Shown piece by piece: positions 1 through 64,000 of a stretch of DNA of 64,000 nt. The notes under the pieces were generated by a model. That model worked only from the letters and a program-made list of their open reading frames with translations. It had not been told where the DNA came from and ran no database searches. The stretch is from an uncultured Clostridia bacterium (lineage in GTDB: Bacteria > Bacillota > Clostridia > Christensenellales > Borkfalkiaceae). A program made the position numbers and the translations under genes. The DNA lies in the NCBI GenBank assembly GCA_934271265.1, contig CAKQRE010000016.1, positions 21,135 through 85,134 on the forward strand. Reading direction: 5' to 3'. The first letter of the stretch is position 1. Every line of letters starts with the position of its first letter.

Positions 1-47
1 AAGAAAGGTTTATAATAGAGGCACAAGAAAACAAGGAGGATCTGTTT

Positions 48-458
48 ATGATCAAACTCATATACGGACCGAAAGGATTCGGAAAAACCAAAATCATCAT
101 GGACGATATCAACGCCGCGGCAAAAACGGCAAAGGGAAACGTCGTTTTCATTACCGACAAAAAGATCTGCTCGGTGGATATCGATCTGAACGTAAGATGC
201 CTTTACACGGAAGAATACGGGGTGAATACGGTCGAATCGTTTTTAGGATTTGTAAAAGGTCTTATCGCGGGCAACAGCGATATCGAGTATCTGTTTATCG
301 ACGGCATTTTAAGGATCACGCATACCGATCTTCCGTCTCTCGAAACCTTCTGCGGGGAGCTGGAAAAACTGCATGAGGCAACGGGGCTTAAAGTGGAAAT
401 GACGGTCAGCTCGGCGAAAGAGAATCTGCCCGCATATATGCTGGAATATCTGAAATAA
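48..458 (+). CDS. small P-loop NTPase-like protein (hypothetical)
   Basis: 136-aa ORF with Walker A-like GPKGFGKT near the N-terminus and Walker B-like YLFIDG. Its TAA stop (456-458) lies one nt before the next ATG. Confidence 0.5.
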   Translation: MIKLIYGPKGFGKTKIIMDDINAAAKTAKGNVVFITDKKICSVDIDLNVRCLYTEEYGVNTVESFLGFVKGLIAGNSDIEYLFIDGILRITHTDLPSLETFCGELEKLHEATGLKVEMTVSSAKENLPAYMLEYLK

Positions 459-459
459 C

Positions 460-1299
460 ATGATTTTAAGAAATTTTACCCTGCCGCAAGGCATGAAGGA
501 AAGCGGATGGCAGAATTTGCCTTCCGCTTTTCCGTATTTTACGAAATACGAACTCTCCTCTCTCGCGGAGAAATCGTTCGAAGAAAGGCTTGCTTTTTTC
601 AAGAAAGCATACGGCGAAGAGGAAGAAATTTACGATAACGGGATCTTGCCCGCGGAGACGATCTCTCTGGACGACGGCGTTTACGTCTCCGACATGACGG
701 TCGGCGGCAGGCGTTTCGTCAGATTGAAAAACGGGATCTCCGCCGAGGTCGTCTGCGCGATCTTCTCTTCGCTGTGCGACATGAAAGAGCCGGACGACGA
801 AGAAGATTTTGTGTTCGACGTGATCGTTCCCAACGACGAATGCGTCGTTCTTTCCGCCGTATTTGCCATGCTCGGAGGTCTTCCGATCGGAGCCGTGATC
901 ACGGACGGGGAAGAAGATTTCGACTGCGAATTGTTCGGCGTTACGGATATCCGCAAAGAGAACGTTTACGAATACATGCGGGATTTTTACGAGGATCTCG
1001 GTTATCCTCTCGGCGCGGAAGACGCGAAAGGCGCGCTCGCCGCGGAGATCGCTTACGACGGATTCGGCGAGGCAGACGTTCTCGTTATGTGTCCTTTCGG
1101 CGTGTTTACCGATCCCGAAGCGTCCTGCCTGACGTATTGCAGAAAAAGAACGGATAAGAGGGAAGAGGCTTATGCGTATCTGAAAACGGAGCTCGGCATG
1201 ACGCCTCCTTCCGGCGAACCGTATTCCCGTCCGCACCCGATCTCCCCCGATAAAATGAAAGAATTGTGTAAAATGCTCGCCAAAGTCAAACTTTATTGA
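460..1299 (+). CDS. hypothetical acidic protein
   Basis: 279-aa ORF tightly coupled to the upstream ORF (TAAcATG). D/E-rich, no family recognised. Confidence 0.45.
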   Translation: MILRNFTLPQGMKESGWQNLPSAFPYFTKYELSSLAEKSFEERLAFFKKAYGEEEEIYDNGILPAETISLDDGVYVSDMTVGGRRFVRLKNGISAEVVCAIFSSLCDMKEPDDEEDFVFDVIVPNDECVVLSAVFAMLGGLPIGAVITDGEEDFDCELFGVTDIRKENVYEYMRDFYEDLGYPLGAEDAKGALAAEIAYDGFGEADVLVMCPFGVFTDPEASCLTYCRKRTDKREEAYAYLKTELGMTPPSGEPYSRPHPISPDKMKELCKMLAKVKLY

Positions 1300-1402
1300 C
1301 TTTTTTGCGGGATTTTATTATGATTAAAGAAATAACAGACTGCCTGGCGTATCCCGGATCCATGATCGCCGAACGCCAGGAAGGTTGCTTTTTCGGAGGA
1401 AT

Positions 1403-2254
1403 ATGTTCGGATACGTCAAGCCCGATCTGCCGTACCTGTATTTAAAGGACGACAAATTATACAAAGCCCTGTATTGCGGCGTGTGCAAAAGCATCGGTAA
1501 AACCTGCGGGCAGAAAGCGCGTCTTTCGCTTACGTACGACATCGCGTTTTTATCGGCTTTCGCACATAATCTCTGCGGAAAAGACGTAACGATAAAGAAA
1601 GAACATTGCATCGTTCATCCGCTGATCTCCCGCCCTATGGCATCGCGGGACGAGATCACGGAAACGATGGCGTGCGTGAACGTAGCCCTTGCTTATTTTA
1701 AGGTTCAGGACGATATTTCGGACGAAGGAAAGGGGAAACTGAAACGGCTGCTTCTTTCTTCCGGCTATAAAGCCGCGTGCAAAAAAAACAAACGGATCGC
1801 GGAGATCGTCCGCGACAATTACCGGGATCTCCGGGCGCTTGAAAAAAACGGGGAAAGCAGCATCGACCGCGTGAGCGAACCTTTTTCGATCATGATGAAA
1901 GATCTGTCCGTTCTCGTGCTTGAGAAAAAAGCGACGGAAGCGACCGGCGAATTGTTTTACTATCTCGGAAAGTGGATCTATCTCGTCGACGCCCTCGACG
2001 ATTACGAAAAGGACATCGCAAAAGGGGATTATAATCCGTTTTATCTCGCCTACGGAAATCAGCCCGATTTCGGAAGCCTGATCAAGGCGGCGGGAAAAGA
2101 TCTCAATTTCGTGTTCTCCGATCTCTTTACGGGGATCAGAACCAATCTTTCCCGGTGCGAGTTTGCTTTTAACCACGATCTGATCGACAATATACTTCTT
2201 CGCGGACTTCCGGAAACGACGCTCGCGATTTTAAAAAAAGGAAACGAAAAATGA
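1403..2254 (+). CDS. DUF5685-like protein
   Basis: N-terminus MFGYVKPDL...YKALYCGVCKSIGK resembles my recollection of DUF5685 proteins. GGAGG lies just upstream of ATG 1403; the ORF-track start 1385 is a TTG. Confidence 0.55.
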   Translation: MFGYVKPDLPYLYLKDDKLYKALYCGVCKSIGKTCGQKARLSLTYDIAFLSAFAHNLCGKDVTIKKEHCIVHPLISRPMASRDEITETMACVNVALAYFKVQDDISDEGKGKLKRLLLSSGYKAACKKNKRIAEIVRDNYRDLRALEKNGESSIDRVSEPFSIMMKDLSVLVLEKKATEATGELFYYLGKWIYLVDALDDYEKDIAKGDYNPFYLAYGNQPDFGSLIKAAGKDLNFVFSDLFTGIRTNLSRCEFAFNHDLIDNILLRGLPETTLAILKKGNEK

Positions 2255-2865
2255 CAAACGACAACTACAAGGTATTGGGACTCGACGAAAACTGTTCCGA
2301 CGAAGAGCTTGAAGCGAAATATAAAGAACTGAAAGCCGCTTATTCGGAAGGAAGATTTCAGGAGGGCGAAGCGGGTAACGAAGCTGCCCGAAAGCTGACG
2401 GAGCTCGAAACCGCATACGCCGACATTATTGCCGACCGCAAGGAAAGGTCTTTTTCAACGGGATCTTCCGCGGGGTATTACGGCGAGATCGAGGAATGTA
2501 TCAAAAAGGGAGACCTTGCGGGCGCGCAGAAGAAACTGGACGACTTCAACGAGAGAAACGCCGAGTGGCATTACCTGCAGTCCGTCGTGTTCTATAAGAA
2601 AAAATGGTCGAACGAGAGCAAAAAACAGCTTGAGATCGCCATGCAGATGGATCCCGGAAACGAAAAATATAAAAATTCTTACGACAAACTCGTCGCGCAG
2701 ATCAGCGGCGAGCAGGAAAAGAATTTTTCTGCCTATACGAGCGGTTCCGGCGACGGCGCGCCCGCTCCCGAGGACAGGCAGATGGGCGGGCAGGGTTGTC
2801 TCGATTTCTGTTGTCAGATGGCGCTTTGCAATATATTGCTCAATTGTTGCTGCAATTGTCGCTGA
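2251..2865 (+). CDS. J-domain protein with cysteine-string-like C-terminus
   Basis: N-terminal NYKVLGLDENCSDEELEAKYKELKAAYSE is J-domain helix I/II-like. The C-terminus GCLDFCCQMALCNILLNCCCNCR has 9 Cys in 23 aa. ATGA overlap with the upstream gene. Confidence 0.65.
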   Translation: MTNDNYKVLGLDENCSDEELEAKYKELKAAYSEGRFQEGEAGNEAARKLTELETAYADIIADRKERSFSTGSSAGYYGEIEECIKKGDLAGAQKKLDDFNERNAEWHYLQSVVFYKKKWSNESKKQLEIAMQMDPGNEKYKNSYDKLVAQISGEQEKNFSAYTSGSGDGAPAPEDRQMGGQGCLDFCCQMALCNILLNCCCNCR

Positions 2866-2866
2866 T

Positions 2867-3385
2867 ATGAAACGATCCGGGCTTATTGCGCTGTCGGCGG
2901 TGGCAACGGCGTTTTCCGTTATTCTGTTAACGCTCGGCGCTTACGTCGCGGTGCTGGATTATTCCTGCATTTTCATGGCGAGTCTGTGCGTGATGCTTCC
3001 GCTGTCAAAGCAAAGCAAAAAAGCGGCTTTATTGACTTATATCGCCACTTCTTTGCTTTCTGCCGTCTTTATCGGCGGCAGGTGGGCGGTGCTTCTGCCT
3101 TACGTTTTGTTCTTCGGGCTGCATCCGATCGCGAATTACCTTTTAGCAGAAAAAAAGGTGAATAAAATTCTTGCCGTTGCGATAAAAGACGTCTGGTTTG
3201 TCGGGACCCTTCTTCTCGTCAACGCGCTGTTTGTCGATTTTTTCGCTTTCGAAACGGAATGGGCGCAAAAATATATCGTATGGATTCTTGCGATCGGCGG
3301 AGGGCTCGGCTTTATCGTTTACGATTTCTGTGCCTGTCGCTTTCAGCGGGCGATCGATCTTATCGTTAAAAAATTAAAATTGTAA
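2867..3385 (+). CDS. multi-pass membrane protein (hypothetical)
   Basis: In-frame ATG at 2867, one nt after the J-protein stop. 172 aa with several hydrophobic helices. The upstream part of ORF 2429..3385 overlaps the J-protein gene and is rejected. Confidence 0.55.
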   Translation: MKRSGLIALSAVATAFSVILLTLGAYVAVLDYSCIFMASLCVMLPLSKQSKKAALLTYIATSLLSAVFIGGRWAVLLPYVLFFGLHPIANYLLAEKKVNKILAVAIKDVWFVGTLLLVNALFVDFFAFETEWAQKYIVWILAIGGGLGFIVYDFCACRFQRAIDLIVKKLKL

Positions 3386-3467
3386 TCGGAAAATGCGTTC
3401 CGGCGTGCCGGGGGCGGCGATCGTCGTTCCTCCGGGCGAGGGAACGCTTTTTTCATGAGGGTGAATT

Positions 3468-5189
3468 ATGCGGAAAAACGAAGAATATACGGGCACGGTG
3501 CTCCGCCTCGGCAGCAACGGCGAAGGGATCCTGAAAGAGGGCGACGTTACGGTATTTGTCCCCTACGCTCTTCCCGAAGAAAAAATACGTTATCTTGTTC
3601 TGAAGGAAAAAGGGAACGTCGCCTACGGAAAATTGCTTGAAACGATCGCCCCCGCGGAAGAGCGCGTCCGCCCGAGATGCCCGTATTTCGGCAAGTGCGG
3701 CGGCTGTCAGCTTCAGCATTATAAATATCAGTGGCAACTTCGCGCAAAGCGGAAAACGGTGGAAGACTGTCTGTCGAAAATCGCTTTTCTTTCCGTTAAG
3801 CCGGGACAGACGATCTGCAGCGAGGAGGAATACGGTTATCGCAATAAACTTCAGTTGCCCGTTCGCGAAAAGAAGGACGGCAGCGCGGCGGTCGGGTTTT
3901 TCGCGCCGAACAGTCACAGGGTGATCGAGGCGGAAGACTGCGCCATTCAGCCCGATTGGTGTAAGCAAGTGATCTCTGTTCTGAAAACATATCTGGATCG
4001 TTATCGCGTGCCGGCATACAACGAGGAAACGCATTCCGGACTTATCAGGCACCTTGTCGTGCGCGGGGTGGAAAACGACCTGCTGATCACGATCGTCGGG
4101 AACGGAAAAACGCTCCCTCATTCCGACGAACTGATATCTCTTCTGAAGGAAGAATTTTCCGCCTTTTCTCTTTTTTATAACGTGAACACAAGAACGGATA
4201 ACGTGATTTTCGGACGGGATTTCCGTCTTCTTTACGGGAAAGAAAAAGTGATCGCCAAAGAGAGCGGGCTTCTTTATGCCGTCGGACCGGAATCGTTCTT
4301 GCAGGTAAACGACGGCGTGCGGCGGAAGATCTACCGCGACGTTCTGGCGCAGGCTCAGGCGGACGAGGACACGACCGTGATCGACGCGTACAGCGGCGCC
4401 GGGTTTTTGACGGCGCTTTTTGCTTTGAAATGCAGGAAGGCGATCGGCGTCGAGATCGTCCGCGAAGCCGTGGATTGCGCCGACGAGCTTTGCCGCATGA
4501 ACGGGCTGGAAGGGAAGATGACGAATATTTGCGCCGATTGCGGGGACGTGCTCGCCGATCTCGTGGAAAAAGAGAGAAAAGAGAGCGGGAAACTCGTTCT
4601 CGTGCTCGATCCGCCGCGACAGGGGGTGGACGAAAAGATCCTTTCCGCCGTTCTGAAAAGTATGCCGGATAAAATCGTTTACGTTTCCTGTTCGCCGCAA
4701 ACGCTCGCGCGCGATCTCGGGCTTCTGGAAGGCACGCTTATCCGAACCGAAAAGGGGATCGTCAAAGCGGAAGACCCCGCTCCTGCCAAATACGAGATCG
4801 TCTATCTTCGTCCGTACGACATGTTCCCGCAGACAAAACACGTCGAAACGCTGGTCGTTCTTTCCAAAAAAATTCCCGACAGTCATATCAACATTGACGT
4901 AGAATTCGGGGAGAACGAGGGGCAGTTTTCGTTAAAGAAAATCAAAGAACGCGCCGAAGAACGCAAGCCGAAAGAAAAAGTAACGTATAAGAAGATACAA
5001 GACTATATCGAACAAACTTACGGCTTTAAAGTTCACACGGCATATATCGCCGAAGTGAAACGTGATTTAGGCTTACCTATGTACGACGCGCCCAACGCTG
5101 TCGAAGAACTAAAACGCCCACGAGCGCATCCCACGCCGCGAATGGTCGAGGCGATAAAGAATACACTAAAACATTTTGAAATCATTTAA
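3468..5189 (+). CDS. rumA: 23S rRNA (uracil-5-)-methyltransferase RumA/RlmD, 3' end replaced by mobile-element sequence
   Basis: TRAM-like N-terminus, Fe-S Cys cluster CPYFGKCGGCQLQH, SAM-MTase core, DMFPQTKHVETLVVLS. After residue 466 the ORF runs into AT-richer element DNA for 107 more aa. Confidence 0.85.
   Translation: MRKNEEYTGTVLRLGSNGEGILKEGDVTVFVPYALPEEKIRYLVLKEKGNVAYGKLLETIAPAEERVRPRCPYFGKCGGCQLQHYKYQWQLRAKRKTVEDCLSKIAFLSVKPGQTICSEEEYGYRNKLQLPVREKKDGSAAVGFFAPNSHRVIEAEDCAIQPDWCKQVISVLKTYLDRYRVPAYNEETHSGLIRHLVVRGVENDLLITIVGNGKTLPHSDELISLLKEEFSAFSLFYNVNTRTDNVIFGRDFRLLYGKEKVIAKESGLLYAVGPESFLQVNDGVRRKIYRDVLAQAQADEDTTVIDAYSGAGFLTALFALKCRKAIGVEIVREAVDCADELCRMNGLEGKMTNICADCGDVLADLVEKERKESGKLVLVLDPPRQGVDEKILSAVLKSMPDKIVYVSCSPQTLARDLGLLEGTLIRTEKGIVKAEDPAPAKYEIVYLRPYDMFPQTKHVETLVVLSKKIPDSHINIDVEFGENEGQFSLKKIKERAEERKPKEKVTYKKIQDYIEQTYGFKVHTAYIAEVKRDLGLPMYDAPNAVEELKRPRAHPTPRMVEAIKNTLKHFEII
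4842..4865 (+). repeat. attL core (GTCGAAACGCTGGTCGTTCTTTCC)
   Basis: Matches 11875-11898 at 21/24 positions. Read in-frame as VETLVVLS in rumA. Confidence 0.7.
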
Positions 5190-5200
5190 GAGGTTCTACT

Positions 5201-5821
5201 ATGGCATACAGATTTGCTAATCAAAGCGAAGTTAAAGAGCTTGAAGCGTGGTGTATGGAAATTCTTCACGCCGTACAAGACGAAGTCCGAGAGTATTTTA
5301 CTTTCGATATAAGACTTATCGGAAGCGGGGACAAAAGGCTTGTTACACAAAACGGTGATGAGTGTTTTGATTTGGACTATAATATTATTATGCAAAAAGA
5401 TAAGAAAGGTTTGTTGGACAATCCTAAACAAATCAAAGATATTTTTGTTAAAAGATTTAAAGCCGTATTAGAAGAAAATGTTTCGGGATACAATTACGTA
5501 AGCGATTCAACTTCTGTCATAACAGCTAAACTTATAAGGAATGATAAGATAGAATTTTCTTTCGACGTGGCAATTATAGTTGAAGGTGATGACGGGTATT
5601 TTTATAGATTAACGCACGATAAGAGAACAAACAGGTATATATGGAATCAAGTTGCAAATTCAAAAAATTATTTTGCAAAATTTAAAGCAATAAAAGAAAA
5701 TGGTTATTGGATGGAATTTAAACAGCGCTATCTTAAAAATAAAGATAGGCATTTAAGCAATCAGGACGGAGTTAAATCCTTTTCGATTTTTCTTGAGACA
5801 TTGAATGAGTTTTACAGATAA
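5201..5821 (+). CDS. Pol-beta superfamily nucleotidyltransferase (minimal; cargo gene)
   Basis: 206 aa. IGSGDKRLVTQNGDECFDLDYNI fits the hG[GS]-x(9-15)-DxD NTase signature. A third acidic strand is FSFDVAII. Confidence 0.55.
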   Translation: MAYRFANQSEVKELEAWCMEILHAVQDEVREYFTFDIRLIGSGDKRLVTQNGDECFDLDYNIIMQKDKKGLLDNPKQIKDIFVKRFKAVLEENVSGYNYVSDSTSVITAKLIRNDKIEFSFDVAIIVEGDDGYFYRLTHDKRTNRYIWNQVANSKNYFAKFKAIKENGYWMEFKQRYLKNKDRHLSNQDGVKSFSIFLETLNEFYR

Positions 5822-5823
5822 TT

Positions 5824-6012
5824 ATGACAAAACGTGAAGAAGAATTTTATAACAATCTCATTATTTGCGATGAGGATAAAATCAGAGCAGAAAAATCTTT
5901 GAAATCAAAAGGTGTCGAAAAACACATATTGATTAAAGAGCGATTACTCAATTGGAGTGACTCTGATAGTATAGAATACTTATGTAAAAGCGGACGGGCG
6001 AACTTACTATAA
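5824..6012 (+). CDS. hypothetical small protein
   Basis: 62-aa ORF starting 2 nt after the NTase stop, same strand. No family recognised. Confidence 0.35.
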   Translation: MTKREEEFYNNLIICDEDKIRAEKSLKSKGVEKHILIKERLLNWSDSDSIEYLCKSGRANLL

Positions 6013-6022
6013 AAAGATAGAT

Positions 6023-6508
6023 ATGGAAAACGACGACGGTACGTTGCTTGATGAGAAACAGCGCAGTGCGCTTGAAAGCATTGTCGAGCAAGCAACGGTA
6101 GAAAAGCGATTGTCGGTTTTATCGGAGGAAGATAGAAAGATTTACGAGCTGTATTATGTGGACAATAGTACGCAAACCGAGATAGCGGAAGAACTCGGCA
6201 AAACGCAAAGCTATGTCGCAAAGCGTCTTTCTAAAATAGACGAGGTTATAAGCGGTGCTGACGAAAGCGACGAAGCGAGAGTGGAAGCGCAATGGGAGAA
6301 GTTTTTGGACAAGTACCGCACCGACGATGACGAAGATATTGCTTGGGATATGTTTCGGTTTATTATGCCCGAAGAAGAGCAAGCAGAAATTATCAGTTGG
6401 TTTTACAGTTACCGCGAGTATTTTAAGTTCGGGCTTACATATTTGATTATCCGTCCGTTTGCGAAATATAAATCTTTTGAAGAAGCGGAGTTTGAGTTTG
6501 GGAATTGA
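6023..6508 (+). CDS. sigma-70 region-4-like HTH protein
   Basis: LSEEDRKIYELYYVDNSTQTEIAEELGKTQSYVAKRLSKI resembles sigma region 4 / LuxR-type HTH. 161 aa. Confidence 0.5.
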   Translation: MENDDGTLLDEKQRSALESIVEQATVEKRLSVLSEEDRKIYELYYVDNSTQTEIAEELGKTQSYVAKRLSKIDEVISGADESDEARVEAQWEKFLDKYRTDDDEDIAWDMFRFIMPEEEQAEIISWFYSYREYFKFGLTYLIIRPFAKYKSFEEAEFEFGN

Positions 6509-6913
6509 ATGAACGAGTTGCCGCATCACAGCCGAGAAATTTACTATGATATATTCGACGGGCAAATAGACGAGTTGCGGTGGGTATATCTTGCCTTATG
6601 TGAAGAAGTGGAGTATCGGAAGAAAACGCTGAAAGAAAAGCCGAAGCCTACAAACTTCGAGAAGTTATACGCAGAAGCGGAAAAGATATGCAAGCGTTTG
6701 GATATGACCGCCGAAGAGTTCATACAAAAGAGATTCTTGCCGAAGCAAAAAGAACGGTTGGAGAAGCGGTACAAAGATTTTCGCAGGAAGTATAAGAATA
6801 TCGTTGTTGTGGATGAAGACGATCCGCGCCCGATTCGTGAACAGATAATAGACATATTCGGAGAAGGTCCCGAACCGCATTTCAGTAACCCCGAATTTCG
6901 CAAGAAAAAATAA
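6509..6913 (+). CDS. hypothetical protein (coupled to the sigma-like gene)
   Basis: The ATG directly abuts the preceding TGA (TGAATG). 134 aa, K/E-rich. Confidence 0.45.
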   Translation: MNELPHHSREIYYDIFDGQIDELRWVYLALCEEVEYRKKTLKEKPKPTNFEKLYAEAEKICKRLDMTAEEFIQKRFLPKQKERLEKRYKDFRRKYKNIVVVDEDDPRPIREQIIDIFGEGPEPHFSNPEFRKKK

Positions 6914-6985
6914 TTTCAAGAATTTTTGCGAAAATGGAATAATTATGGCGTTCTATTCGCTTGATATATGAAAGCAGAAATTGTA
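6914..6985 (+). repeat. intergenic direct repeat, copy 1
   Basis: ~72 bp starting right after a stop codon. Shares the perfect blocks AAATGGAATA and TATTCGCTTGATATATG with 8030-8101. Confidence 0.65.
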
Positions 6986-6989
6986 TATT
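6961..6989 (+). promoter_or_regulatory. candidate sigma-70 promoter for the DUF1016 gene
   Basis: TTGATA, 17-nt spacer, TATATT, about 15 nt upstream of the RBS GAGAGG and ATG 7005. Confidence 0.4.
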
Positions 6990-7004
6990 TAACGAGAGGT
7001 TAAA

Positions 7005-8027
7005 ATGAGCAAAGAAATTACAAACAGCGTAGTATCGCAAATCAAGAGCTTATTGGAAACGGCGCGACAAAAAGTGGCGGTGGAAGTCAATACTACGCTA
7101 CTTTCTACCTATTGGCAGATAGGTAAGATTATCGTCGAGGACGAACAAAAGCATAGCGACAGAGCGGAATACGGCAAACAGACACTCAAAACGCTTTCCA
7201 AAGCCTTGACGGAAGAATACGGCAAAGGTTTTTCGCGTTCGAGCCTACAAAATATGCGGCTATTGTATTTGGCATATCCGAAATGCCAGACACTGTCTGG
7301 CAAATTGTCTTGGTCGCATTATTGCGAATTGCTTATCATTTCCGATGAGCAAAGGCGTAGTTTTTATGAAAAAGAGTGTGTAAACGCACGTTGGTCGGTT
7401 AGAGAGTTAAAGCGGCAAATAGAAAGTTCTTTGTTCGAAAGACTGTTATTATCGGGCGGCGATGCAAATAAAGAGAAAGTGCTTGCGCTTGCATTGAACG
7501 GCAATGAAATCGCAAAGCCGGAAGATATTATCCGCGATCCGTATGTATTTGAGTTTTTGGGATTGCCTGAAGATAAACCGCTTATGGAGAGTGATTTGGA
7601 AGAAACGCTTGTATTGCAGATAGAAAAGTTTTTGTTGGAACTTGGGCGCGGTTTTATGTTTGTAGGAACGCAACAGCGGGTTACATTCAACAATCATCAT
7701 TACTATGTGGATATGGTGTTCTACAATAAGATTTTGCGTTCGTATGTACTGATTGAATTGAAAACGACAAAGCTTATGCCCGAAGCCGCAGGTCAACTGA
7801 ATATGTATCTTAACTATTACGCGAACGAAGTGAACGATGAAACGGACAATCCGCCGATAGGAATTATTCTTTGTACGGACAAGGGCAACTGCGATGTGCA
7901 ATATGCGCTTGGTGGTATTACAAATCAAATATTTGCGTCGAAATATGTATTATATATGCCCGACAAAGAACAACTGATAGCCCAAGTTGAGAAGGTTTTG
8001 GAACAGTGGCACGGAGACGGCGAATAA
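7005..8027 (+). CDS. DUF1016/YhcG-family PD-(D/E)xK nuclease-like protein
   Basis: N-terminal pattern ...ARQKVAVEVNTTLLSTYWQIGKIIVEDEQ and C-terminal YYVDMVFYN...YVLIELK (D...ExK) are typical of YhcG/DUF1016. Confidence 0.75.
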   Translation: MSKEITNSVVSQIKSLLETARQKVAVEVNTTLLSTYWQIGKIIVEDEQKHSDRAEYGKQTLKTLSKALTEEYGKGFSRSSLQNMRLLYLAYPKCQTLSGKLSWSHYCELLIISDEQRRSFYEKECVNARWSVRELKRQIESSLFERLLLSGGDANKEKVLALALNGNEIAKPEDIIRDPYVFEFLGLPEDKPLMESDLEETLVLQIEKFLLELGRGFMFVGTQQRVTFNNHHYYVDMVFYNKILRSYVLIELKTTKLMPEAAGQLNMYLNYYANEVNDETDNPPIGIILCTDKGNCDVQYALGGITNQIFASKYVLYMPDKEQLIAQVEKVLEQWHGDGE

Positions 8028-8029
8028 AA

Positions 8030-8101
8030 CTTTTCAAAAAATTTTTTATGAAATGGAATATTTCAGGCGTTTTATTCGCTTGATATATGGAGAGGGAAAT
8101 T
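8030..8101 (+). repeat. intergenic direct repeat, copy 2
   Basis: Second copy of the 6914-6985 block, also immediately after a stop codon. It runs into the oriT-like hairpin. Confidence 0.65.
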
Positions 8102-8121
8102 CCGTGTGTTTGCGCGGAATT
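8098..8121 (+). other. candidate oriT hairpin with GTGTGT nick-like motif
   Basis: AATTCCG / CGGAATT arms around TGTGTTTGCG. GTGTGT (8104-8109) fits my recollection of the MobV nick motif GTGBGT (pMV158 GTGTG/T). It lies upstream of the relaxase gene. Confidence 0.4.
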
Positions 8122-8179
8122 ACAACTATCTCAAATGTGGCGATTTCGTTATAATTAAAACTTAACAAACAGCGACAGG

Positions 8180-8206
8180 CTCACGGTTATATGCCGTGAG
8201 TTTTTT
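8180..8206 (+). terminator. rho-independent terminator
   Basis: CTCACGG-ttatatg-CCGTGAG followed by TTTTTT. Confidence 0.6.
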
Positions 8207-8431
8207 GTTGCAAGGAGATGTTGCATATGTGCTAATTAAAAGACTTTGCGGACGGTCTTAAAATGTTCGCGCGTGGACAAAAGACTTTTCAAATGAAGCA
8301 TAAAGCGGAGTTTGTTTTGACGAAAAGTATAGCCCACTATACTTCGCAAGCGAAGTGTGGGCTCTGCCGAGAGCTTTTGACCACAGGAAGAAAGAAAAAT
8401 ATTATAAGGAGGAAATGAAAACATCAGTTAT

Positions 8432-9595
8432 TTGGTATGCCATATGGAGAAATATCATAAAACGGATATTTGTCCTATTGAAAAGGAAAACGAGAGAGAT
8501 GAAACTTACGAAACAAGCAATCCGCAGATAGACAGTGAACGAACAAAAGACAATTATCGCACGTTCGCTCGGTATTGTACTTATACGGAATTTATCAATA
8601 AGCGGATTGAACAACTGAACTTGCCCACAAAACCGAGAAAGGACGCCGTGCTTATGGCGTCCTTCGTTATCGGCTCGGACGGAGAGTTTTTCAAAGGCTT
8701 AACGCAAACGGAACAAGAAAGATTTTTCTATGAATGTACGCGCTACTTTGCGGAGAAATACGGAGAAGAAAATATCATATCCGCCGTAGTTCACAACGAC
8801 GAAACCACGCCGCACCTACACTTAAATCTTATGCCTATAAGGAACGGACGGTTGTGTTGTAAAGACTTGTTCAACCGCACGGAACTTACAAAATTGCAAA
8901 CGGAATTTCACGAGGCGGTAGGAAAGCGTTGGGGTTTGGAACGCGGACGTGAAGGCAGTCCGAAAAAGCATTTGTCCACAGCGGAATACAAAGCAAAGAA
9001 AATTATAATGAACGCTTGCACCGAAGCGGCAGACATCACAGATAAAGCCGAAGAAAAGTTGCAAACAATAACCCAAGCCGTTAAGAAAGCCGAAGAACAT
9101 TTTGACGATACGATTGAACAGATACATACCGCCAAAGAAGAACGGGACAACATAATAGCCGAACGGGATTCGGAAGCGGACTATTCGGCAGCATTGAAAC
9201 AGGCAAAGAACGGAGAGATTGCTCACGACAAGAACGGAATGAAAACGCAAATCGTCGCGCTTACGGTGGAGAACAAAAATTTGACCGAAGAAAACGAACG
9301 GTTGAAAAAAGATAATACATATCTATTCGATTGTTACCAAAAGGAAAAGAAAACGCACAACGACCACGACAAAGCGTTACGGGCAATTGCGCTGTTCAGA
9401 GAACACGAACCCGAAGCGTTTGCAAGAGTATTCTACCGGTCTACTTCGGTATTGCAACCGTTCATATCTATCGGACAACCGCCCGCACCGCTTGCGAGAA
9501 ACCGCCTACGCGAGATAGAGGAAGAAATAAAACGCGAACAAGAACAAAAAAATCTTACACCACGCAAGAATAACAACTACGGCAAAGCAGATTAG
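8432..9595 (+). CDS. mob: MobV-family (Mob_Pre) relaxase
   Basis: VVHNDETTPHLHLNLMPI (HxDE...PHxH) and N-terminal ...EKENER...NPQIDSERTKDNY align with pMV158 MobM motifs. The start is ambiguous: TTG 8432, ATG 8444 or non-canonical ATC 8423. Confidence 0.85.
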   Translation: MVCHMEKYHKTDICPIEKENERDETYETSNPQIDSERTKDNYRTFARYCTYTEFINKRIEQLNLPTKPRKDAVLMASFVIGSDGEFFKGLTQTEQERFFYECTRYFAEKYGEENIISAVVHNDETTPHLHLNLMPIRNGRLCCKDLFNRTELTKLQTEFHEAVGKRWGLERGREGSPKKHLSTAEYKAKKIIMNACTEAADITDKAEEKLQTITQAVKKAEEHFDDTIEQIHTAKEERDNIIAERDSEADYSAALKQAKNGEIAHDKNGMKTQIVALTVENKNLTEENERLKKDNTYLFDCYQKEKKTHNDHDKALRAIALFREHEPEAFARVFYRSTSVLQPFISIGQPPAPLARNRLREIEEEIKREQEQKNLTPRKNNNYGKAD

Positions 9596-9628
9596 AAAAA
9601 CAAAGTCGTATTAATATTCTGCAAACGC

Positions 9629-9657
9629 TTGACTCTTTCGTCGTTACTTGCTATAAT
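9629..9657 (+). promoter_or_regulatory. sigma-70 promoter (TTGACT-17-TATAAT)
   Basis: Near-consensus hexamers with a 17-nt spacer. Followed by the 24-bp near-palindrome at 9662-9685, then RBS GGAGG. Confidence 0.5.
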
Positions 9658-9702
9658 AACAATGCGGCGTATAAATACGACGCATATATTTTGGAGGTTA
9701 TT

Positions 9703-9981
9703 ATGGAAAAGAAAGACAGAGCGGTTAAAGACAAGCGTTATGAGGACAGACACAAGGAAGAACGAAAATCCAAGTGTATGGTATGGGGAACGAGCGTACC
9801 GAGAGAGAAAGCCGAAAGAATAAACGAATTTTTGAAAAAGTACGGCTACACAAAGGTACAGTTAATCGAAGCGGGATATGAAGAATTATTAGCCCGACAC
9901 GACACCGACTTTGCAAAGCTCAAAGACGGTTACGATGATTTTTTCGGTTTTGAGGAAATCGAAAAAAAGAAAACCGAATAA
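9703..9981 (+). CDS. small RHH-like protein (possible regulator or directionality factor)
   Basis: GGAGG lies 5 nt upstream of ATG 9703. KSKCMVWGTSVPREKAERINEFLKKYGYTKVQLIEAGYEELL has a beta-strand/helix/helix pattern. It sits directly upstream of the recombinase. Confidence 0.45.
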   Translation: MEKKDRAVKDKRYEDRHKEERKSKCMVWGTSVPREKAERINEFLKKYGYTKVQLIEAGYEELLARHDTDFAKLKDGYDDFFGFEEIEKKKTE

Positions 9982-10236
9982 CTATTAAATCTTTTCGCAT
10001 AAGGAGGAACACGCGATGGAAAGAGAACATAGTATTCAAAGCTATAAGGACGCGGAATAATTCCGAGTAAACGTCCGAATAAGGATACTTGAACAAAAAA
10101 CAAATTACATATAGCAATCTTAATAGAGATAAAGAAAAAGACAACTTTAATGCGTTCATTGATACAATGGCGCAACTTATAAAAAAATACGGCGACAAAA
10201 TATTAGACGTCGCTTCAACCGATACGGAGAAGAACA

Positions 10237-11907
10237 ATGAATCGAGAAGGTAAAAAGTGTATTTTATATCCGCGAGTAAGTACCGAAATGCAAGTAGAGG
10301 GGTATAGTCTTGACGGACAGAAAAACAGTTTGAAAAGATTTGCCGAACGGGAAGAAATGCAAATAGTCGGAATCTACGAGGACGCGGGTAAGTCGGGAAA
10401 GTCGATAGAAGGGCGTCCGGCTTTTAAGCGGATGCTCTCCGATATTCAAGAAGGGCTTGAAGTGGATTACGTTTTAGTCTACAAACTTTCCCGTTTCGGC
10501 AGAAATGCCGCCGATATTCTTAATTCGTTGGAATTTATTCAGTCCTACGGCGTGAATCTGCTTTGCATTGAGGAAGGAATAGATTCTTCGCAGACAAGCG
10601 GAAAACTTTTGATTTCGGTTTTGTCTGCGGTTGCCGAGATAGAGCGCGAGAACATTCTCGAACAGACTATGAATGGACGCAGGGAAAAAGCTCGGCAAGG
10701 CAAGTGGAACGGCGGTCCCGCTCCGTATGGGTATAGTTTGAAAGACGACACGTTGGTTATAGAAGAAGATGAAGCGGAAATCGTACGGACGATTTTCGAT
10801 AAGTTCGTTCATACGAATATGGGCTATACGGGAATAGCGAAGTATCTTAATTTGCAAGGAATTAAAAAGACGCCGCGCAAGAAAACCGACATTGAAGAAT
10901 TTAGCGCGCATTTTATCAAGATACTTTTAGATAATCCCGTTTATTGCGGTAAGATCGCTTATGGAAGAAGAGCGCGGGAAAAAGTAAAAGGCACAAAAGC
11001 CGATTACAAAGTCGTGAACAAGCAAGATTTTTGTTTGGTTGACGGCTTGCACAAAGGAATTGTAGATGAAGAGCTTTGGGCAAGAGCGCACGAAAAAAGA
11101 CAGGAAACGGGAGTTAAATCTGAATCCAAATACGGCAAAGAGCGCGCTCATTTGCTTACGGGAATTATCAAGTGTCCGAAGTGCGGTAGCGGGATGTACG
11201 CCAACAGAGTTTGCTGGACGAAGAAAGACGGTACGTATAAAGAAGTTATGTATTATGCTTGCAGTCGCAACAAACAAGAGCGCGGGCATTACTGCGATTA
11301 TAGCGCAAACCTTAAAAAGACGGATATCGAGCCGCTCGTTATAGAGTTTATCAAAGATTTGGTGCAGGACGAACACTTTGCCATCGAGATAAAAAAGAAG
11401 ATAGGTTTGCAAGTCGATACTACGAAAATCGATACGGAAATAAGCAACTACGAAAGTAAGTTAAAGGAGGTGGAATTAAACAAAGCGAGATTGGAGCGTG
11501 AAATCGACTCGTTGCCGATAGATGCTGCGCACCGTGAAAGGAAATTGCACGATATGACTTTAAGGCTTGACGCATTATACGATACGATTGCGGAAATCGA
11601 AGAAAAAGTTGAAGATGCAAAACTACGAAGAAAGTCGGTGGAAGCGGAATTCATCACGAGGGAAAATATTTATAAAATTTTAGAGCATTTTGGGGAATTA
11701 TATGATATAATCAGTGAAGAGAAAAAGAAAGAGTTGATTGCGACTTTGGTCAAAGAAATTCAAATTTATCCCGACGGGGAGAGCGATACTCCCTTAAAAT
11801 CGATGAAATTCAACTTTCCCGTGTATAAAGACGGGCAAGAAGTAAACGAAATCTTTTTGGATAAGCAGACTAACGTCGAGACGCTCGTCGTGCTTTCCAG
11901 GCTTTAA
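10237..11907 (+). CDS. large serine recombinase
   Basis: N-terminal resolvase domain (ILYPRVSTEMQ...SLDGQ), recombinase domain and zinc ribbon (CPKCGS...YYACS). The last 10 codons (VETLVVLSRL) are the displaced rumA 3' end. Confidence 0.9.
   Translation: MNREGKKCILYPRVSTEMQVEGYSLDGQKNSLKRFAEREEMQIVGIYEDAGKSGKSIEGRPAFKRMLSDIQEGLEVDYVLVYKLSRFGRNAADILNSLEFIQSYGVNLLCIEEGIDSSQTSGKLLISVLSAVAEIERENILEQTMNGRREKARQGKWNGGPAPYGYSLKDDTLVIEEDEAEIVRTIFDKFVHTNMGYTGIAKYLNLQGIKKTPRKKTDIEEFSAHFIKILLDNPVYCGKIAYGRRAREKVKGTKADYKVVNKQDFCLVDGLHKGIVDEELWARAHEKRQETGVKSESKYGKERAHLLTGIIKCPKCGSGMYANRVCWTKKDGTYKEVMYYACSRNKQERGHYCDYSANLKKTDIEPLVIEFIKDLVQDEHFAIEIKKKIGLQVDTTKIDTEISNYESKLKEVELNKARLEREIDSLPIDAAHRERKLHDMTLRLDALYDTIAEIEEKVEDAKLRRKSVEAEFITRENIYKILEHFGELYDIISEEKKKELIATLVKEIQIYPDGESDTPLKSMKFNFPVYKDGQEVNEIFLDKQTNVETLVVLSRL
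11875..11898 (+). repeat. attR core (GTCGAGACGCTCGTCGTGCTTTCC)
   Basis: Matches 4842-4865 at 21/24 positions, in the same codon phase within the recombinase ORF. Confidence 0.7.
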
Positions 11908-11915
11908 TTGCGCAA

Positions 11916-11987
11916 AGTTTGCACTCATGTGTGCAAACTCTCGATTCTGTGTGCAAACTTACGATTCTGTGTGCAAACTCGTATTTT
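11916..11987 (+). repeat. iteron-like array: one inverted plus three direct GTGCAAACT copies, 20-bp period
   Basis: AGTTTGCAC (11916-24) is inverted to GTGCAAACT (11931-39). TGTGTGCAAACT recurs at 11928, 11948 and 11968. Confidence 0.7.
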
Positions 11988-12093
11988 GTCGGCGAAAAAG
12001 ATCGCCGATCGCGCAATGCGGAAGCGGATCGATAATACCACGGCGAACGGCGGCGAATAAAACGGTATAAAACGATTTTCACAAAAATTTTGC

Positions 12094-12122
12094 TTGATTT
12101 TTCCTGCGATTTGGTATACAAT
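12094..12122 (+). promoter_or_regulatory. candidate sigma-70 promoter for degV
   Basis: TTGATT, 17-nt spacer, TACAAT, about 65 nt upstream of ATG 12187. Confidence 0.4.
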
Positions 12123-12186
12123 GAAAGTAGAAAAATTTCGGAAACGCAACGGGTATTCCGTCGTTGCGGGGGAATAGAGGATCATT

Positions 12187-13038
12187 ATGAAAAAAATAGC
12201 CGTTTCGATCGACAGCGCATGCGATCTGAGCAAAGAACTGATTGAAAAATACGATTTTGTGATCGTTCCGTTCGGGGTCACGATGGGAGACAGGTTTTTC
12301 TATGACGGGGAAGTCCCGGTGCAGGAAATCTTCGATTATGCCGACAACAATAAAACCTTGCCGAAAACCAACGCCGTGAACGAAGAAGCTTTTACCGAAT
12401 TGTTCGATCGTTTGCTGAAAACGCATGACGCCGTGATTCATTTCGATATTTCGAGCGATATGTCGAGCGCATACAACAACGCGGTAAACGCGGCAAAAAA
12501 GTTTAAAAACGTTTACGTGATCGATAGCCGCACCCTTTCTACCGGCATCGCCTTAGAGGCGATCTATGCCCGCAAACTTGCGGATGAAGGGGTTTCTCCG
12601 GAGGAAATCGTGAAAAAAGTTACGGCGAGGATCCCTTCCGTTCAGGCAAGTTTCGTGATCGAGCGGCTTGACTATCTGTATAAGGGCGGAAGGTGTTCGT
12701 CACTGGCGCTTCTCGGCGCGAACCTTCTCAAGATCCGTCCCGAGATCGAAGTGAAAGACGGTAAAATGGGGAATACGAACAAGTTCCGCGGCAGAATGAC
12801 GGACGTTGTGGAAAAATATTGTCGTGCTACGCTTGAAAAATATAACACGCCGGATAAATCCGTACTGTTTATCACGCACAGCGAGGCGATCCCCGAAATG
12901 GTGGAGGCGGCGAGAAAGGTCGTCGGCGAATACGGGTTCGAAAACGTTTACGAAACAAAGGCGGGATGTACCGTTTCGAGTCACTGCGGAAAAAATACGC
13001 TCGGTATTCTTTATATCAACGACGGACAGCAGGAATAA
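12187..13038 (+). CDS. degV: DegV-family fatty-acid-binding protein
   Basis: 283 aa. MKKIAVSIDSACDLSKELIEKYD...VPF... and overall length fit the DegV family. Confidence 0.85.
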   Translation: MKKIAVSIDSACDLSKELIEKYDFVIVPFGVTMGDRFFYDGEVPVQEIFDYADNNKTLPKTNAVNEEAFTELFDRLLKTHDAVIHFDISSDMSSAYNNAVNAAKKFKNVYVIDSRTLSTGIALEAIYARKLADEGVSPEEIVKKVTARIPSVQASFVIERLDYLYKGGRCSSLALLGANLLKIRPEIEVKDGKMGNTNKFRGRMTDVVEKYCRATLEKYNTPDKSVLFITHSEAIPEMVEAARKVVGEYGFENVYETKAGCTVSSHCGKNTLGILYINDGQQE

Positions 13039-13179
13039 TCTTTTCCCGCGTTCCGCGCTTGCGGGCGTTTGCATAATCGGTGCGAAAATCGTTCATAATA
13101 AAATCGTCCGGTCGGATTTTTCGTTACTTTTACTTCGGTAAAGGGGATTCGGAAAACGCCGGAAAGGAGGATTTTATCG

Positions 13180-13341
13180 ATGGATCAGATGAATCAGGGT
13201 ATCAGATGCGACGTAAACGCTTGCGAACACAACTGCAACGGCATGAGCTGCTGCCTCGGCACGGTGAAGATCACCTGCGACTGTACGGGTTGCACTTGCT
13301 GCGGCGATTTCAAGAACAAGCGTACGGAAGAGCATTATTAA
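13180..13341 (+). CDS. DUF1540-like cysteine-rich small protein (not in the ORF track)
   Basis: My translation is MDQMNQGIRCDVNACEHNCNGMSCCLGTVKITCDCTGCTCCGDFKNKRTEEHY (53 aa). RBS GGAAAGGAGG lies about 9 nt upstream. The C-x-V-x2-C-xHN pattern is DUF1540-like. Confidence 0.6.
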   Translation: MDQMNQGIRCDVNACEHNCNGMSCCLGTVKITCDCTGCTCCGDFKNKRTEEHY

Positions 13342-13431
13342 CGGTTGAAAGGGCGACTTTCCGACAGGCTTAGCATTTTTGCCGATTTTTTGCGACGAAC
13401 GCTAAGCCAGAGGATCGCCCGGGATAAAATT

Positions 13432-13478
13432 CCCCGCGGGGTCGTTCGGCGGTTGCCGTGCGAAATCGCGGGGTTTTT
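13432..13478 (+). terminator. possible terminator
   Basis: CCCCGCG ... CGCGGGG followed by TTTTT. The large internal loop lowers confidence. Confidence 0.35.
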
Positions 13479-13508
13479 GTTTCGAACGAAAGAGTTTCGG
13501 GAGATTTT

Positions 13509-14558
13509 ATGACGGAATACGAAAGATTGCAGGCGGGGGCGGAACGGATCGTCGAATGGTTCCGCAAAAATCGCAAAAGCCTTCCGTGGAGAGAAAACAT
13601 AACGCCTTATAAAGTGTGGGTCTCGGAAATCATGCTGCAACAGACGCGCATCGAAGCCGTGATCCCTTATTACGATCGATTTTTGCGGGAGCTTCCGGAT
13701 ATCGCTTCGCTTGCCGCCGCGGAAGACGACAGACTGATGAAGTTGTGGCAGGGGCTCGGATACTATACGCGGGCGCGGAATTTAAAGAAAACGGCGGCGA
13801 TCGTTTCCGAAAAATACGGCGGCGAATTGCCGTCCGACGCGAAAGAATTGCGGCTTTTGCCCGGGATCGGCGATTACACGGCAGGGGCGATCGCTTCCAT
13901 TGCGTACGGAAAAGCGGAACCTGCGGTAGACGGCAACGTGATGCGCGTGTTTTCCCGTCTGAACGCGGACGGGGGAGATATCGCCCTGCCCGAAACGAAA
14001 AAGCGGATCACCGAAGCCTTACGAAAGGTTTATCCGGTCGGCGAAGACGCCTCTTTTTTAACGCAGGGCATTATGGAAGTCGGAGAGCTCGTTTGTATTC
14101 CGAATGGGGAGCCTCTATGCGGGAAATGCCCGATCGCCGATCTTTGTTTAGCAAAAAATAGAGGGTTAATCGACTTATACCCGATCAAATCTCCGAAGAA
14201 GGAGCGAACGACGGAAGAGCGAACGATCCTTGTGTATCGGTGCGGCGACTTTTTTTCCGTGGAGAAACGGGAAGAAAAAGGACTTCTTGCGGGGTTGTGG
14301 CAATTCCCGAACGTGCCCGGGAAGCTCGGCGAAGACGAGGCTTTGAATTCTGCTTGCGGCGCAGGCGTTCTGTCCGTTCGTCCTCTCGGCGAGAGCGTGC
14401 ACGTTTTTACCCATAAGGAATGGCATATGACGGGATATCTTATAGAAGTGAAAGAAATGCCGCCCTCGTTCGAAAAGGCGACGAAGGAGGATATTCTGAA
14501 AAAGTATGCGATCCCTTCGGCGTTCCGGCATTACGTAAAAGCCGTTCTTCGCGCGTAG
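13509..14558 (+). CDS. mutY: A/G-specific adenine DNA glycosylase MutY
   Basis: LPWRENITPYKVWVSEIMLQQTRIEAVIPYY, a GLGYYTRARNL HhH motif, an Fe-S Cys cluster (C..C..C) and a NUDIX-like C-terminus. Start chosen at MTEYERL. Confidence 0.85.
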   Translation: MTEYERLQAGAERIVEWFRKNRKSLPWRENITPYKVWVSEIMLQQTRIEAVIPYYDRFLRELPDIASLAAAEDDRLMKLWQGLGYYTRARNLKKTAAIVSEKYGGELPSDAKELRLLPGIGDYTAGAIASIAYGKAEPAVDGNVMRVFSRLNADGGDIALPETKKRITEALRKVYPVGEDASFLTQGIMEVGELVCIPNGEPLCGKCPIADLCLAKNRGLIDLYPIKSPKKERTTEERTILVYRCGDFFSVEKREEKGLLAGLWQFPNVPGKLGEDEALNSACGAGVLSVRPLGESVHVFTHKEWHMTGYLIEVKEMPPSFEKATKEDILKKYAIPSAFRHYVKAVLRA

Positions 14559-14684
14559 AGAAAGCGGCGTTATTCCGGCGGAAGGTAAAAAAAGGATCTT
14601 GTATTCTTTGAATAACGGTTAAAGGCTCTCCGTCTGCGGGCGAAAAACAAGGCGCGGTTTCCATCCTTTTTTTCGCAGAGCGGG

Positions 14685-15296
14685 TCATTCCGATTCCGAG
14701 GTTTCGTTCGTTTGCGGGTCGGAAGATTTTCGTTCCGATTGGGGGAAAACGGCGGTGACCTTCGGTGCGATTTTGCGGAGCGGGGTCGCATAAAACAGAA
14801 TCGTTCCGGCAACGGCGCCCGTGCCTGCCTGAAGAATTTCGAACGGAAGTTTCAGCATAGAGCTTTGCCACGTTCCGTAAGTGTAGGCTCTGCCGACCGT
14901 GTATCCCGCGACCATGAGGATCGCGCCTGCGAGAACCCCGACGATCGCCCGCCAGAGTTTCGGCGTTTCGCCGCGGTAGCCGTGCGCGATGAGGGAGATC
15001 GCGATCGCCTCGATCCCGTGCGAAACGAGGGAGACGAACATTGCGGCGGGATAGAAGAGAAGGTCGCCCAGAAACGCGCCCACGCCGCCTACGATAAAAG
15101 CGGAAAGGGGATCGAGAAAGAGAGCGGCAAAACAGATCGCCACGTCGTTTAAATAAAGGTGTCCGCCGGGAACGGTAATGCTGAACGAACTTAATGCAAC
15201 GTTCAGGGCGGTGAATAAGGCGACCACGCAGATCTTGCGGGCGGATCTGAAGCCGATCCCGCGTGAGGACCCGTGGTCGTTTTTCTTTTCGGACAT
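14685..15296 (-). CDS. ECF transporter S component (substrate unknown)
   Basis: 203 aa with about 6 TM helices. The LYLNDVAI...GDLLFYPAAM...HGIEA pattern is typical of ECF S components. Confidence 0.6.
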   Translation of the reverse strand: MSEKKNDHGSSRGIGFRSARKICVVALFTALNVALSSFSITVPGGHLYLNDVAICFAALFLDPLSAFIVGGVGAFLGDLLFYPAAMFVSLVSHGIEAIAISLIAHGYRGETPKLWRAIVGVLAGAILMVAGYTVGRAYTYGTWQSSMLKLPFEILQAGTGAVAGTILFYATPLRKIAPKVTAVFPQSERKSSDPQTNETSESE

Positions 15297-15326
15297 ATCG
15301 AATTTTTCTCCGTTTATATTTGTCTT

Positions 15327-15362
15327 GCGGCGGATCGAAGGGATAACCGACCGATCCGCCGC
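15327..15362 (-). terminator. stem-loop downstream of purL
   Basis: 11-bp GC-rich stem GCGGCGGATCG/CGATCCGCCGC. There is no clear U-tract. Confidence 0.4.
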
Positions 15363-15418
15363 GCAGAAGGGAAAGAGGAAATGACAGCTGATCGTGATAA
15401 AGCTGCCCTATAAGCCGA

Positions 15419-18400
15419 TTATTTAAAGTATTTTACGGCGGAAAGGAACAGTTTGACGTCGTAATTTCCGGGAACGTTGCGATAGAGATCGGGCGCATAC
15501 CGTTCGGAGTGCCCCATTTTGCCGAACACTCTGCCGTCGGGCGAAGTGATGCCTTCGATCGCGAATGCGGAACCGTTGGGGTTGAAACGGACGTCGGACG
15601 TTGCAGATCCGTTTTCGTCGACGTACTGCGTGGCGATCTGTCCGTTTGCGGCAAGCGAACGGATCAATGCTTCGTCCGCAAGGAAACGCCCTTCGCCGTG
15701 GGAAACGGGCACGCTGTAAATCTCGCCGACTTCCGTTTCCGCAAGCCAGGGCGATTTGTTCGACGCAATGCGCGTGCGGACGATCTTGGACTGATGCCGT
15801 CCGATCTTGTTGAAGGTAAGCGTGGGGCAGGCTTCATTCGTATCGATGATCTTTCCGTAAGGCACGAGCCCGAGTTTGATCAGTGCCTGGAAGCCGTTGC
15901 AGATGCCGAGCATCAGACCGTCTCTCTTTTCTAAGAGTTCGGTAACTTTTTCTTTCACGGCGGCGTTGCGGAAGAATGCGGTGATAAACTTTCCGCTGCC
16001 GTCCGGTTCGTCGCCGCCGCTGAATCCGCCCGGGATAAAGACGATCTGCGACTTGCCGATCTTTTCGGCAAAGGCGTTCACGCTTTCCGTAACGGCAGAC
16101 TGCGTGCGGTTGTTAACGACGAAGATCTCGGGTTCCGCACCCGCGTCGCGCACGGCTTTCGCGCTGTCGTATTCGCAGTTCGTGCCGGGGAATACCGGGA
16201 TCAGAACGCGCGGTTTCGCGAATTTGCTTGCGGAAGAAACTCTTGCGCCCGCGGAATAAGAGAAGGTTTCGATCGGTTCGTCATCCGATCCGATATTGCA
16301 ACGATAAACGCTTTCGAGTTTGTTTTCGTAAGGTGCGGAAAGTTCGGCGAGGGTAACTTTTTCTCCTGCGAAGGATAAGATCTCTTCTGCCGTCGTTTCG
16401 CCGATCTTCTTTCCGCCTTCCGCGGTTTCGCCGTCGGCGATCTCCGCGAGGAAGGAACCGTAGGAATAACCGAAGAGTTCTTTTACGGAGAGGGTGCTTT
16501 CGAAAGCGAATCCGAGCCCGTTTCCGAAACAGCATTTCATCACCGCTTCGGCAATGCCGCCGTACGTCGGGGTATAGCAGGAAACGATCTTTCCTTTCTT
16601 CATCAGTTCGTGGATCGTCGCAAAAACGACGATTTCCGATTCCGCCGTCGGCAGTCCGTTTTTATCGTATACGGGGGAGAAAAGATATACGTTGTTGCCC
16701 GCCTTTTTAAATTCGGGGGAAACGATGTCTTTGGTTTTTGCCGTGGTCACGGCGAAGGAAACGAGGGTGGGGGGAACGTCGAGCTTTTCGAAAGAACCGC
16801 TCATCGAGTCTTTTCCGCCGATCGAGGCAACGCCGAAATCGAGTTGAGCTTTCAGCGCGCCGAGCAGGGCGGAAAGGGGCTTTCCCCAGCGGGACGGATC
16901 TTTGCCGACCCGTTCGAAATATTCCTGGAAGGTAAGGTAAACGTCTTTGAATTCGGCGCCCGTCGCAACGAGTTTCGCAAGCGATTCCGTCACGGCGAGA
17001 TAAGCGCCGTGATAAGGACTTTTTTCGGTGATAAACGGGTTATAGCCCCATGTCATGAGGGAACAATCGTCCGTATGTTTCTTTTCCGCGGAGATTTTCT
17101 GCACCATCGCCTGCGCGGGGGTGAGCTGATTTTTTCCGCCGAAGGGCATAAGCACCGTGCCTGCGCCGATCGTGGAATCGAAGCGTTCGGAAAGCCCGCG
17201 TTTGGAGCAGACGTTCAGATCGCCCGCCAAGGCGAGATAATTTTCGCTAAAGCCGCCCGTTACCTTTTTTTCGAATGCCGACGGGCTTGCCGTTTTTACG
17301 TCGACGTGTTTTTCCGCGCCGTTGGAATTCAAGAACTCGCGGGAAACGTTTACGATGGTTTTTCCGTTCCAGGTCATGGTGAGCCGCGGGTCCTCTTTTA
17401 CGACGGCGACTTTCGTTGCCTGTAAATTCTCCTTTTCGGCAAGTGCGAGGAATTTCGCCTCGTCTTCCTTTGCCACGACGACCGCCATTCTTTCCTGCGA
17501 TTCGCTGATGGCGAGCTCCGTTCCGTCAAGTCCTTCGTATTTTTTCGGTACGGCGTTCAGGTCGATATCGAGCCCGTCGGCAAGTTCGCCGATCGCCACC
17601 GAAACGCCGCCCGCGCCGAAGTCGTTGCAACGCTTGATCAGCCTGCTTGCCTCTTCGTTGCGGAACAGCCGCTGTAATTTTCTCTCTTCGGGGGCGTTGC
17701 CTTTCTGTACTTCCGCGCCGCACGTTTCCAGAGATTTCAAAGTGTGTTTTTTGGAAGATCCCGTTGCGCCGCCGCATCCGTCGCGACCGGTGCGTCCGCC
17801 GAGCAGAATGACGACGTCTCCCGGGATCGGGCGTTCTCTGCGCACGTTCTCCGCAGGCGCCGCGGCGATCACCGCGCCGATCTCCATGCGTTTTGCCGCA
17901 TATCCGTCGTGGTAGATCTCGTCCACGATGCCCGTCGCGAGACCGATCTGGTTGCCATAGGAAGAATAGCCGTCCGCCGCGCCCGTCACGATCTTTCTCT
18001 GAGGAAGTTTTCCCGGGAGAGTTTCGTTTACGGGGGTAAGCGGGTTTGCCGCGCCCGTCACGCGCATCGCGCCGTATACGTAAGATCTGCCGGAAAGAGG
18101 ATCGCGGATCGCCCCGCCGATACAGGTCGCCGCGCCGCCGAACGGTTCGATCTCCGTCGGGTGGTTGTGCGTTTCGTTTTTAAACAGGAGAAGCCAGTCT
18201 TCCTCTTTTCCGTCGGCGTTCACTTTGATTTTTACCGTGCAGGCGTTGATCTCTTCCGATTCGTCGAGTTTGTCGAGTTTTCCTTGCTTCTTCAGGTATT
18301 TTGCCGCAATGGTGGCAAGATCCATCAGACAGACGGGCTTGTTTTCTCTGCCGAGTGTTTTCCGGATCTTCAGATATTCGTTAAATTCGCTTTCGAGGAG

Positions 18401-19117
18401 GGGATCTTCGAAGGATACGTTGTCGATATGGGTGAGGAAGGTGGTATGGCGGCAGTGATCCGACCAGTAGGTGTCGATCATGCGGATCTCCGTGATCGTC
18501 GGGTTTCTTTTTTCCGTGCGGAAATAATCGCGGCAGAAACGGGCGTCGTCCTCGTCCATCGCGAGAGAATATTTTTTCACGAATTCTGAAAGCCCTGCTT
18601 CGTCGAGATCGATGAATCCGTCGATCGTGGCGACTTCGGAAGGGATCTGATACACGGCGGCGAGTGTTTCCGGTTTTCCGAGATTCGCTTCGCGCGCTTC
18701 TACGGGGTTGATCACGTATTTTTTGATCGCTTCCAGTTCATTCTCCGTCACGTTGCCGTAAAGCAGATATTCTTTTGCCGTGCGAACGATCGGGCGTTCT
18801 TTCTGCGAGATCAGCTGGATGCACTGCGCGGCGGAATCGGCACGTTGATCGAACTGCCCGGGGAGGTATTCTACGGCAAACACGGTCGCGCCGCTATAGT
18901 CCGGCGTTTCGTATGTGATATCCGTCTGCGGCTCGGAGAACACCGTTTTCACGGCATAGTCGAAAAGAGATTTTTCGATCCCTTCCGCATCGTAGCGGTT
19001 TAAGATCTTTAAGTTTTTCACCGAGGTTATGCCGAGAAGGTTGTTGATATCCGATAACAGCGAACGGGACGCGCCCGCCGCGACTTCTTTCTTTTCCGTA
19101 TAGATACGATAAACCAT
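15419..19117 (-). CDS. purL: phosphoribosylformylglycinamidine synthase (single-chain large PurL)
   Basis: 1232 aa with an FGAM synthase AIRS-like repeat and a C-terminal glutaminase domain (GICNGFQ). Confidence 0.95.
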   Translation of the reverse strand: MVYRIYTEKKEVAAGASRSLLSDINNLLGITSVKNLKILNRYDAEGIEKSLFDYAVKTVFSEPQTDITYETPDYSGATVFAVEYLPGQFDQRADSAAQCIQLISQKERPIVRTAKEYLLYGNVTENELEAIKKYVINPVEAREANLGKPETLAAVYQIPSEVATIDGFIDLDEAGLSEFVKKYSLAMDEDDARFCRDYFRTEKRNPTITEIRMIDTYWSDHCRHTTFLTHIDNVSFEDPLLESEFNEYLKIRKTLGRENKPVCLMDLATIAAKYLKKQGKLDKLDESEEINACTVKIKVNADGKEEDWLLLFKNETHNHPTEIEPFGGAATCIGGAIRDPLSGRSYVYGAMRVTGAANPLTPVNETLPGKLPQRKIVTGAADGYSSYGNQIGLATGIVDEIYHDGYAAKRMEIGAVIAAAPAENVRRERPIPGDVVILLGGRTGRDGCGGATGSSKKHTLKSLETCGAEVQKGNAPEERKLQRLFRNEEASRLIKRCNDFGAGGVSVAIGELADGLDIDLNAVPKKYEGLDGTELAISESQERMAVVVAKEDEAKFLALAEKENLQATKVAVVKEDPRLTMTWNGKTIVNVSREFLNSNGAEKHVDVKTASPSAFEKKVTGGFSENYLALAGDLNVCSKRGLSERFDSTIGAGTVLMPFGGKNQLTPAQAMVQKISAEKKHTDDCSLMTWGYNPFITEKSPYHGAYLAVTESLAKLVATGAEFKDVYLTFQEYFERVGKDPSRWGKPLSALLGALKAQLDFGVASIGGKDSMSGSFEKLDVPPTLVSFAVTTAKTKDIVSPEFKKAGNNVYLFSPVYDKNGLPTAESEIVVFATIHELMKKGKIVSCYTPTYGGIAEAVMKCCFGNGLGFAFESTLSVKELFGYSYGSFLAEIADGETAEGGKKIGETTAEEILSFAGEKVTLAELSAPYENKLESVYRCNIGSDDEPIETFSYSAGARVSSASKFAKPRVLIPVFPGTNCEYDSAKAVRDAGAEPEIFVVNNRTQSAVTESVNAFAEKIGKSQIVFIPGGFSGGDEPDGSGKFITAFFRNAAVKEKVTELLEKRDGLMLGICNGFQALIKLGLVPYGKIIDTNEACPTLTFNKIGRHQSKIVRTRIASNKSPWLAETEVGEIYSVPVSHGEGRFLADEALIRSLAANGQIATQYVDENGSATSDVRFNPNGSAFAIEGITSPDGRVFGKMGHSERYAPDLYRNVPGNYDVKLFLSAVKYFK

Positions 19118-19183
19118 AATGTCGTTCTCCTGAGATCCGCCGCGCGTTATCCCGGCGGCGGACGAAAATTGATGAGATCTCTT

Positions 19184-20458
19184 TTACTTTGCGTTTCCGG
19201 AGCGAAGGGCTTTCGCGCCGATATCCTTGCGGAAGTATTCGTTTTCGAAATGAATCTTTCCGGCTTTTTCATAGGCTTTTTTCACGGCTTCCCGCAGGGT
19301 TGCCGCCGTAGCGGTCACGCCGAGCACTCTTCCGCCCGCCGTAACGAGTTCGCCTTTTTCGTTCGTCTTTGCCCCCGCGAATAAAATATCGTCCGCTACG
19401 TCTTCGGGGAAGGAGATCGGATAACCCGTTTTATAAGAAGAGGGATATCCGTCGGACGCCAGCACGACGCATGCGCACGCGCCGTCCGAAAACTCCGTTT
19501 TGATTTCGGAAAGAGTGCCGTTCGTTACCGCCTGCATCACGGTGAGAAGATCGGTTTTCAGAAGGGGCAGAACGACCTGCGTTTCGGGGTCGCCGAAACG
19601 GCAGTTGTATTCAATGACTTTCGGCCCGTTTTTCGTCAGCATGAGACCGAAATACAAACACCCTTTAAAAGTACGACCTTCGGCGTTCATGGCGGCGATC
19701 GTCGGAAGAAAGATCTTTTGCATACATTCTTCGGCGATCTCCGGTGTGTAGAAGGGGTTGGGGGCGATCGTGCCCATGCCGCCCGTGTTCAGACCTTCGT
19801 CGCCGTCGTGCGCGCGTTTATGATCCATGGAAGAAACCATGGGTACGATCGTTTTGCCGTCCGTAAACGAGAGAACGGATACTTCGGGGCCTTCGAGAAA
19901 TTCTTCGATCACCACGCTTGCGCCGCTTTCGCCGAACACCTTGTCTTCCATCATGGAACGCGCCGCCGCGATCGCTTCTTCCCGCGTCTGCGCGACGATC
20001 ACCCCTTTGCCGAGGGCGAGTCCGTCCGCCTTCACAACGACGGGAACGGGGCACGTCGCGAGATAGGCGAGGGCGGAAGGCAGATCGCGGAAGGTTTCGT
20101 AAGCCGCGGTCGGGATCCCGTATTTTTTCATCAGGTTTTTTGCGAAAACCTTGCTTCCCTCGATGATCGCCGCCTTCTTTTCCGGTCCGAAACAGGGAAC
20201 GCCGATCTTCCCGAGTTCGTCTGCCGCGCCGAGAACGAGGGGATCGTCCGGGGTGACTACGGCGTAATCGATCTTATTTTCCTTCGCGAAATTCACGATC
20301 GCGGGGATATCTTTCGCTCCGATCGGAACGCAGGTCGCGTCGCGCGCGATGCCGCCGTTTCCGGGCAGAACGTAAATTTCGGTCACCTGCGGGTTTTCCT
20401 TCAGTTTTTTTACGACGGCGTGTTCTCTTCCTCCGCCGCCGATGACCATGATCTTCAT
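19184..20458 (-). CDS. purD: phosphoribosylamine--glycine ligase
   Basis: MKIMVIGGGGREHA... ATP-grasp fold. 424 aa. Confidence 0.95.
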   Translation of the reverse strand: MKIMVIGGGGREHAVVKKLKENPQVTEIYVLPGNGGIARDATCVPIGAKDIPAIVNFAKENKIDYAVVTPDDPLVLGAADELGKIGVPCFGPEKKAAIIEGSKVFAKNLMKKYGIPTAAYETFRDLPSALAYLATCPVPVVVKADGLALGKGVIVAQTREEAIAAARSMMEDKVFGESGASVVIEEFLEGPEVSVLSFTDGKTIVPMVSSMDHKRAHDGDEGLNTGGMGTIAPNPFYTPEIAEECMQKIFLPTIAAMNAEGRTFKGCLYFGLMLTKNGPKVIEYNCRFGDPETQVVLPLLKTDLLTVMQAVTNGTLSEIKTEFSDGACACVVLASDGYPSSYKTGYPISFPEDVADDILFAGAKTNEKGELVTAGGRVLGVTATAATLREAVKKAYEKAGKIHFENEYFRKDIGAKALRSGNAK

Positions 20459-20512
20459 GTCGCTATTCGGTCTCCTTATCGAAATGTGCGTTTATCGACT
20501 TATAAACGGTTT

Positions 20513-21697
20513 TTAATGGTGGAAAAGTCTCAATCCCGTGAAAGCCATTGCGATCCCGTACCGGTCGCAACGATCGATCACGCTCTGATCGCGGATGGAA
20601 CCGCCCGGCTGCGCGATATAGGATACGCCGCTTTTGTAGGCGCGGTCGATGTTGTCGTCAAAGGGGAAGAAGGCGTCCGATCCGAGAGAAACGCCGCGGA
20701 TCGAGGAGAGGTACTCCGCGATCTCTTTCTGCGTGAACGGTTCGGGACGACGGGTGAAGTATTTCTGCCATACGCCTTCGGCGCAGAAGTCTTCTTCGTT
20801 GTGGTTGATATAGCCGTCGATCACGTTGTTACGGTCGGGGCGGGAAAGATCCTCCCGGAAGGGAAGGTTCTGAACTTTGTCCGCCTGGCGGAGAAACCAG
20901 GTGTCCGCCTTTCCGCCTGCAAGCCTGGTGCAGTGGATGCGGGACTGTTGCCCCGCGCCTACGCCGATCGCCTGCCCTTCGTAAGCGTAGCAGACGGAAT
21001 TGGATTGCGTGTATTTCAGCGTGATAAGGGCGACGACGAGATCTCTCTTCGCCTCTTCGGGAAGATCTTTGTTTTTTGTCACCACGTTCGCAAGGAGAGA
21101 TCCGTCGATCTTGCAGTCGTTTCTTCCCTGTTCGAACGTGACGCCGAAAACCTGTTTTTTCTCGCGCGGGGCGGGAACGTAAGAGGGGTCGATCTTAACG
21201 ATATTGTAGGCTCCCTTTCTCTTCGTTTTCAGAAGCTCGAGAGCTTCGGGCGAATAAGAAGGGGCGATCACGCCGTCGGAAACTTCGCGCGCGAGAATTT
21301 TCGCGGTGGTGAGGTCGCATTCGTCCGAAAGGGCGACCCAGTCTCCGAAGGAACACATGCGGTCGGTCCCGCGGGCGCGGGCATAAGCGCAGGCGAGCGG
21401 GGATTCGTTCAGCCCTTCGATGTCTTCGACGAAGCATGCCTTGGCAACCTTTTCGGAAAGGGGAATGCCGATCGCCGCGCCGGACGGGCTTACGTGTTTA
21501 AAAGACGCCGCCGCGGGCACGGAAAGGGCGGTTTTCAGTTCCTTTACGAGCTGCCACGAGTTCAGGGCGTCGAGAAAATTGATATATCCCGGCTTTCCGT
21601 TTAAGATCTCCACGGGAAGATCTTCGCCGTTTTCCATATAAATGCGCGCGGGTTTCTGGTTCGGATTACACCCGTATTTCAGTTCGAATTCTTTCAT
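20513..21697 (-). CDS. purH: AICAR formyltransferase (AICARFT domain only)
   Basis: 394 aa. Lacks the MGS-like IMP cyclohydrolase domain. KYGCNPNQ, SFKHVSPSGAA and GAGQQSRI motifs are present. Confidence 0.85.
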   Translation of the reverse strand: MKEFELKYGCNPNQKPARIYMENGEDLPVEILNGKPGYINFLDALNSWQLVKELKTALSVPAAASFKHVSPSGAAIGIPLSEKVAKACFVEDIEGLNESPLACAYARARGTDRMCSFGDWVALSDECDLTTAKILAREVSDGVIAPSYSPEALELLKTKRKGAYNIVKIDPSYVPAPREKKQVFGVTFEQGRNDCKIDGSLLANVVTKNKDLPEEAKRDLVVALITLKYTQSNSVCYAYEGQAIGVGAGQQSRIHCTRLAGGKADTWFLRQADKVQNLPFREDLSRPDRNNVIDGYINHNEEDFCAEGVWQKYFTRRPEPFTQKEIAEYLSSIRGVSLGSDAFFPFDDNIDRAYKSGVSYIAQPGGSIRDQSVIDRCDRYGIAMAFTGLRLFHH

Positions 21698-21735
21698 TCC
21701 GATCGGTCTCCAAATTTTAATCGTGTTATAGGCTT

Positions 21736-22464
21736 TTATTTTACGTGTTTATTATACAGTTTTTCCTTGTAGGATAAGTCGGAAAGGTCGGTGTAGCGCA
21801 CGTAAAGGGAAATTTTGTTTTCTTTGTCGAGAGAGTTCCAGAGTTTTTCCGAGAAGACGGAAAGGTCGTCGTCGGTCGCAACGCGCACCGGCTCTCCGCG
21901 GAAGGTCGGCAACGGATCCCCGTTGTTTTCGTACGTGCGGATAAAGTGTCCGAGTCCCGCCTTCATGGGGTAGGAGAAGGTATATCTCGCGCAGTCGCTG
22001 CCCGTTTCGTCAACGCTTTTTAAAATGCTCATTTCATAGCGCGGCGTTTTTCCGAAATAAAAGATGCCGCTGATGCGCGGGGTGAAATTCGGCGCGTCCG
22101 GTTCGAAACAACGGGAAGCGAGGGCTTCCGTAAACGTTTTTCCTTCGGCTATCCCGTCGCATACGGTATCCGTCTGATCGCCGTTCGTCACCACGAGATC
22201 TTTGCCCGCAAAGCGCACGGCATTATAGATGATAAGGGAGGGGTCGGACACTTTCGAAAGGTCGAAAGGTTCCGTTTTTACCGTTCCGTCCGGGGAGACG
22301 GAGAACACGCGGTTGCGGCTGTTTTCGCTTCTTCCCGAAATGAAATACGCCGCGACGGCATATTTCCCGTTCGGCGTAACGCCGAGGACGATCCCTCTTC
22401 CGGGATAGGTAAGCCCGGAGAGGACGTCTTCCGCTTTCAGTACGCTGTATGTGTTTTCGTTCAT
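21736..22464 (-). CDS. IMP cyclohydrolase (PurO-like, stand-alone)
   Basis: Start MNENTYS at 22464 overlaps the purN stop (ATGA). YPGRGIVLG...YFISGRSENSRNRVF is typical of the IMP_cyclohyd family. Confidence 0.8.
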   Translation of the reverse strand: MNENTYSVLKAEDVLSGLTYPGRGIVLGVTPNGKYAVAAYFISGRSENSRNRVFSVSPDGTVKTEPFDLSKVSDPSLIIYNAVRFAGKDLVVTNGDQTDTVCDGIAEGKTFTEALASRCFEPDAPNFTPRISGIFYFGKTPRYEMSILKSVDETGSDCARYTFSYPMKAGLGHFIRTYENNGDPLPTFRGEPVRVATDDDLSVFSEKLWNSLDKENKISLYVRYTDLSDLSYKEKLYNKHVK

Positions 22465-23120
22465 GTTCGGTCTCCTTGTTTTCTTGCGGACAGCAGGTTG
22501 CCGCATACTTTCTCGGTCGCGGCGGGAAGAAGGATCCATTCCGCTTCCCTCATGACCCGCTGTTGTAAAATTTCGGGGGTGTCGCCTTCTTCTACGGCAA
22601 CGGCTTTCTGCATCACGATCTTTCCGCCGTCCGGGATCTCGTTTACGAAATGTACGGTCGCGCCCGTTACTTTTACGCCGCGGGAAAGCGCAGCCTCGTG
22701 CACTTTCAGTCCGTAAAAACCCTTTCCGCAGAAGGAGGGGATCAGGGACGGGTGCACGTTTAAGATCCTTTCGGGAAAGCGTCTGACGAAATCTTCGCTT
22801 AAAATGCGCAGAAAACCCGCAAGCACGATCACGCCGATCTTTTTTTCTTTGAGAAGGCTTAAAAGTTGTTTTTCGAAGGCTTCCTGCGAGCCTGCTTTTT
22901 TATAATCGACCACCGCGGTCTCCACCCCCGCGTTTTTCGCGCGGGTGAGGGCGAAAGCCGTATCCTTGTCGGACACGACGAGGGAAATTTTTGCAGAAGG
23001 CATACGCCCCGCCTTGCTTTCGTCCAGAAGTGCCTGCAGGTTCGTGCCGCCCCCGGAGACGAATACGCAAACGGAAATCTTGTCTTCCGCGCAGGCGATC
23101 CGGTTGCTTGCGGCGGTCAT
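22461..23120 (-). CDS. purN: phosphoribosylglycinamide formyltransferase
   Basis: [25 protein letters not shown] overlap with purM. Confidence 0.9.
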
Positions 23121-24157
23121 AAAAGGGTGACCTTCGTTTCCGATTTTACGATTCTGCCGATGGTGTAGGCGTTCTCTCCGTTCGCTTTCAGGATCCCGAG
23201 CGCCTGATCCTCGTCTTCTTTCGCCACGACGACGCTCATGCCGACGCCCATGTTGAAGGTGTTGAACATGTCTCTTTCGTCGATGTTGCCTTCTTTCCGG
23301 ATAAGGTCGAAGACGGGAAGAATTCTGATCTTCGATTTTTCGATCTCCGCGCCGAGCCCGTCGGGGATACTTCTCGGAATATTTTCGAAAAATCCGCCGC
23401 CGGTGATGTGAGAAACCCCTTTCACCGTAATTTTATCGAAGAGGGCGAGCATGGGTTTTACGTAGATTCTCGTGGGCGTGAGAAGAGTTTCTCCGAGAGA
23501 CGCGCCGCCGAGTTCGGCAAGGGGAGCTTTCAGATCTCTTTTTTCCACGTCGAACACTTTTCTTACAAGAGAGAATCCGTTGGAGTGAACGCCGCTCGAG
23601 GGAAGGGCGATGATCACGTCTCCCTCCTTCATGGAAGAGTTGTCCAGAATTTTCTTTTTATCGACCGCGCCGACGGCAAAACCGGCAAGGTCGTATTCGT
23701 CTGCGGGATAGAAACCGGGCATTTCCGCCGTTTCTCCGCCGATCAGCGCGGCGCCGCTCTGCACGCAGCCTTCCGCGACCCCTTTTACGATATCGGCGAT
23801 CTTTTCCGGCTCGTTTTTACCGCAGGCGATATAGTCGAGAAAGAAAAGAGGTTTCGCGCCGCAGCAGATCACGTCGTTCACGCACATGGCAACGCAGTCG
23901 ATACCGACCGTGTCGTGCTTGTTCATGAGGAAGGCGAGTTTCAGTTTCGTGCCGACGCCGTCCGTGCCGCTGACGAGCACGGGGCGTTCCATTCCCTTGA
24001 CGTCAAGTTCGAAAAGCCCTCCGAATCCGCCGACGTCCGAGCATACGCCCGAAGTCATCGTGCGGGCGATGTGTTTTTTCATCAGTTCTACCGCTTTGTA
24101 TCCCGCCGTGATATCTACGCCCGCATCCGCATAGGCTTTGGAATGAGAATCTTTCAT
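23117..24157 (-). CDS. purM: phosphoribosylformylglycinamidine cyclo-ligase (AIR synthetase)
   Basis: SYADAGVDI...[12 protein letters not shown] motifs. 346 aa. Confidence 0.95.
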
Positions 24158-24176
24158 AATAGCTCCTTTCTTCTGA

Positions 24177-25613
24177 TTATTCTTTTTCGTTTGCCGATAT
24201 TTTCGTTTCGAATCTGTTTTTCATCGGGGCGGCGGGGATCTCCGTCGGGTAAGCCCCGTCGAAACAAGCCGTGCAGTATCCCGTACCGTTGATCCCTTTT
24301 GCGATCTGTTTCACGCTGTTTACGCTTAAGTATCCGAGGGAATCCACGCCGATCAGTTTCGCGATCTCGTCCACCGTATGGTGGCAGGCGATCAGGTTCT
24401 CGCGGGAATCGATGTCCGTTCCGTAATAACAGGGGTTCAGAAACGGCGGGGCGGAAACGCGCATGTGAATTTCTTTCGCGCCCGCTTCGCGCAGAAGTTT
24501 TACGATGCGCGCGCTCGTCGTTCCGCGTACGATCGAATCGTCTATCATAACGACCCTCTTGCCTCTTACGACGTCCGGTATGGGGTTCAGCTTGATTTTT
24601 ACCTTGTCTTCGCGGCTCTTCTGTCCGGGCGCGATGAAAGTTCTGCCGATGTATTTGTTCTTGATGAATCCGAGTTCGTAGGGAATGCCCGATTGTTTGG
24701 AATATCCGATCGCCGCGTCGATGCCGGAATCGGGCACGCCGATCACGACGTCCGCCTGAACGGGGTGTTCGAGGGCGAGGAATGCGCCCGCGCGAAGCCT
24801 TGCCGTATGAACGCAGCTGCCTTCGATCACCGAATCGGGGCGGGCGAAGTAAATGTATTCAAACACGCAGAGGGTATGCGGCGCCTTGTTGCAATGCTCT
24901 TCGATGGAACGGATCCCGTTTTTATCGAACACGAGGATCTCCCCGGGACGGACGTCGCGAACGAAAGTCGCGCCGACGGCGTCAAGCGCGCAGCTTTCGG
25001 AGGCGACCACATATCTTCCGTCCTCCGTTTTGCCGTAGCAGAGAGGGCGGAAACCGTTTTCGTCTCTCACGGCGATCAGTTTGGAAGGGGAGGCGATCAC
25101 GAGGGAGTACGCCCCGCGCAGTTTGTTCATCGCCGCGTTTACCGCCTCTTCGATCGAGGGGGCGGTAAGCCTTGCTTTCGTGATGATATAAGAAATGACT
25201 TCGGTATCGCTCGTCGTGTGGAAAATAGATCCCTGCAATTCGAGTTCCTTTCTCAGTTCCGCCGAATTGACGAGATTTCCGTTGTGCGCGAGCGCCATTC
25301 TGCCTTTCACGTGGTTCACAACGATCGGTTGCGCGTTCGCGCGGTCGTTCGTGCCCGTCGTGCCGTAGCGTACGTGCCCTACCGCGATGTTGCCTTCGCC
25401 GAGCCGCGCCAGGTTTTCGGGGGTGAAAACGTCGTTTACGAGCCCCGTGTCCTTATACGACGTAAAAACGCCGTCGTCGTTTACCACGATCCCGCACGAT
25501 TCCTGTCCGCGGTGCTGCAGGGCGAAAAGCCCGTAATAAGTCGTCCCGGCAACGTTCGTCGCTTCGGTGGAAAATACGCCGAAAACGCCGCACTCTTCTC
25601 TCAAATTACTCAT
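24177..25613 (-). CDS. purF: amidophosphoribosyltransferase
   Basis: EECGVFG N-terminal nucleophile Cys and a PRTase motif [13 protein letters not shown]. Confidence 0.95.
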
Positions 25614-25728
25614 ATTGTCTGTCTGTTTCCTTGCGGTGAATTGTCGTTCTTTTGATTCGGCAACTTATAGAAGCGGAAGAATATCCGCACCTATAAGCCG
25701 ATAAACGGGTATTTTTCGGATCCTTTGC

Positions 25729-26436
25729 TCAGCCGAAGACCCTTTTCATCATTTCTTTATAAGCGTCTTCCACGCCGCCCATGTCTCTGCGGAAGCGATC
25801 CTTGTCGAGTTTCTCGTTCGTGGTCGCGTCCCAGAAACGGCAGGTGTCGGGGGAGATCTCGTCGGCAAGGATGATCTTTCCGTCGGGAAGTCTGCCGAAT
25901 TCCAGTTTGAAGTCGATGAGTTTCACGTTGAGGGAAAGGAAATACTCTTTCAGGATCTCGTTGATCCTGAACGCCATGGATTTGATCTCGTCGATTTCCT
26001 CTTTCGTGGCGAGACCGAGCGCGAGCGCGTGATATTCGTTTAAAAGAGGATCGTGAAGCTCGTCGTTTTTATAGGAAAATTCGATGGTCGGCGTTTTGAA
26101 AACGATGCCTTCGGGAACGCCGTAACGCTTTGCGAACGAACCTGCCGAAACGTTGCGGATAATGACTTCCAGGGGAACGATGGAAACTTTTTTCACAAGG
26201 GTCTCTCTGTCGTTGAGTTCTTCCACGATATGGGTGGGGATACCGTGTTTTTCCAGAAGTCTGCACAGATAATCGGTCATTTTGTTGTTGATCGCGCCTT
26301 TGCCGACGATCGTGCCTTTCTTCAGCCCGTCGAGAGCGGTTGCATCGTCTTTATAAGAGACGATCACAAGGTCGGGATCTTCCGTCGCGAAGACTTTTTT
26401 TGCTTTGCCTTCATAAAGCTGTTCTTTCTTTTCCAT
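25729..26436 (-). CDS. purC: SAICAR synthase
   Basis: [10 protein letters not shown]... 235 aa. Confidence 0.95.
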
Positions 26437-26503
26437 ATCGGATTACCTCCGTAAAATTGATTTTCTGATTGATAAAACGTTTCAGGTCGTTTGTTTTTGC
26501 CGC

Positions 26504-26998
26504 TCAGCCGTTGTACTGCTCTTCGAGTGCTTTGTTTTTCGCAAGAACTTTTTCCGCGCCGGATCTGCGCTTTTCATCGAGTTTCGCCGCGAGACCGTCA
26601 TCCGAAACGGAAAGGATCTCCGCCGCGAGGATCGCCGCGTTTGTCGCGCCGTCCACGGCAACGGTCGCCACGGGAATGCCGGAGGGCATCTGAACGGTTG
26701 CGAGAAGAGAATCGAGCCCGCGGAACGCGCCCGCCGCTATGGGAATGCCGATCACGGGAAGGGTGGTATTTGCCGCGATCGCTCCCGCAAGGTGCGCCGC
26801 AAGCCCCGCCGCCGCAATGATCGCGCCGAAGCCGTTCTTTCTTGCGTTTTCGCTGAAGGATTTAGCCTCCGCCGGGGTGCGGTGAGCGGAATATACGTGC
26901 ATTTCGCAGGGGATGCCGAATTCTTTCAGAGTATCCGCCGCTTTGGAAACGATCGGCAGATCGCTGTCGCTTCCCATAATGATGGCAACTTTTTTCAT
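26504..26998 (-). CDS. purE: 5-(carboxyamino)imidazole ribonucleotide mutase
   Basis: Start MKKVAIIMGSDSDLP at 26998 with RBS AGGAGG. SAHRTP motif. The longer ORF-track version (to 27589) runs through the leader and is rejected. Confidence 0.9.
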   Translation of the reverse strand: MKKVAIIMGSDSDLPIVSKAADTLKEFGIPCEMHVYSAHRTPAEAKSFSENARKNGFGAIIAAAGLAAHLAGAIAANTTLPVIGIPIAAGAFRGLDSLLATVQMPSGIPVATVAVDGATNAAILAAEILSVSDDGLAAKLDEKRRSGAEKVLAKNKALEEQYNG

Positions 26999-27044
26999 AA
27001 AACCTCCTGTCGGGAACTTCCGGTAAGTCGTTTGTTTTGTTTTC

Positions 27045-27160
27045 CGGAAAAAAGAAAGGGCATACTCATCCCTTCGATAAGCATGCCCAGACGGTCGGCA
27101 ACAGAGTTTCTTTGATCCACGTGGTGCTCCACTTGCGCCGAGAAGAGATCTCCGCGCCGC
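27045..27160 (-). promoter_or_regulatory. ZTP (pfl-motif) riboswitch with intrinsic terminator
   Basis: RNA sense: CUCGGCGCAAGUGGAGCACCACGUGGAUC ... CCGACCGUCUGGGCAUGC. This resembles the ZTP consensus ACUGGCG..GUGGGAAACCACGUGGA ... CCGCCUGGGCA. GGGCAUGC... also forms the 5' arm of a terminator (27058-27088) followed by a U-tract. Confidence 0.7.
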
Positions 27161-27290
27161 ACGGAGATCCGTGCGAACCGTCAGGCTCAAAGAACCGGTC
27201 GGGCGAAAAGGGCGTTTCGTTTTCTCCCCTCCGCTCGAAGCGGCGAACGCAACGTTTGCTTTTGGACAAACCGTTCGCCTTTGCAACATT

Positions 27291-27319
27291 ATTATACCAC
27301 AGCCCGGACGACTTGTCAA
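27291..27319 (-). promoter_or_regulatory. consensus sigma-70 promoter of the pur operon
   Basis: Minus strand: TTGACA, 17-nt spacer, TATAAT. Confidence 0.6.
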
Positions 27320-27561
27320 ACGACCGCTCCGCCTTTTTGAAAAAACATTTTTCGCGATCGCCCGCGGCGCGCGTCGGCTTTCCTTCTTTCGGTCGATCTC
27401 CTGACGCGCGTTGCGGAAATTCTTTCGGCGGCTCGGTTCGGGCGTGATCGGTTTTTCGGCGAAGGTTCCGTCTTTTCGCTTTTTGTTCGGAAAAGGAAAG
27501 GGAAAATCGGATGAAAAAATGAGAATATGCGGAAATAAATCAAAAAACCGTTTCTTTACTA

Positions 27562-27590
27562 TTGACAAAAAGCCCCGAAAAGTATACAAT
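27562..27590 (+). promoter_or_regulatory. sigma-70 promoter (TTGACA-17-TACAAT)
   Basis: About 60 nt upstream of ATG 27650. A leader hairpin CATGCGGGG...CCCGCGCATG follows. Confidence 0.5.
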
Positions 27591-27649
27591 ATAAAGGAAA
27601 CTAATCATGCGGGGGAGCATTTGCCCGCGCATGTCATCAGGAGTCTGAC

Positions 27650-29353
27650 ATGAAAAGCAAGAAGTTTTTAGGTCTGATATCGGTGCTTTCCGGAGTTTGC
27701 ATTGCAACTTCCGCTTACGGCGCCGTTTCCGCCCTTGCCGACGGCGAGAGCGCGGGGGATACCTATACCTACGAAGCGTCCGAAACTCTTTTCCGGGAGC
27801 TTGCGGGGTTGAATCGCGAGTTCGATTACGTGACCGCAAAGAAGAACGGGGAAAAAGTAGACTTTGACACCAAAAAAGTCGAAGCTCTTACCGTTTATGC
27901 GACGGACGATACCTTCTCCAAAACGGAGCAGAACAAACTCGGCAGCGGAAAGGCAGCCGATAAGTCGGATGAAACGGACAAGCGTTTCATCTGGAAAAAC
28001 GGCGACAAAGGTTTGGTCTGGAATACCAAGGATTGCAGCGTGCAATACGTTTATAACGACGGGTTGGCTGCGGACGGCGCGAAAGATTACTATGTGATCG
28101 ACGTGCAGATCGAAGGCGTTACCGACGTGTGCACCGTAAACGTGGAAGTTTACGGAAAGGCGACCGAAGGTTCTCTTTCCTATATCGATTTTACGACGGA
28201 TGAAGGGAAGCAGAAACTGGAAAAAACGCGTACCGCCGTGCAGGAAGCCGTAGACGGAGAGGGCAAAAAGTCGACCTATTCCGTTCCGACCGCCGTGTTC
28301 GACGTTGTGAATTCGGAATTTTATTCGAGATCGGAGCTGACTTCTTACGTGTACAGCGCGGCGCCCGGTTCTTCGTTCAATTCGGGCAGCTCGTCCAACG
28401 GAAGCTATTCGAGCATTTCGACTTCTTCCGCGGGCGAATATCAGTTCTACGTGCTTTATAAAGATCCCGCGTATCCCGCGGCGATCAACGAAATCACGAC
28501 GAAGGATCTCACGAGAAAGGTGGGAGAGCTCGGGCTCGGCTGGTATGACGACGCCGATACCCTTAAAATTCCCATTTTCGTCTTTACTTATAATAAAAAC
28601 CAGGCGATCGGCATCGAAACGAGCGGCGGCGGCGAAGGGTTTGTCAATTACCGTTATAAAGATCTCGGCATCACCGTGACGAACGGTTCCGCAAGCAATT
28701 TCAAACTCGAGTTCAAACCCGAAGGCTCGGAAGACTTCCGCGAGGCTGTCAATAAAAAAGACGCCGAATTCGATATCGATTCGTTCAGCACTTCTTCCAT
28801 GAACTTCACCCCGCTGAAAAAAGGCGCGTTCAGAGTGACCTGCGAGGTATTCGGGACTCTTTCCGATACGAAGGAGATCGCAACGACGAACGTCGTTACG
28901 GTAACGAGAGAATATCGTCAGGTAAAACTTGTAGACGAGAGATTTAAAACGTTCTGGCAGAACAACTGGAAGTCTATGATCTTCCTCGGGATCGCCGTTC
29001 TTTCCCTGATCGGTATCATCGTCGTTCTCTGCTATAAACCGAAGGAAACTGCGGTTGCCGTGGGCAAGACGGGCAGAAAGGACATCGAAACGCTCGACGT
29101 GAAAACGGAAACCCCGGAAGAGGGCGCAGTCGCCGAAGATGCAACCGATGCGGAAACCGCTGAAGACGTTTCCGACGAAGACAATGCGGAAGAAGCGGAA
29201 GCCGTCGAAGAAGACGCCGGCGAAGCAACCGGAACCGAAGCTCCCGTAACGGAAGCCGACGCGACGGAAGAAGCGGAAACTCCCGCGGAAACGGAGACTC
29301 CCGCTCCCGCCGAAGAGACCGCGGAAACTCCTGCCGAAGAAAATAAAGACTGA
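27650..29353 (+). CDS. exported single-pass membrane protein with acidic low-complexity cytoplasmic tail
   Basis: Signal peptide (...ATSAYGAVSALA), a ~430-aa ectodomain, a TM helix MIFLGIAVLSLIGIIVVLCY, then a ~95-aa E/A/T/D-rich tail. Confidence 0.6.
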   Translation: MKSKKFLGLISVLSGVCIATSAYGAVSALADGESAGDTYTYEASETLFRELAGLNREFDYVTAKKNGEKVDFDTKKVEALTVYATDDTFSKTEQNKLGSGKAADKSDETDKRFIWKNGDKGLVWNTKDCSVQYVYNDGLAADGAKDYYVIDVQIEGVTDVCTVNVEVYGKATEGSLSYIDFTTDEGKQKLEKTRTAVQEAVDGEGKKSTYSVPTAVFDVVNSEFYSRSELTSYVYSAAPGSSFNSGSSSNGSYSSISTSSAGEYQFYVLYKDPAYPAAINEITTKDLTRKVGELGLGWYDDADTLKIPIFVFTYNKNQAIGIETSGGGEGFVNYRYKDLGITVTNGSASNFKLEFKPEGSEDFREAVNKKDAEFDIDSFSTSSMNFTPLKKGAFRVTCEVFGTLSDTKEIATTNVVTVTREYRQVKLVDERFKTFWQNNWKSMIFLGIAVLSLIGIIVVLCYKPKETAVAVGKTGRKDIETLDVKTETPEEGAVAEDATDAETAEDVSDEDNAEEAEAVEEDAGEATGTEAPVTEADATEEAETPAETETPAPAEETAETPAEENKD

Positions 29354-29380
29354 TCGACGATCGGTATCAAAGCATAACAA

Positions 29381-29413
29381 AAAGCCGTTTTATCATCCGA
29401 TAAAGCGGCTTTT
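29381..29413 (+). terminator. rho-independent terminator
   Basis: 14-bp stem AAAGCCGTTTTATC / GATAAAGCGGCTTT with a 4-nt loop and a T-run. Confidence 0.6.
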
Positions 29414-29557
29414 ATCATGCTTACTTTCTGTTGACATTATACATTTTTTCGGTTATAATTATCTTAGGCTCGGTATTCGACATTGAGGATTTCTTCTTAC
29501 AGCGAAAAAGTTTTTCCGGAATGTACGCTGCCGGCGGGTGTTGAAAGGAGAAGGAAA

Positions 29558-30601
29558 ATGAAAAAATTTCCGTTGATGTTTTTATTGTCTGTTATCGCTG
29601 CGGCATGCTTGTTTTTTGCCGTGGCATGTAAATCGTCCGAGAAGGTAGAGAAAGAGGGGGATGAACCGAAAAGCGCAAGTCAAGGCTTGGATTATAAATT
29701 GAGTTCGGATGAGTCTTATTATACCCTTACGGGGATCGGTATCTGTATGGATGAGGAAATCGTGATTCCTTCGGTATTCAGAGGAAAATCCGTAAAGGCA
29801 ATTGCGGAAGAGGCGTTATCGGATTCTTCCGACGTGAAGAAAATAACCGTTCCCGATTCTGTCATTAAAATCGGAGCTTCGGCATTTATTTCGTGTAAAG
29901 AGCTGGTCGAAGTAAGATTGCCAGACTCTTTAACGGAAATTCCGGAATCCTGTTTCCGGATGTGTTATAAATTAGAAAGCGTGAATATTCCGTCATCTTT
30001 AAAAAAGATAGGGGATATGGCTTTTCTTTCTACCGCAATTAAAGAAATTGAGATTCCTGATTCCGTAACGAAGATCGGGAGCAGCACTTTTCAATATTGT
30101 TCTTCCTTGCAAAGGGTTGTTTTGCCGGGCAGTATTACAGAAATCCCGGATCAGATGTTTATCGATTGCAATAATTTAAGTGATCTCGTTTTGCCACAGG
30201 GGGTAAAAAGGATTGGTTTTTCTTCTTTCAGCGGATGTGAAAACCTGAAAAAAATCGTTCTTCCTGATACCGTGGAAACGATTGGTGTTATGGCTTTTGA
30301 TAAATGCGGAATTGAATCGATTAAAATTCCGGATACCGTGGAAACAATAGGGGGCAATGTTTTTTCCGGCTGTACGAAGCTAAAATCCGTGATGATCGGA
30401 AATGGGGTAAAGTGTATCAAAGAGGGAGCTTTTTCCGGGTGTTCCGCATTGTCCGGCGTGTCGTTTAAAAATCCGACAGGGTGGACGGCTGTCTTGTCGG
30501 ATAAAACAAAACAGATTCCGGAAGGGAATTTGATTTATCCTGGAATTGCTGCCGAATATTTAAGATCTGAGTATTCCCTGTACTGCTGGCAGCGTGTGTG
30601 A
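29558..30601 (+). CDS. BspA-type leucine-rich-repeat lipoprotein
   Basis: Lipobox LFFAVAC. Repeated units I.IP.SV..IG..AF..C..L..V.LP (LRR_5-like). ATG 29558 is preceded by GAAAGGAG. Confidence 0.75.
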   Translation: MKKFPLMFLLSVIAAACLFFAVACKSSEKVEKEGDEPKSASQGLDYKLSSDESYYTLTGIGICMDEEIVIPSVFRGKSVKAIAEEALSDSSDVKKITVPDSVIKIGASAFISCKELVEVRLPDSLTEIPESCFRMCYKLESVNIPSSLKKIGDMAFLSTAIKEIEIPDSVTKIGSSTFQYCSSLQRVVLPGSITEIPDQMFIDCNNLSDLVLPQGVKRIGFSSFSGCENLKKIVLPDTVETIGVMAFDKCGIESIKIPDTVETIGGNVFSGCTKLKSVMIGNGVKCIKEGAFSGCSALSGVSFKNPTGWTAVLSDKTKQIPEGNLIYPGIAAEYLRSEYSLYCWQRV

Positions 30602-30678
30602 AAGTCTTCTATAGGATCTGAAAAATAGAGGCTTTATGTCAAATGTCGGGGTGTTGTAATTAAACGAATGCAATCAAT

Positions 30679-30876
30679 ATGTTTTTCAAACAAATTATAC
30701 TTCATGGCGAATTGCCTTCTGAAGTAAAATTGCCTGCGCATCCGATTGATGTCGGTAATATGACGCAAGCGGAAATCAACGTGGAAATACAGAAAGTTTT
30801 TGACGATGCCAAAAACAATCGGATAAAACCTGCAACCGAAGCTTTTTCAGATATTCGAAAAAAGTATAGCGTATAA
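30679..30876 (+). pseudogene. RelB/DinJ-type antitoxin fragment (N-terminal RHH missing, no toxin partner)
   Basis: FFKQIILHGELPSEVKLP plus a C-terminal ...EIQKVFDDAKNNRIKPATEAFSDIRKKYSV resembles the C-terminal two-thirds of DinJ-like antitoxins. An in-frame stop lies 18 nt upstream. No RBS. Confidence 0.35.
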
Positions 30877-31062
30877 AATATCAGGGGAGCGCGTGTGCTT
30901 GTCAGAATGCTTTGATTCAAGCATTTCCGTTTAAAACAGAATGCATTCGGATGGATAACTGCTTAGAATTCATCAAAGCCTTTTTGCACCTTAAAATTAA
31001 AAAATGTCAGAGAGTTTTCCCCACACCTAAACACTTATTTTAGAACCTGTTCTTCTTAATCA

Positions 31063-31096
31063 AAAAGTGCGGCAATCGGTTGAAAGCCGCACTTTT
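31063..31096. terminator. bidirectional terminator downstream of alaS
   Basis: AAAAGTGCGGC-12 nt-GCCGCACTTTT, flanked by an A-run and a T-run. Confidence 0.65.
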
Positions 31097-31121
31097 GTGT
31101 TTGATATTGTTTCCTTTAGGA

Positions 31122-32909
31122 TCAGTCGAGAATCGCTTTGATCCTGCGGACGCCCGCCGAGGACGCTTCTTCTTTCACGATTTTAAAGTGATGAAGTTCG
31201 CCCGTCGTTTTTGCGTGAGGTCCGCCGCAGATCTCTTTGCTGTATTTGCCCATGGTGTAAACTTTTACTTTCTCGCCGTACTTGCTGGTGAAAATACCGA
31301 CGGCGCCCTGATCTTTGGCTTCTTCCACCGTCATTTCTTCGAGCGTTACGGGAACGTTCGCCGCGATGGCTTCGTTTACCCGGTCTTCCACGCGTTTCAG
31401 TTCTTCCGCCGTCAGTTTTCTCGGGAAGTTAAAGTCGAAACGAAGCCTTTCCACCGTGATGTTGGAACCTCTCTGATTGATTCCGTCGTCTCCGAGAACG
31501 GATTTCAGAGCCGCGTTCAGAAGGTGCGTTGCGGTGTGCAGGCGAGCCGTCGTTTCGTTCTGTTCGGCAAGACCGCCCTTGAATTTCTGATCGCTGCCGA
31601 TCTTCGATTTTTCGATGTGAACTTTTTCGGCTTCCTTATAGCCTTCTTTGTCAACCGTAAATCCCTGCTCTTTGGCGAGTTCTTCGGTGATCTCGAGGGG
31701 GAAACCGAAGGTATCGTACAGACGGAACGCCGTTTTTCCGGGGAACAGGTTGCCCTGCAGGTGAGAAACGACTTTATTGAATTCTCTCAGACCGTCCGAA
31801 AGGGTCCTGGAGAATTTTTCTTCTTCTTTATTGAGTTCGTCGTAGATCTTCTGTTCGTTCTGTTTGATCTCTTCGTAGGCGTTCTTATATTTTTCCACGT
31901 AGGTCGCCGCGATCTTCGCAAGGCTGCCTTCGGAAAGTCCGAGCGTTCTGCCGAAACGCACGGCGCGGCGGATCAGTCTTCTTAAAACGTAACCCTGGTC
32001 GACGTTCGAGGGCACGATGCCTTTCTGATCGCCGATGAGGAAGGTTGCCGTTCTCACGTGGTCAAGAATGATGCGGAATGCCTTGGTGATTTCCGGGCTT
32101 TCGCCGTATTTCTTGCCGGTCAGCTCTTCGATCTTCGCCTTCGCCCCCGTAAACGGGTCGGTTTCGTAAACGGTTTCATAGCCGTTCGAAATGCAGAGAA
32201 CGCGTTCCAGCCCCATGCCGGTATCCACGTTTTTCTGCTTTAATTTGCTGTAATGTCCGTTTTCGTCTTTAAAAAACTCCATGAAAACGTTGTTCCAGAT
32301 CTCGAGGTATTTCCCGCAATCGCAGGAAGGATCGCAACCGTCGTGACAGGGGGCAAATCCGCGGTCGATGAACATTTCCGTGTCCGGTCCGCAGGGTCCC
32401 GTCGTTCCGGCGATCCACCAGTTATTCTTTTTGGGAAGATAGAAGATCTTTTCCTTGGGGATGCCGCATTCTTCCCAAAGTTTTGCGCTTGTCTCGTCGC
32501 GCGGGGCGTCGTCGTCCCCGGCGAACACGGTAACGGCAAGCTCGGAAACGGGAATGTCGAGATAATCTTTTCCCGTTAAAAATTCATAGCTCCAGGGAAT
32601 GGCGCTTTCTTTGAAGTAATCGCCGAGAGACCAGTTGCCGAGCATTTCGAAAAACGTAAGGTGAGAGGCGTCTCCCACATCTTCGATATCGCCCGTGCGG
32701 ACGCATTTCTGAACGTCGGTCAGCCGTGTGCCTTCGGGGTGCTTTTCTCCGAGAAGGTAAGGAACCAACGGGTGCATGCCCGCCGTGGTGAAGAGAACGG
32801 ACGGGTCGTTTTCGGGGATCAGGCTTGCCGACGGGATGACTTTATGTCCTTTGGAAGCAAAAAAATCAAGATAGAGTTGTCTGAGCGATTCGCTCGTAAG
32901 TTTTTTCAT
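31122..32909 (-). CDS. alaS: alanine--tRNA ligase, short form lacking the C-Ala domain
   Basis: Start MKKLTSESLRQLYLDFF. Class II core, editing-domain motifs HTATHLL and CGGPH. Ends ...SSAGVRRIKAILD at 595 aa, where full-length AlaRS continues about 175 aa further. Confidence 0.85.
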   Translation of the reverse strand: MKKLTSESLRQLYLDFFASKGHKVIPSASLIPENDPSVLFTTAGMHPLVPYLLGEKHPEGTRLTDVQKCVRTGDIEDVGDASHLTFFEMLGNWSLGDYFKESAIPWSYEFLTGKDYLDIPVSELAVTVFAGDDDAPRDETSAKLWEECGIPKEKIFYLPKKNNWWIAGTTGPCGPDTEMFIDRGFAPCHDGCDPSCDCGKYLEIWNNVFMEFFKDENGHYSKLKQKNVDTGMGLERVLCISNGYETVYETDPFTGAKAKIEELTGKKYGESPEITKAFRIILDHVRTATFLIGDQKGIVPSNVDQGYVLRRLIRRAVRFGRTLGLSEGSLAKIAATYVEKYKNAYEEIKQNEQKIYDELNKEEEKFSRTLSDGLREFNKVVSHLQGNLFPGKTAFRLYDTFGFPLEITEELAKEQGFTVDKEGYKEAEKVHIEKSKIGSDQKFKGGLAEQNETTARLHTATHLLNAALKSVLGDDGINQRGSNITVERLRFDFNFPRKLTAEELKRVEDRVNEAIAANVPVTLEEMTVEEAKDQGAVGIFTSKYGEKVKVYTMGKYSKEICGGPHAKTTGELHHFKIVKEEASSAGVRRIKAILD

Positions 32910-33030
32910 AATATTCTCCGTAAAAGCGGTTTTTCTTTTCGTTTGTCCCGGTGTGCGTTTCGGTACGATACCTTCACGATACGATACCTCCGGCGATCGC
33001 GCGCGGCGCAAAACCGACGACGCTATCTAT

Positions 33031-33059
33031 ATTATAACCGCTCTTTTTTGTTTTGTAAA
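33031..33059 (-). promoter_or_regulatory. candidate sigma-70 promoter for alaS
   Basis: Minus strand: TTTACA, 17-nt spacer, TATAAT, about 120 nt upstream of ATG 32909. Confidence 0.45.
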
Positions 33060-33087
33060 TCGTTTGGAAACCGTTTGCGGATATTTC

Positions 33088-33143
33088 CTCTTTTCGCGGC
33101 GGCGTTTTTTTGATCCGCTCTTTTCGCGGCGGCGTTTTTTTGA
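33088..33143 (+). repeat. perfect 26-bp tandem direct repeat (period 30)
   Basis: CTCTTTTCGCGGCGGCGTTTTTTTGA at 33088-33113 and again at 33118-33143, in the cysS-alaS intergenic region. Confidence 0.85.
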
Positions 33144-33198
33144 CCTGCGACCCGCGGGAAAGGGGTTTTGTCGTCGGATCCGACGGCAGACTTCTTCG

Positions 33199-34590
33199 TC
33201 AGGCTTTTTTTACCGTGACGCCCGTCTTCGAGATCATCACGTTGTAGCCGGCGTTCGTGATCTCCGCGCGGAGACGATCGGAAAGAGCGTAATCTTTTTC
33301 GGCGCGCGCCTTTTCGATCTGTTTTGCCTTTTCCGTGATTCCGGCGGGGATATCGGTTCCGTGTTTTTTGTCGTATGCGGCGATAAATTCGACGGGGGCG
33401 GTTCGGAATAATCCGAGCAGGGAGTAAGTCTCGCGGATCTGCCAGAGCATTTCTCCCGCTTTTTCGGGGTCGGAACGGAGCGTCTGTCGAATGGTCTTAA
33501 AGTAACCGTATAAGTCGGACAGGGCGAGCGCAATGTTGAAATCGTCCGATAATGCTTCGTCGAAATTATCGTTAATCGGCTTATAGCCGTCCTTCAGCAG
33601 AACGCCTTCCTTTTCCGCCTCCGCGAAAACGGAATAAAATTCGTACAGGTGTTTTTCCGCTTCGGGGAACAGCTCCGGGGTGATATTGATGTCGTTGCGG
33701 TAGTTTGTAGACAGCAGGGCAAACTTGACCGCTTCGTTGGAGTATTCCTCGAGAAGGTCGGCAAGGAGCAGAGAGTTGCCGAGCGATTTGCTCATTTTCT
33801 GTCCGTTCACTTTGATCAGACCGTTATGCACCCAATATTTTACGAATTGTTTTCCGGTGAGAGCTTCCGTCTGCGCGATTTCGTTTTCGTGGTGGGGGAA
33901 GATGAGATCCCTGCCGCCGCCGTGAAGGTCGATCTGATCGCCGAATGCTTTGCGATTCATTGCCGAACATTCGATATGCCAGCCCGGTCGACCTTTTCCC
34001 CACGGAGAGTCCCAGCAGATCTCTCCCTCTTTCGCCGCCTTCCACAGCGCGAAATCGAGAGGATACCGTTTTTCTTCGTCGTTTTCCACACGCACGCCGT
34101 TCAGGGCGTCTTCTAAATTCCGGTGCGAAAGCCTGCCGTACGCGGGGAAGGATTCCACCGAGAAATAAACGCTTCCCCCGGGAACGGGATAGGCATGTCC
34201 CTTTTCGATGAGTTTCTGCACGAAATCGATGATATTGTCGATGTTGTCCGTCGCCTTCAGCCAGATGTCGGGATCGTCCACGGCGAACCGTCTCATGACC
34301 TCGTCGATGCGGGCGATCATTTTTTTAGCGTAAACGTCGGCGGGGATCCCCGCCTCTTTCGCCTTGGCGATGATCTTGTCGTCCACGTCGGTATAATTTC
34401 TCGCGTAGGTCACGTCGTATCCCTGTTTCTTTAAGAATTTGCGGATGATGTCATAGATCAGCGCCTGATAGGCATGTCCTATGTGCGCGTCGCCCGAAAC
34501 CGTGATGCCGCACGCATACATGTTTACCTTATTTCCGTGAAGGGGAATAAATTCTTCCTTTTTTCCCGATAGGGTGTTGTAGAGTTTCAT
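33199..34590 (-). CDS. cysS: cysteine--tRNA ligase
   Basis: HIGHAYQ (HIGH) and KMSKS motifs. 463 aa. Confidence 0.95.
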   Translation of the reverse strand: MKLYNTLSGKKEEFIPLHGNKVNMYACGITVSGDAHIGHAYQALIYDIIRKFLKKQGYDVTYARNYTDVDDKIIAKAKEAGIPADVYAKKMIARIDEVMRRFAVDDPDIWLKATDNIDNIIDFVQKLIEKGHAYPVPGGSVYFSVESFPAYGRLSHRNLEDALNGVRVENDEEKRYPLDFALWKAAKEGEICWDSPWGKGRPGWHIECSAMNRKAFGDQIDLHGGGRDLIFPHHENEIAQTEALTGKQFVKYWVHNGLIKVNGQKMSKSLGNSLLLADLLEEYSNEAVKFALLSTNYRNDINITPELFPEAEKHLYEFYSVFAEAEKEGVLLKDGYKPINDNFDEALSDDFNIALALSDLYGYFKTIRQTLRSDPEKAGEMLWQIRETYSLLGLFRTAPVEFIAAYDKKHGTDIPAGITEKAKQIEKARAEKDYALSDRLRAEITNAGYNVMISKTGVTVKKA

Positions 34591-34656
34591 GGTCGCTCCT
34601 TTTTGATTGTTATGATCGTATAGTTTTTGAATGTTAATCGACTTATAGGCTGTTTT

Positions 34657-35325
34657 TTATTCTTTTGCGTCTTCTTCGTTCCGCATTTGCCCGCTCTGCG
34701 AAGCGGCGAGTTTCCGTTCGAGCTCGTCTACGCGGGCGCGGAGATGGCAGAGCTCCTCGAGAACGGGGTCCGCCTTGCACGGGAGGAGATCGGCGGGTTT
34801 TTCGCCGTTGATCCTCACGACTCTCCCCGGGATCCCGACGACGGTCGCATGGGGAGGAATGTCTTTCAGAACGACGCTGCCGGCGCCGATCTTGGAAAAT
34901 TCGCCCACGGTGATGTTCCCGAGAACCTTCGCCCCCGAACTTACGATGCAACCCTCTTTGATCGTCGGGTGACGTTTATGGGTCTTGTCTTTGCCCGTTC
35001 CGCCGAGGGTCACGCACTGATAGATAACGACCCTTTTCTCCACGACGGCGGTTTCTCCGATCACGACGCCTTCGCCGTGATCGATAAATACTCCGCTTGC
35101 GATTTTCGCGCCCGGATGGATCTCGATCCCGGTAAAAAACTTCGCCGTCTGGCTCAGCATTCTCGCGAAAAGCTTCCACCGGATCTTATAGAAAAACGCG
35201 GCGGCGCGATGCCAGGACAGGGCGTGCACACCCGAATAGGTAAGAAATATTTCGAATTTCGATCTCGCCGCGGGGTCACATTCCTTTGCAAAGGCGATGT
35301 CCTCGCGCAGTCTTTTAAAAAACAT
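34657..35325 (-). CDS. cysE: serine O-acetyltransferase
   Basis: Start MFFKRLRED. Hexapeptide repeats GIEIHPGAKIASGVFIDHGEGVVIGETAVV. Confidence 0.9.
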   Translation of the reverse strand: MFFKRLREDIAFAKECDPAARSKFEIFLTYSGVHALSWHRAAAFFYKIRWKLFARMLSQTAKFFTGIEIHPGAKIASGVFIDHGEGVVIGETAVVEKRVVIYQCVTLGGTGKDKTHKRHPTIKEGCIVSSGAKVLGNITVGEFSKIGAGSVVLKDIPPHATVVGIPGRVVRINGEKPADLLPCKADPVLEELCHLRARVDELERKLAASQSGQMRNEEDAKE

Positions 35326-35433
35326 ATATTTTCCCGATAGGCTTGGCGTTTGCCGTCGCCGACTCATTTATTTGCGTGCGAGATCCTGCCCGACCGATCT
35401 GCCTGCGGCAGACGGCGAGGGGATTCCGCGAGA

Positions 35434-35675
35434 TAAAAAGCCGCCTTTCCTCGGGACGATCCCGATGAAAAGACGGCAAATAAACTTGCGTGGTTCCACT
35501 TTTCTTTTAAGCCGGAAGGCTTTCTCGTTTTCGCCGGTAACGGAGCGACCCGTGGGTGATTAACCCCTCTTGACACCGGAACGCACTTTCCGTTTCCATT
35601 CGTCGGGCTTTCACCTGCCGCCCACTCTCTGCACCATGAAAAACGTACTCTTTTCCGGAACGATTTGATTCAATT
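35434..35675 (-). promoter_or_regulatory. T-box leader (Cys specifier UGC) of cysE-cysS
   Basis: RNA sense: stem I CAGAGAG...GGUGAAAG, specifier region GAAAGUGCG, T-box AAAAGUGGAACCACGC. The terminator GCCGUCUUUUC...GGAAAGGCGGC is followed by UUUUU (35434-35477). Confidence 0.75.
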
Positions 35676-35681
35676 TTCTTT

Positions 35682-35710
35682 ATTTTACCACATCTGTCCG
35701 GAAAAAGCAA
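35682..35710 (-). promoter_or_regulatory. candidate promoter of the T-box leader
   Basis: Minus strand: TTGCTT, 17-nt spacer, TAAAAT. Confidence 0.45.
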
Positions 35711-35808
35711 TGATTTTCGGGTCTCTGTTTTCGTTTTGTTCTTTTTCCGCGTTCACGCTTTATATTATGCGGAAAATTTGCTTTTTGATCCTTTTTTGCC
35801 GTACGGAC

Positions 35809-38055
35809 TTAAAGATCCGCCTCCGATTTTTCGGAAATTCCGAACTCAAGGTTTCCGTCGATCGTTTTTTCCTGCCCGTCGTGCCTGAATACACAATGAA
35901 ACCCTTGATTTTTCACGGTTATCTTGATACGCCCGGATCGCCTTTTCCATTTTATAGAAATGCTTTTTCCGTTACGACTATAGGATATTTCCGCGCGATC
36001 GACGCCGTTAAAAAACGTCGGGATAATTTCCACGGTATCCGCCGATCTCACGGCAAGCCAGCCTATATAGCGATAAATCCATGCCAGAACGCCGCCCCAG
36101 AAATGATGATTGAACGAGAGAATGCGTTCGACCCCGTCTTTTCGCGTCAATCTGCCGTTTACGCGCTCGTATTCTTCGAAACCTTCCCAAAGCGTGGTCG
36201 CACCGCAATCGATAAGATAGCCGTATGAGGGAAAACTCTTTTGCGTGATCAATTTGAAGCACAGATCTCCGTTTCCCTTCTTTACGAGCACGTCGAATAA
36301 ATACCGATACCCGATCACGCCGACGCGGAAATGGTCGTTTTGCTTTCCGATCTCGTCAAGCAGCGTTGCATAGGCTTCTCGCTCTTCTTCGGCGTTAAAA
36401 ATATTCAACTGCAAACACATGGCAAGCGCGGTCTGCGTTTTAACGGTCAATTGCCCGTTTTCGATATATTTTTTTCTGAAACTGTCTTTTAAACGTCTGC
36501 CGAATCGTTCCGTATCTTCGGCGTTCCGACCGATCGCGAAAAACATTTCGGCTGTTTTCTGCGCGAGATCGATCATTGTGAGGCTATCGGTAACTTCCAA
36601 GGGGGTTTCATATGCCCATTCCGTATTTGTATACGTCTGACACCAGTCGCCAAGCCCTATATCCACAAGCCCGTCTTTATTCAGGCGGGTTTTGATATAC
36701 GCGAAATATTTTCCGATCGCATCGGCGTTTTCTTCGACGATCTCTTTTTTTCCGTAAAAGCGGTATAACCGGTAGGGCAATTCGATCAGAACGCTATCCC
36801 AGGCGGGACCGTTTCCGAATTGGAATCCCCAGCCTGCCGTAGGAATGATCCCGGGCAGGGCGCCGTCGTTACGTTGCGCTTTTCTGATACAAAACAGCCA
36901 CTGCCTCAGGCTGTCGTATGCGTCGAACGTATACAACATTTGCTCTGCGGATAACGACGCGTCCGCCGTCCAGCCGTTTTTTTCGCGGTGAGGGCAATCA
37001 TACGGATAATACATAAAATTGCTTTCGTCGCTGCGGAGCGTGATTTCGACCAGTTTGTTTATCGTTTCGTTATCGCAATTGAAATCGCACTTTTTCCCGA
37101 TCGCGGAATGCGTCGGGATAAAAGTCAAAGTTTCTTTCGTTGCCTGTTCGTCCGTGATCCCGCGGATCTCCGCATAACGAAATCCGTGCCAGGTAAAACT
37201 CGGCTTATACTCCTGTATTCCTTCTTTAGCGACGTAAACGTCGTGCTGAACGTATTCGCGATCGCTCTTCTCAAACGATATGCTGCGCGGATCAACGCCG
37301 TTATCGTCTATAACTTCGGCAAAATACAAGTCGAGTCTCTGACCCTTTTTCGCGTTTATTTTAAGGTGAGGGATACCTGTATCGTTTACGCCGAAATCAT
37401 AGAGATACCCTTTTTCGGTTTTCGTGACGGATACCGCCTTTCTTTCCGCAAATTCTTCGATCGGCTGCGTTCTGTTTTTAACGATATCGCCCTTCGGCGG
37501 ATCGACCGCTACGGGTTTATGAAAACCGACGACCGATACGCTTGTCAGAACGTTTTCGATCTCCAGGTTGGCGTCGTAACGTTCTCCGCAGCGGAAATCG
37601 TCGAACGTGATCGGAGAATCCACGACAAGGAAATCCTCGTCGCTCCCGATCGCTTTTTTACCGTTTGCCGTTAATTCCAATGAGAATTTCGGCGCCGAAC
37701 GATAGGTTGCCGTTTCGTTTTGCCAGATATCGAAATCGTTGTTGTCGATAAAACCGTTGCCGAGCAAAACGCAAAGCACGTTGTCCTTTTCCTTCAGTTG
37801 ATCGGTCACGTCGTACGTATCGTAGAACACGACTTCGTCGGGGTTGCTCAGGTAGGGTGAAAATTTCCCGGCGTTAAGCTCTTTCCCGTTTAGGAATAAA
37901 CGATACAAACCGACCGCGGTTATTTTTATTTCGCTTTTGCCGCCGCACGGGGCGAAATCGAAAACGCGCTTGAAGAGAGGGGCGTTCACGTGTTTTTCTA
38001 TTCTGTTAAATTCGTTGCTTTTCGCTAAAAACATAGGATTTTTATTTTTTTGCAT
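35809..38055 (-). CDS. GH78-family alpha-L-rhamnosidase-like glycoside hydrolase
   Basis: N-terminal ...APLFKRVFDF...ITAVGLYRLFLNGKEL pattern and 748-aa length are typical of bacterial alpha-L-rhamnosidases. Confidence 0.75.
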   Translation of the reverse strand: MQKNKNPMFLAKSNEFNRIEKHVNAPLFKRVFDFAPCGGKSEIKITAVGLYRLFLNGKELNAGKFSPYLSNPDEVVFYDTYDVTDQLKEKDNVLCVLLGNGFIDNNDFDIWQNETATYRSAPKFSLELTANGKKAIGSDEDFLVVDSPITFDDFRCGERYDANLEIENVLTSVSVVGFHKPVAVDPPKGDIVKNRTQPIEEFAERKAVSVTKTEKGYLYDFGVNDTGIPHLKINAKKGQRLDLYFAEVIDDNGVDPRSISFEKSDREYVQHDVYVAKEGIQEYKPSFTWHGFRYAEIRGITDEQATKETLTFIPTHSAIGKKCDFNCDNETINKLVEITLRSDESNFMYYPYDCPHREKNGWTADASLSAEQMLYTFDAYDSLRQWLFCIRKAQRNDGALPGIIPTAGWGFQFGNGPAWDSVLIELPYRLYRFYGKKEIVEENADAIGKYFAYIKTRLNKDGLVDIGLGDWCQTYTNTEWAYETPLEVTDSLTMIDLAQKTAEMFFAIGRNAEDTERFGRRLKDSFRKKYIENGQLTVKTQTALAMCLQLNIFNAEEEREAYATLLDEIGKQNDHFRVGVIGYRYLFDVLVKKGNGDLCFKLITQKSFPSYGYLIDCGATTLWEGFEEYERVNGRLTRKDGVERILSFNHHFWGGVLAWIYRYIGWLAVRSADTVEIIPTFFNGVDRAEISYSRNGKSISIKWKRRSGRIKITVKNQGFHCVFRHDGQEKTIDGNLEFGISEKSEADL

Positions 38056-38156
38056 ATAAATGCCGGAACCGGACGTCCGGTTTCTCTTATCCGGTCATAC
38101 GTTGCCGGGGCGGAGATCCCCGCGTTTTCAAAGCGATCCGGACGATCTCTTGGTCG

Positions 38157-38882
38157 CTATTTCGTGAGCATTGTTTTTACCAGTTCGTAAGCGAACAGAT
38201 AGTGCATATCGCTGTCGGGGTGGTTGAGTTTATTCGCGAGAAGTTCGGTCACGTTCACTCCGCATTCGGACAGGTTTTTCCACAGCGAATAGCAATCGCA
38301 CACCGTAACCTTGTTTTCTTTCGCCGCAGAGATTCCCGCCTCGATATACTTGTCCAGAAGTCCGTTTTTCATTCTGGACGCAAAATCTTCGGCAAACCCT
38401 TTAAACGCCTCGACCTTAAGTTTGGGGCTGACGTTATAGTTCATGGTATTCGGCGTCATATAAATACATTCCGCGCCGAACCGGTTGATTTCCGAAAAAA
38501 TACGATCCAGGGCGGATCTGTATCCGGAAACGCCATTTTCTCCGTCTCCGCTGTCGTTAAGACCGAAACATACGACCACAAGATCCGGAGCGTACGACAA
38601 AACGTCTCTTTCGAGGCGGTTCAGCCCCGTGCGTGCGCTGCCGCCGCTGATGCCTGCGTTTATAACGGCGATCGGAACGGAAGGGTATAATTTGTTCAGT
38701 ATTTTCTTTACTTTTTCGCAATATGCCTGTCCGGGGAAAAAGTCCGTTTCCATTCCGCCCGGAACGGGTTCGTAACAATCGAAACAGCCTTGCGTAACGC
38801 TATCGCCCAGAAATGCCAGGGTGATCGGTTTTCTTGCGTACAGATCGCTTTGTTTTTCTTTGATTTTATCTACTATTTTCAT
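38157..38882 (-). CDS. SGNH/GDSL hydrolase (esterase)
   Basis: Start MKIVDKI. Block I FLGDSVTQG, block III GLND, C-terminal DxxH (DSDMH). Confidence 0.75.
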   Translation of the reverse strand: MKIVDKIKEKQSDLYARKPITLAFLGDSVTQGCFDCYEPVPGGMETDFFPGQAYCEKVKKILNKLYPSVPIAVINAGISGGSARTGLNRLERDVLSYAPDLVVVCFGLNDSGDGENGVSGYRSALDRIFSEINRFGAECIYMTPNTMNYNVSPKLKVEAFKGFAEDFASRMKNGLLDKYIEAGISAAKENKVTVCDCYSLWKNLSECGVNVTELLANKLNHPDSDMHYLFAYELVKTMLTK

Positions 38883-38940
38883 GATTTTATCCTCTTGCCG
38901 GCGAGTGCCGGATCTATGATGATTTATTGATCGGATCCCG

Positions 38941-40197
38941 TCAGTTCTCCGAAACGATTTCGCGATATTCCGAGTTGGAATCTCTGAGAAGCCGTAAAAT
39001 ATACTGTCCGCGCTCTTCGTTTTCGCTGAAGCTGTGCTCGGTCTCCATGGTTTTATCGTAGTTCCAGGCAAACGACAGCTGAACCCTCGTTGCCATCATG
39101 GTTCTGAACATTTCGGACAATTTCGCATACTTTTCCTCGACGGTATCCCCCTGATCGGCATCCGAGGCAAGCACGGAGAATTCCCCTACCATATAAGCTT
39201 TTCCCAGACTTCTGTACTTTTCGACGGAGTTTTTCATAAGTTCGTAAAGGGATAATTCCTTGTCCGCCAATTGATATTCGAAAATATAATTATGCTCGGA
39301 AACGACGTCCATTTTGCCGGGGGCGAAGTCTATGTTCATCTGATGGTGCTGTTCCTCGGTATCCACGAAAGAGAAGGTCCCCGTGGTATGCTGAGCGTAT
39401 TGCGTGGTTCTCAGAATGGCGTTTCCGTTCGAGATCATTCTGCCGTGGGGATCGTTTTTCGCAACGATGTCCGCAAATTCTTCAAACACTTCGATCGCGT
39501 TGCCGGACGTAAGCATCATGCCTTCGGCGTCTTCTTTGCTCATGCCTTCGGCGTCCATCCAGAACTGCGGCCAAAGATCGCAGACGTTATTGACTTCGTT
39601 TCCGAATTCCCAACCGAAAACGGCTTTGCTGTTTTTTAAAAGATTGACGATCTCCGCCGTGTATTCTCTCATGTACCGGCGGGTCTTGCTGTCCTTGTCT
39701 CCCCATGCGATCAACGGCTCGCCATACAGATCCGGAACGCATCTTATATTCCAGAACAGGCTTGGCAGAAGACCGATGTTCAGGGCTTCCGCTTTATCGA
39801 CTATCGCCTTAAGGATCTTTAAAGATTCCTCTTTGTACGTCCCCGACAGATAGGTCATTTCTTTGGCGTAGAACACGCCGCAGTTGAAACGTATGACGGG
39901 TACGCCGTATTCTTTCATGGTTTCGAGCATCGCAAACGGGATCTCGGTGCTGAAATTATCGTGCAGCCCTTTGTTGAACAGACTGTAACAGTTTGCGCCG
40001 ATCCCGTAGAAGGGGGCGCCGTTCAGGGTCATGACTCCGTTTTCGACTCGTAACCCGTAGTTTTCGTTCTGTTCCCAATAATTCGTTTTGGTTTCCATGG
40101 GGGTCGACTCCTTACCGGTTTCGCCTGAGTTTGCCGAGCACGACGTGAACGTGATTGCCGAAACGACGGCGACGATCAGCGATAATATTTTTTTCAT
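38941..40197 (-). CDS. clan GH-A (GH5-like) glycoside hydrolase lipoprotein
   Basis: Lipobox TFTSC. WEFGNE acid/base-like motif. 418 aa. Confidence 0.6.
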   Translation of the reverse strand: MKKILSLIVAVVSAITFTSCSANSGETGKESTPMETKTNYWEQNENYGLRVENGVMTLNGAPFYGIGANCYSLFNKGLHDNFSTEIPFAMLETMKEYGVPVIRFNCGVFYAKEMTYLSGTYKEESLKILKAIVDKAEALNIGLLPSLFWNIRCVPDLYGEPLIAWGDKDSKTRRYMREYTAEIVNLLKNSKAVFGWEFGNEVNNVCDLWPQFWMDAEGMSKEDAEGMMLTSGNAIEVFEEFADIVAKNDPHGRMISNGNAILRTTQYAQHTTGTFSFVDTEEQHHQMNIDFAPGKMDVVSEHNYIFEYQLADKELSLYELMKNSVEKYRSLGKAYMVGEFSVLASDADQGDTVEEKYAKLSEMFRTMMATRVQLSFAWNYDKTMETEHSFSENEERGQYILRLLRDSNSEYREIVSEN

Positions 40198-40308
40198 CTT
40201 TTTCTCCTGTTCCCGTTATTTGTCGTCTCCGATCAGAAGCTCTTCCGGCGGGATCTTTGATTTTCCGCCGTAAGAACGGTCGATGACGATAAATTACGGG
40301 TATATCAA

Positions 40309-41187
40309 TTATTTTTTTGTTTTCGTTGTTCCCTCCGGTTCTCTCCGGCGGGAGTATTCCCTGGGCGCGCATCCGTAATGAGCCCGGAACGCTTTATAAA
40401 AATAACTCAGGGAAGAGTAACCGACCTTTGACGCGACGTCCAGAGTGGAAAGGTTGCTGTTTCTCAGTAAAAACGCCGCGTATTTTATTTTGACCCTGAC
40501 GAAATAATTGTTGAGCGTCATCCCTAATTCCTGTTTGAAAAGCCTGTTGATATGCACCTGCGAAAAGGGGATATCCCTGCATATTTCCTGAAGGGATAAG
40601 GGCATGTTTTCCACGGAATTCAGTTTTGCTATCAGCTTTTTTATTTCGGGAGAACCCTGTTGGCGAAGGGAAGCGATCTCGTTGTGATTCTGTTCGAGAT
40701 AATACTGGAAATAAACGAATTTCAATGCGTCCAGCGTTAAAAATTTGATCGTGACTTCCTTCAGCGGCTCTTCGCCGTTCAGAAAGAGTTTATCGATCAG
40801 TTTCGTGAAACTTTTATACTGATAGTTGCTCAGGTGAATGCACAGGTTGTCCGTCGTGTTTTGTAAAAAGCAATAAAAATCAGCTCCTATCAGGTTGGTG
40901 ACGATCTCCATTTTTTCCTTGGTCAGCATGATATTCAGGAACTGAGCTTCCTGCCCGTCGCTTTTGTAAAAAACGTGAACGTCATCGGGGCGTACGATGA
41001 ACATATCGCTTTTTTTCAGAACGCATTCCCTGTCGTTTATATATTGGATCATCGTCCCTTCCGTAACGATAAAGATCTCCCAATAATTATGCGTGTGCAA
41101 ATCATTATATAAAGCGTTGAAATAATGGAAGTCTACGCCGGATTCGGGAGACGAGAAATCCGAATGGTAATCGCAGAAGCGAATCAT
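40309..41187 (-). CDS. AraC-family transcriptional regulator
   Basis: Start MIRFCDY with RBS GGAGG. Cupin-like N-terminus and a C-terminal double HTH (...VASKVGYSSLSYFYKAFRAHYGCAPREY). Confidence 0.85.
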   Translation of the reverse strand: MIRFCDYHSDFSSPESGVDFHYFNALYNDLHTHNYWEIFIVTEGTMIQYINDRECVLKKSDMFIVRPDDVHVFYKSDGQEAQFLNIMLTKEKMEIVTNLIGADFYCFLQNTTDNLCIHLSNYQYKSFTKLIDKLFLNGEEPLKEVTIKFLTLDALKFVYFQYYLEQNHNEIASLRQQGSPEIKKLIAKLNSVENMPLSLQEICRDIPFSQVHINRLFKQELGMTLNNYFVRVKIKYAAFLLRNSNLSTLDVASKVGYSSLSYFYKAFRAHYGCAPREYSRRREPEGTTKTKK

Positions 41188-41393
41188 GTTGCTTCCTCCA
41201 AGGGGTTGATTCCGGGTAAAAGCAAGCCTGCTGTTTACGATTTCAATTATAGCACAATCGCATGCGGATAAACAATAATAGAGAATGGGTAAATTCGAAA
41301 ATGATAAAATAAAGCAAAAGATTGAAATCATAACGCAAGACATTTCACATTTATTGTGATATAATTCAAAACAGAAAAAACGAGAGGAACTTT

Positions 41394-43817
41394 ATGAGTA
41401 AGATTGTTTTGTCGGATTGGACCTTAGACGTCGACGGTGGGAGTATATCGGTAAAAGTCCCGGGGGATGTAATAAACGACCTTACTCAAAGCGGTATCAT
41501 AGAGGATTGCCTGTACGGCGATAATTACAAAAAGGCACTTTGGGTGCACGATCGCGATTGGTTGTATTCCGTAAACTTCGAACTGTCGGAAGAAGATCTG
41601 AAGGAAGAGACCCTTACGGTAACTTTCGACAGCGTAGATACTTTTTCCGAAGTGTATCTGAACGGAAAAGAGGTCGGAAAAACGGATAATATGTTCCGTT
41701 CCTTCACTTTCGATATCAAATCCGCGGCGGTCAAAGGCGTCAACAGGTTATCGGTGAAGCTTATTTCTATAAGGAAAAAAGAAAAAGAACTGCATAACGA
41801 CAAGTATTTTGCGTGTTTTTCGACGGACAGGATCTTCATCAGAAAGCCTCAGTGCCATTTCGGCTGGGACTGGGCGCCGAATTTCCCGGGTACCGGCATT
41901 TGCGGCAGAGTGACCGTTTGCGCTTCGCCCCGGGGAAAGATATCCGGGGTGCAGATCCTTACGGATAATTCGGGCGCGGTATCCTTTATCGTGGAAACGG
42001 ATTATAATAACCGCAATCCGGGAGAGAAAAAGATCGAGGGCGACGAGATCGTCGTGAAAACGGAGCGCGCCCCCGGCTTCGGTTTAAATAACGCAATCGA
42101 AAAAAAAGCGATCGTCTTCGGCGACAAAAACCTTCTGAACCTATATGTGGACGACGTAGAACTGTGGTATCCGAACGGATACGGCGATCAGCCGTTGTAC
42201 GCATACGAAATTTCCCTTGTGAGAAACGGCGTTACGATCGATCGGAAAACGGGAAAATATGCGTTCAGGAAATTAGAGGTAAGAGAAACTCCGTGCGGGG
42301 ACAGACGCCGTTTCGATATTTATTGCAACGATACGAGGATCAGGGTGATCGGTTCGAACTGGGTTCCCGCGTCGATGTTCACCGGGCTGATCGATCATGA
42401 CAGATACCGGAAGTTGTTGCGGATCGCAAAGAATGCCGGATTCGATATGCTGAGGGTATGGGGCGGCGGACTTTACGAAAAGGATGACTTTTACGATCTT
42501 TGCGACGAATACGGGATCATGATCTGGCAGGATTTCATGTTTTCCTGCAGCATTATTCCGGACGATCAGCATTGGTTCGAGCAGGCGTTGGAGCCGGAAC
42601 TGAGAGAGCAGATCATGCGTCTTCGCAATCATCCGTCGATCGCGGTCTGGTGCGGCGGAAACGAAATGACGAATTGCTTCCGCTATAGTTATCCCGGTTA
42701 CGGAATGCACGTGTCGCACGTGATCCTTCCCGGGCTTTGCTATGAACTTGACGGGACGAGAAAATACGTATGGGACTCTCCGTATTCCTGTACCGGGATC
42801 GGAAACGACGTTACGAGCGGGGACTGTCACAACGCCACGCTTACCGGCGCGACCGTAGAGGATATGCTGGCATACCGCGAACAGCAATGGGGAAAAGAAA
42901 ACAATTTCGACACGGAATGCGCCGTTCTCGGGATGTGCAGACCGCGCAGTTTCAGGAAATTCATGCCGAAGGATAAGATCTGGCCTCAGAACGAAGTGTG
43001 GGAGGATCGCCTTTCGTGCAATCCGTATGACGAATACATAGCGTCGTTCACGGAAAGGATCAATTTATCGGTCAACGCGCTTTTCGGCGGATACGACGAT
43101 TTTTACGATTATACGAAAAAGTCTATGACCGTACACGCGGAAGTGCTGAAGGACGAGATAAAGTATTACAGATCGTTTGAATTCAACACGGGTCTGATGA
43201 ACTGGATGTTCAACGATATATGGGGAAATTCGACCTGGGCGGTCGTCGACTATTATCTTGAAAAAAAGCCTGCGTATTACGCAATGAAGCGGGCTGGCAG
43301 ACGGCAGGGCTTGGGTATCGTTTACAGGAAGGACGGGTATTTTATCTCCGTGGTAAACGATTGTAAAACGGAATGGAGCGGAACCCTTCGTTTCTCGCAC
43401 CGGAGTTTGGACGGGAAAATTTACGATCGGTCTGAACGCACGATAACTTTGGCTCCGTTTACTCAGCAGAACATACCGATCTCGTTTGATAAAACGATCA
43501 GGGATTCTTTCCTGTACGTCGAGTTCGGCGGCGAATGCGACGTTTATTTTTACGATATGTGGAAGGACAAGCGGTTCCGGACGGATCTGAGCGTCGATAA
43601 GAAGGTAAAAGGAAACGTTGCCGACGTGACCGTAAAGGCGAACGAGTTTGCGAGAATGGTTTTCATAGATCTTCCGGACGGGGTTTTATGCGATATGGAG
43701 GACAATTATTTCGATCTGCCGAAAGGGGAGCAGAAAACCGTTCGTATCGTTGCGGACAGGGAGATCGCCGAGCGGGATATCACCGTCAGGACGTTTGCGG
43801 ACGAATGGAGCGAATAA
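41394..43817 (+). CDS. GH2-family beta-mannosidase-like glycoside hydrolase
   Basis: 807 aa. N-terminal W.L....VPG.V..DL pattern. WQDFMF and GGNE catalytic-region motifs. Confidence 0.75.
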   Translation: MSKIVLSDWTLDVDGGSISVKVPGDVINDLTQSGIIEDCLYGDNYKKALWVHDRDWLYSVNFELSEEDLKEETLTVTFDSVDTFSEVYLNGKEVGKTDNMFRSFTFDIKSAAVKGVNRLSVKLISIRKKEKELHNDKYFACFSTDRIFIRKPQCHFGWDWAPNFPGTGICGRVTVCASPRGKISGVQILTDNSGAVSFIVETDYNNRNPGEKKIEGDEIVVKTERAPGFGLNNAIEKKAIVFGDKNLLNLYVDDVELWYPNGYGDQPLYAYEISLVRNGVTIDRKTGKYAFRKLEVRETPCGDRRRFDIYCNDTRIRVIGSNWVPASMFTGLIDHDRYRKLLRIAKNAGFDMLRVWGGGLYEKDDFYDLCDEYGIMIWQDFMFSCSIIPDDQHWFEQALEPELREQIMRLRNHPSIAVWCGGNEMTNCFRYSYPGYGMHVSHVILPGLCYELDGTRKYVWDSPYSCTGIGNDVTSGDCHNATLTGATVEDMLAYREQQWGKENNFDTECAVLGMCRPRSFRKFMPKDKIWPQNEVWEDRLSCNPYDEYIASFTERINLSVNALFGGYDDFYDYTKKSMTVHAEVLKDEIKYYRSFEFNTGLMNWMFNDIWGNSTWAVVDYYLEKKPAYYAMKRAGRRQGLGIVYRKDGYFISVVNDCKTEWSGTLRFSHRSLDGKIYDRSERTITLAPFTQQNIPISFDKTIRDSFLYVEFGGECDVYFYDMWKDKRFRTDLSVDKKVKGNVADVTVKANEFARMVFIDLPDGVLCDMEDNYFDLPKGEQKTVRIVADREIAERDITVRTFADEWSE

Positions 43818-43905
43818 ATCGTTTCGCAACGACGATTTTCGTTTTTAACTTCGGAAAAAATATCTGTCGATATTTTTAAACTCATTTTTTAAGGAGGATT
43901 GTTTG

Positions 43906-46593
43906 ATGAAGAAATCAAAAATTCTGTTCAGTCTGGCGATCGCATTGATGTTGTCGTTGGCGATCTGCTTCGGCACGTCATGCGACGGCGGTACGGAAAG
44001 CACGCCGGGGGATTCTGTAACGGGAGATCCCGTAATATCCGTTACGGGGGTCCCGACGTCGGGGATCATAGGCCGCGAGGTGACCCTTCCCGCGGCGACC
44101 GCCAAGGATTCTGCGGGCGCGGACGTAAGCGCGAGCGTTAAACTTACCGTTGCGGGATGTAAGGAAGACGGCACGGTTGGCAGAGAGTTTATTTACCGCG
44201 AAGCGGCTAACGTTTCCCGGAAATTCACTCCTACCGCTCAATTCGTAAATTACTCGATCGTTTACGAACTGAAAGATTCCTACGGAAAAACGGATAAGAA
44301 AGAATTCGCGTTCGTTGCCGAAGCGGATAATTTAAAACCGGTTATCACCGTGACCGAAGAAGGGTATAACGCCGAAAACGGGATCAAAGGGGATTCTCTG
44401 AACGGTTTCGTTCTTCCCGATATCTCCGTGATCGATCAGCCGGGGGATGTCGACGTTACCGCCGGCGCCACGTATGCGATCATGAACGGAGACGTTGAAG
44501 TTTCCGCCGAAAAGGCTTACGTTGCGGGCAAGAAGGTGTTTATCGCCGCGGCAGGCAACTATACGCTGGTGATCAAGGCAAAAGACTCTGCGGGCAATGC
44601 GGCGGATCCTCTTTCCGTTGCGGTCGGCTATGAAGAAAAGGCACAGACCGGCATCAATCTTATCGACGAAGACAGAGTCGTCGTCGGAAAAGACGCTTAT
44701 ATCAACGAATACGGCGAATTGTGCGTCGGGGCAAGCGCAAAGGGCGGTCATTCCGATCCGAACGACTCCGCTTCCTATGCGACTCTCGGCGGCATAAGCG
44801 TGAAATACGGGCAGTTGGTCGCTCTTTCGGTGAACATGGACGTTCAGCCTGCGGAAGCGTATAACTGGTTCTTCCAGATCGGTCTTTCCCTGAATCAGAC
44901 GTCGCTCGTTCCTGCCGGAAACGAATGCGTATGGCCCGATTTCGAAGTCAGATTCTTCAACGATAAAACTCAGGTTCACGGAACGGGCAACGATATCGCC
45001 GCATACTATCAGACCGCGAAATCGTTAAGAGACGGGAAAGATCATACGATCTATTTCAATCTTTCCAGAAACGGAAGCGGTCCGGAAGATCCCAATGCTA
45101 ACCTTTGCATCTGCATGTGGATAGACGACGTGAATAACGCCGCGATCTTCACGACGGTAAGCGTTGCCGGCGTCAGCGGGTTGGGGATCATGAGCCAGGA
45201 GGCTTTCACCAGAGCGTGGAATAACGAAACGCATTACCTGATGTTCGGCGCGGTCTCGTTCAACGGCCCCGCGGAAAAGGTAAACGACGTCATGACGGTA
45301 AAATCGGTCGTGGTTCAGTCTGCCGATAAGGCGACTCCCGACACGTCGTGCGATATCGTCGCTCCTGCGGTCACCGTAAACGGCGAGATCCGCAAGGCGT
45401 ATGACCTGAACGAAAAAATGAATCTTCCCGAAGCGACGGCGGACGGCAACGAAACCGTTGAGATCTACCTTACCGACGTCAACGGCAAAAGAGTGAAGAT
45501 CGAAAAAGATCACGTTCCTACGGTCAAAGGATCTTACAAACTGTCTTTCGTCGCCAAGGACGCTGCCGGCAATTACGGCTATGCGGAATATGACGTCAAG
45601 GTTCTTAACAAAGATACCGTAGCGCCGGTTCTTACCGTTTCCGATAAAAAGGATATTGCCGCCAACGTAGGCGAAGCGTTCGCCGTTCCTGCCGCAACGG
45701 CAAGCGATAATATCGACGGCGACCTGACCTCCTCCGTGATCGTAAACGTTCTCGGGGCGGCTTGGGCAAAAGATATCGGCGCCGGTAAAATCCCCGAAAC
45801 TTATACCATTATGGCTGCCGGCGTACACTACCTCGAATACGTGGTAAGCGACGAATACGGAAACGAAACGAGAGAAACCGTCAAGGTGAACGTCGGCGGA
45901 TCCGTTACGGGCGACGTGCTGCCGGACGTTGTGGGTTACGATACGGAGAAAAAGCTCCTTAACCTTTACAACTCCTCGATGACCTACGCAAATCAGCAGA
46001 TCCTGAACGAAAGAGTTTCCACGATCCTCAATTTCAAGACCCTCGGAAACTTTGAGATCAACCTTGCCGGACCGAGAGGGACCGTCGACGGGTATGCTCA
46101 GGGTATCATGATGAGAATCTTTGCAAACCGTATCGAGATCCGTGTTAACGGCAACAACGGTTTCCGCATCGGTTATTCCGAGGCAAGCCCGTTTGCAAGT
46201 TATGATAAGGACGGCAACCTGGTCGCTTCCGGAAAAGACGTCGTTCTCGATTGGCAGATCACGGAAGAAACGCTCACCAGCAATTACGGAACGTACGACG
46301 TGTTGCGTTTCAGAGTCTGGATCGACGGGACCGAACTTCAGATGGCGGTTTCGCAATCTTACGGTTGGGTATATGCGGATCTTGCCGGCGACAAAAATGA
46401 CGGCGGATACGGAATCTGCCTGATCAAAGAAACCGCCGCAGACGACGCGAACGCTCAGTATGCGCTGGAAAACGCCATGAAGTGTTCTCACCTTTATCAG
46501 GCAAGCGAACTCTATATGGCTTCGACGTTCGATACCAACGTTGACATAAAGGGGATCCGTTTTGACGGAAAGTCTTTCGCGGACGCCGAATAA
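43906..46593 (+). CDS. large surface lipoprotein with Ig-like (DUF5011-type) domains
   Basis: Lipobox FGTSC. ATG 43906 lies 8 nt after AAGGAGG. It has repeats of the ...A.D..DGDLT..V.V... type. Confidence 0.6.
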   Translation: MKKSKILFSLAIALMLSLAICFGTSCDGGTESTPGDSVTGDPVISVTGVPTSGIIGREVTLPAATAKDSAGADVSASVKLTVAGCKEDGTVGREFIYREAANVSRKFTPTAQFVNYSIVYELKDSYGKTDKKEFAFVAEADNLKPVITVTEEGYNAENGIKGDSLNGFVLPDISVIDQPGDVDVTAGATYAIMNGDVEVSAEKAYVAGKKVFIAAAGNYTLVIKAKDSAGNAADPLSVAVGYEEKAQTGINLIDEDRVVVGKDAYINEYGELCVGASAKGGHSDPNDSASYATLGGISVKYGQLVALSVNMDVQPAEAYNWFFQIGLSLNQTSLVPAGNECVWPDFEVRFFNDKTQVHGTGNDIAAYYQTAKSLRDGKDHTIYFNLSRNGSGPEDPNANLCICMWIDDVNNAAIFTTVSVAGVSGLGIMSQEAFTRAWNNETHYLMFGAVSFNGPAEKVNDVMTVKSVVVQSADKATPDTSCDIVAPAVTVNGEIRKAYDLNEKMNLPEATADGNETVEIYLTDVNGKRVKIEKDHVPTVKGSYKLSFVAKDAAGNYGYAEYDVKVLNKDTVAPVLTVSDKKDIAANVGEAFAVPAATASDNIDGDLTSSVIVNVLGAAWAKDIGAGKIPETYTIMAAGVHYLEYVVSDEYGNETRETVKVNVGGSVTGDVLPDVVGYDTEKKLLNLYNSSMTYANQQILNERVSTILNFKTLGNFEINLAGPRGTVDGYAQGIMMRIFANRIEIRVNGNNGFRIGYSEASPFASYDKDGNLVASGKDVVLDWQITEETLTSNYGTYDVLRFRVWIDGTELQMAVSQSYGWVYADLAGDKNDGGYGICLIKETAADDANAQYALENAMKCSHLYQASELYMASTFDTNVDIKGIRFDGKSFADAE

Positions 46594-46724
46594 TAAATAA
46601 ACTGTCCGGCTTAAGGGCGGGGAAACTCTTTTTCCTCGCCCAAAGCCCGGTTTTGGGCAATTGCTCGTTTAAGACAGCGATTTCGTTGCCGACGGCAAAT
46701 TTTTTTCTCTGAGGAGCATCACGG

Positions 46725-47714
46725 ATGAACAACAAGGATATGGCACGGAACGAAAAACAGAATATGCGGGTTTCTCAAGGTGCGGGTGCCGGAAATTGCT
46801 TCGGCAGATTCTTTACGCACATAAAGCGTCATTGGCAACTGTATGCAATGTTTGCGCCCGGATTTATCGTTCTGTTTATTTTTGCCTACATACCTATGTA
46901 CGGAATTACTCTTGCCTTTAAATCGTATACGCCGTCGCTCGGTATTTTAAAGAGCGAATGGGTGGGACTTGAGAATTTTAAATATATTTTCTCGAACGAC
47001 GGGTTTTTAAAACTTACGCGCAATACGTTAAGACTCGGCGTTCTGACGCTTATCTTCGGCTTTCCTTCTTCTATCGTCATGGCGCTTATGATAAACGAGC
47101 TTCAGGCGAAGAGATTTAAAAAAATAGTGCAGACTCTTTCCTATATACCGTATTTCATATCCTGGGTTGTAATAAGCGGTATGTCTTATTCGCTGTTCTC
47201 GAAGGATTACGGTCTCGTAAACTCCTTTCTGACGGCATTGGGATTCGAGCCTGTTTTCTGGTATGCGACGCCAAAGGTGTGGCCCATGCTTCTTACCGCG
47301 ATCGGGATCTGGAAAAACGTGGGATGGGGGACGATCGCCTTTCTCGCGAACATGACTTCGATCAACCCCGATCTTTACGAGGCTGCCGTCGTGGACGGCG
47401 CGAATCGTTGGAAGCAGACGATCCACGTTACCATTCCCGGGATCATGCCTATCGTTTCGATGACGTTTATACTTACTTTATCAAAAATCGTACAGGACGA
47501 TTTTGAAAAAATCTATGCGCTCGTCGGCACGAACAATATGTTGTACGAAACGACGGACGTTCTCGGAACCTGGGCATACCGTACGATGTATTCGAGTTTT
47601 TCGAACTACGGCGACGTTACGGGCGTTCAGTTCCTGCAGGGGCTCATCGGATTCGCGCTTATTATGCTCGGAAACCTGATCGTTAAAAAAACCGATAATC
47701 AGCCGTTGTTTTGA
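46725..47714 (+). CDS. carbohydrate ABC transporter permease (LplB/YtcP-like)
   Basis: Multi-TM protein with an EAA-loop region ...YEAAVVDGANRWKQ. Confidence 0.85.
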   Translation: MNNKDMARNEKQNMRVSQGAGAGNCFGRFFTHIKRHWQLYAMFAPGFIVLFIFAYIPMYGITLAFKSYTPSLGILKSEWVGLENFKYIFSNDGFLKLTRNTLRLGVLTLIFGFPSSIVMALMINELQAKRFKKIVQTLSYIPYFISWVVISGMSYSLFSKDYGLVNSFLTALGFEPVFWYATPKVWPMLLTAIGIWKNVGWGTIAFLANMTSINPDLYEAAVVDGANRWKQTIHVTIPGIMPIVSMTFILTLSKIVQDDFEKIYALVGTNNMLYETTDVLGTWAYRTMYSSFSNYGDVTGVQFLQGLIGFALIMLGNLIVKKTDNQPLF

Positions 47715-47717
47715 GAG

Positions 47718-48590
47718 GTGGAAAAAGTGGTACAAAAAAGAACGACAGGACAAAAAGTTTTCAACGTGTTCAACATTTTTTTGCTTTCGCTCGGTTGCGT
47801 TATCTTCGTAATACCGTATCTGATCGTAATTTCGTCCTCTTTCACGGACGAGATCACGCTGATTGCCAACGGGTATAACCTTTTTCCGAAAAAGTTTTCC
47901 CTTTACGCGTATGAATTTCTGTTCGGAAAGAATCTGCCGTTGGTTCAATCTTTCCTGAACACGATATTCGTTGTGATCGCTTCGACGTTTCTGACGACGC
48001 TCACGTGCACGCTGTATGCGTACGCCCTTCAGCATCCGGCGGTCAAAGCTAAAAAATTCTTTAATATTTTTATCGTTTTCACAATGCTGTTCAACGGCGG
48101 TCTTATTCCCACGTATCTCGTGGTGACCTATTTCTTCGAGGATTCGCTGTGGTCGCTTATCATTCCCGGAATGATGACGTGTTACTATACCCTTCTTATC
48201 CGGAACTACTTTCTCGGCTTACCGAGATCGTTTGCGGAGGCGGCGGAGCTTGACGGCGCTTCCGATCTGAAAATACTGTTCAGGATCTATATTCCGCTTT
48301 CCGTTCCCGTTCTGGTCACGATCGCGATGTTCTGTGTGGTATTCCAATGGAACAACTATACGGGACCGATGCTTTTTATCGAATCTCAGGACAAGTATAC
48401 GATACAGCTTATGTTGCAGAAACTTCTCGATAACGTGGGAAATATGGTTTCGTCGTCGACAAGTCTTATTCCGACGGAAAGCCTGAAAATGGCTGCGATC
48501 GTCGTTTCGACCGTTCCTATCATCTGCGTTTATCCGTTTATTCAGAATTTCTTTATCAACGGAATGATAATCGGCGGCGTTAAGGAGTAA
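47718..48590 (+). CDS. carbohydrate ABC transporter permease (LplC/YteP-like)
   Basis: GTG start. EAA loop FAEAAELDGASDLKILFRI. Confidence 0.85.
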   Translation: MEKVVQKRTTGQKVFNVFNIFLLSLGCVIFVIPYLIVISSSFTDEITLIANGYNLFPKKFSLYAYEFLFGKNLPLVQSFLNTIFVVIASTFLTTLTCTLYAYALQHPAVKAKKFFNIFIVFTMLFNGGLIPTYLVVTYFFEDSLWSLIIPGMMTCYYTLLIRNYFLGLPRSFAEAAELDGASDLKILFRIYIPLSVPVLVTIAMFCVVFQWNNYTGPMLFIESQDKYTIQLMLQKLLDNVGNMVSSSTSLIPTESLKMAAIVVSTVPIICVYPFIQNFFINGMIIGGVKE

Positions 48591-48670
48591 GTTTCGGGCA
48601 AAACCGCAAAGACGATCGGGGTGCTTTCCGATCGTCGGACGCGCGGAAAAAAATAAATGGGGGAAACAGA

Positions 48671-50353
48671 ATGAAAAAACCGATATCGTTGATCCTTTCG
48701 GTCGTGATCCTTGTTTTCGGACTTGCGTCCTGTAAAAACAAGAATTCCGCCGACGGATCCGAACATGTTATTACCGTTTACAGATACACCTCGCTCGGTC
48801 TCGACGAGGGGACCGAGGATGCGGCGGTAGAGCGCGCGATCGCCGATAAGTTTTACAAGGATACCGGATTTAAGATCAGGCTCGACGTAAAACTTTTCAC
48901 TCATAGCGAGCTGAAGTCCAAGGTCGATACGAACTGGGCAAAGAAAACCGCCGATATGGACGGCGTTCTGCATTACGTTTCGGAAGATCACGGCTGCGCG
49001 ACGTTGTCGTATGCGACGATGAAGAATACGGTGTTCGAAGTGAAAGATCTGCTCGATCGATACGGACCGAACATCAAAAAATATATGTTTCTGAATGACG
49101 AAAACAAAGTTCGTCGGATGTCCTGCTACGTAAAATGCGGCGACGGGTTTAAAATGAATTATCTGATCGGCGTACAAAAGGCAGGACAGTACGGGCTTCT
49201 GGTAAGAAAAGATTATATGAAAGCGGTTCGGGACTCTACGGGGATCGATCCCGAAGAATATGACGTTACGAACGAAAATTATAAAAATATGAGCTTTTCG
49301 GATTTCGAGAAAGTGCTTTACGCCATTCGGGAAAAGTATTCGTCCTCCGAAGTGAAATACCCCATCGTCGGCGCTCCGTGGGATATGGATAAAACGCTTG
49401 CGAACACGTTCGGAATGAGCGGATACAGCACGCAGAAGGGCGAGGACGGCAGATACGGTCGTCCGCAATTCGCTCCCCATACCGGAGAATGGCTCGATAC
49501 GATCCAGAAATGGGCGCACGACGGGATCTGGGAACCGGAATCCACCGGCGTGACCGACGCGCAAAGGCGCGGGTGGTTCGTTGCGGGACAGGCGGCGGTA
49601 TTTGCGGGCGACCCGACCGCGGTCAATCTGATTGCTACCAGGCGGTTGCTTCAGGCGTATGACAAAAACGCCGAATATATGCTTATCGCGCCGCTTTCGG
49701 ATGAAAACGGCGTTGTAAGAGGTTATACCGATACTTATTCTCCCGACGGACTGATCATTCCTTCCAAATCCGATGACGCCGAGATGCTGATCCGGTATAT
49801 CGATTGGCTTTATTCGGACGTCGAGAATTACGAGCTTGCCGCCTACGGCGTGAAAGGCGTTCATTGGACGGAGGGAGAAGACAGAACCGTCGGAGACGCC
49901 TGCTACCGGACGTGGGTTTACCCGGACGGAAAAGAAGACGAATACAGCCTGAACGTTCCCTATCAGGGAAGATACAATATACTCGGCAACGTTTACGTTT
50001 CCGACCGTATACGCGGAGATTACAACACGGAGGAAATGACGTGGTATCATCGTATCGCGAACGAATTTCCCGTGTTTCACAGCAACGATCTCGAAGGCAT
50101 TCATATCGGCAATCCGCCGAGCGAATACAGGGCGGGATATAACTATGTGGACGGACCGTACGTGGAATCCGTTCGTTCATACGCGTGGGCGGGGATCTAT
50201 TATAAGAACCCGGATACGGGAAAGCCCGAGAAAGCTTCCGAAACGTTAAGGTCCTATCTTGCGGCAACAAAAGCGACCCCGAGTTGCGTGGAATATCTGA
50301 ATTGGCTCAACGATCTCGTTGAAGAAGCCACGGAATTTAAAAAGACGCTTTAA
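48671..50353 (+). CDS. extracellular solute-binding lipoprotein (LplA-like), copy 1
   Basis: Lipobox FGLASC. 560 aa. Clear paralog of 50544..52223. Confidence 0.8.
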   Translation: MKKPISLILSVVILVFGLASCKNKNSADGSEHVITVYRYTSLGLDEGTEDAAVERAIADKFYKDTGFKIRLDVKLFTHSELKSKVDTNWAKKTADMDGVLHYVSEDHGCATLSYATMKNTVFEVKDLLDRYGPNIKKYMFLNDENKVRRMSCYVKCGDGFKMNYLIGVQKAGQYGLLVRKDYMKAVRDSTGIDPEEYDVTNENYKNMSFSDFEKVLYAIREKYSSSEVKYPIVGAPWDMDKTLANTFGMSGYSTQKGEDGRYGRPQFAPHTGEWLDTIQKWAHDGIWEPESTGVTDAQRRGWFVAGQAAVFAGDPTAVNLIATRRLLQAYDKNAEYMLIAPLSDENGVVRGYTDTYSPDGLIIPSKSDDAEMLIRYIDWLYSDVENYELAAYGVKGVHWTEGEDRTVGDACYRTWVYPDGKEDEYSLNVPYQGRYNILGNVYVSDRIRGDYNTEEMTWYHRIANEFPVFHSNDLEGIHIGNPPSEYRAGYNYVDGPYVESVRSYAWAGIYYKNPDTGKPEKASETLRSYLAATKATPSCVEYLNWLNDLVEEATEFKKTL

Positions 50354-50543
50354 CGATAACGTGAAGGCGGGCGATCCTGCCGGAACGACAGAAGGGGAAA
50401 CCGCGATAAGGTTTTTCCGGAGAGCGGGCGGTTAATCAACGGTTGATCATACCCGAAAAGGTATATAAACAATAAAAAACGTCGCCTTGTGCCAGTCCTT
50501 GATCCTTTCGGACGGGCATGACGGCGGCAGAACGGAGGAAACT

Positions 50544-52223
50544 ATGAAGAAATCAAAAATATGCTGTCTGGCATTGGCGGGAATCCTCGGAGCGTCGATG
50601 TTTCTGGCGGGTTGCGGAAGTAAAGGTAACGGCGATAAGGATACGACCGTATTGACGATTTATAAAGCGCGCCCCACCTATATGGTCGACGGAACGCAGG
50701 ACGACGTTGTGAAAAAAGCGATAGAAGATAAATTCTATCAGGATACCGGAGAAAAGATCTCTCTTAACGTCAAACTTTACAACGACAACGAGCTTACGCA
50801 AAAGGTCGATATCAACTGGAGCAAGAAAAAAGAAGACATGGATGCGGTGATCCATTACATAAGCGAAGACGTCGGTTCGGCGATCAAAAAATATGCGACC
50901 GAAAAGAACACCGTTATCGAGGTTTCGTCTCTTCTGGAAAAAAGCGGAAAGAACATTCTGTCCGAGATCCGTAAAAACGATACCGATCATATCGGGGAGA
51001 GAAGCGCGTATTTCCCCTATTCCGACGGAACCTACGCCATGAATGCCATTCCGTCGATCGAACAGGAAAAGGGATACGCCATGACGGTGAGAAAGGACTG
51101 GATGCGCAAATTGTATAACGAAGGACATTTTTCGTGCGATCCGGAACTGTTCGATACGAACAACGACGGGTACCGGAGCATGACGATCTCGGAGTTCAAC
51201 GAGTACCTTTATGCCGTAAAACGTTATATCCCCGACGTTCATTATTCGATCGAAGGCGCGCCCTGGACCATGAACTGGCTTTTAGCGAGTGTTTACGACG
51301 CGGATAATTATTCGATCATGTTAGACGAAAACGGTAAATACGCTCCCGCCGAGATGAATGAGAACAACGCCGTATTCCTGAATCGGCTCTGGCAATGGGC
51401 GAAGGACGGGATCTGGGAAAACGAATCCGCGAGCAGAGCGGATTCTAACCGCGAGACCGATCTTCTTGCCGGTTTTACGGCAGTTTGCTGCACCTATCCG
51501 CAGATCGAAAACGTGATCTCTCTTCAGAGAAAGTTTCTTGCCGCCAACCCGACGGGCGAACTTATGGTAGTCGCGCCTATCGCGAAAGACGACGGAACGG
51601 TCAACGGCTATATGAAACGCCTTCGTGCGTCCAGCGGCGTGATTCTTCCCGATAAGCTCAATTCCGACAGCGAAATGGTCGTAAAATACATCGATTGGCT
51701 GTATTCCGACGTCGAAAACTACGAGCTTGCAAGATACGGGATCAAAGGAGAACATTGGGTAGAAGGAGACGATTATACGCTGAACGGGAAAACTTACAAG
51801 ACGTGGGTGTATCCGGACGGAAAGGAAGACGAATTTAATGAAAATCCGCCGTATTCGGGTGAATATCTGATCCTTGAAAACATAAACGTTTCCAACAGAC
51901 TTCGCGGAGATTATAACACGCTCGAAAAAAGGTGGTACGTTCTGGCAACGAACGAGTTTCAGTCGTACAGCTCCAACGATATAGAGGGCGTCTGGCTGCC
52001 GACCATCCCGAGAGATCTGAAATCCGCTTACAACCAGATGACGGGTCCGTACGTGGAGTCTATCCGCAGCGTTGCCTGGGCAGGGCTCGGCGATAAACCG
52101 ATCACCGAACTTCTTGCGGAACACAGACCCTGGGCGAGAACTTATTTCCCGGAAATGTTGGCGTGGTATGACAACAGCATCAAAGCTTCCGTTTCGTACT
52201 TTGACCGGTTGTTCAAGGATTGA
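50544..52223 (+). CDS. extracellular solute-binding lipoprotein (LplA-like), copy 2
   Basis: Start MKKSKICC with RBS GGAGG. Lipobox LAGC. Shares IDWLYSDVENYELA.YG.KG.HW and WVYPDGKEDE blocks with copy 1. Confidence 0.8.
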   Translation: MKKSKICCLALAGILGASMFLAGCGSKGNGDKDTTVLTIYKARPTYMVDGTQDDVVKKAIEDKFYQDTGEKISLNVKLYNDNELTQKVDINWSKKKEDMDAVIHYISEDVGSAIKKYATEKNTVIEVSSLLEKSGKNILSEIRKNDTDHIGERSAYFPYSDGTYAMNAIPSIEQEKGYAMTVRKDWMRKLYNEGHFSCDPELFDTNNDGYRSMTISEFNEYLYAVKRYIPDVHYSIEGAPWTMNWLLASVYDADNYSIMLDENGKYAPAEMNENNAVFLNRLWQWAKDGIWENESASRADSNRETDLLAGFTAVCCTYPQIENVISLQRKFLAANPTGELMVVAPIAKDDGTVNGYMKRLRASSGVILPDKLNSDSEMVVKYIDWLYSDVENYELARYGIKGEHWVEGDDYTLNGKTYKTWVYPDGKEDEFNENPPYSGEYLILENINVSNRLRGDYNTLEKRWYVLATNEFQSYSSNDIEGVWLPTIPRDLKSAYNQMTGPYVESIRSVAWAGLGDKPITELLAEHRPWARTYFPEMLAWYDNSIKASVSYFDRLFKD

Positions 52224-52244
52224 TTCGCGACGGGAGGAAAACGG

Positions 52245-53807
52245 ATGAAAAGAACGAAGTTATTGTCGTTGCTGCTTGCCGGTCTGATGGCGATGTCCGC
52301 ATTTGGCGTTTTCGGGGGTTGCGGGAACAAAAGTACCGAATCCGTCGATCACGGCGACGCAAATGCCAACAGAGAGGTTCCTTCGGACAGTATCACGCTT
52401 GAGATCGGGCAGGAGTCGGACGGAAGACAGGTTCAGCTTTTCGGCGCGCAGATGGATCCTCATTTCCTTTCCGGTTGCGTCGGACGCGAACTTACGAAAC
52501 CGGACGGCACGACCGTAAAGATCGAAAGATCCGAATGGGAAAACGTGACCCTTCCCCGTCTCAGAGAGATGGGTATCACGTATATCAGAATGATGGCTCT
52601 TCCGAGCTGGTGGGCAAAGGAAGAGGTCTGTTATACAGAGAAAAAATACACGTGGGATTCTCTCCCGATGCAGGATATTTATCTCATCTGCGACGCGGCG
52701 CGGGAACTCGGGATCGATATTTGTTTTACCGTCTGGCTTTGGGACTGCAAGTATGCCCGCTATCCCGGATACGACTGGGATGACAACAGCAGAAACTGGT
52801 GTCTGCCCGATCCGGACGGAGGGAATACCGTTATGGCGGAAGTCGTTGCGGATTGCCTTAAATACCTTATCGAAGAAAAGGGATATACGAACATCAAGTA
52901 TTTTACCCCTGTGAACGAACCGAACTCTACGTTCGGTTATCCCTATCCCGCAACGGGTCTCGCCTACGGTGCGTACGATGAGATGTGTCGTGAGATAGAC
53001 AGAGTCTTTAAGGAGAAAGGCATCAGAGATAAGCTGAAATTCAATCTCGGCGATTCTTCTACCGGCGACGGGGGAACCTGGTTTGAATCTACTGCGGAAA
53101 GTCTTTATGCCGACGGCGTTGCGGATATCGTAAATACCCATTGGTATAATTACGACGAATCGTATACCAATAAAAAACTTCAGGATCCCGACGTTCTGAC
53201 CTCTCCGGCAAGGTGCACTTCGATCGCAAAGGAGTATAACGCGCCCGTTGCATTTGGCGAATACGGAGCGTATATCAATAACGAGGACAACGCGACGAGG
53301 GCGTATGATCTTGTTAAAATTGCCGCAAATATGTGGCATGACGGCGCGGTCGGTATGAGTTACTGGAGATTACAGAGCGATATGTGGAATTGGGACAGAG
53401 ACAATCCGGACGCCTCGCCGTATTTTCTCGGTCTCTGGAAGAGCGCAGACGGCGACTATGCCTGCAGACCTTCCTATTACACCTATTCGCTGATGACCAG
53501 ATCCATCAAGAACGGGATGGATATCTACAATATAGAGATGAGTGACGACGACGTGGTTGCGGTCGCATTCAGGAAGGGCGATCAATGGACGTACCTGATC
53601 GTTAACGATTCCAAAACGGAGACGAAAAAATTCTCTTTCCTGAACAATACCAAATTCCCTGTCTCGCTCGAAAAATACACGTACGAAGTGAATGCCGCGC
53701 CTACGGATAATAAGGCGATCCCGTCAAGCGGAAGCGTCTCTCCGAACGGGAGAGTGCTGACCGATTCGATCGCGCCGCACAGCATTATAGTTTATTCGAA
53801 CGTGTAA
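52245..53807 (+). CDS. clan GH-A-like glycoside hydrolase lipoprotein (family unassigned)
   Basis: Lipobox FGGC. FTPVNEPN (acid/base-like) and AFGEYG (nucleophile-like) motifs. Confidence 0.55.
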   Translation: MKRTKLLSLLLAGLMAMSAFGVFGGCGNKSTESVDHGDANANREVPSDSITLEIGQESDGRQVQLFGAQMDPHFLSGCVGRELTKPDGTTVKIERSEWENVTLPRLREMGITYIRMMALPSWWAKEEVCYTEKKYTWDSLPMQDIYLICDAARELGIDICFTVWLWDCKYARYPGYDWDDNSRNWCLPDPDGGNTVMAEVVADCLKYLIEEKGYTNIKYFTPVNEPNSTFGYPYPATGLAYGAYDEMCREIDRVFKEKGIRDKLKFNLGDSSTGDGGTWFESTAESLYADGVADIVNTHWYNYDESYTNKKLQDPDVLTSPARCTSIAKEYNAPVAFGEYGAYINNEDNATRAYDLVKIAANMWHDGAVGMSYWRLQSDMWNWDRDNPDASPYFLGLWKSADGDYACRPSYYTYSLMTRSIKNGMDIYNIEMSDDDVVAVAFRKGDQWTYLIVNDSKTETKKFSFLNNTKFPVSLEKYTYEVNAAPTDNKAIPSSGSVSPNGRVLTDSIAPHSIIVYSNV

Positions 53808-53832
53808 CGTTACCGATCATAATTACGACAGA

Positions 53833-53864
53833 AAAGGCGATAGAATCAACGTTCTATCGCCTTT
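53833..53864 (+). terminator. rho-independent terminator ending the glycan locus
   Basis: AAAGGCGATAGAA-tcaac-TTCTATCGCCTTT. Confidence 0.65.
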
Positions 53865-53982
53865 CATCATATTTTGTTTTGTTTTCTTTGTAAATTCTCC
53901 GTTGTTACGGGGCTGACTAAGACACGCGATCGAAACAATCTTTTCGGCTTGTTCTGCTTTTACGATTATGCCTGCAACGCCG

Positions 53983-55512
53983 TTAATGCAAATAAAAAGG
54001 AACCGCGGGTTCGACCACGGTTCCTTTTGGTGGACACATTGGTAAGATGTCCGAACAATTAGCGTAATTATTATCCCGACTATCGGTATCGTCCGAATCG
54101 TCGGGATTTTTGCGTTCCGTGAAGTTGAAATATATCTCGATTTTATCGTCATATACGATAATACTTTTAACGAGAATATGAAGTAAGAAACGCGGTTCTT
54201 GTCGCAATGAGTGCGTCAGATATTCAACGATTTCCTGTTTCGTCAATCTTTGGCTTTCACCATATTGTGCGATTACAATTTTATCGTTAAGCGTTTGTTT
54301 GCGTTCTTCCAACTCTTTCATACGGCGTTGAGTAGTTTCGGTTATAATACCTTGCTCGATGGCTCGCATAATGTTATCGAGTGCTTTTTGTACTTCGTCG
54401 CGGTCGCGTTTCAGCAAATCGACGACGGAATGTTCTTTTAATTTATCGTTATAGACAGCCATTACACAATCGGCAAGATAATTTATACGACTTTCAGTAC
54501 CGAAAACTTTGATAATGATTTCCAGAATTAAATTCTCAAATTCATCTTTTTTCAAGACGGAAGCGTGGCAAATATGCTTTTTCTTTCTGCCCATACATTT
54601 GTAGTAGTAAAATTTCGTTCCGTTTTTGCTCGTGCCGCTATCTCCTTGATAATGAGTGCCGCAACAGCCGCAAGTGATTTTGTTTCTTAACAGGAAAAGC
54701 GATTCAGGGCTACGCGAGCCGATTTTGTTTGCCGCAAGAATTGCTTGAACGCCGTCGAAAACTTCTTTGTCTACAATTTGCGGGTAGATATTGTCATAAA
54801 CTCCGTCGTCGTACCTTGCGATACCTACATATTTTTCTAATCGAAGAAAGTTGTAAATAGTGTTTTCGGCAAACGGTTTTCCGCGATACAAAATTCCTTG
54901 TTCGGTAAGGTTGTTAATAATCTCTCTTACGATTTTACCCGAAAAATATTCTTTGAAAATATATCTGACAACGTTTGCCTGTTCTTCGTTTATGAAAACT
55001 CGTTTATCCTTGTAGTAATAACCGTATGGCGGTCTGCCGCCGCTACAAAACCCTTTTTGACGGCTTTCGTGCAAACCGCGGCGTATTTTTTGCGAAAGTT
55101 CGGCGGAATAGTATTCAGCCAACCCGATATACATATTTTCGAGTATGATACCGTCGAGGTTTTTCGTTCCGTCGATATTTTCGCTCATTCTTTGTGTGGC
55201 AGATATAAGCATTTTCTTGTTCTTTTTCAATTTTTGCTTGTTGACGGCGATTTCGATAGAATTTCTACCGAAACGGTCGATAGCGTAAACAAGAACGATA
55301 TCCCACATAACGGGTTTTTCGGCGTCTTTCAGCATTTGTTGAAACGCGGGACGGTTGTCGTTTGTTCCCGTCATAGCCCTGTCGATATAAGTATCGAGGA
55401 CTTGCAATCCGTTTTGTTTTGCAAAATCGTTGCATATTCGCAACTGACCTTCGATGGATTGCTCGGTTTGTCGCTCACTTGAATAGCGGGCGTAAATTAC
55501 ACAATTTTTCAT
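53983..55512 (-). CDS. large serine recombinase
   Basis: MKNCVIYARYSSERQTEQSIEGQ resolvase catalytic-Ser region, recombinase domain and zinc ribbon CGCCG...YYYKC. 509 aa. Confidence 0.9.
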   Translation of the reverse strand: MKNCVIYARYSSERQTEQSIEGQLRICNDFAKQNGLQVLDTYIDRAMTGTNDNRPAFQQMLKDAEKPVMWDIVLVYAIDRFGRNSIEIAVNKQKLKKNKKMLISATQRMSENIDGTKNLDGIILENMYIGLAEYYSAELSQKIRRGLHESRQKGFCSGGRPPYGYYYKDKRVFINEEQANVVRYIFKEYFSGKIVREIINNLTEQGILYRGKPFAENTIYNFLRLEKYVGIARYDDGVYDNIYPQIVDKEVFDGVQAILAANKIGSRSPESLFLLRNKITCGCCGTHYQGDSGTSKNGTKFYYYKCMGRKKKHICHASVLKKDEFENLILEIIIKVFGTESRINYLADCVMAVYNDKLKEHSVVDLLKRDRDEVQKALDNIMRAIEQGIITETTQRRMKELEERKQTLNDKIVIAQYGESQRLTKQEIVEYLTHSLRQEPRFLLHILVKSIIVYDDKIEIYFNFTERKNPDDSDDTDSRDNNYANCSDILPMCPPKGTVVEPAVPFYLH

Positions 55513-55545
55513 TTCGATTGTTCCTTTTCTATTTTTTTTGTTTCA

Positions 55546-55588
55546 AGTATAAACCTGCAATTATTCAATAGCCAGAACCACGGCGTGC
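55546..55588 (-). promoter_or_regulatory. element-specific promoter-like motif, copy C (upstream of the recombinase)
   Basis: Minus strand: CACGCCGTGGTTCTGG, 21-nt spacer, TATACT. It lies 34 nt upstream of ATG 55512. Confidence 0.5.
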
Positions 55589-55811
55589 CGAATTTGTATC
55601 GAATTTGTCCGTCTATAAATTCCGAACGTGAACGGATACAAGCAGTATTGAAACCGCAAAGCGGTATATTTGAAACTTTTTTTGTCGATTTGTCTTTTTT
55701 CTTTCGACACCCCGAACTCAATCGGGAAAGCAACGCAGTCTGTCAAGGAAAAAGAAAAAAATATTGCGTTTTTATTTTTCCTTTTAATGTTTTACGCGAT
55801 AATTTTTTCCC

Positions 55812-55839
55812 TTGACAGCAAGTGCTTTTCTGATACGAT
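55812..55839 (+). promoter_or_regulatory. sigma-70 promoter (TTGACA-16-TGaTACGAT)
   Basis: Consensus -35 and an extended -10. It would give a ~255-nt leader before ORF 56098. Confidence 0.45.
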
Positions 55840-56023
55840 CCAACCCAAAAATAGAGAAAGAAAAAGTGTAAGTCGTAAAGTTGTCCGAGAAAACAAACGG
55901 CAAATCTTCTCGTTTCGATAATGGTTACATTGAAATCACAATCGGGTTACGTTCGTGTTTGTTTCAGGTTGCCATAGAGTTGCTTTTATCTCGCGTTTCC
56001 GTTACAAAGAAGTCCTTTTTGCT

Positions 56024-56065
56024 CACGCCGATGTTCTGGTTTTTCAAAGAAACACGGTGTATAGT
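56024..56065 (+). promoter_or_regulatory. element-specific promoter-like motif, copy A
   Basis: CACGCCGATGTTCTGG, 20-nt spacer, TATAGT. It lies 32 nt upstream of ATG 56098 (RBS AAGGAGG). Confidence 0.5.
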
Positions 56066-56097
56066 GGTGGCAGAAAACAAAAAGGAGGTAACGTCGG

Positions 56098-56286
56098 ATG
56101 AAAGAAATCGTATTGAACGATAATCCAACGAAAAAACGTATCTATATCGAAAACACTGAACCGGATTTCTCAAAAATACCGAAAAAAGATATAGATTTAT
56201 TCGTTTCGTTGTTAGGCAATAAAATGTACGAACATTTCAAAAACCGTCGAAAGCATAAATCGAGAGATTCCCCACGAAACGCGTAA
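56098..56286 (+). CDS. hypothetical small protein
   Basis: 62 aa with a strong RBS AAAAGGAGG 7 nt upstream. Confidence 0.45.
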   Translation: MKEIVLNDNPTKKRIYIENTEPDFSKIPKKDIDLFVSLLGNKMYEHFKNRRKHKSRDSPRNA

Positions 56287-56351
56287 AACAAACGACCTGT
56301 GCATAAATTCGTACACCCTGAAAAATTTCACGAAAACGGGCTTACTACTCC

Positions 56352-56380
56352 TTGACAATATGAATTGAAACGAGTATAAT
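56352..56380 (+). promoter_or_regulatory. consensus sigma-70 promoter of the LexA-like gene
   Basis: TTGACA, 17-nt spacer, TATAAT. An imperfect palindrome GAAATATATGTTTC (56395-56408) lies downstream. Confidence 0.55.
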
Positions 56381-56430
56381 AAAAACACTTAAATGAAATA
56401 TATGTTTCAGATAGGTTGTGGGGTTCTTTT

Positions 56431-57036
56431 ATGCGCAGTAAGAACGAAGAAGTCTTAAACAGAATAATCGAGATAATAAACAACAGTTATTTTCAAGAAA
56501 GCGAAACGCCTTCGATGAAAGAAATTGCCGACGAATTGAATATAAGCGTGCCTACCGTATGCAGATATATCACCGAACTTATAGAACGCGGCGAGATTGA
56601 AAAAAGCAGTAGATTTCGCGGAGTTCAGACGGCAAAGATAGCAAGGCTAAAAGCGGAAGCGAAATGCCCCGTTGTAGGCGAGATTGCTTGCGGCGTACCT
56701 TTATTGGCAGAAGAAAATATCGAATCGTATATTACTCTTTCGCGGGAATATTTAGGTTCGGGCAAATTTTTTATTCTGCGAGCGAAAGGCAACAGTATGA
56801 TAAACGCAGGCATATCCGACGGCGATTTAGTGGTGGTAAGGCAACAGGAAACAGCCGAAGAAGGTCAAATCGTAGTTGCTCTTATCGACAACGAAGCGAC
56901 TTTAAAACGCTATTATCTCGATAATCGGCATAAACGCATTCGATTACACCCTGAAAACGATAAAATGGAAGATATGTTTTATGAAACGATTTCCATTCAA
57001 GGCGTTGCGGTCAAGGTTATAAAAGACTTACAATAA
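56431..57036 (+). CDS. LexA-like S24 peptidase repressor
   Basis: N-terminal wHTH (SMKEIADELNISVPTVCRYITELIERGEI). Hinge PVVGEIACGVPLLA. S24 catalytic GNSM (Ser) and TLKRYY (Lys). 201 aa from ATG 56431. Confidence 0.8.
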   Translation: MRSKNEEVLNRIIEIINNSYFQESETPSMKEIADELNISVPTVCRYITELIERGEIEKSSRFRGVQTAKIARLKAEAKCPVVGEIACGVPLLAEENIESYITLSREYLGSGKFFILRAKGNSMINAGISDGDLVVVRQQETAEEGQIVVALIDNEATLKRYYLDNRHKRIRLHPENDKMEDMFYETISIQGVAVKVIKDLQ

Positions 57037-57186
57037 TTTTGGTAATAATCCGAGCGGAATGCCCCGTCCGCAATGATTTTTTACAGGTACAAAAGATGAT
57101 TTACCGCGATAACGGATTTCCCGACCGTATCAAGCAGTAAATCAAATACAAATCTTTATGTGCTATGGGAAAAAAGGAGTATATGT

Positions 57187-57384
57187 ATGCAAAATACGAC
57201 TTTCAAACGCGGCTCTGCCGGACTAAGAAAGGAATGTCCGGACTGTCACAGGTATTTTACGGCACAACTTAATGCAGACGGCGATTACGTCGGCAAGTGT
57301 CCGTTTTGCGGCTCGTGGTATTTCGAGCAATTCAGAAAGAACGAGCATTTTATAAAAACGGTACGCAAAAATACGAATTTTTAA
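57187..57384 (+). CDS. zinc-ribbon small protein
   Basis: CPDC...CPFC pairs. RBS AAGGAG 7 nt upstream of ATG 57187. Confidence 0.45.
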   Translation: MQNTTFKRGSAGLRKECPDCHRYFTAQLNADGDYVGKCPFCGSWYFEQFRKNEHFIKTVRKNTNF

Positions 57385-57603
57385 CAACTAAATTAAAAAA
57401 CGAAAACGTCTATCCCGACAAAGCGAGGTCGAACTGAAACAGCGTTCAAGATAAAGCCTTGTTCCCCGTCGGAATAGGTAAGATTCGATAGGAGAAAATG
57501 TCCCCGAACCGAATGTAAACCTTTGAAAAAGTTTACAAACCGCGCGGGGGCATTTTTTATGCTCCGGGGCGGAAAAATCTGAATTTTCAGGAGCATTTTA
57601 TAT

Positions 57604-57903
57604 ATGAAAAGTTTTGAAGCAATCCGAGAAGATTTGCGAAACATAAGGTATTACTACTCGCGTAAAGAACAGATGAGCGCGACGGCAAAAATAGTGGGCG
57701 AAAGCAATGTTTTGAAAACGGTAAATGAATATAACGAAATAGTCTGCCAAGCGCCGCCCAAACTTTATGAATTATATTTTTGTATGTATGTAGAAAACAA
57801 AACACAGGAATCGGCAGCCGAAGAATTCGGTTATGCCCGCGAACACGTTACAAGGCTGAACAAACAGTTGTTACGTTTTATCCAAAATCATTTAGCAGCA
57901 TAA
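57604..57903 (+). CDS. sigma region-4 / ArpU-RinA-like transcriptional regulator
   Basis: 99 aa. C-terminal KTQESAAEEFGYAREHVTRLNKQLLRFI is a region-4-type HTH. Confidence 0.5.
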   Translation: MKSFEAIREDLRNIRYYYSRKEQMSATAKIVGESNVLKTVNEYNEIVCQAPPKLYELYFCMYVENKTQESAAEEFGYAREHVTRLNKQLLRFIQNHLAA

Positions 57904-57918
57904 AGGAGATGAAAAACC

Positions 57919-58167
57919 ATGAAAAATTTAATACCGTATTTTGTTATCGGCGCAGATAACGTTTACAGAACGAAACATTATATCGTAAAGCAAAGTATCA
58001 AAAAGATCGAACATTTAACGGAAGATAATATGCTCGTCAGCCATGACACGTTTTATTTAAGAACGCCGCATAGGGATATGCTTTACAATATGTACTACGC
58101 AGACAAGAAAAATAAAAACGGCAAAAGATTTCCGTATACGACTTACACGCGAAGGTATGTCAACTAA
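57919..58167 (+). CDS. hypothetical protein
   Basis: 82 aa, RBS AAGGAG, followed by a terminator. Confidence 0.4.
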   Translation: MKNLIPYFVIGADNVYRTKHYIVKQSIKKIEHLTEDNMLVSHDTFYLRTPHRDMLYNMYYADKKNKNGKRFPYTTYTRRYVN

Positions 58168-58169
58168 CG

Positions 58170-58198
58170 AAAAGCAAGGCTTAACCGCCTTGCTTTTT
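58170..58198 (+). terminator. rho-independent terminator
   Basis: AAAAGCAAGGC-ttaacc-GCCTTGCTTTT. Confidence 0.7.
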
Positions 58199-58305
58199 CT
58201 ATGCCTAAATTGCTATGTTTCGTTGTGGTTACATTTATGTTCCAAGCCACCGTTTTCCCTGTTACAATCGCGTTTTTTGGCGGTTGCAAAGATGTCCTTT
58301 TTGCT

Positions 58306-58347
58306 CACGCGGGTGTTCTGGCTTTTTGAGTTTTCGGGGTTTATACT
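58306..58347 (+). promoter_or_regulatory. element-specific promoter-like motif, copy B
   Basis: CACGCGGGTGTTCTGG, 20-nt spacer, TATACT. It sits between the terminator and the operon starting at 58561. Confidence 0.5.
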
Positions 58348-58560
58348 GTATGCGTAATCGAAAGCGAGAACAGATTTCCGACTGTTGCTTGCGGACTTTT
58401 GCAAAGATAAAGGCGGCCGCCTTCCGACAATAAGTCGCACGAAGCAGAACGTTTCAAAACTCGTAAAGATTACAAAAAGTACAATTTAATATTTTTTCAT
58501 TCGCTGCGCTAACGGCAACACGGGCAAATTACAAAAATCTAAATTATAGGGAGTTTACAA

Positions 58561-58872
58561 ATGGCAAAAGAAAGCAAAGCCGCTGCTAACAAAGGCGGCG
58601 AAAAAAGAGAACGCAGGTGGAGCGTGCCTACAAAACGCGCCAAAGGTTACGCGGAAGAACGCAAGGCAAAAGTCCATCAGCACGGAGAAAAAGAAGGTAA
58701 AGAACTTACCGACTACGAGGCAGGTCTTCGCTCCGGTTATTTACAATGTCAGAGTGACCATAGCGGACTGTACAAGTACAAAAAGGCGCTCGACGAAGGC
58801 AAAAGCAAAGAAGAAGCAACAAGAATTTCCAGAGAAATCGGAAGCAAAAAAACAAATCACAAGGAGAAATAA
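58561..58872 (+). CDS. basic hypothetical protein
   Basis: 103 aa, K/R/E-rich, RBS AGGGAG. Confidence 0.5.
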   Translation: MAKESKAAANKGGEKRERRWSVPTKRAKGYAEERKAKVHQHGEKEGKELTDYEAGLRSGYLQCQSDHSGLYKYKKALDEGKSKEEATRISREIGSKKTNHKEK

Positions 58873-58876
58873 AAAT

Positions 58877-59230
58877 ATGGCAGAAAACAAAATTAAAAAC
58901 CCTATCAAGGTTGAAAGAGAAACTTTTGAAATGGACGACAAACAGTATTTTTCTTACTTTATCAGGGGAACGGTTCGCGGTAAAGACGTAAAAGTTGCAA
59001 TCGTACCCCCTGATAAGGGCGGTTACGTTGTGTTGGATATCGTATTTGACGGAGCAATGGAAGCCGAACTCGTTGTTATTCCTTACGAAATGAAGGATGA
59101 TAACGGCAAAACGATTAAAGGCAACACCTATGCGGTTCGTTCTTACGACGATGACGGTACAGTTTACGAATGTAAAGTAAAACCCTTCCGTTATTCCGAC
59201 AAAAACATTCTCGATATGCTTTTGAGGTAA
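58877..59230 (+). CDS. hypothetical protein
   Basis: ATG 58877 follows AAGGAG (58861-66). 117 aa, predicted mostly beta. The ORF-track upstream extension overlaps the previous gene. Confidence 0.5.
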   Translation: MAENKIKNPIKVERETFEMDDKQYFSYFIRGTVRGKDVKVAIVPPDKGGYVVLDIVFDGAMEAELVVIPYEMKDDNGKTIKGNTYAVRSYDDDGTVYECKVKPFRYSDKNILDMLLR

Positions 59231-59262
59231 TTATAAAAATAAAAAAAGAGAGGTAAAACGAA

Positions 59263-60369
59263 ATGAAAAATAATAAACTTTTCAAAATTCTTATGAGTGG
59301 AACGCTCTGTATCGCAGCCGTAGTCGGAAGCGTTTTCGGACTTGTGGCTTGCGGAAATAAAAACGACGATTCTTCGCAAAAGTCGGCGTATAAGCCGATT
59401 ATCGACGATATTGTCGGTGAAGCAGATAATGAAAATGGCGTCGGCAATGTGGATTATGACATAGGCAATACGCCCAACATTAAACTTATGGCAGTAAGAA
59501 AGTTTGCCGCTAACGGAAGTCTTGAAGAAAGTGAACTCGAAGTAGCGGCAACGATTACGCCTGAAAACGCCACGAACAAGGCTGTTGATTGGAGCGTTGC
59601 GTTCCAGAATGCAAGTTCCGCGTGGGCAAGCGGTAAAAACGTTAGCGATTACGTTACGGTAACACCCGATTCAGACGGTTCGCTTAAAGCGACGGTTAAA
59701 AATCTTAAAGCGTTCGGCGAAAAAATCGTCGTTACGGTAACGTCGAGGGCAAATGCGGCTGTGAAAGCGACTATCGTCTGCGATTACAACAGAAAAGTTA
59801 CGGCTATTTCTTCCGCAAACCTTGTAAAAGGCGGCGCGTCGGTTGCATTTAACAATATCGTGATAGGCGGACTCGGCAATGCAAGCGACAACGCGGCATA
59901 CACCATAGGTCATACTTCCGCATTTTCGGATTATACGGTAGCGGGAACGGAAAAAATTACGAGCAAAATCAAGTTCAACGACGCTTTCGTTGACGGCGTA
60001 AAGACCTTGCTTGCAACCGAATATAAAACCGTTTGGGAAGATTGTATGAGAACGGCTTCCGCAGTGGATAAAACCGCATACGATTTCTCTACTATGGCAG
60101 GTTTAATGCTGACGAAAGACAACTCTACCGCAACCAAGAATAAGTTGGCCGCAGGCGTTCTGAACGCTTGTATGGTAGCGGTGGATTCGTGGATAAAGGC
60201 TAATCCTACCACGGCTTTTGCGACCGTTACGGTAAAATCGGATATGCTTAACGCTTCTAACGTAAGTTATCAGGATATATCCAAAGATTTCTCGCTTATG
60301 TTTGCGGCAAACGGACATTATATCCCCGTAACCGGCGTAACCGTAACTCCGGAAACTATTATCTGGTAA
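59263..60369 (+). CDS. lipoprotein with Big_2-like Ig domain
   Basis: Lipobox GLVAC. ATITPENATNKAVDWSV...VTVTPDSDGSLKATV resembles bacterial Ig-like group 2. Confidence 0.6.
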   Translation: MKNNKLFKILMSGTLCIAAVVGSVFGLVACGNKNDDSSQKSAYKPIIDDIVGEADNENGVGNVDYDIGNTPNIKLMAVRKFAANGSLEESELEVAATITPENATNKAVDWSVAFQNASSAWASGKNVSDYVTVTPDSDGSLKATVKNLKAFGEKIVVTVTSRANAAVKATIVCDYNRKVTAISSANLVKGGASVAFNNIVIGGLGNASDNAAYTIGHTSAFSDYTVAGTEKITSKIKFNDAFVDGVKTLLATEYKTVWEDCMRTASAVDKTAYDFSTMAGLMLTKDNSTATKNKLAAGVLNACMVAVDSWIKANPTTAFATVTVKSDMLNASNVSYQDISKDFSLMFAANGHYIPVTGVTVTPETIIW

Positions 60370-60375
60370 TAGATT

Positions 60376-60558
60376 ATGAGAAAATCTATGGCAGGGCGAA
60401 GTGTTCTTCGCAACATAATTACGGTGGTAATGTCGCTGTCCGTAGTCGTTCTGGCAAGCGGAGCGTTTGCCTTTCTTGCCAAGAAAGTATGGTCTCCTTC
60501 GGATAACGAAATTCCGGTTAAAGAAATAATCGTCGATACGTTGACGATAGATTTTTAG
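60376..60558 (+). CDS. small single-pass membrane protein
   Basis: 60 aa with a TM segment IITVVMSLSVVVLASGAFAFL. Weak RBS. Confidence 0.35.
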   Translation: MRKSMAGRSVLRNIITVVMSLSVVVLASGAFAFLAKKVWSPSDNEIPVKEIIVDTLTIDF

Positions 60559-60622
60559 CCAAAGTAAAGGGGGCTTGAAATACAGTCCCCTTTAAATAAA
60601 AAATAAATTATGGAGGTATTAA

Positions 60623-62185
60623 ATGCAAAACTTAAAACACGGCGAATATGCCGTTAATCGACATATAGCCGCACTTATAACGTTTATTCTGCTTATAACG
60701 AGTATCCTTACGATATTCGCCTCTTGCGAGAAAACGGAAGAAAAATCAACGATTCAGAACAACGATTTAGCATTTGAAGATAACAGCCTTAATGCGAATA
60801 TGTTGTTTTCGCCTATTAAACTGAATGCGGCAGATTCTTTGGCTTTGGCTTCTTACACCGTTAAAGCAACAATTCAGCCCGCAACGGCAAGTAATCAACA
60901 GGTGGATTGGAAAGTTGAATGGGCGTTTAACGCGACGTTAAAAAATCAAAAGATAAGCGATTATCTTTCCGTAACGCCCGACAGCGACGGTTCGCTTTCG
61001 GCAAGAGTCGATTGTTATAAATCGTTCATAGGAAATACTGCTGTATTGTCTGCAACGACGAGGAATGGCAAAATAAAAGGAACTTGCAATATCGTGTTCA
61101 TAGGTAAAGCAACGGACATTGCCGTTGAAAGCAAGACTGTTAAAAAATCGACAACTGAACGCGGTGAATATTACGAGGTTTACCCTAATAAAACGCATAC
61201 GTTCGATATAAATCTCTCAAATATATTCAACAGCGTTGCCTCACCGAAATTTACCGTAACGCGAGGCGGTAACGGTTCTGTGTATTTCGGAACGGAATAT
61301 GCAGCCCCCGACATAACGTCTTACAAAGATATAACGAAAAAAAACATAAATGAATTCGCGGACAGGTTTATAACTTCGGCAAGCGTTTCCGGTTCTACTC
61401 TCACCATAAAAACCGGCGATAAAAAACTTGAAGAATTTTATTCTTCGTCGCAGCCCGACGGCGCGTTATGGGGAACTACATATTACGACAGATATATCGA
61501 AGTCGATGAATTTGATTTACTTATGGATGACGAATACGATAAAAAAGCCGAGCAAAACGTGCAATTGCTCAAATCCTGTTATTTTTATGTAACCGTAAAA
61601 GACGAAGTGAGCGGACTTTCCGAAACGATAAAATTATTCTTTGTGGACGCCCCGAAACCGCTTATAAATTATACAACCGATTTAACGCCTACGACGACAG
61701 CCGAACGCGGAACGTTTTATCAATTACAGCCGAAAAAGACTTACACGTTTAATCTTTCGGTTGAAAATGCGGAAAACCCGACATTCTCCGCTGTCAGAAC
61801 GGGTACGGGAAACGTATATTTCGGTACGGAGTATGCTGCTGCGGATGTTACCACGTTTTCGGACATTACAAAGAAAAATCTTAATTCTTTGGTAAATCAG
61901 TTTATCACATCGGCTACGATCTCAAACGGAGTTCTTACCATAACTACGGGAGATAAAGATCTGAACAGTTATTATTCGTCATCTAAAATGGACGACGCTA
62001 TGTGGGGGACATCGTATTATGACAGATATGTTTTCGAGGATGAATTCGATATGGTCGGCGGAACGGACTTTGCCGAAAAATCCAAAGAAAACATAGAACT
62101 TGTGAAGTCGTGTTATTTTTCGGTCACGATAGTCGTAAAAAGCGACGGCGTAAGTTCTTCGAAAGCAATCAGATTCTTTATATAA
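60623..62185 (+). CDS. lipoprotein with a Big_2-like domain and an internal ~180-aa tandem duplication
   Basis: Lipobox IFASC. ATIQPATASNQQVDWKV...VTPDSDGSLSARV. Residues ~178-345 and ~360-520 are clear repeats (..ERG.(Y/F)Y...P.KT(H/Y)TF...NVYFGTEYAA.D(I/V)T...DITKKN...). Confidence 0.6.
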   Translation: MQNLKHGEYAVNRHIAALITFILLITSILTIFASCEKTEEKSTIQNNDLAFEDNSLNANMLFSPIKLNAADSLALASYTVKATIQPATASNQQVDWKVEWAFNATLKNQKISDYLSVTPDSDGSLSARVDCYKSFIGNTAVLSATTRNGKIKGTCNIVFIGKATDIAVESKTVKKSTTERGEYYEVYPNKTHTFDINLSNIFNSVASPKFTVTRGGNGSVYFGTEYAAPDITSYKDITKKNINEFADRFITSASVSGSTLTIKTGDKKLEEFYSSSQPDGALWGTTYYDRYIEVDEFDLLMDDEYDKKAEQNVQLLKSCYFYVTVKDEVSGLSETIKLFFVDAPKPLINYTTDLTPTTTAERGTFYQLQPKKTYTFNLSVENAENPTFSAVRTGTGNVYFGTEYAAADVTTFSDITKKNLNSLVNQFITSATISNGVLTITTGDKDLNSYYSSSKMDDAMWGTSYYDRYVFEDEFDMVGGTDFAEKSKENIELVKSCYFSVTIVVKSDGVSSSKAIRFFI

Positions 62186-62198
62186 GGCGGTGACGGAT

Positions 62199-62765
62199 AT
62201 GAAAAACAGTTTAATCAAAACAATTTCATACATAGCGGTTCTGCTCGTCATCTCGCTTGTAATCGGGTTCGTAATATTTCTTACAAACGGTTTTACGGAA
62301 GCGCCTAAAAATTTCTATGTGGAAATAGGTAACGAAAGAGTTGCGTCGTCTACGGGCGGCTACACTTTTGAAAAAGGTAAACCTACCGACGTGAAACTGA
62401 TATTTATAGGGAACGGCAGTAAGGAATACTCCGTAAAAATCACACCGAAAACGGATTATGATTTTTCGTTTTTCGCAGACAGCGAAGAAGTAAAATTTTC
62501 GGCTGCGGACGATTATAGCGATTGTTTTAATATCGTAAAAAAGGACAACGGGTTCAGTATTGAGCCGAAAGGAACTTTATATACCGTTCTAATGCGGAAA
62601 TATTCCGAAAAAGATATTAAGATTGACAAATCGGCAATTCCCGACGGCGATATGTTTACGCTCGAAATTAAAGCCGCGTCAGCCGAAGCCACTGTCAAGA
62701 TAAATTTCAAAGTGCCTAATCCCGAGGCTGAAATCGTAATAGATCCGACGGAGATAATTATTTGA
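62199..62765 (+). CDS. N-terminally anchored membrane protein
   Basis: ATG 62199, 8 nt after AAGGCGG. TM segment ISYIAVLLVISLVIGFVIFL. Confidence 0.5.
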   Translation: MKNSLIKTISYIAVLLVISLVIGFVIFLTNGFTEAPKNFYVEIGNERVASSTGGYTFEKGKPTDVKLIFIGNGSKEYSVKITPKTDYDFSFFADSEEVKFSAADDYSDCFNIVKKDNGFSIEPKGTLYTVLMRKYSEKDIKIDKSAIPDGDMFTLEIKAASAEATVKINFKVPNPEAEIVIDPTEIII

Positions 62766-64000
62766 GATTTATCAAACGATTAGCCGTTTTATGCGCAACG
62801 CTTTGCCTTCTCTTTACGGGAATGCAAAGCACCGCAAATGTGGCTTTTGCGGAAGATAAAACGGCTACCGATGTTCTGGAAGATTTAAGCAGGGATAAGT
62901 CGTTCAATCCGGACAACTATCCGACCAAAACGGACGACTATTCTTTGCAGATAATTCAACTTGCCGAAAGCGTAGATAAAGAACTTTTCGTTTATATCTA
63001 CCAGCCGAGTGGAAAAGCCAAAGACTTCAAAGCGTCGTCTATCAACATTTCGACCACGATAAACGACAACATTTCGTATCTGAATTACAAACTCGAAATG
63101 CTAAATGGTAGCGGCGTGTTTTACAAATACAAAGTTTCGGGACTTACGGTCAAGGACGAAAGCGTGAGATATTACGCTATCAGTTCTATATATCGTCCGT
63201 TCGACGAAAGCATAGATAAACAAGCAAGTGGCGGCAATACCGTTACCGAAGTAAATTACGCAGTCAATAAGCAGTATGCCTTCGGTTCAATCAACGGCAA
63301 ACCGTATGTAAATTGCGTGGATATAGAAACCATCGTCGTTACGGATAAATTCGTGGGCTTTGTAAGGTATAAAGACGGTTTTAAACTATACGTTGGAGCG
63401 TGCGACAGCCATTTCGTGGCGTTCAACACGGACAAGCCCATAGACAAACTCTTGGAGGCGGACGTGTATTACACAACGCAAAGTTACGATTGGTCTTCTG
63501 CTCCCTTTGTCGGAGTAAAAGAAACTTTCGGGGATAAAGCGGACAAATACGCCTATCTCAAATACACGGATAAAGTCGAACATACCGGTGACGGCTTATT
63601 TGCGGGAACGTATAAGTGGGACAGAATTCAGACGATTGACGACTTTATAAAAGGCGAAAACCGCGAGAATATCTACCACGGCGCAGTCCTTGACGTAAAG
63701 ACTTCATCGAAACTGACGGACGAAGCCCTGACCGAACTCAAAGGAAAGAAATGGGTATTGCGTTTTACAGAAACAAGTTACTCTTTAAGCGGTTATTCGA
63801 CAACCGGTTCTACGTTTGAAAGTTATACGCTCGTGGGCGACGTTACCATACTTCGATTGAAGTTTGAAACGGACGGCATAACCTACAACTTGGGCGTTAT
63901 AGACAACAAGCAATCGGGCAGCAAAGATCCGTCCAACGAAACGGACATCGACATAAGTCTGAACAAGCGCGGAAAGATGATTTTGTATCTCTTGATGCTC
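62762..64000 (+). CDS. secreted protein, 3'-partial (absent from the ORF track)
   Basis: My translation from TTG 62762 (GGAG 8 nt upstream; TTGA overlap with the previous stop) stays open for 413 codons to the window edge. Signal peptide RFIKRLAVLCATLCLLFTGMQSTANVAFA. Confidence 0.6.
   Translation, partial: MRFIKRLAVLCATLCLLFTGMQSTANVAFAEDKTATDVLEDLSRDKSFNPDNYPTKTDDYSLQIIQLAESVDKELFVYIYQPSGKAKDFKASSINISTTINDNISYLNYKLEMLNGSGVFYKYKVSGLTVKDESVRYYAISSIYRPFDESIDKQASGGNTVTEVNYAVNKQYAFGSINGKPYVNCVDIETIVVTDKFVGFVRYKDGFKLYVGACDSHFVAFNTDKPIDKLLEADVYYTTQSYDWSSAPFVGVKETFGDKADKYAYLKYTDKVEHTGDGLFAGTYKWDRIQTIDDFIKGENRENIYHGAVLDVKTSSKLTDEALTELKGKKWVLRFTETSYSLSGYSTTGSTFESYTLVGDVTILRLKFETDGITYNLGVIDNKQSGSKDPSNETDIDISLNKRGKMILYLLML

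Follow-up and report, generated by a model that had tools for sequence, protein, structure and literature searches.

A widespread family of integrative elements in gut Clostridia with a conserved operon of exported proteins

What is an operon of exported proteins doing beside a serine recombinase and an SOS-type repressor? The question is raised by the last 10 kb of the window analyzed here, a 64,000-nucleotide stretch from an uncultured gut Christensenellaceae-like bacterium. Near-identical copies elsewhere, which extend the sequence downstream, led us to revise the initial annotation of these 10 kb: positions 54028-64000 cover the left-hand ~10 kb of a mobile element of ~23 kb, which is best read as integrative and as occupying the 3′ end of a tRNA gene that lies outside the window. 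The element belongs to a very widespread family whose conserved core is the operon itself, and this core looks like neither a known phage particle nor a known conjugation machine.

Results

Element boundaries and integration site

All genes of the initial annotation are present at the positions it gives (Table 1), a terminator scan recovered the plus-strand terminator at 53833-53864, and the turn to AT-rich sequence beyond it is real (GC ~0.50 before, 0.39-0.44 after 54000). The left end, previously put at 53980, is at 54028, within the 3′ end of the recombinase gene: in a comparison of six independent insertions, the homology break is sharp at 54027/54028 and homology starts exactly at 54028. 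The flank supplies the last ~14 codons of the recombinase ORF, and because the ORF spans attL, the C-terminal tail varies by insertion site; the recombinase is 495 to 517 aa long across L002-L007. A host-side hairpin abuts the left end, and the junction itself bears a hairpin and then a T-run in other insertions too (L007, L004); this hairpin was probably the terminator originally 3′ of the target tRNA gene.

Extension to the right end, as first proposed, was possible through near-identical copies, which place it at a tRNA CCA end. The right end adjoins the CCA end of tRNA-Ser, -Leu, -Glu or -Ala in seven relatives, and an identical P arm was seen at tRNA-Ala and at tRNA-Glu; the L095 right junction is GTGTTCGGATAGTCCTTTCT joined to TGGTGGAG (tRNA-Ala). 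Within attL, TCCGAACA is mirrored by TGTTCGGA in the right-end arm, and TGGTGGA is common to attL and the tRNA 3′ end at the right junction. This stretch of at most 7 bp is the whole att identity, and there is no long repeat; MT835493, a complete relative of 35.3 kb, is bounded by 32-bp direct repeats. The element has moved between sites: six different left flanks adjoin copies whose identity is at least 96.7%. Searches for an excised circular form found none, and the attP junction is absent from IMG/VR.

Table 1. Features of the element and its left flank within the window
Feature	Position	Strand	Evidence or remarks
Large serine recombinase, 509 aa	53983..55512	-	Pfam Resolvase 1.7e-27, Recombinase 4e-14, Zn_ribbon_recom 1.6e-10
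Host-side intrinsic terminator hairpin, abutting element left end	53995..54028	-	Terminator scan
attL, P′ arm (element left end)	54028..54056	+	TGGTGGACACATTGGTAAGATGTCCGAAC
44-nt direct repeat, copy 1, upstream of 62-aa gene; putative shared promoter/operator	56001..56044	+	
62-aa protein, regulatory cluster gene 1	56098..56286	+	Called as gene in L002-L008
Perfect sigma-70 consensus promoter TTGACA-17-TATAAT, ahead of repressor gene	56352..56380	+	12/12 matches
CI/LexA-like repressor, 201 aa	56431..57036 (alternative start 56416)	+	Winged HTH and S24 autopeptidase
Zinc-ribbon protein, 65 aa, CPDC...CPFC	57187..57384 (alternative start 57160)	+	Sequence motif
p99, 99-aa sigma-70 region-4-like/HTH regulator	57604..57903	+	Weak profile matches
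p82, 82-aa conserved protein	57919..58167	+	Kept in 47 of 83 loci searched
44-nt direct repeat, copy 2, upstream of core operon (103-aa gene)	58283..58326	+	
p103, 103 aa, very basic, cytoplasmic; core operon gene 1	58561..58872	+	Kept in 57 of 83 loci searched
p117, 117 aa, cytoplasmic, beta-rich	58877..59230	+	Kept in 57 of 83 loci searched
p368, 368-aa lipoprotein, lipobox LVAC; p520 paralogue	59263..60369	+	Cross-matches with p520
p56, 56-aa (56/60) single-pass membrane protein	60388..60558	+	Hydropathy; gene called in L002-L008
p520, 520-aa lipoprotein, lipobox-like FASC, duplicated internally	60623..62185	+	Sequence, p368 cross-matches
p188, 188 aa (188/191), beta-rich, N-terminal TM anchor	62199..62765	+	Hydropathy; kept in 58 of 83 loci searched
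p471, first 413 codons only, gene cut by window end	62762..64000	+	Full 471 aa in L007

Regulatory genes

Family searches gave no match for the 62-aa protein. The repressor matches Peptidase_S24 (E 6e-30) and HTH families in Pfam, its translation shows the GNSM serine, the LKRY lysine and a UmuD-like Cys-Gly cleavage site, and tblastn finds it in 26 of 83 related loci. Pfam zinc-ribbon matches of the 65-aa protein are weak only. For p99, kept in 41 of the 83 loci, sigma-70 region 4 scores E 0.005 in Pfam and 1.2e-4 in NCBIfam (SigB/F/G), and its homologue in the window's first island matches Sigma70_r4_2 at 4.8e-9; profile searches including Pfam and NCBIfam gave no family match for p82. A terminator and a promoter had been placed within 58168-58560, where a consensus scan gave neither; there we find instead the second copy of a 44-nt direct repeat. 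The copies are 89% identical over the 44 nt, the conserved stretch is about 70 nt long, and each element of the whole lineage has two.

The operon of exported proteins

Seven co-oriented genes follow, as first described (103, 117, 368, 56/60, 520, 188/191 and >413 aa), and operon genes are closely packed, with p188/p471 and p47/p707 among the overlaps. The profile and structure searches that the initial annotation had suggested gave no significant match to operon proteins in Pfam, PHROGs or NCBIfam, and those tested against PDB, by sequence and by fold, had no match there. We speculate that p103, which has no family match in profile searches including Pfam and NCBIfam, is a DNA-binding accessory protein. 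For p117, with 1970 homologues in the database, AF2 predicts a beta3-alpha-beta3-alpha fold (pLDDT 85); Foldseek gave nothing significant, with SSB and nsp9 among weak matches only, and p117 might conceivably bind single strands. The description of the lipoproteins as Big_2-type finds a top Pfam score of only E 0.13 (p520), although the sequence does show a Big_2-like motif. Among the core genes p368 varies most, its relatives being 25-40% identical, and the best-conserved exported protein is p471, with a mean column identity of 73% among 19 relatives. The latter consists of a signal peptide, a ~370-aa ectodomain, a C-terminal membrane anchor and a basic tail, and had no match in PDB and Pfam searches. 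The exact sequence of p188 was found in 575 assembly blocks.

Genes beyond the window

In relatives, the operon runs on into genes for a 47-aa membrane protein (p47), a 707-aa ATPase (p707) and Rep. The earlier statement that no replication genes are visible is due to the window edge, since the Rep gene sits just past it in every relative. Rep is of the two-tyrosine HUH rolling-circle type (PF23343, E 2.8e-11), and across 67 sequences its motifs F.T.TY, RLHFHG and Y..KY.EK show at least 90% conservation. The two-tyrosine motif is known from phiX174/P2-type initiators, and PF23343 takes its name from filamentous-phage (inovirus) and plectrovirus initiators. p707 is a P-loop ATPase anchored in the membrane and belongs to an unannotated family, with at least four N-terminal TM helices by hydropathy, a family consensus Walker A of GxMGxGKTT in which the Lys is invariant, and a Walker-B-like ITE motif. 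The structures closest to its confident AF2 model (pLDDT 88.7, pTM 0.80) are DNA pumps, namely the STIV2 B204 packaging NTPase and HerA (Foldseek against PDB; best E 0.28, weak), and its top match in BFVD is an unnamed 269-aa viral protein (E 2.3e-4); from the model, p707 appears only weakly related to FtsK/HerA/A32-type DNA pumps.

Downstream of the Rep gene is a variable cargo slot for surface proteins or defense systems, commonly a large surface protein of Flg_new, LRR_5 or PPC type. Beyond the cargo come an opposite-strand block (PcfJ, PcfK/MutS_I, ArdA) and a ~400-nt, strongly hairpin-forming end. The ArdA block is antisense to Rep wherever it was found among the longer loci mapped, so it could be transcribed from the Rep-displaced plus strand. 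Folding of the terminal 400 nt is far stronger than that of shuffles in 7/7 loci, with z from -4.3 to -15 (-10.2 and -9.4 for L095); coding windows nearby are mostly near the shuffle level, with two exceptions (z -4.5 and -5.9).

Conservation and spread

The family has 512 matches in GTDB species genomes, nearly all in gut Clostridia, with elements of 18-35 kb and several copies in some genomes. Among the 83 related loci searched, ~60 longer ones were mapped, and most of these keep p99, p82, p103, p117, p368/p520, p188, p471, p47, p707 and Rep in synteny, whereas the integrase may be of serine or tyrosine type and the downstream cargo differs. The operon is better conserved than any other part of the family; it is not cargo, as it had been called, and the true cargo slot is the one 3′ of the Rep gene. 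IMG/VR holds only 2 relatives versus the 512 in genomes, and tblastn against 50,697 phage records gave MT835493 alone, with host flanks on both sides. A search downstream for ordinary phage structural or conjugation modules found none in complete relatives: VirB4, VirD4, terminase, portal and capsid are absent from complete elements (~23-35 kb), none of the five occurs in 65 accessory ORF clusters (80 loci) among the matches listed (25 of 50 families), and no lysis genes were found in relatives. The view that the layout fits neither a standard prophage nor a standard ICE is borne out by these complete relatives, which have no phage structural or T4SS modules.

Discussion

The recombinase-bounded mobile element with an SOS-type S24 repressor stands as initially described, but an apparatus that serves the element's own propagation is more likely than a surface or export module that benefits the host. 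We tentatively favor an element that is induced by the SOS response and transferred as ssDNA made by Rep, the operon supplying a non-canonical export apparatus that depends on cell contact. The repressor would silence the two promoters bearing the same 44-nt element and cleave itself upon DNA damage, after which the recombinase would excise the element and Rep would nick it and release ssDNA via rolling-circle synthesis. The window operon and the next two genes would then provide an envelope apparatus, built from cytoplasmic p103 and p117, the p368/p520 lipoproteins, p56, p188, p471, p47 and p707, that exports the Rep-made strand to another cell, p707 joining a polytopic membrane domain to a putative FtsK/HerA/A32-like P-loop ATPase. 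The route would be contact-dependent and conjugation-like, without VirB4 and VirD4. In the recipient, the entering strand may form the long terminal hairpin, which would serve as single-strand origin or as ssDNA promoter; ArdA, PcfJ and PcfK/MutS_I, in the opposite-strand block, would be expressed first, and the recombinase would finally integrate the element at the CCA end of a tRNA gene.

The ArdA, PcfJ and PcfK domains, the surface-protein cargo and the lack of lysis, capsid, portal and terminase genes lend this export reading its conjugation flavor. To our knowledge, however, all characterized ssDNA conjugation systems have a VirB4 ATPase and usually add a VirD4/FtsK/TcpA coupling protein and a cell-wall hydrolase, and profile searches detected none of these in the element or its relatives. 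Also against it are the weak likeness of p707 to DNA pumps, the PcfJ-like and ArdA proteins that phages carry too, the p117 fold without a functional match, the phage-derived name of the Rep family, and an order of p471, small TM protein and membrane ATPase that mirrors filamentous-phage gIII-gVI-gI. Firmicutes T4SS ICEs (Tn916, ICEBs1, ICESt3; pCW3 Tcp) have, as the element does, an integrase and an inducible repressor, a nickase of HUH type (the MOB_T relaxases being Rep_trans-like), establishment genes of the ArdA and PcfJ/PcfK types, cargo that encodes surface proteins, and a set of 8-10 membrane or exported proteins; they differ in that no VirB4, VirD4/FtsK/TcpA, VirB6/VirB8 or hydrolase domains were detected in the element, whose single ATPase is from an unannotated family.

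The main rival reading, that the element is instead a temperate non-lytic virus with chronic release, either filamentous (inovirus-like) or pleomorphic and membrane-bound (pleolipovirus/plasmavirus-like), seems to us doubtful. Rep would make circular ssDNA, p103/p117 would be coat or chaperone proteins, p707 a pI-like assembly/extrusion ATPase, and p471, p188 and the lipoproteins virion or adsorption proteins. Filamentous phages (Tubulavirales: Inoviridae, Paulinoviridae, Plectroviridae) likewise have a PF23343 rolling-circle Rep, a non-lytic gene set without lysis genes, an integrase and repressor (here a lysogeny-type switch), a structured single-strand origin-like region, for which the long hairpin could act as minus-strand origin, and an anchored secreted protein, small TM protein and membrane ATPase in the gIII-gVI-gI order; the element's Rep has the two-tyrosine motif, and the nearest structures of p707 are viral ATPases. 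Yet Zot/pI similarity is absent in Pfam and PHROG searches (41 diverse members), none is named in Foldseek matches, and hhalign found no similarity to phage B5 Orf9, presumably a pI-like gene (probability 0.2). The p707 N-terminal domain is polytopic, unlike their single C-terminal-side TM, and there is no plausible or recognizable major coat protein, p56 and p47 not having the acidic-hydrophobic-basic layout. Further points against a virus are the use of both strands, the 18-35 kb genome with large cargo and an ArdA/PcfJ block, the near absence from viral databases, the host-flanked MT835493 as sole phage record, and the attP junction missing from IMG/VR. Pleolipoviridae/Plasmaviridae are non-lytic too, form proviruses at tRNA genes, and encode a Rep (in alphapleolipoviruses), a P-loop NTPase, small membrane proteins and a spike-like protein that has a signal peptide and is anchored at its C terminus. 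The element shows no sequence similarity to any record in the phage collection apart from MT835493, its host is walled and its genome much larger, and the likeness seems architectural only.

It is unlikely that the element is an integrative mobilizable element or satellite with Rep as relaxase and p707 as private coupling protein, borrowing a helper T4SS or virion, its exported proteins being surface, adhesion or exclusion factors and not a transfer channel. Streptococcal IMEs are reported to combine a rolling-circle-type relaxase with a coupling ATPase of their own, the element has a leading-type ArdA/PcfJ block, and a classical Mob_Pre IME within the same window makes helpers plausible in this host. 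By contrast, seven to nine exported/membrane genes are conserved and stay syntenic with Rep and p707 while true cargo turns over, among relatives whose p707 is 59-95% identical to that of the window lineage; such conservation would be costly if surface factors were non-essential. Moreover, p471 is better conserved than the ATPase p707, which has no VirD4, TcpA or FtsK Pfam signal.

Decay into a non-functional remnant with an idle operon is very improbable: many assemblies break at the element and direct excision evidence was not found, but the core ORFs are all intact, catalytic motifs are conserved, 97-99% identical copies occupy different sites, some genomes have several copies, and p188 recurs exactly in the 575 blocks. 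An ordinary tailed prophage or T4SS-type ICE with structural or Tra genes past the window end, as the cut operon and prophage-like recombinase and repressor module might suggest, is scarcely credible, given that the L008, L013 and L095 copies and MT835493 show only Rep, cargo, ArdA block and tRNA downstream, that the accessory clusters hold no capsid, portal, terminase or T4SS family among the matches listed, and that this lineage's element was seen directly except for ~0.5 kb.

Two further element types bear comparison with the favored ssDNA-exporting element. Actinomycete AICEs (pSAM2-type, TraB) are also small and tRNA-integrating, with an integrase, a rolling-circle Rep, one membrane-associated DNA-pump ATPase and several small membrane proteins; TraB, however, is a clear FtsK_SpoIIIE member moving double-stranded DNA, whereas p707 has no FtsK Pfam signal, and the element lives in another phylum and has an ssDNA-type leading block and hairpin. 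Mobilizable elements such as Tn4451 (serine recombinase and Mob) share the large serine recombinase integrase and several target sites, but the element carries an envelope/ATPase operon of 9-10 genes, and its HUH Rep takes the place of the Mob_Pre relaxase. A Tn4451-type Mob_Pre mobilizable element lies at 5.2-11.9 kb of the same window.

Gene content of the element inside the window

Gene calling recovered all of the ORFs that the initial annotation had listed at 53980-64000, and the shift to AT-rich sequence described there corresponds to a fall in GC from ~0.50 to ~0.40 at 54 kb. The recombinase has all three domains that define large serine recombinases (Pfam Resolvase, E 1.7e-27; Recombinase, 4e-14; zinc beta-ribbon, 1.6e-10), as had been proposed. 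The LexA-like repressor (206/201 aa) was likewise borne out by Pfam (HTH plus Peptidase_S24, E 6e-30; HTH_24, 2.5e-5). Its translation shows GNSM and LKRY motifs (Ser/Lys dyad) and a cleavage site between IAC and GVP, the hallmarks of autocleaving S24 repressors of the LexA/CI type, and autocleavage is predicted; a perfect sigma-70 promoter lies upstream of its gene. The sigma region-4-like protein p99 (element proteins are named by their length in amino acids) is present, its similarity to sigma-70 region 4 being weak.

The seven co-oriented genes that open the core operon gave no significant match in Pfam, PHROGs or NCBIfam, and across the core proteins the matches in these collections were all uninformative; Rfam gave no match across window 53-64 kb. 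The two lipoproteins had been described as Big_2-type. Their lipoboxes are present, but PF02368 reached a best E of only 0.13 for p520 and was not matched by p368. In p520, a segment of ~190 aa is tandemly duplicated (ERGEYYEVYPNKTHTF… and ERGTFYQLQPKKTYTF…); the counterparts of p520 in most relatives are ~340-370 aa long. The best-conserved exported protein is p471, with a signal peptide, a C-terminal anchor and a basic tail, and the lipoproteins are the most variable. A ~760-aa protein without a Pfam match takes the place of p471 in some lineages (L090 5738-8026 and 12 similar loci). AF2 models among the core proteins were made for p707 and p117; that of p117 is confident (pLDDT 85), with a beta3-alpha-beta3-alpha fold for which Foldseek found no significant structural match.

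A terminator and promoter said to precede the core operon did not appear in a consensus scan. A 44-nt direct repeat (copies 89% identical) precedes both the 62-aa gene of the regulatory cluster and the 103-aa gene of the core operon, sits within a conserved stretch of ~70 nt ending TATAGT or TATACT, and has two copies in each element of every close relative. Probably it serves both gene sets as a common promoter/operator.

Coordinates of features in the window
Feature	Window position	Remark
'First' AT-rich island	5201-11907	
Sigma-70 region-4 regulator	6023-6508	first island; 36% identical to p99
YhcG/DUF1016 nuclease	7005-8027	first island
Mob_Pre relaxase	8432-9595	first island
Large serine recombinase, 556 aa	10237-11907	first island; 28% identical to the studied element's recombinase
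Local GC dips	30001-31000; 40001-42000	
Stretch outside left end	53832-54027	~195 bp, two terminator hairpins
Recombinase C-terminus, outside attL	53983-54027	
Element recombinase	53983-55512	minus strand
Left end of element	54028	begins TGGTGGACACATTGGTAAGATGTCCGAAC
44-nt repeat, two copies	56001-56044; 58283-58326	
Core operon	from 58561	
p520	60623-62185	

A conserved core and a variable cargo slot

With p188 as query, an exact-protein look-up led to six contigs (L002-L007) whose copies match the window at 96-99% identity. In these six and in L008 and L013, the window's right end is followed by the remainder of p471, the 47-aa membrane protein p47, a ~707-aa protein (p707) whose gene overlaps that of p47, and a 340-aa Rep. 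Rep is followed by a secreted protein of 1007 aa that contains PPC repeats and by two small membrane proteins, then on the opposite strand by a 107-aa protein, PcfJ, a PcfK+MutS_I fusion, small proteins, ArdA and further small proteins (the ArdA block). The content that we infer to the right of 64000 is thus that of relatives 87-99% identical, not of the window's own contig.

The family is abundant. p707 has 3217 close database relatives and 982 clusters at 50% identity, with no Pfam domain assigned and no name beyond "hypothetical"; GTDB species genomes hold 512 loci, with several copies in some genomes; and p188 occurs unchanged in 575 assembly blocks. The best 80 of the 512 loci are nearly all in gut Clostridia MAGs (Christensenellaceae, Christensenella, Gallimonas, "Eubacteriales"). 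Across 83 loci searched, the syntenic core comprises p99, p82, p103, p117, one or two paralogous lipoproteins, p188, p471 or the ~760-aa protein, p47, p707 and Rep. The integrase is of the serine or the tyrosine type, and the PcfJ/MutS_I/ArdA block lies on the opposite strand in every longer mapped locus where it was found. Literature searches gave no description of this family.

The exported-protein operon had been taken for the visible cargo of the element. The operon is instead the conserved core, and the idea that it is cargo of benefit to the host was rejected. T4SS, capsid, portal and terminase families were absent from the complete relatives and from the 25 Pfam families listed, of 50 matched, for the cargo ORFs. 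The variable cargo sits after Rep, in a slot that ends at the ArdA block and carries large surface proteins (Flg_new, LRR_5 and PPC types) and restriction-modification, AbiH, AAA_21/RloB, KAP NTPase, reverse transcriptase and an Ssp/Dnd-like set. The slot (from Rep to the 107-aa gene in L013-L092) turns over between relatives, and an ImpB polymerase and, in L003, an IS110 were also seen. Ordinary phage structural or conjugation modules downstream would have refuted the initial reading; the relatives' sequence gave no such refutation.

A complete member with a tyrosine integrase, 35.3 kb long, lies in MT835493.1 (record 10895-46188), between 32-bp direct repeats and with a GC step. GenBank labels this human faecal record from Mexico "UNVERIFIED: Bacteriophage sp.", but it is really a bacterial contig; host DNA flanks the element on both sides, for which reason we rejected the record as evidence of encapsidation. 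As cargo the element carries a PLD-helicase, an SMC-like ATPase and a phosphorothioation set of the Ssp/Dnd-like type (PAPS reductase, DUF4007, a 1202-aa protein and a cysteine desulfurase).

Boundaries and integration sites

The six copies are flanked on the left by unrelated chromosomal genes, and homology starts exactly at the left end given in the table. This position falls inside the recombinase ORF, so that the last ~14 recombinase residues vary by insertion site; the protein is 495 to 517 aa long at different sites because its ORF crosses attL and its tail is host DNA. Once the element is excised as a circle, its right end would supply the codons of that tail. An intrinsic-terminator hairpin on the minus strand ends at the base immediately outside the left end in the window, L007 and L004. 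The ~195 bp outside the left end are, by eye, ~85-90% identical to the flanks of L003 and L006, which diverge beyond this stretch; L002, L004 and L007 do not have it. It may be conserved sequence downstream of a tRNA or the remnant of an older insertion.

A right junction was provided by L095, found by an exact-DNA scan of metagenomes and 87% identical to L008 over its right part. The element there meets the CCA end of a tRNA-Ala (…GTGTTCGGATAGTCCTTTCT / TGGTGGAG…), followed by aldose epimerase and MgtE. Six further relatives have a minus-strand tRNA (Ser, Leu or Glu) 0.6-1 kb past the ArdA block, again with the junction at the CCA end, and L055 (tRNA-Glu) shares its element-side right arm with L095. 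Around a TGGTGGA core, TGTTCGGA and TCCGAACA stand as the two arms of an imperfect inverted repeat. From these flanks, junctions and arms of relatives, we infer that several tRNA genes serve the recombinase as targets, at their 3′ ends, and that the tRNA is kept intact at the right end while its former terminator now stands at the left; the window copy should extend to about position 77,000, a length of ~23 kb. The attP would be expected to read …GTGTTCGGATAGTCCTTTCT-TGGTGGA-CACATTGG…; a scan of IMG/VR for an attP-junction pattern gave no match, and a search for an empty site beside the window's left flank gave the same occupied site only, so that neither an excised form nor an empty site was found. 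A search of four loci for long att direct repeats was uninformative.

A rightward walk through ArdA homologues led to a different, mosaic element and was discarded as a route to the right end of the window lineage. L094 (2275-3591) and L095 (3531-4847), otherwise unrelated on both sides, have in common an ArdA segment of 1.3 kb at 98.9% identity; the match indicates that the establishment block recently recombined between different mobile elements. Many MAG contigs (L016, L017, L022, L026, L029, L035 and others) stop 1.4-2 kb past the ATPase gene, just after Rep, and L100 stops 54 nt inside the left end. Such breaks fit multi-copy or polymorphic elements, though a mixture of integrated and excised forms may also lie behind them.

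Rep and a structured right end

Rep matches PF23343 (REP_ORF2-G2P; E 2.8e-11 and 1.2e-13), and across 67 sequences the conservation of its motifs F.T.TY, RLHFHG (HUH) and Y..KY.EK reaches 90% or more. A pair of tyrosines spaced by three residues is typical of processive initiators such as phiX174 gpA. We saw no MOB-family relaxase and identified no oriT or nick site in the element; by analogy with MOB_T, the HUH Rep could itself act as the relaxase.

The last ~400 nt of the element, from the ArdA block to the tRNA, fold as an imperfect hairpin of ~270 nt. In L095 it has a folding energy of -75 kcal/mol, against -37±4 for shuffled sequence (z -10.2; other strand, -9.4). The terminal 400-nt window scored z -4.3 to -15 in seven of seven loci, and adjacent coding windows were mostly near zero, two of 14 reaching -4.5 and -5.9; these scores, from targeted windows and mononucleotide shuffles, are rough. 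Structured regions of this kind serve as single-strand origins of rolling-circle plasmids, as minus-strand origins of ssDNA phages, and as ssDNA promoters (Frpo) of conjugative leading regions. Because the ArdA block lies on the strand opposite Rep, the block could be transcribed straight off the Rep-displaced plus strand as this enters a new cell.

The membrane ATPase p707

p707 has at least four N-terminal TM helices, a family Walker A motif GxMGxGKTT with invariant Lys (GSMGKKKTT in the window lineage), a Walker-B-like ITE motif, and NQKND and DEQRP motifs. Its AF2 model is confident (pLDDT 88.7, pTM 0.80). In the PDB, the top Foldseek matches were the STIV2 B204 packaging NTPase (E 0.28) and HerA, all at E 0.28-0.9 and none strong, with no VirB4 structure among the 50 best. 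In BFVD, the top match was an unnamed 269-aa viral protein (E 2.3e-4, probability 1.0), with ATV ORF286 (E 0.06) and, at rank 10, a poxvirus A32-type packaging protein (E 1.5) below it. We tentatively take p707 for a DNA-pump-like ATPase that is anchored in the membrane and represents a new family; with its Walker A and Walker-B-like motifs and only weak structural matches, it may belong to the FtsK-HerA superfamily of pumping ATPases (including A32-like packaging ATPases).

In Pfam, p707 and 40 diverse relatives had no Zot match at E<=1, and these 41 members drew stray AAA matches only; VirD4/TraG, FtsK-like and TcpA domains were found in none of them, the structural likeness to FtsK/HerA being weak. 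There was no PHROG match and no Zot- or pI-named protein among the BFVD matches, and hhalign of the p707 profile against phage B5 Orf9, itself only presumed to be pI-like, gave a probability of 0.2. Against PDB sequences, neither the single proteins nor profiles built for p707, p117, p471 and Rep gave a match. By tblastn, p707 hit no plasmid and, among phages, only MT835493; IMG/VR yielded nothing with p707 or the 1007-aa protein and only two loci with an alignment.

Discussion

The integrase, repressor, Rep and ArdA belong to known families, and a tRNA-integrating mobile element is of a known kind; its conserved core is unlike any known virion or type IV secretion module. Apart from regulation, integration and establishment, the operon, p707 and Rep are the only conserved genes, and they almost certainly form the element's propagation module. 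The likeness of the core to AICEs and pleolipoviruses is one of architecture alone. That the operon, p707 and the HUH Rep, present in hundreds of elements of Christensenellales and related gut Clostridia, make up an unrecognised ssDNA-export machine, whether the first ssDNA conjugation without VirB4/VirD4 or a virus lineage without recognisable capsid or Zot-type ATPase, has in our judgment a little under an even chance. We tentatively favor, with somewhat less assurance, an SOS-inducible, self-transmissible element whose Rep-made ssDNA is exported through a non-canonical, contact-dependent apparatus, every functional step being proposed. The leading-type ArdA/PcfJ/PcfK block, the surface-protein cargo, the lack of a recognisable coat protein and the near absence from viral collections argue for contact-dependent export; that VirB4, VirD4 and a hydrolase went undetected counts against it.

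A non-lytic filamentous or pleomorphic virus would account for the Rep family, which is of the HUH gpII/ORF2 type found in filamentous phages (Tubulavirales), for a gIII-gVI-gI-like gene order and for the viral neighbors of the ATPase. We rate it somewhat less likely than the favored reading, since no pI/Zot-like morphogenesis ATPase of those phages was found, genes lie on both strands, the element is large, and only two loci occur in IMG/VR against 512 in genomes. Nor was a small helical major coat protein recognised: the layout of an acidic N-terminus, hydrophobic core and basic C-terminus is absent from p56 and p47, the sole small TM proteins, though a divergent coat could escape this comparison. 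A helper-dependent IME with surface factors, of whose parts an integrase and a Rep are present, seems improbable, and a dead remnant much more so. An ordinary prophage or ICE is very improbable and was rejected: terminase, portal, HK97-fold capsid and lysis genes of tailed prophages (Caudoviricetes) are lacking in L008, L013, L095 and MT835493; a VirB4-family ATPase is absent from the complete relatives and from the families listed for accessory ORFs, and a coupling protein from the p707 family; and T4SS, terminase, portal, capsid and lysis families are missing among the 25 listed of 50 Pfam families matched in 65 accessory ORF clusters. By these tests the core module lacks the parts that define inoviruses (pI/Zot), ICEs with a T4SS (VirB4 and a coupling protein) and, likewise, tailed phages.

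Among the prominent gut taxa linked to host health are the Christensenellaceae and related uncultured Clostridia, and to our knowledge almost nothing has been described of gene exchange in these bacteria. A family that inserts at several tRNA genes and keeps a dedicated slot for defense systems and large surface proteins is missed by current ICE, plasmid and virus finders; if its core is a transfer machine, genes would have a further, new route by which to move horizontally. Concrete parts on which this can be tested are Lys289 of the ATPase, Rep, p471 and the terminal hairpin.

Other features of the window

In the 'first' AT-rich island we recognise a small integrative mobilisable element of the classical type, and GC dips locally to 0.40-0.46 at two further places (see table).

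Follow-up and report, generated by a model that had tools for sequence, protein, structure and literature searches.

Three putative activator-dependent promoters with phased repeat arrays in a clostridial element, and a small sigma-region-4-like protein as their candidate activator

In the present study, we analysed a 64-kb stretch of clostridial DNA (the window) carrying three copies of a promoter-like motif, which are best explained, at a probability that we put at roughly 55%, as a co-regulated set of activator-dependent promoters in an integrated element of ~13.5 kb that replicates by rolling circle, a set switched on most likely by sig99, a 99-aa sigma-domain-3/4-like helix-turn-helix (HTH) protein (57604..57903, plus strand). 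A preliminary description of this DNA had proposed a co-regulating factor encoded by the element, and this is still the best reading, since the sites are promoter-like, correctly oriented and conserved in related elements. It had offered the 99-aa protein as activator or a LexA-like protein as repressor; the former stands as the best candidate on fold, co-variation and association, and the latter is not supported as regulator of the motif.

The motif, CACGCSG-NN-GTTCTGG-N20-TATAST, occurs exactly three times in the window against 0 expected. All three copies reported earlier were recovered by a search of the 64 kb with the full pattern (CACGCSGNNGTTCTGG-N20/21-TATAST), which matched solely at 55546-55587 (minus strand), 56024-56065 (plus) and 58306-58347 (plus) and found nothing in 100 of 100 dinucleotide shuffles; the 16-nt block alone, with up to two mismatches, gave 4 matches versus 0.89 expected. 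Each copy lies before a transcription unit, as had been claimed. Copy C (55546..55587, minus strand; CACGCCGTGGTTCTGG-N20-TATACT) faces a large serine recombinase (Resolvase, Recombinase and Zn_ribbon_recom; 53983..55512, minus), with 33 nt from its -10 to the ATG at 55512 and a predicted transcription start near 55539. Copy A (56024..56065, plus strand; CACGCCGATGTTCTGG-N20-TATAGT) faces orf62, which encodes a small basic protein (pI 9.85; 56098..56286, plus), and the 32 nt counted earlier to its ATG (56098) were found again, with the start predicted near 56072. Copy B (58306..58347, plus strand; CACGCGGGTGTTCTGG-N20-TATACT) stands ahead of a conserved leader and a long operon, 213 nt before the start of orf103 (58561), and its transcription would begin near 58354. 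For copy C, a 21-nt spacer, an end at 55588 and a distance of 34 nt to the recombinase ATG had been given; we count 20 nt, 55587 and 33 nt, and all three spacers are 20 nt long.

The earlier remark that the upstream block does not resemble TTGACA holds, the -35 region being non-canonical at all three copies; a sigma-70-like promoter scan called no -35 there and left the copies off its list of sigma-70-like sites. Dyad symmetry is absent from the motif, and motif and arrays alike are direct repeats. Several other resemblances, considered by reading the sequence, were dropped: a sigma-28 -10 (GCCGAT), seen in copy A and lineage G2 only; a sigma-54 -24/-12 element, with no match on either strand; the Firmicute LexA box GAAC-N4-GTTC, of which the GTTC half alone is present; a match to ECF-type and sporulation-sigma consensus sequences; and curvature from phased A-tracts, the conserved columns being GTT..C and not T-runs.

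All three 16-nt blocks extend upstream as phased repeats, a feature absent from the preliminary description, and the block forms the end, on the promoter side, of a direct-repeat array phased at ~11 bp and reaching ~100 bp upstream. Upstream of copy A (55924..56023, plus strand) we found ~9 phased GTT(A/G/T)C units (period 11, z = 4.6, 0 of 500 shuffles), and upstream of copy C (55588..55680, minus) units such as GGCAC, GATAC, GGACA, GTTCAC and GTTTC, ~11 nt apart (period 11, z = 2.6). The array of copy B (58217..58305, plus; TGTTTC, GGTTAC, TGTTCC, TGTTAC, GGTTGC, TGTCCT, CTCAC) shows period 11 weakly when taken alone (z = 1.4), yet it is in register with that of copy A, with which it shares a 44-nt repeat at 89% identity. 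Across ten 110-nt upstream regions, 45 GT[TC]NC units were counted versus ~8 in shuffles, and they keep a common phase with respect to the anchor (pooled R 0.71-0.73, period 10.8-11); because the shuffles hold few units, the shuffle control for phase is weak, and we rely on the enrichment and the R value. In tests region by region, period 11 had the top score among periods 9-13 in 10 of 15. The original definition of the motif has been redrawn: CACGCSG is lineage-specific, and the block represents the final unit and a half of an extended ~11-bp repeat array. If transcription starts ~7 nt past the -10, the block would span ~-48 to -33 and be centred near -41, the class II activator position.

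The preliminary description had named absence from related elements as grounds against the motif; it is present and conserved in related elements of Christensenellales and other Clostridia. Orthologous sites of copy C were found in three loci (L009, L010, L011) and orthologues of copy A in related loci. Beyond close relatives, conservation is confined to the GTTCT part and the -10, and what every lineage shares is only (G/T)T(T/C)CT-N22-TAnnnT. Across 20 promoter instances (~10 lineages) the spacing is always exactly 20 nt, with 19-21 allowed by the search pattern. Positions 3 and 4 of the -10, which the pattern did not constrain, resemble TATAAT, with T in 15/20 and A in 16/20; in the position matrix, T..CT and TA...T were imposed by the pattern and do not count as independent evidence. 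With its invariant T-A-n-n-n-T, the -10 favours the host primary sigma working with an activator over a new stand-alone sigma specificity. Lineages whose proteins share just 45-75% identity keep the promoter positions and spacing, whereas the spacer sequence between GTTCT and -10 is not conserved. Within one element copies A and B are 90% alike (two lineages), whereas A-A or B-B orthologous pairs between those two lineages are only 69-79% alike, a pattern that reads as concerted evolution.

The long operon behind copy B begins at 58561 (orf103, orf117, lipoproteins, membrane proteins and others; 58561..64000, plus strand) and runs past the end of the window; in full-length copies, searched for with an orf191 query begun at ATG 62199, this ~9-kb operon is unbroken to a PF23343 rolling-circle Rep gene. 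The label "cargo" consequently does not suit it, as it forms the conserved core of the element. No terminase or structural PHROG matches, and no informative PHROGs at 1e-3, were obtained among the element proteins, which include no response regulator and, as their sole winged HTH, that of the S24 repressor. In IMG/VR, single-protein scans with sig99 and with orf117 returned no relatives and an orf117 alignment only two. A metagenome search with one structural protein as query gave 357 confirmed matches. Downstream of copy B, a conserved five-helix element was seen in passing in the leader (58348..58560, plus strand), where the core at 58379-58455 fits a five-helix fold drawn by eye and afterwards counted; RNAalifold on raw leader alignments yielded a GGCC hairpin only, and Rfam gave no matches over 53.5-64 kb at E up to 1.

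The LexA/CI-like S24 repressor (56431..57036, plus strand) has an N-terminal winged HTH, a putative Cys-Gly cleavage site and GNSM Ser and TLKRY Lys motifs, and its gene heads the operon that includes sig99. The textbook TTGACA-17-TATAAT promoter described for it is present at 56352-56380 and is of sigma-A type; together with the putative operator TGAAATATATGTTTCA at 56394-56409 it occupies 56352..56409 on the plus strand. This TGAAA-N6-TTTCA inverted repeat has a single exact copy in the 64 kb, 14 nt past the -10, and no further copy (up to one mismatch) inside the element. Each lineage carries its own inverted repeat 8-14 nt past the -10 of the repressor promoter, and the operator classes differ between G1/G2 and G3, though the array type is the same. 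Since the evident operator differs from the dyad-free motif and sits downstream of the repressor's own promoter, the repressor probably controls the operon encoding sig99 rather than the motif. As that operon stands behind a strong, constitutive-looking promoter, a threshold or some extra control has to be assumed.

Several lines of evidence point to sig99 as the activator. Its AlphaFold2 model (pLDDT 93) has six helices equivalent to sigma domains 3/4 and matches the sigma-28 fold over up to 96 of 99 residues; the top Foldseek matches are SigB, sigma-28 and the -35-binding domains of SigD/SigF, at weak E-values (0.13 or higher) and with similar scores for the plasmid HTH regulators KorA and ArdK. 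Pfam Sigma70_r4 matches 15 of the 18 sig99 members, every one below cutoff, and all 18 match the C-terminus of the NCBIfam sigma70 superfamily model. These sigma-model matches cover the C-terminal region only (residues 44-97), with no region 2, and this lack together with the 99-aa length rules against a stand-alone sigma-70 family factor. PHROGs gave no match for the sig99 of the window at 1e-3, while phrog_36 ("transcriptional regulator") matches 18/18 members through the HTH only, with a best E of 1.4e-5; among the NCBIfam models, neither RinA nor ArpU is matched. Furthermore, sig99 is followed only by its conserved partner gene orf82 (57919..58167, plus strand), which is also found in lineages lacking sig99, and by the intrinsic terminator closing the regulatory operon (58169..58199, plus; -17.4 kcal/mol, z = -5.6, then UUUUUCU) before copy B and the long operon, a synteny seen in more than 60 loci. 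The earlier statement that copy B comes just after a terminator agrees with this hairpin, ~107 nt upstream of the copy.

The recognition helix and the repeats vary together: AREH(V/I)TR is paired with GTYNC repeats and GTTCTGG, TPEY(I/V)Q with TTGGG-type repeats and TTTCT(G/A)(G/A), and SPDYVRK with GTGGGTAAA repeats and GTCTGTG. Two cases of the TPEY class (L069, L092) were retrieved by a search blind to sig99; shared descent confounds the co-variation, regulatory modules being exchanged whole. The strict copy-B motif occurs in 29 of 60 non-identical loci with sig99 versus 2 of 24 without it, the loci having been collected via sig99 itself (L001-L037, 32 of these by genome scan) or via orf117. 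Among the orf117-retrieved loci only (L038 onwards, blind to sig99) the figures are ~10/35 and 2/24, and many of the sig99-less loci are closely related to one another, so the pooled figure greatly overstates the association. The sig99-less class has neither terminator nor promoter at the copy-B position. The 31 of 60 sig99 loci lacking the strict motif include some with variant promoters and others with no promoter at that position, and two loci (L038, L105) keep the copy-B core with no detectable sig99 nearby. Two more (L036, L037) combine the same structural genes with another regulatory module, having an inverted repeat ahead of TATAAA; since these loci differ in both proteins as well as in promoter type, they are uninformative for separating sig99 from the repressor.

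In the mechanism that we infer, both as to which protein pairs with which site and as to the direction of regulation, the TATAST -10 would be read by the host primary sigma, and an element DNA-binding protein, most likely sig99, would stand in for the missing -35 by occupying the array phased at ~11 bp, whose last one and a half units form the CACGCSG-NN-GTTCTGG block. The S24 repressor, bound to the inverted repeat past its own promoter, would hold down the operon of lexA-like gene, zinc ribbon, sig99 and orf82, and upon its inactivation, presumably through RecA-stimulated self-cleavage, the level of sig99 would rise. The protein would then turn on the recombinase via copy C, the structural and replication operon via copy B, and orf62 via copy A; no terminator was seen between orf62 and the LexA-like operon, so read-through from copy A into sig99's own operon is possible and would close a positive loop.

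It is unlikely, though it deserves consideration, that the same promoter architecture is served by another array-binding activator, namely orf62, orf82 or the four-cysteine zinc-ribbon protein (65 aa; 57187..57384, plus strand). All three are conserved beside the promoters in lineages G1-G3 and are basic (pI 9.3-9.9, versus a weakly basic 7.75 for sig99); the zinc-ribbon protein is Ogr/Delta-like in size and cysteine pattern, and L038 combines the copy-B core with nearby zinc-ribbon genes and no sig99. However, no recognisable DNA-binding fold was found for any of them in Pfam or PHROGs, nor an Ogr/Delta family match for the zinc-ribbon protein, and a reading of the sequence revealed, unlike P2 Ogr and P4 Delta systems, no TGT-N12-ACA dyad near -55 upstream of the three copies. 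Moreover, the zinc ribbon has no match in G4 or L104/L107 though the motif is there, orf62 is missing from G4, G5 and L104, and orf82 is missing from motif-bearing L014/L015 and L110 but present in 22 of 22 loci lacking both sig99 and motif.

We consider it distinctly improbable that sig99 works within the RNA polymerase holoenzyme, as a surrogate region 4 (sigma appropriation) or as half of a split sigma, with GTTCTGG taken for a -35 element whose 20-nt spacing would be unusual. The near-complete match to sigma domains 3/4 of sigma-28, the constant 20 nt that separate GTTCT from the -10 in every lineage and the co-variation of this proximal element with the recognition helix would all fit. 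Against it, a region-2-like partner was not identified, the primary-sigma pattern persists in the -10, arrays reaching so far upstream would be superfluous for a sigma-type contact, and the Foldseek E-values are weak, with similar scores for KorA and ArdK. Scarcely more probable is that sig99, as a free-standing sigma domain 3/4, docks on host RNA polymerase, replacing or standing beside region 4 of the primary sigma, and reads GTTCT at its fixed 20 nt from the -10 while further copies polymerise along the ~11-bp repeats. Were this so, it would mean sigma appropriation by a single small protein and an ultrasensitive switch that triggers the genes for excision, replication and particles at once, within a family of rolling-circle integrative elements of gut Clostridia that had not been described before.

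Just as doubtful as a place in the holoenzyme is that a repressor binds the arrays and the 16-nt block and silences three weak sigma-A promoters until induction, be it the LexA-like protein or a Cox/Apl-like protein polymerising on the phased repeats. Proteins of the Cox/Apl type, at once excisionases and repressors, bind to arrays of phased direct repeats; here, one array lies at the recombinase promoter, and an S24 repressor is encoded next door. But the arrays lie upstream of ~-33 and leave the -10 and the start site uncovered, three promoters with no usable -35 would be weak even if derepressed, and the lineage-specific operator of the LexA-like protein lies elsewhere, with no copy at the motif sites. 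That the repeats are non-functional, the product of chance or of recent internal duplication, as the A/B repeat could suggest, is very hard to credit given three copies versus 0 expected and the same positions and spacing in lineages whose proteins and spacers have diverged.

If activation by sig99 is correct, it would give the regulatory logic of uncharacterised and apparently common ~13.5-kb integrative elements of human-gut Christensenellales and other Clostridia: a two-tier cascade in which an SOS-type repressor governs a sigma-region-4-like activator and this in turn the recombinase, regulatory and structural/replication operons. It would also carry the "late transcriptional regulator" design to elements other than tailed phages, and the helix/repeat pairs (AREHxTR-GTYAC, TPEYxQ-TTGGG) would be potential orthogonal switches.

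In the pho boxes of PhoB/PhoP, ~11-bp direct repeats replace the -35, abut a primary-sigma -10 and recruit polymerase from the class II position. The present promoters resemble such class II promoters in placing repeats of period 10.8-11 instead of a -35 beside TAnnnT, but the candidate binder is no winged-helix response regulator, the arrays extend much further and a mobile element encodes the system. P2 Cox and 186 Apl are small phage proteins whose targets are 6-9 helically phased direct repeats and which link the control of recombination to that of transcription, a link that would recur here; whereas they repress by covering promoters and are excisionases for tyrosine integrases, our arrays lie upstream of -35-less promoters and the recombinase is of the serine type. 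In sigma appropriation by T4 MotA/AsiA and in split sigma factors such as B. subtilis SigO-RsoA, a phage or accessory protein takes over -35 recognition while region 2 keeps the -10 contact, and an accessory protein on the -35 region with the -10 contact unchanged is likewise what our promoters suggest; in contrast, no partner like AsiA, MotA or region 2 was found here, and the centre lies at -36 to -41 rather than at -30 as in the MotA box.

The late transcriptional activators of Gram-positive phages that act at terS promoters form the Ltr superfamily, comprising RinA, ArpU, LtrA (Sigma70_r4 family), LtrB (DUF1492) and LtrC (PMC3753634, Quiles-Puchalt et al. 2013; PMC3152322, Ferrer et al. 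2011). As in those systems, a small regulator gene ends the regulatory/early cluster just before the late operon, the protein has a C-terminal sigma-region-4-like HTH, which in Ltr sets specificity, lineage-specific direct repeats (here 58217-58314) lie between regulator cluster and late promoter, and the regulator may, judging from the inverted repeat, be under a cI/S24-type repressor. The element, in contrast, is not a tailed phage and has a rolling-circle Rep but no terminase or structural PHROG matches; its target is not terS and morphogenesis but an operon of lipoproteins, membrane proteins and a terminal PF23343 Rep gene; there are three target promoters rather than one, including the recombinase's and one upstream of the regulator's own operon; and 2-4 seven-nt repeats give way to arrays of ~8-10 units with a phase of ~11 bp. 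Any homology to tested Ltr proteins is tentative at best, hhalign giving a probability of 11% (25 columns, HTH only) against phage 37 ORF044, which is assumed to be LtrA by its terS-adjacent position. Rather than a new principle of transcription, what these promoters most likely present is the known late-regulator design, of the RinA/ArpU/LtrA kind, in an undescribed family of elements.

The composite motif CACGCSGNNGTTCTGG-N20/21-TATAST matched three times in the 64-kb window and not once in 100 dinucleotide-preserving shuffles taken as the chance control, and all three copies claimed in the preliminary description were recovered, each oriented toward a gene start. Copy C (55546-55587, minus strand) faces the large serine recombinase, with 33 nt between its -10 and the ATG, copy A (56024-56065, plus strand) faces orf62 at a distance of 32 nt, and copy B (58306-58347, plus strand) faces orf103 over a 213-nt leader, just behind the terminator that had been proposed there, found as a strong hairpin at 58169-58199 (plus strand). 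The spacer is 20 nt in all three, the 21 nt given earlier for copy C being off by one. Copies A and B have a 44-nt direct repeat in common (89% identity), and the 16-mer alone, with at most two mismatches, occurs four times against 0.89 expected, the fourth match (two mismatches, 43134) lying inside a host gene. A simple sigma-70 scan misses all three sites because their -35 region is unfit, in line with the claim that the upstream block does not resemble TTGACA; the TTGACA-17-TATAAT claimed for the gene of the LexA-like S24 repressor was found at 56352-56380. Within the 585-nt spacer between recombinase and orf62 there is a second sigma-70-like site (55812-55839, plus strand; TTGACA-16-TACGAT with TG), with no obvious gene behind it, as well as a block, TTTGTCTTTCGAC...TGTCAAGGAAAAAG (55680-55755), common to the relatives L036 and L037.

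The three copies lie in a region that begins at about 53.9 kb and reaches the window end, in which G+C is lower (a fall from about 0.50 to 0.40) and which encodes the large serine recombinase, orf62, the S24 repressor with its winged HTH, a four-cysteine zinc-ribbon protein (znr65), the 99-aa sigma-region-4-like protein (sig99), orf82 and a long operon of uncharacterised lipoproteins and membrane proteins. In full-length copies, reached via the operon gene orf191, this operon extends unbroken over about 9 kb as far as a Rep gene (PF23343, REP_ORF2-G2P), and it is therefore the conserved core of the element rather than the cargo it had been called. The sequence beyond Rep differs between these copies, so the element seems to end soon past it; this makes it an integrative element of the rolling-circle type, roughly 13.5 kb long, of which window positions 53900-64000 are one end. 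No tailed-phage genes were found among the element proteins with PHROGs, and the element may represent a family of non-tailed prophages, pleomorphic or filamentous-like, in gut Clostridia. A second G+C-poor stretch, at 4001-12000 (0.42 against 0.50-0.55 in the flanks), holds no motif copy and could be another island.

Relatives were collected by two routes: a sig99 profile run on one-genome-per-species contigs gave 32 loci, titled mostly as Christensenella, Christensenellales or Clostridia MAGs (two with other labels), and a profile of the operon gene orf117 run on metagenomes had 357 confirmed matches, of which 80 loci were taken. Gene order is kept across both sets, with the serine recombinase replaced by a tyrosine integrase in variants such as L036 and L037. 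Variable cargo is seen in L037 (6456-8043), L054 (3242-4823) and L009 (4804-6138); in some relatives the S24 repressor gene is immediately followed by genes for a UmuC-like Y-family polymerase and a YolD-like protein, and in one a Schlafen/AlbA_2 ATPase-like gene lies between recombinase and orf62.

The motif, whose absence from related elements the preliminary description had named as counter-evidence, is present in them, the exact 16-mer only in close relatives, namely at the same places in six loci with an identical sig99 and in L008/L009, whose sig99 is 75-77% identical to that of the window. The core (G/T)T(T/C)CT, the 20-nt spacer and TAnnnT are kept in distant lineages, whereas the upstream half is lineage-specific, being TTACAWTGGT in L007/L010, GGGATWGAKT in the L017-L028 group and AAGGAAGAC in L014. 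Among 20 promoter instances collected from about ten lineages, the spacing was 20 nt in every case under a search pattern permitting 19-21 nt, and the spacer sequence itself is not conserved. The T..CT and TA...T columns were set by that pattern and are not independent evidence; at the free positions of the -10, T was preferred at position 3 (15/20) and A at position 4 (16/20), so the -10 looks like the primary-sigma type. A loose fourth match, TGTTCTTAG-N-TATATT/TATTTT, occurs in L033 (near 15816) and L035 (near 15801), both on the minus strand, opposite and directly past the Rep gene near the presumed right element end, and may be chance.

When the 110-130 nt 5' of each GTTCTGG were stacked in rows of 11, nGTT(A/G/T)C units were seen to recur in register. 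For copy A, period 11 stands out among periods 7-26 (z = 4.6, 0/500 shuffles), while copy C shows it moderately (z = 2.6) and copy B weakly (z = 1.4). Other lineages have such arrays too: L009 has about nine copies of GGT(T/C)ACA, L010 about eight of TGTTTCAAC in front of its recombinase (z = 5.3) and L016 five of AT(T/A)GGGTAGAT, and L023 repeats TTGGG(G/A)TAAA. Pooled over ten promoters from three lineages, which are related by descent and are not ten independent trials, GT[TC]NC has 45 occurrences where shuffles give about 8, in one phase relative to the anchor (pooled R 0.71-0.73, period 10.8-11). CACGCSG-NN-GTTCTGG is therefore the stretch of one and a half units nearest the promoter in an array of about 100 bp. 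If transcription starts about 7 nt past the -10, this block would span about -48 to -33, with its centre near -41, the classical class II activator position. Copies A and B within one element are 90% identical in two lineages, and orthologous sites between those lineages only 69-79%, as expected if every site of an element has to fit one and the same lineage-specific protein.

The leader behind copy B (58348-58560) is kept in every lineage, even where that promoter is missing. Five helices fit its core (58379-58455), a structure drawn by eye from the same 25 diverse but related sequences, in a plain MAFFT alignment, that were used for counting: 80% of cells are paired, a share that drops to 33-45% once the partners are slid, both sides have changed in 17 of 21 pairs (for example CGAC/GTCG, CGAT/ATCG, GCAA/TTGC, GACT/AGTC and GGAC/GTCC), and 0/500 shuffles reached the observed values. 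Two hairpins are perfect palindromes through to their centres, which in one of them is an invariant GGCC, and G-U and A-C counts are alike (18 vs 23), so that the core may equally be an RNA leader, an origin or packaging signal in single-stranded DNA, or a set of dyad protein sites. Rfam gave no match to the leader. Shortly 5' of the orf103 ribosome-binding site, GCTAACGGCAACACGGGCAAA-form boxes (58505-58535) are conserved across lineages and in many relatives are repeated as GCTGCACTATCGGCAAAACGGGTAA.

We regard the three-copy finding as real and regulatory. The best explanation is that an element-encoded factor co-regulates recombination and the other units, as had been suggested, with sig99 as the leading candidate. 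The sig99 family is small, with 27 clusters, none of which has a name or a Pfam domain; Pfam Sigma70_r4 matches 15 of 18 members, every one below cutoff, and all 18 match the NCBIfam sigma70 superfamily model over their C-terminal 50 residues. The AlphaFold2 model (pLDDT 93) has six helices, and its best Foldseek matches are SigB, sigma-28 (with at most 96 columns aligned) and the domains of SigD and SigF that bind the -35, at E-values that are all weak (at least 0.13) and with similar scores for the plasmid HTH regulators KorA and ArdK. Classes of the predicted recognition helix go with both repeat type and proximal element: AREH(V/I)TRLNKQ with GTYNC and GTTCTGG, TPEY(I/V)Q with TTGGG/TTAGG and TTTCT(G/A)(G/A), SPDYVRK with GTGGGTAAA and GTCTGTG, and STQTIKR with TGTTGGC and GTTCTGG. 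L069 and L092, from the sig99-blind search, agree with the TPEY class.

Among loci with enough upstream sequence, 29 of the 60 non-identical ones that carry sig99 have the strict copy-B motif, as do 2 of the 24 that do not carry it, a pool in which L001-L037 trace to sig99 (32 via the genome scan); in the only sig99-blind loci, those from L038 onwards obtained via orf117, the contrast is much weaker (about 10/35 vs 2/24). In the sig99-less class an HTH_11-type regulator takes the place of sig99, and orf82 leads directly into the leader, with neither terminator nor array nor promoter between them. Against the sig99 reading it must be said that these comparative signals are confounded by descent. 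Moreover, 31 sig99-bearing loci are without the strict motif and show either variant promoters or none, and L038 and L105 retain the copy-B core with sig99 absent nearby. In these two (6400-6480 and about 1200-1300, respectively), GTTCTGG-N20-TATACT is followed by the leader and structural genes, and the upstream sequence is unrelated; they may be recombinants, decayed copies or users of sig99 in trans.

The other proposed candidate, the LexA-like protein (56431-57036, plus strand) acting as repressor on the motif, is unsupported and is argued against by a lineage-specific inverted repeat at its own promoter. A TTGAC(A/T)-17-TATAAT promoter stands before this gene in every locus, with the repeat 8-14 nt past the promoter: TGAAA-N6-TTTCA in lineages G1 and G2, GCAA-N6-TTGC in G3, CGGAAAAC/GTTTTCCG in L012, L036 and L037, AGAAT/ATTCT in L014, CAGAAC-N4-GTTCTG in L025 and CGAAAC/GTTTCG in L029. 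The winged-HTH recognition helix varies in parallel, and these operator classes do not track the array classes, since G1/G2 and G3 differ in operator and have the same array type. The window repeat, TGAAATATATGTTTCA (56394-56409, plus strand), 14 nt past the -10, is the sole exact copy in 64 kb, and no other copy with at most one mismatch was found within the element; it is probably the autoregulatory operator, an inverted repeat at its own promoter being the standard picture for such a repressor. Downstream in the same operon, znr65 (57187-57384), sig99 and orf82, to the 58169 terminator, would also come under this repressor. Its Cys-Gly at the expected cleavage position and its GNSM and TLKRY motifs, comparable with those of UmuD, make a RecA-dependent trigger plausible. 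Lastly, sig99 as a stand-alone sigma factor is ruled out because it has no region 2.

The geometry of the present sites is that of PhoB/PhoP promoters, where 11-bp phased direct repeats stand in place of the -35 beside a normal -10, and the long phased arrays resemble those of P2 Cox and 186 Apl. An hhalign comparison of sig99 with ORF044 of phage 37, taken as its LtrA from its position beside terS, aligned only 25 HTH columns at 11% probability. Past ORF044 in Staphylococcus phage 37 (L122, 2480-2560) lie GTCACA/GTACAA-like units similar to the GTYACA repeats here, a likeness that may be coincidence. Of the systems described so far, the Ltr superfamily of Gram-positive phages comes closest by analogy; its proteins bind lineage-specific direct repeats just past their own gene and activate the terS promoter, the LtrA family being defined by likeness to sigma region 4 and having its specificity set by the C-terminal part (PMC3753634). 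The present system, known here from sequence alone, would work alike; unlike Ltr, however, it belongs to an element that is not a tailed phage, and it would serve three targets, among them the recombinase and a promoter that acts back on the operon encoding the regulator. The design is already known in kind and takes a new form here, in an uncharacterised element family.
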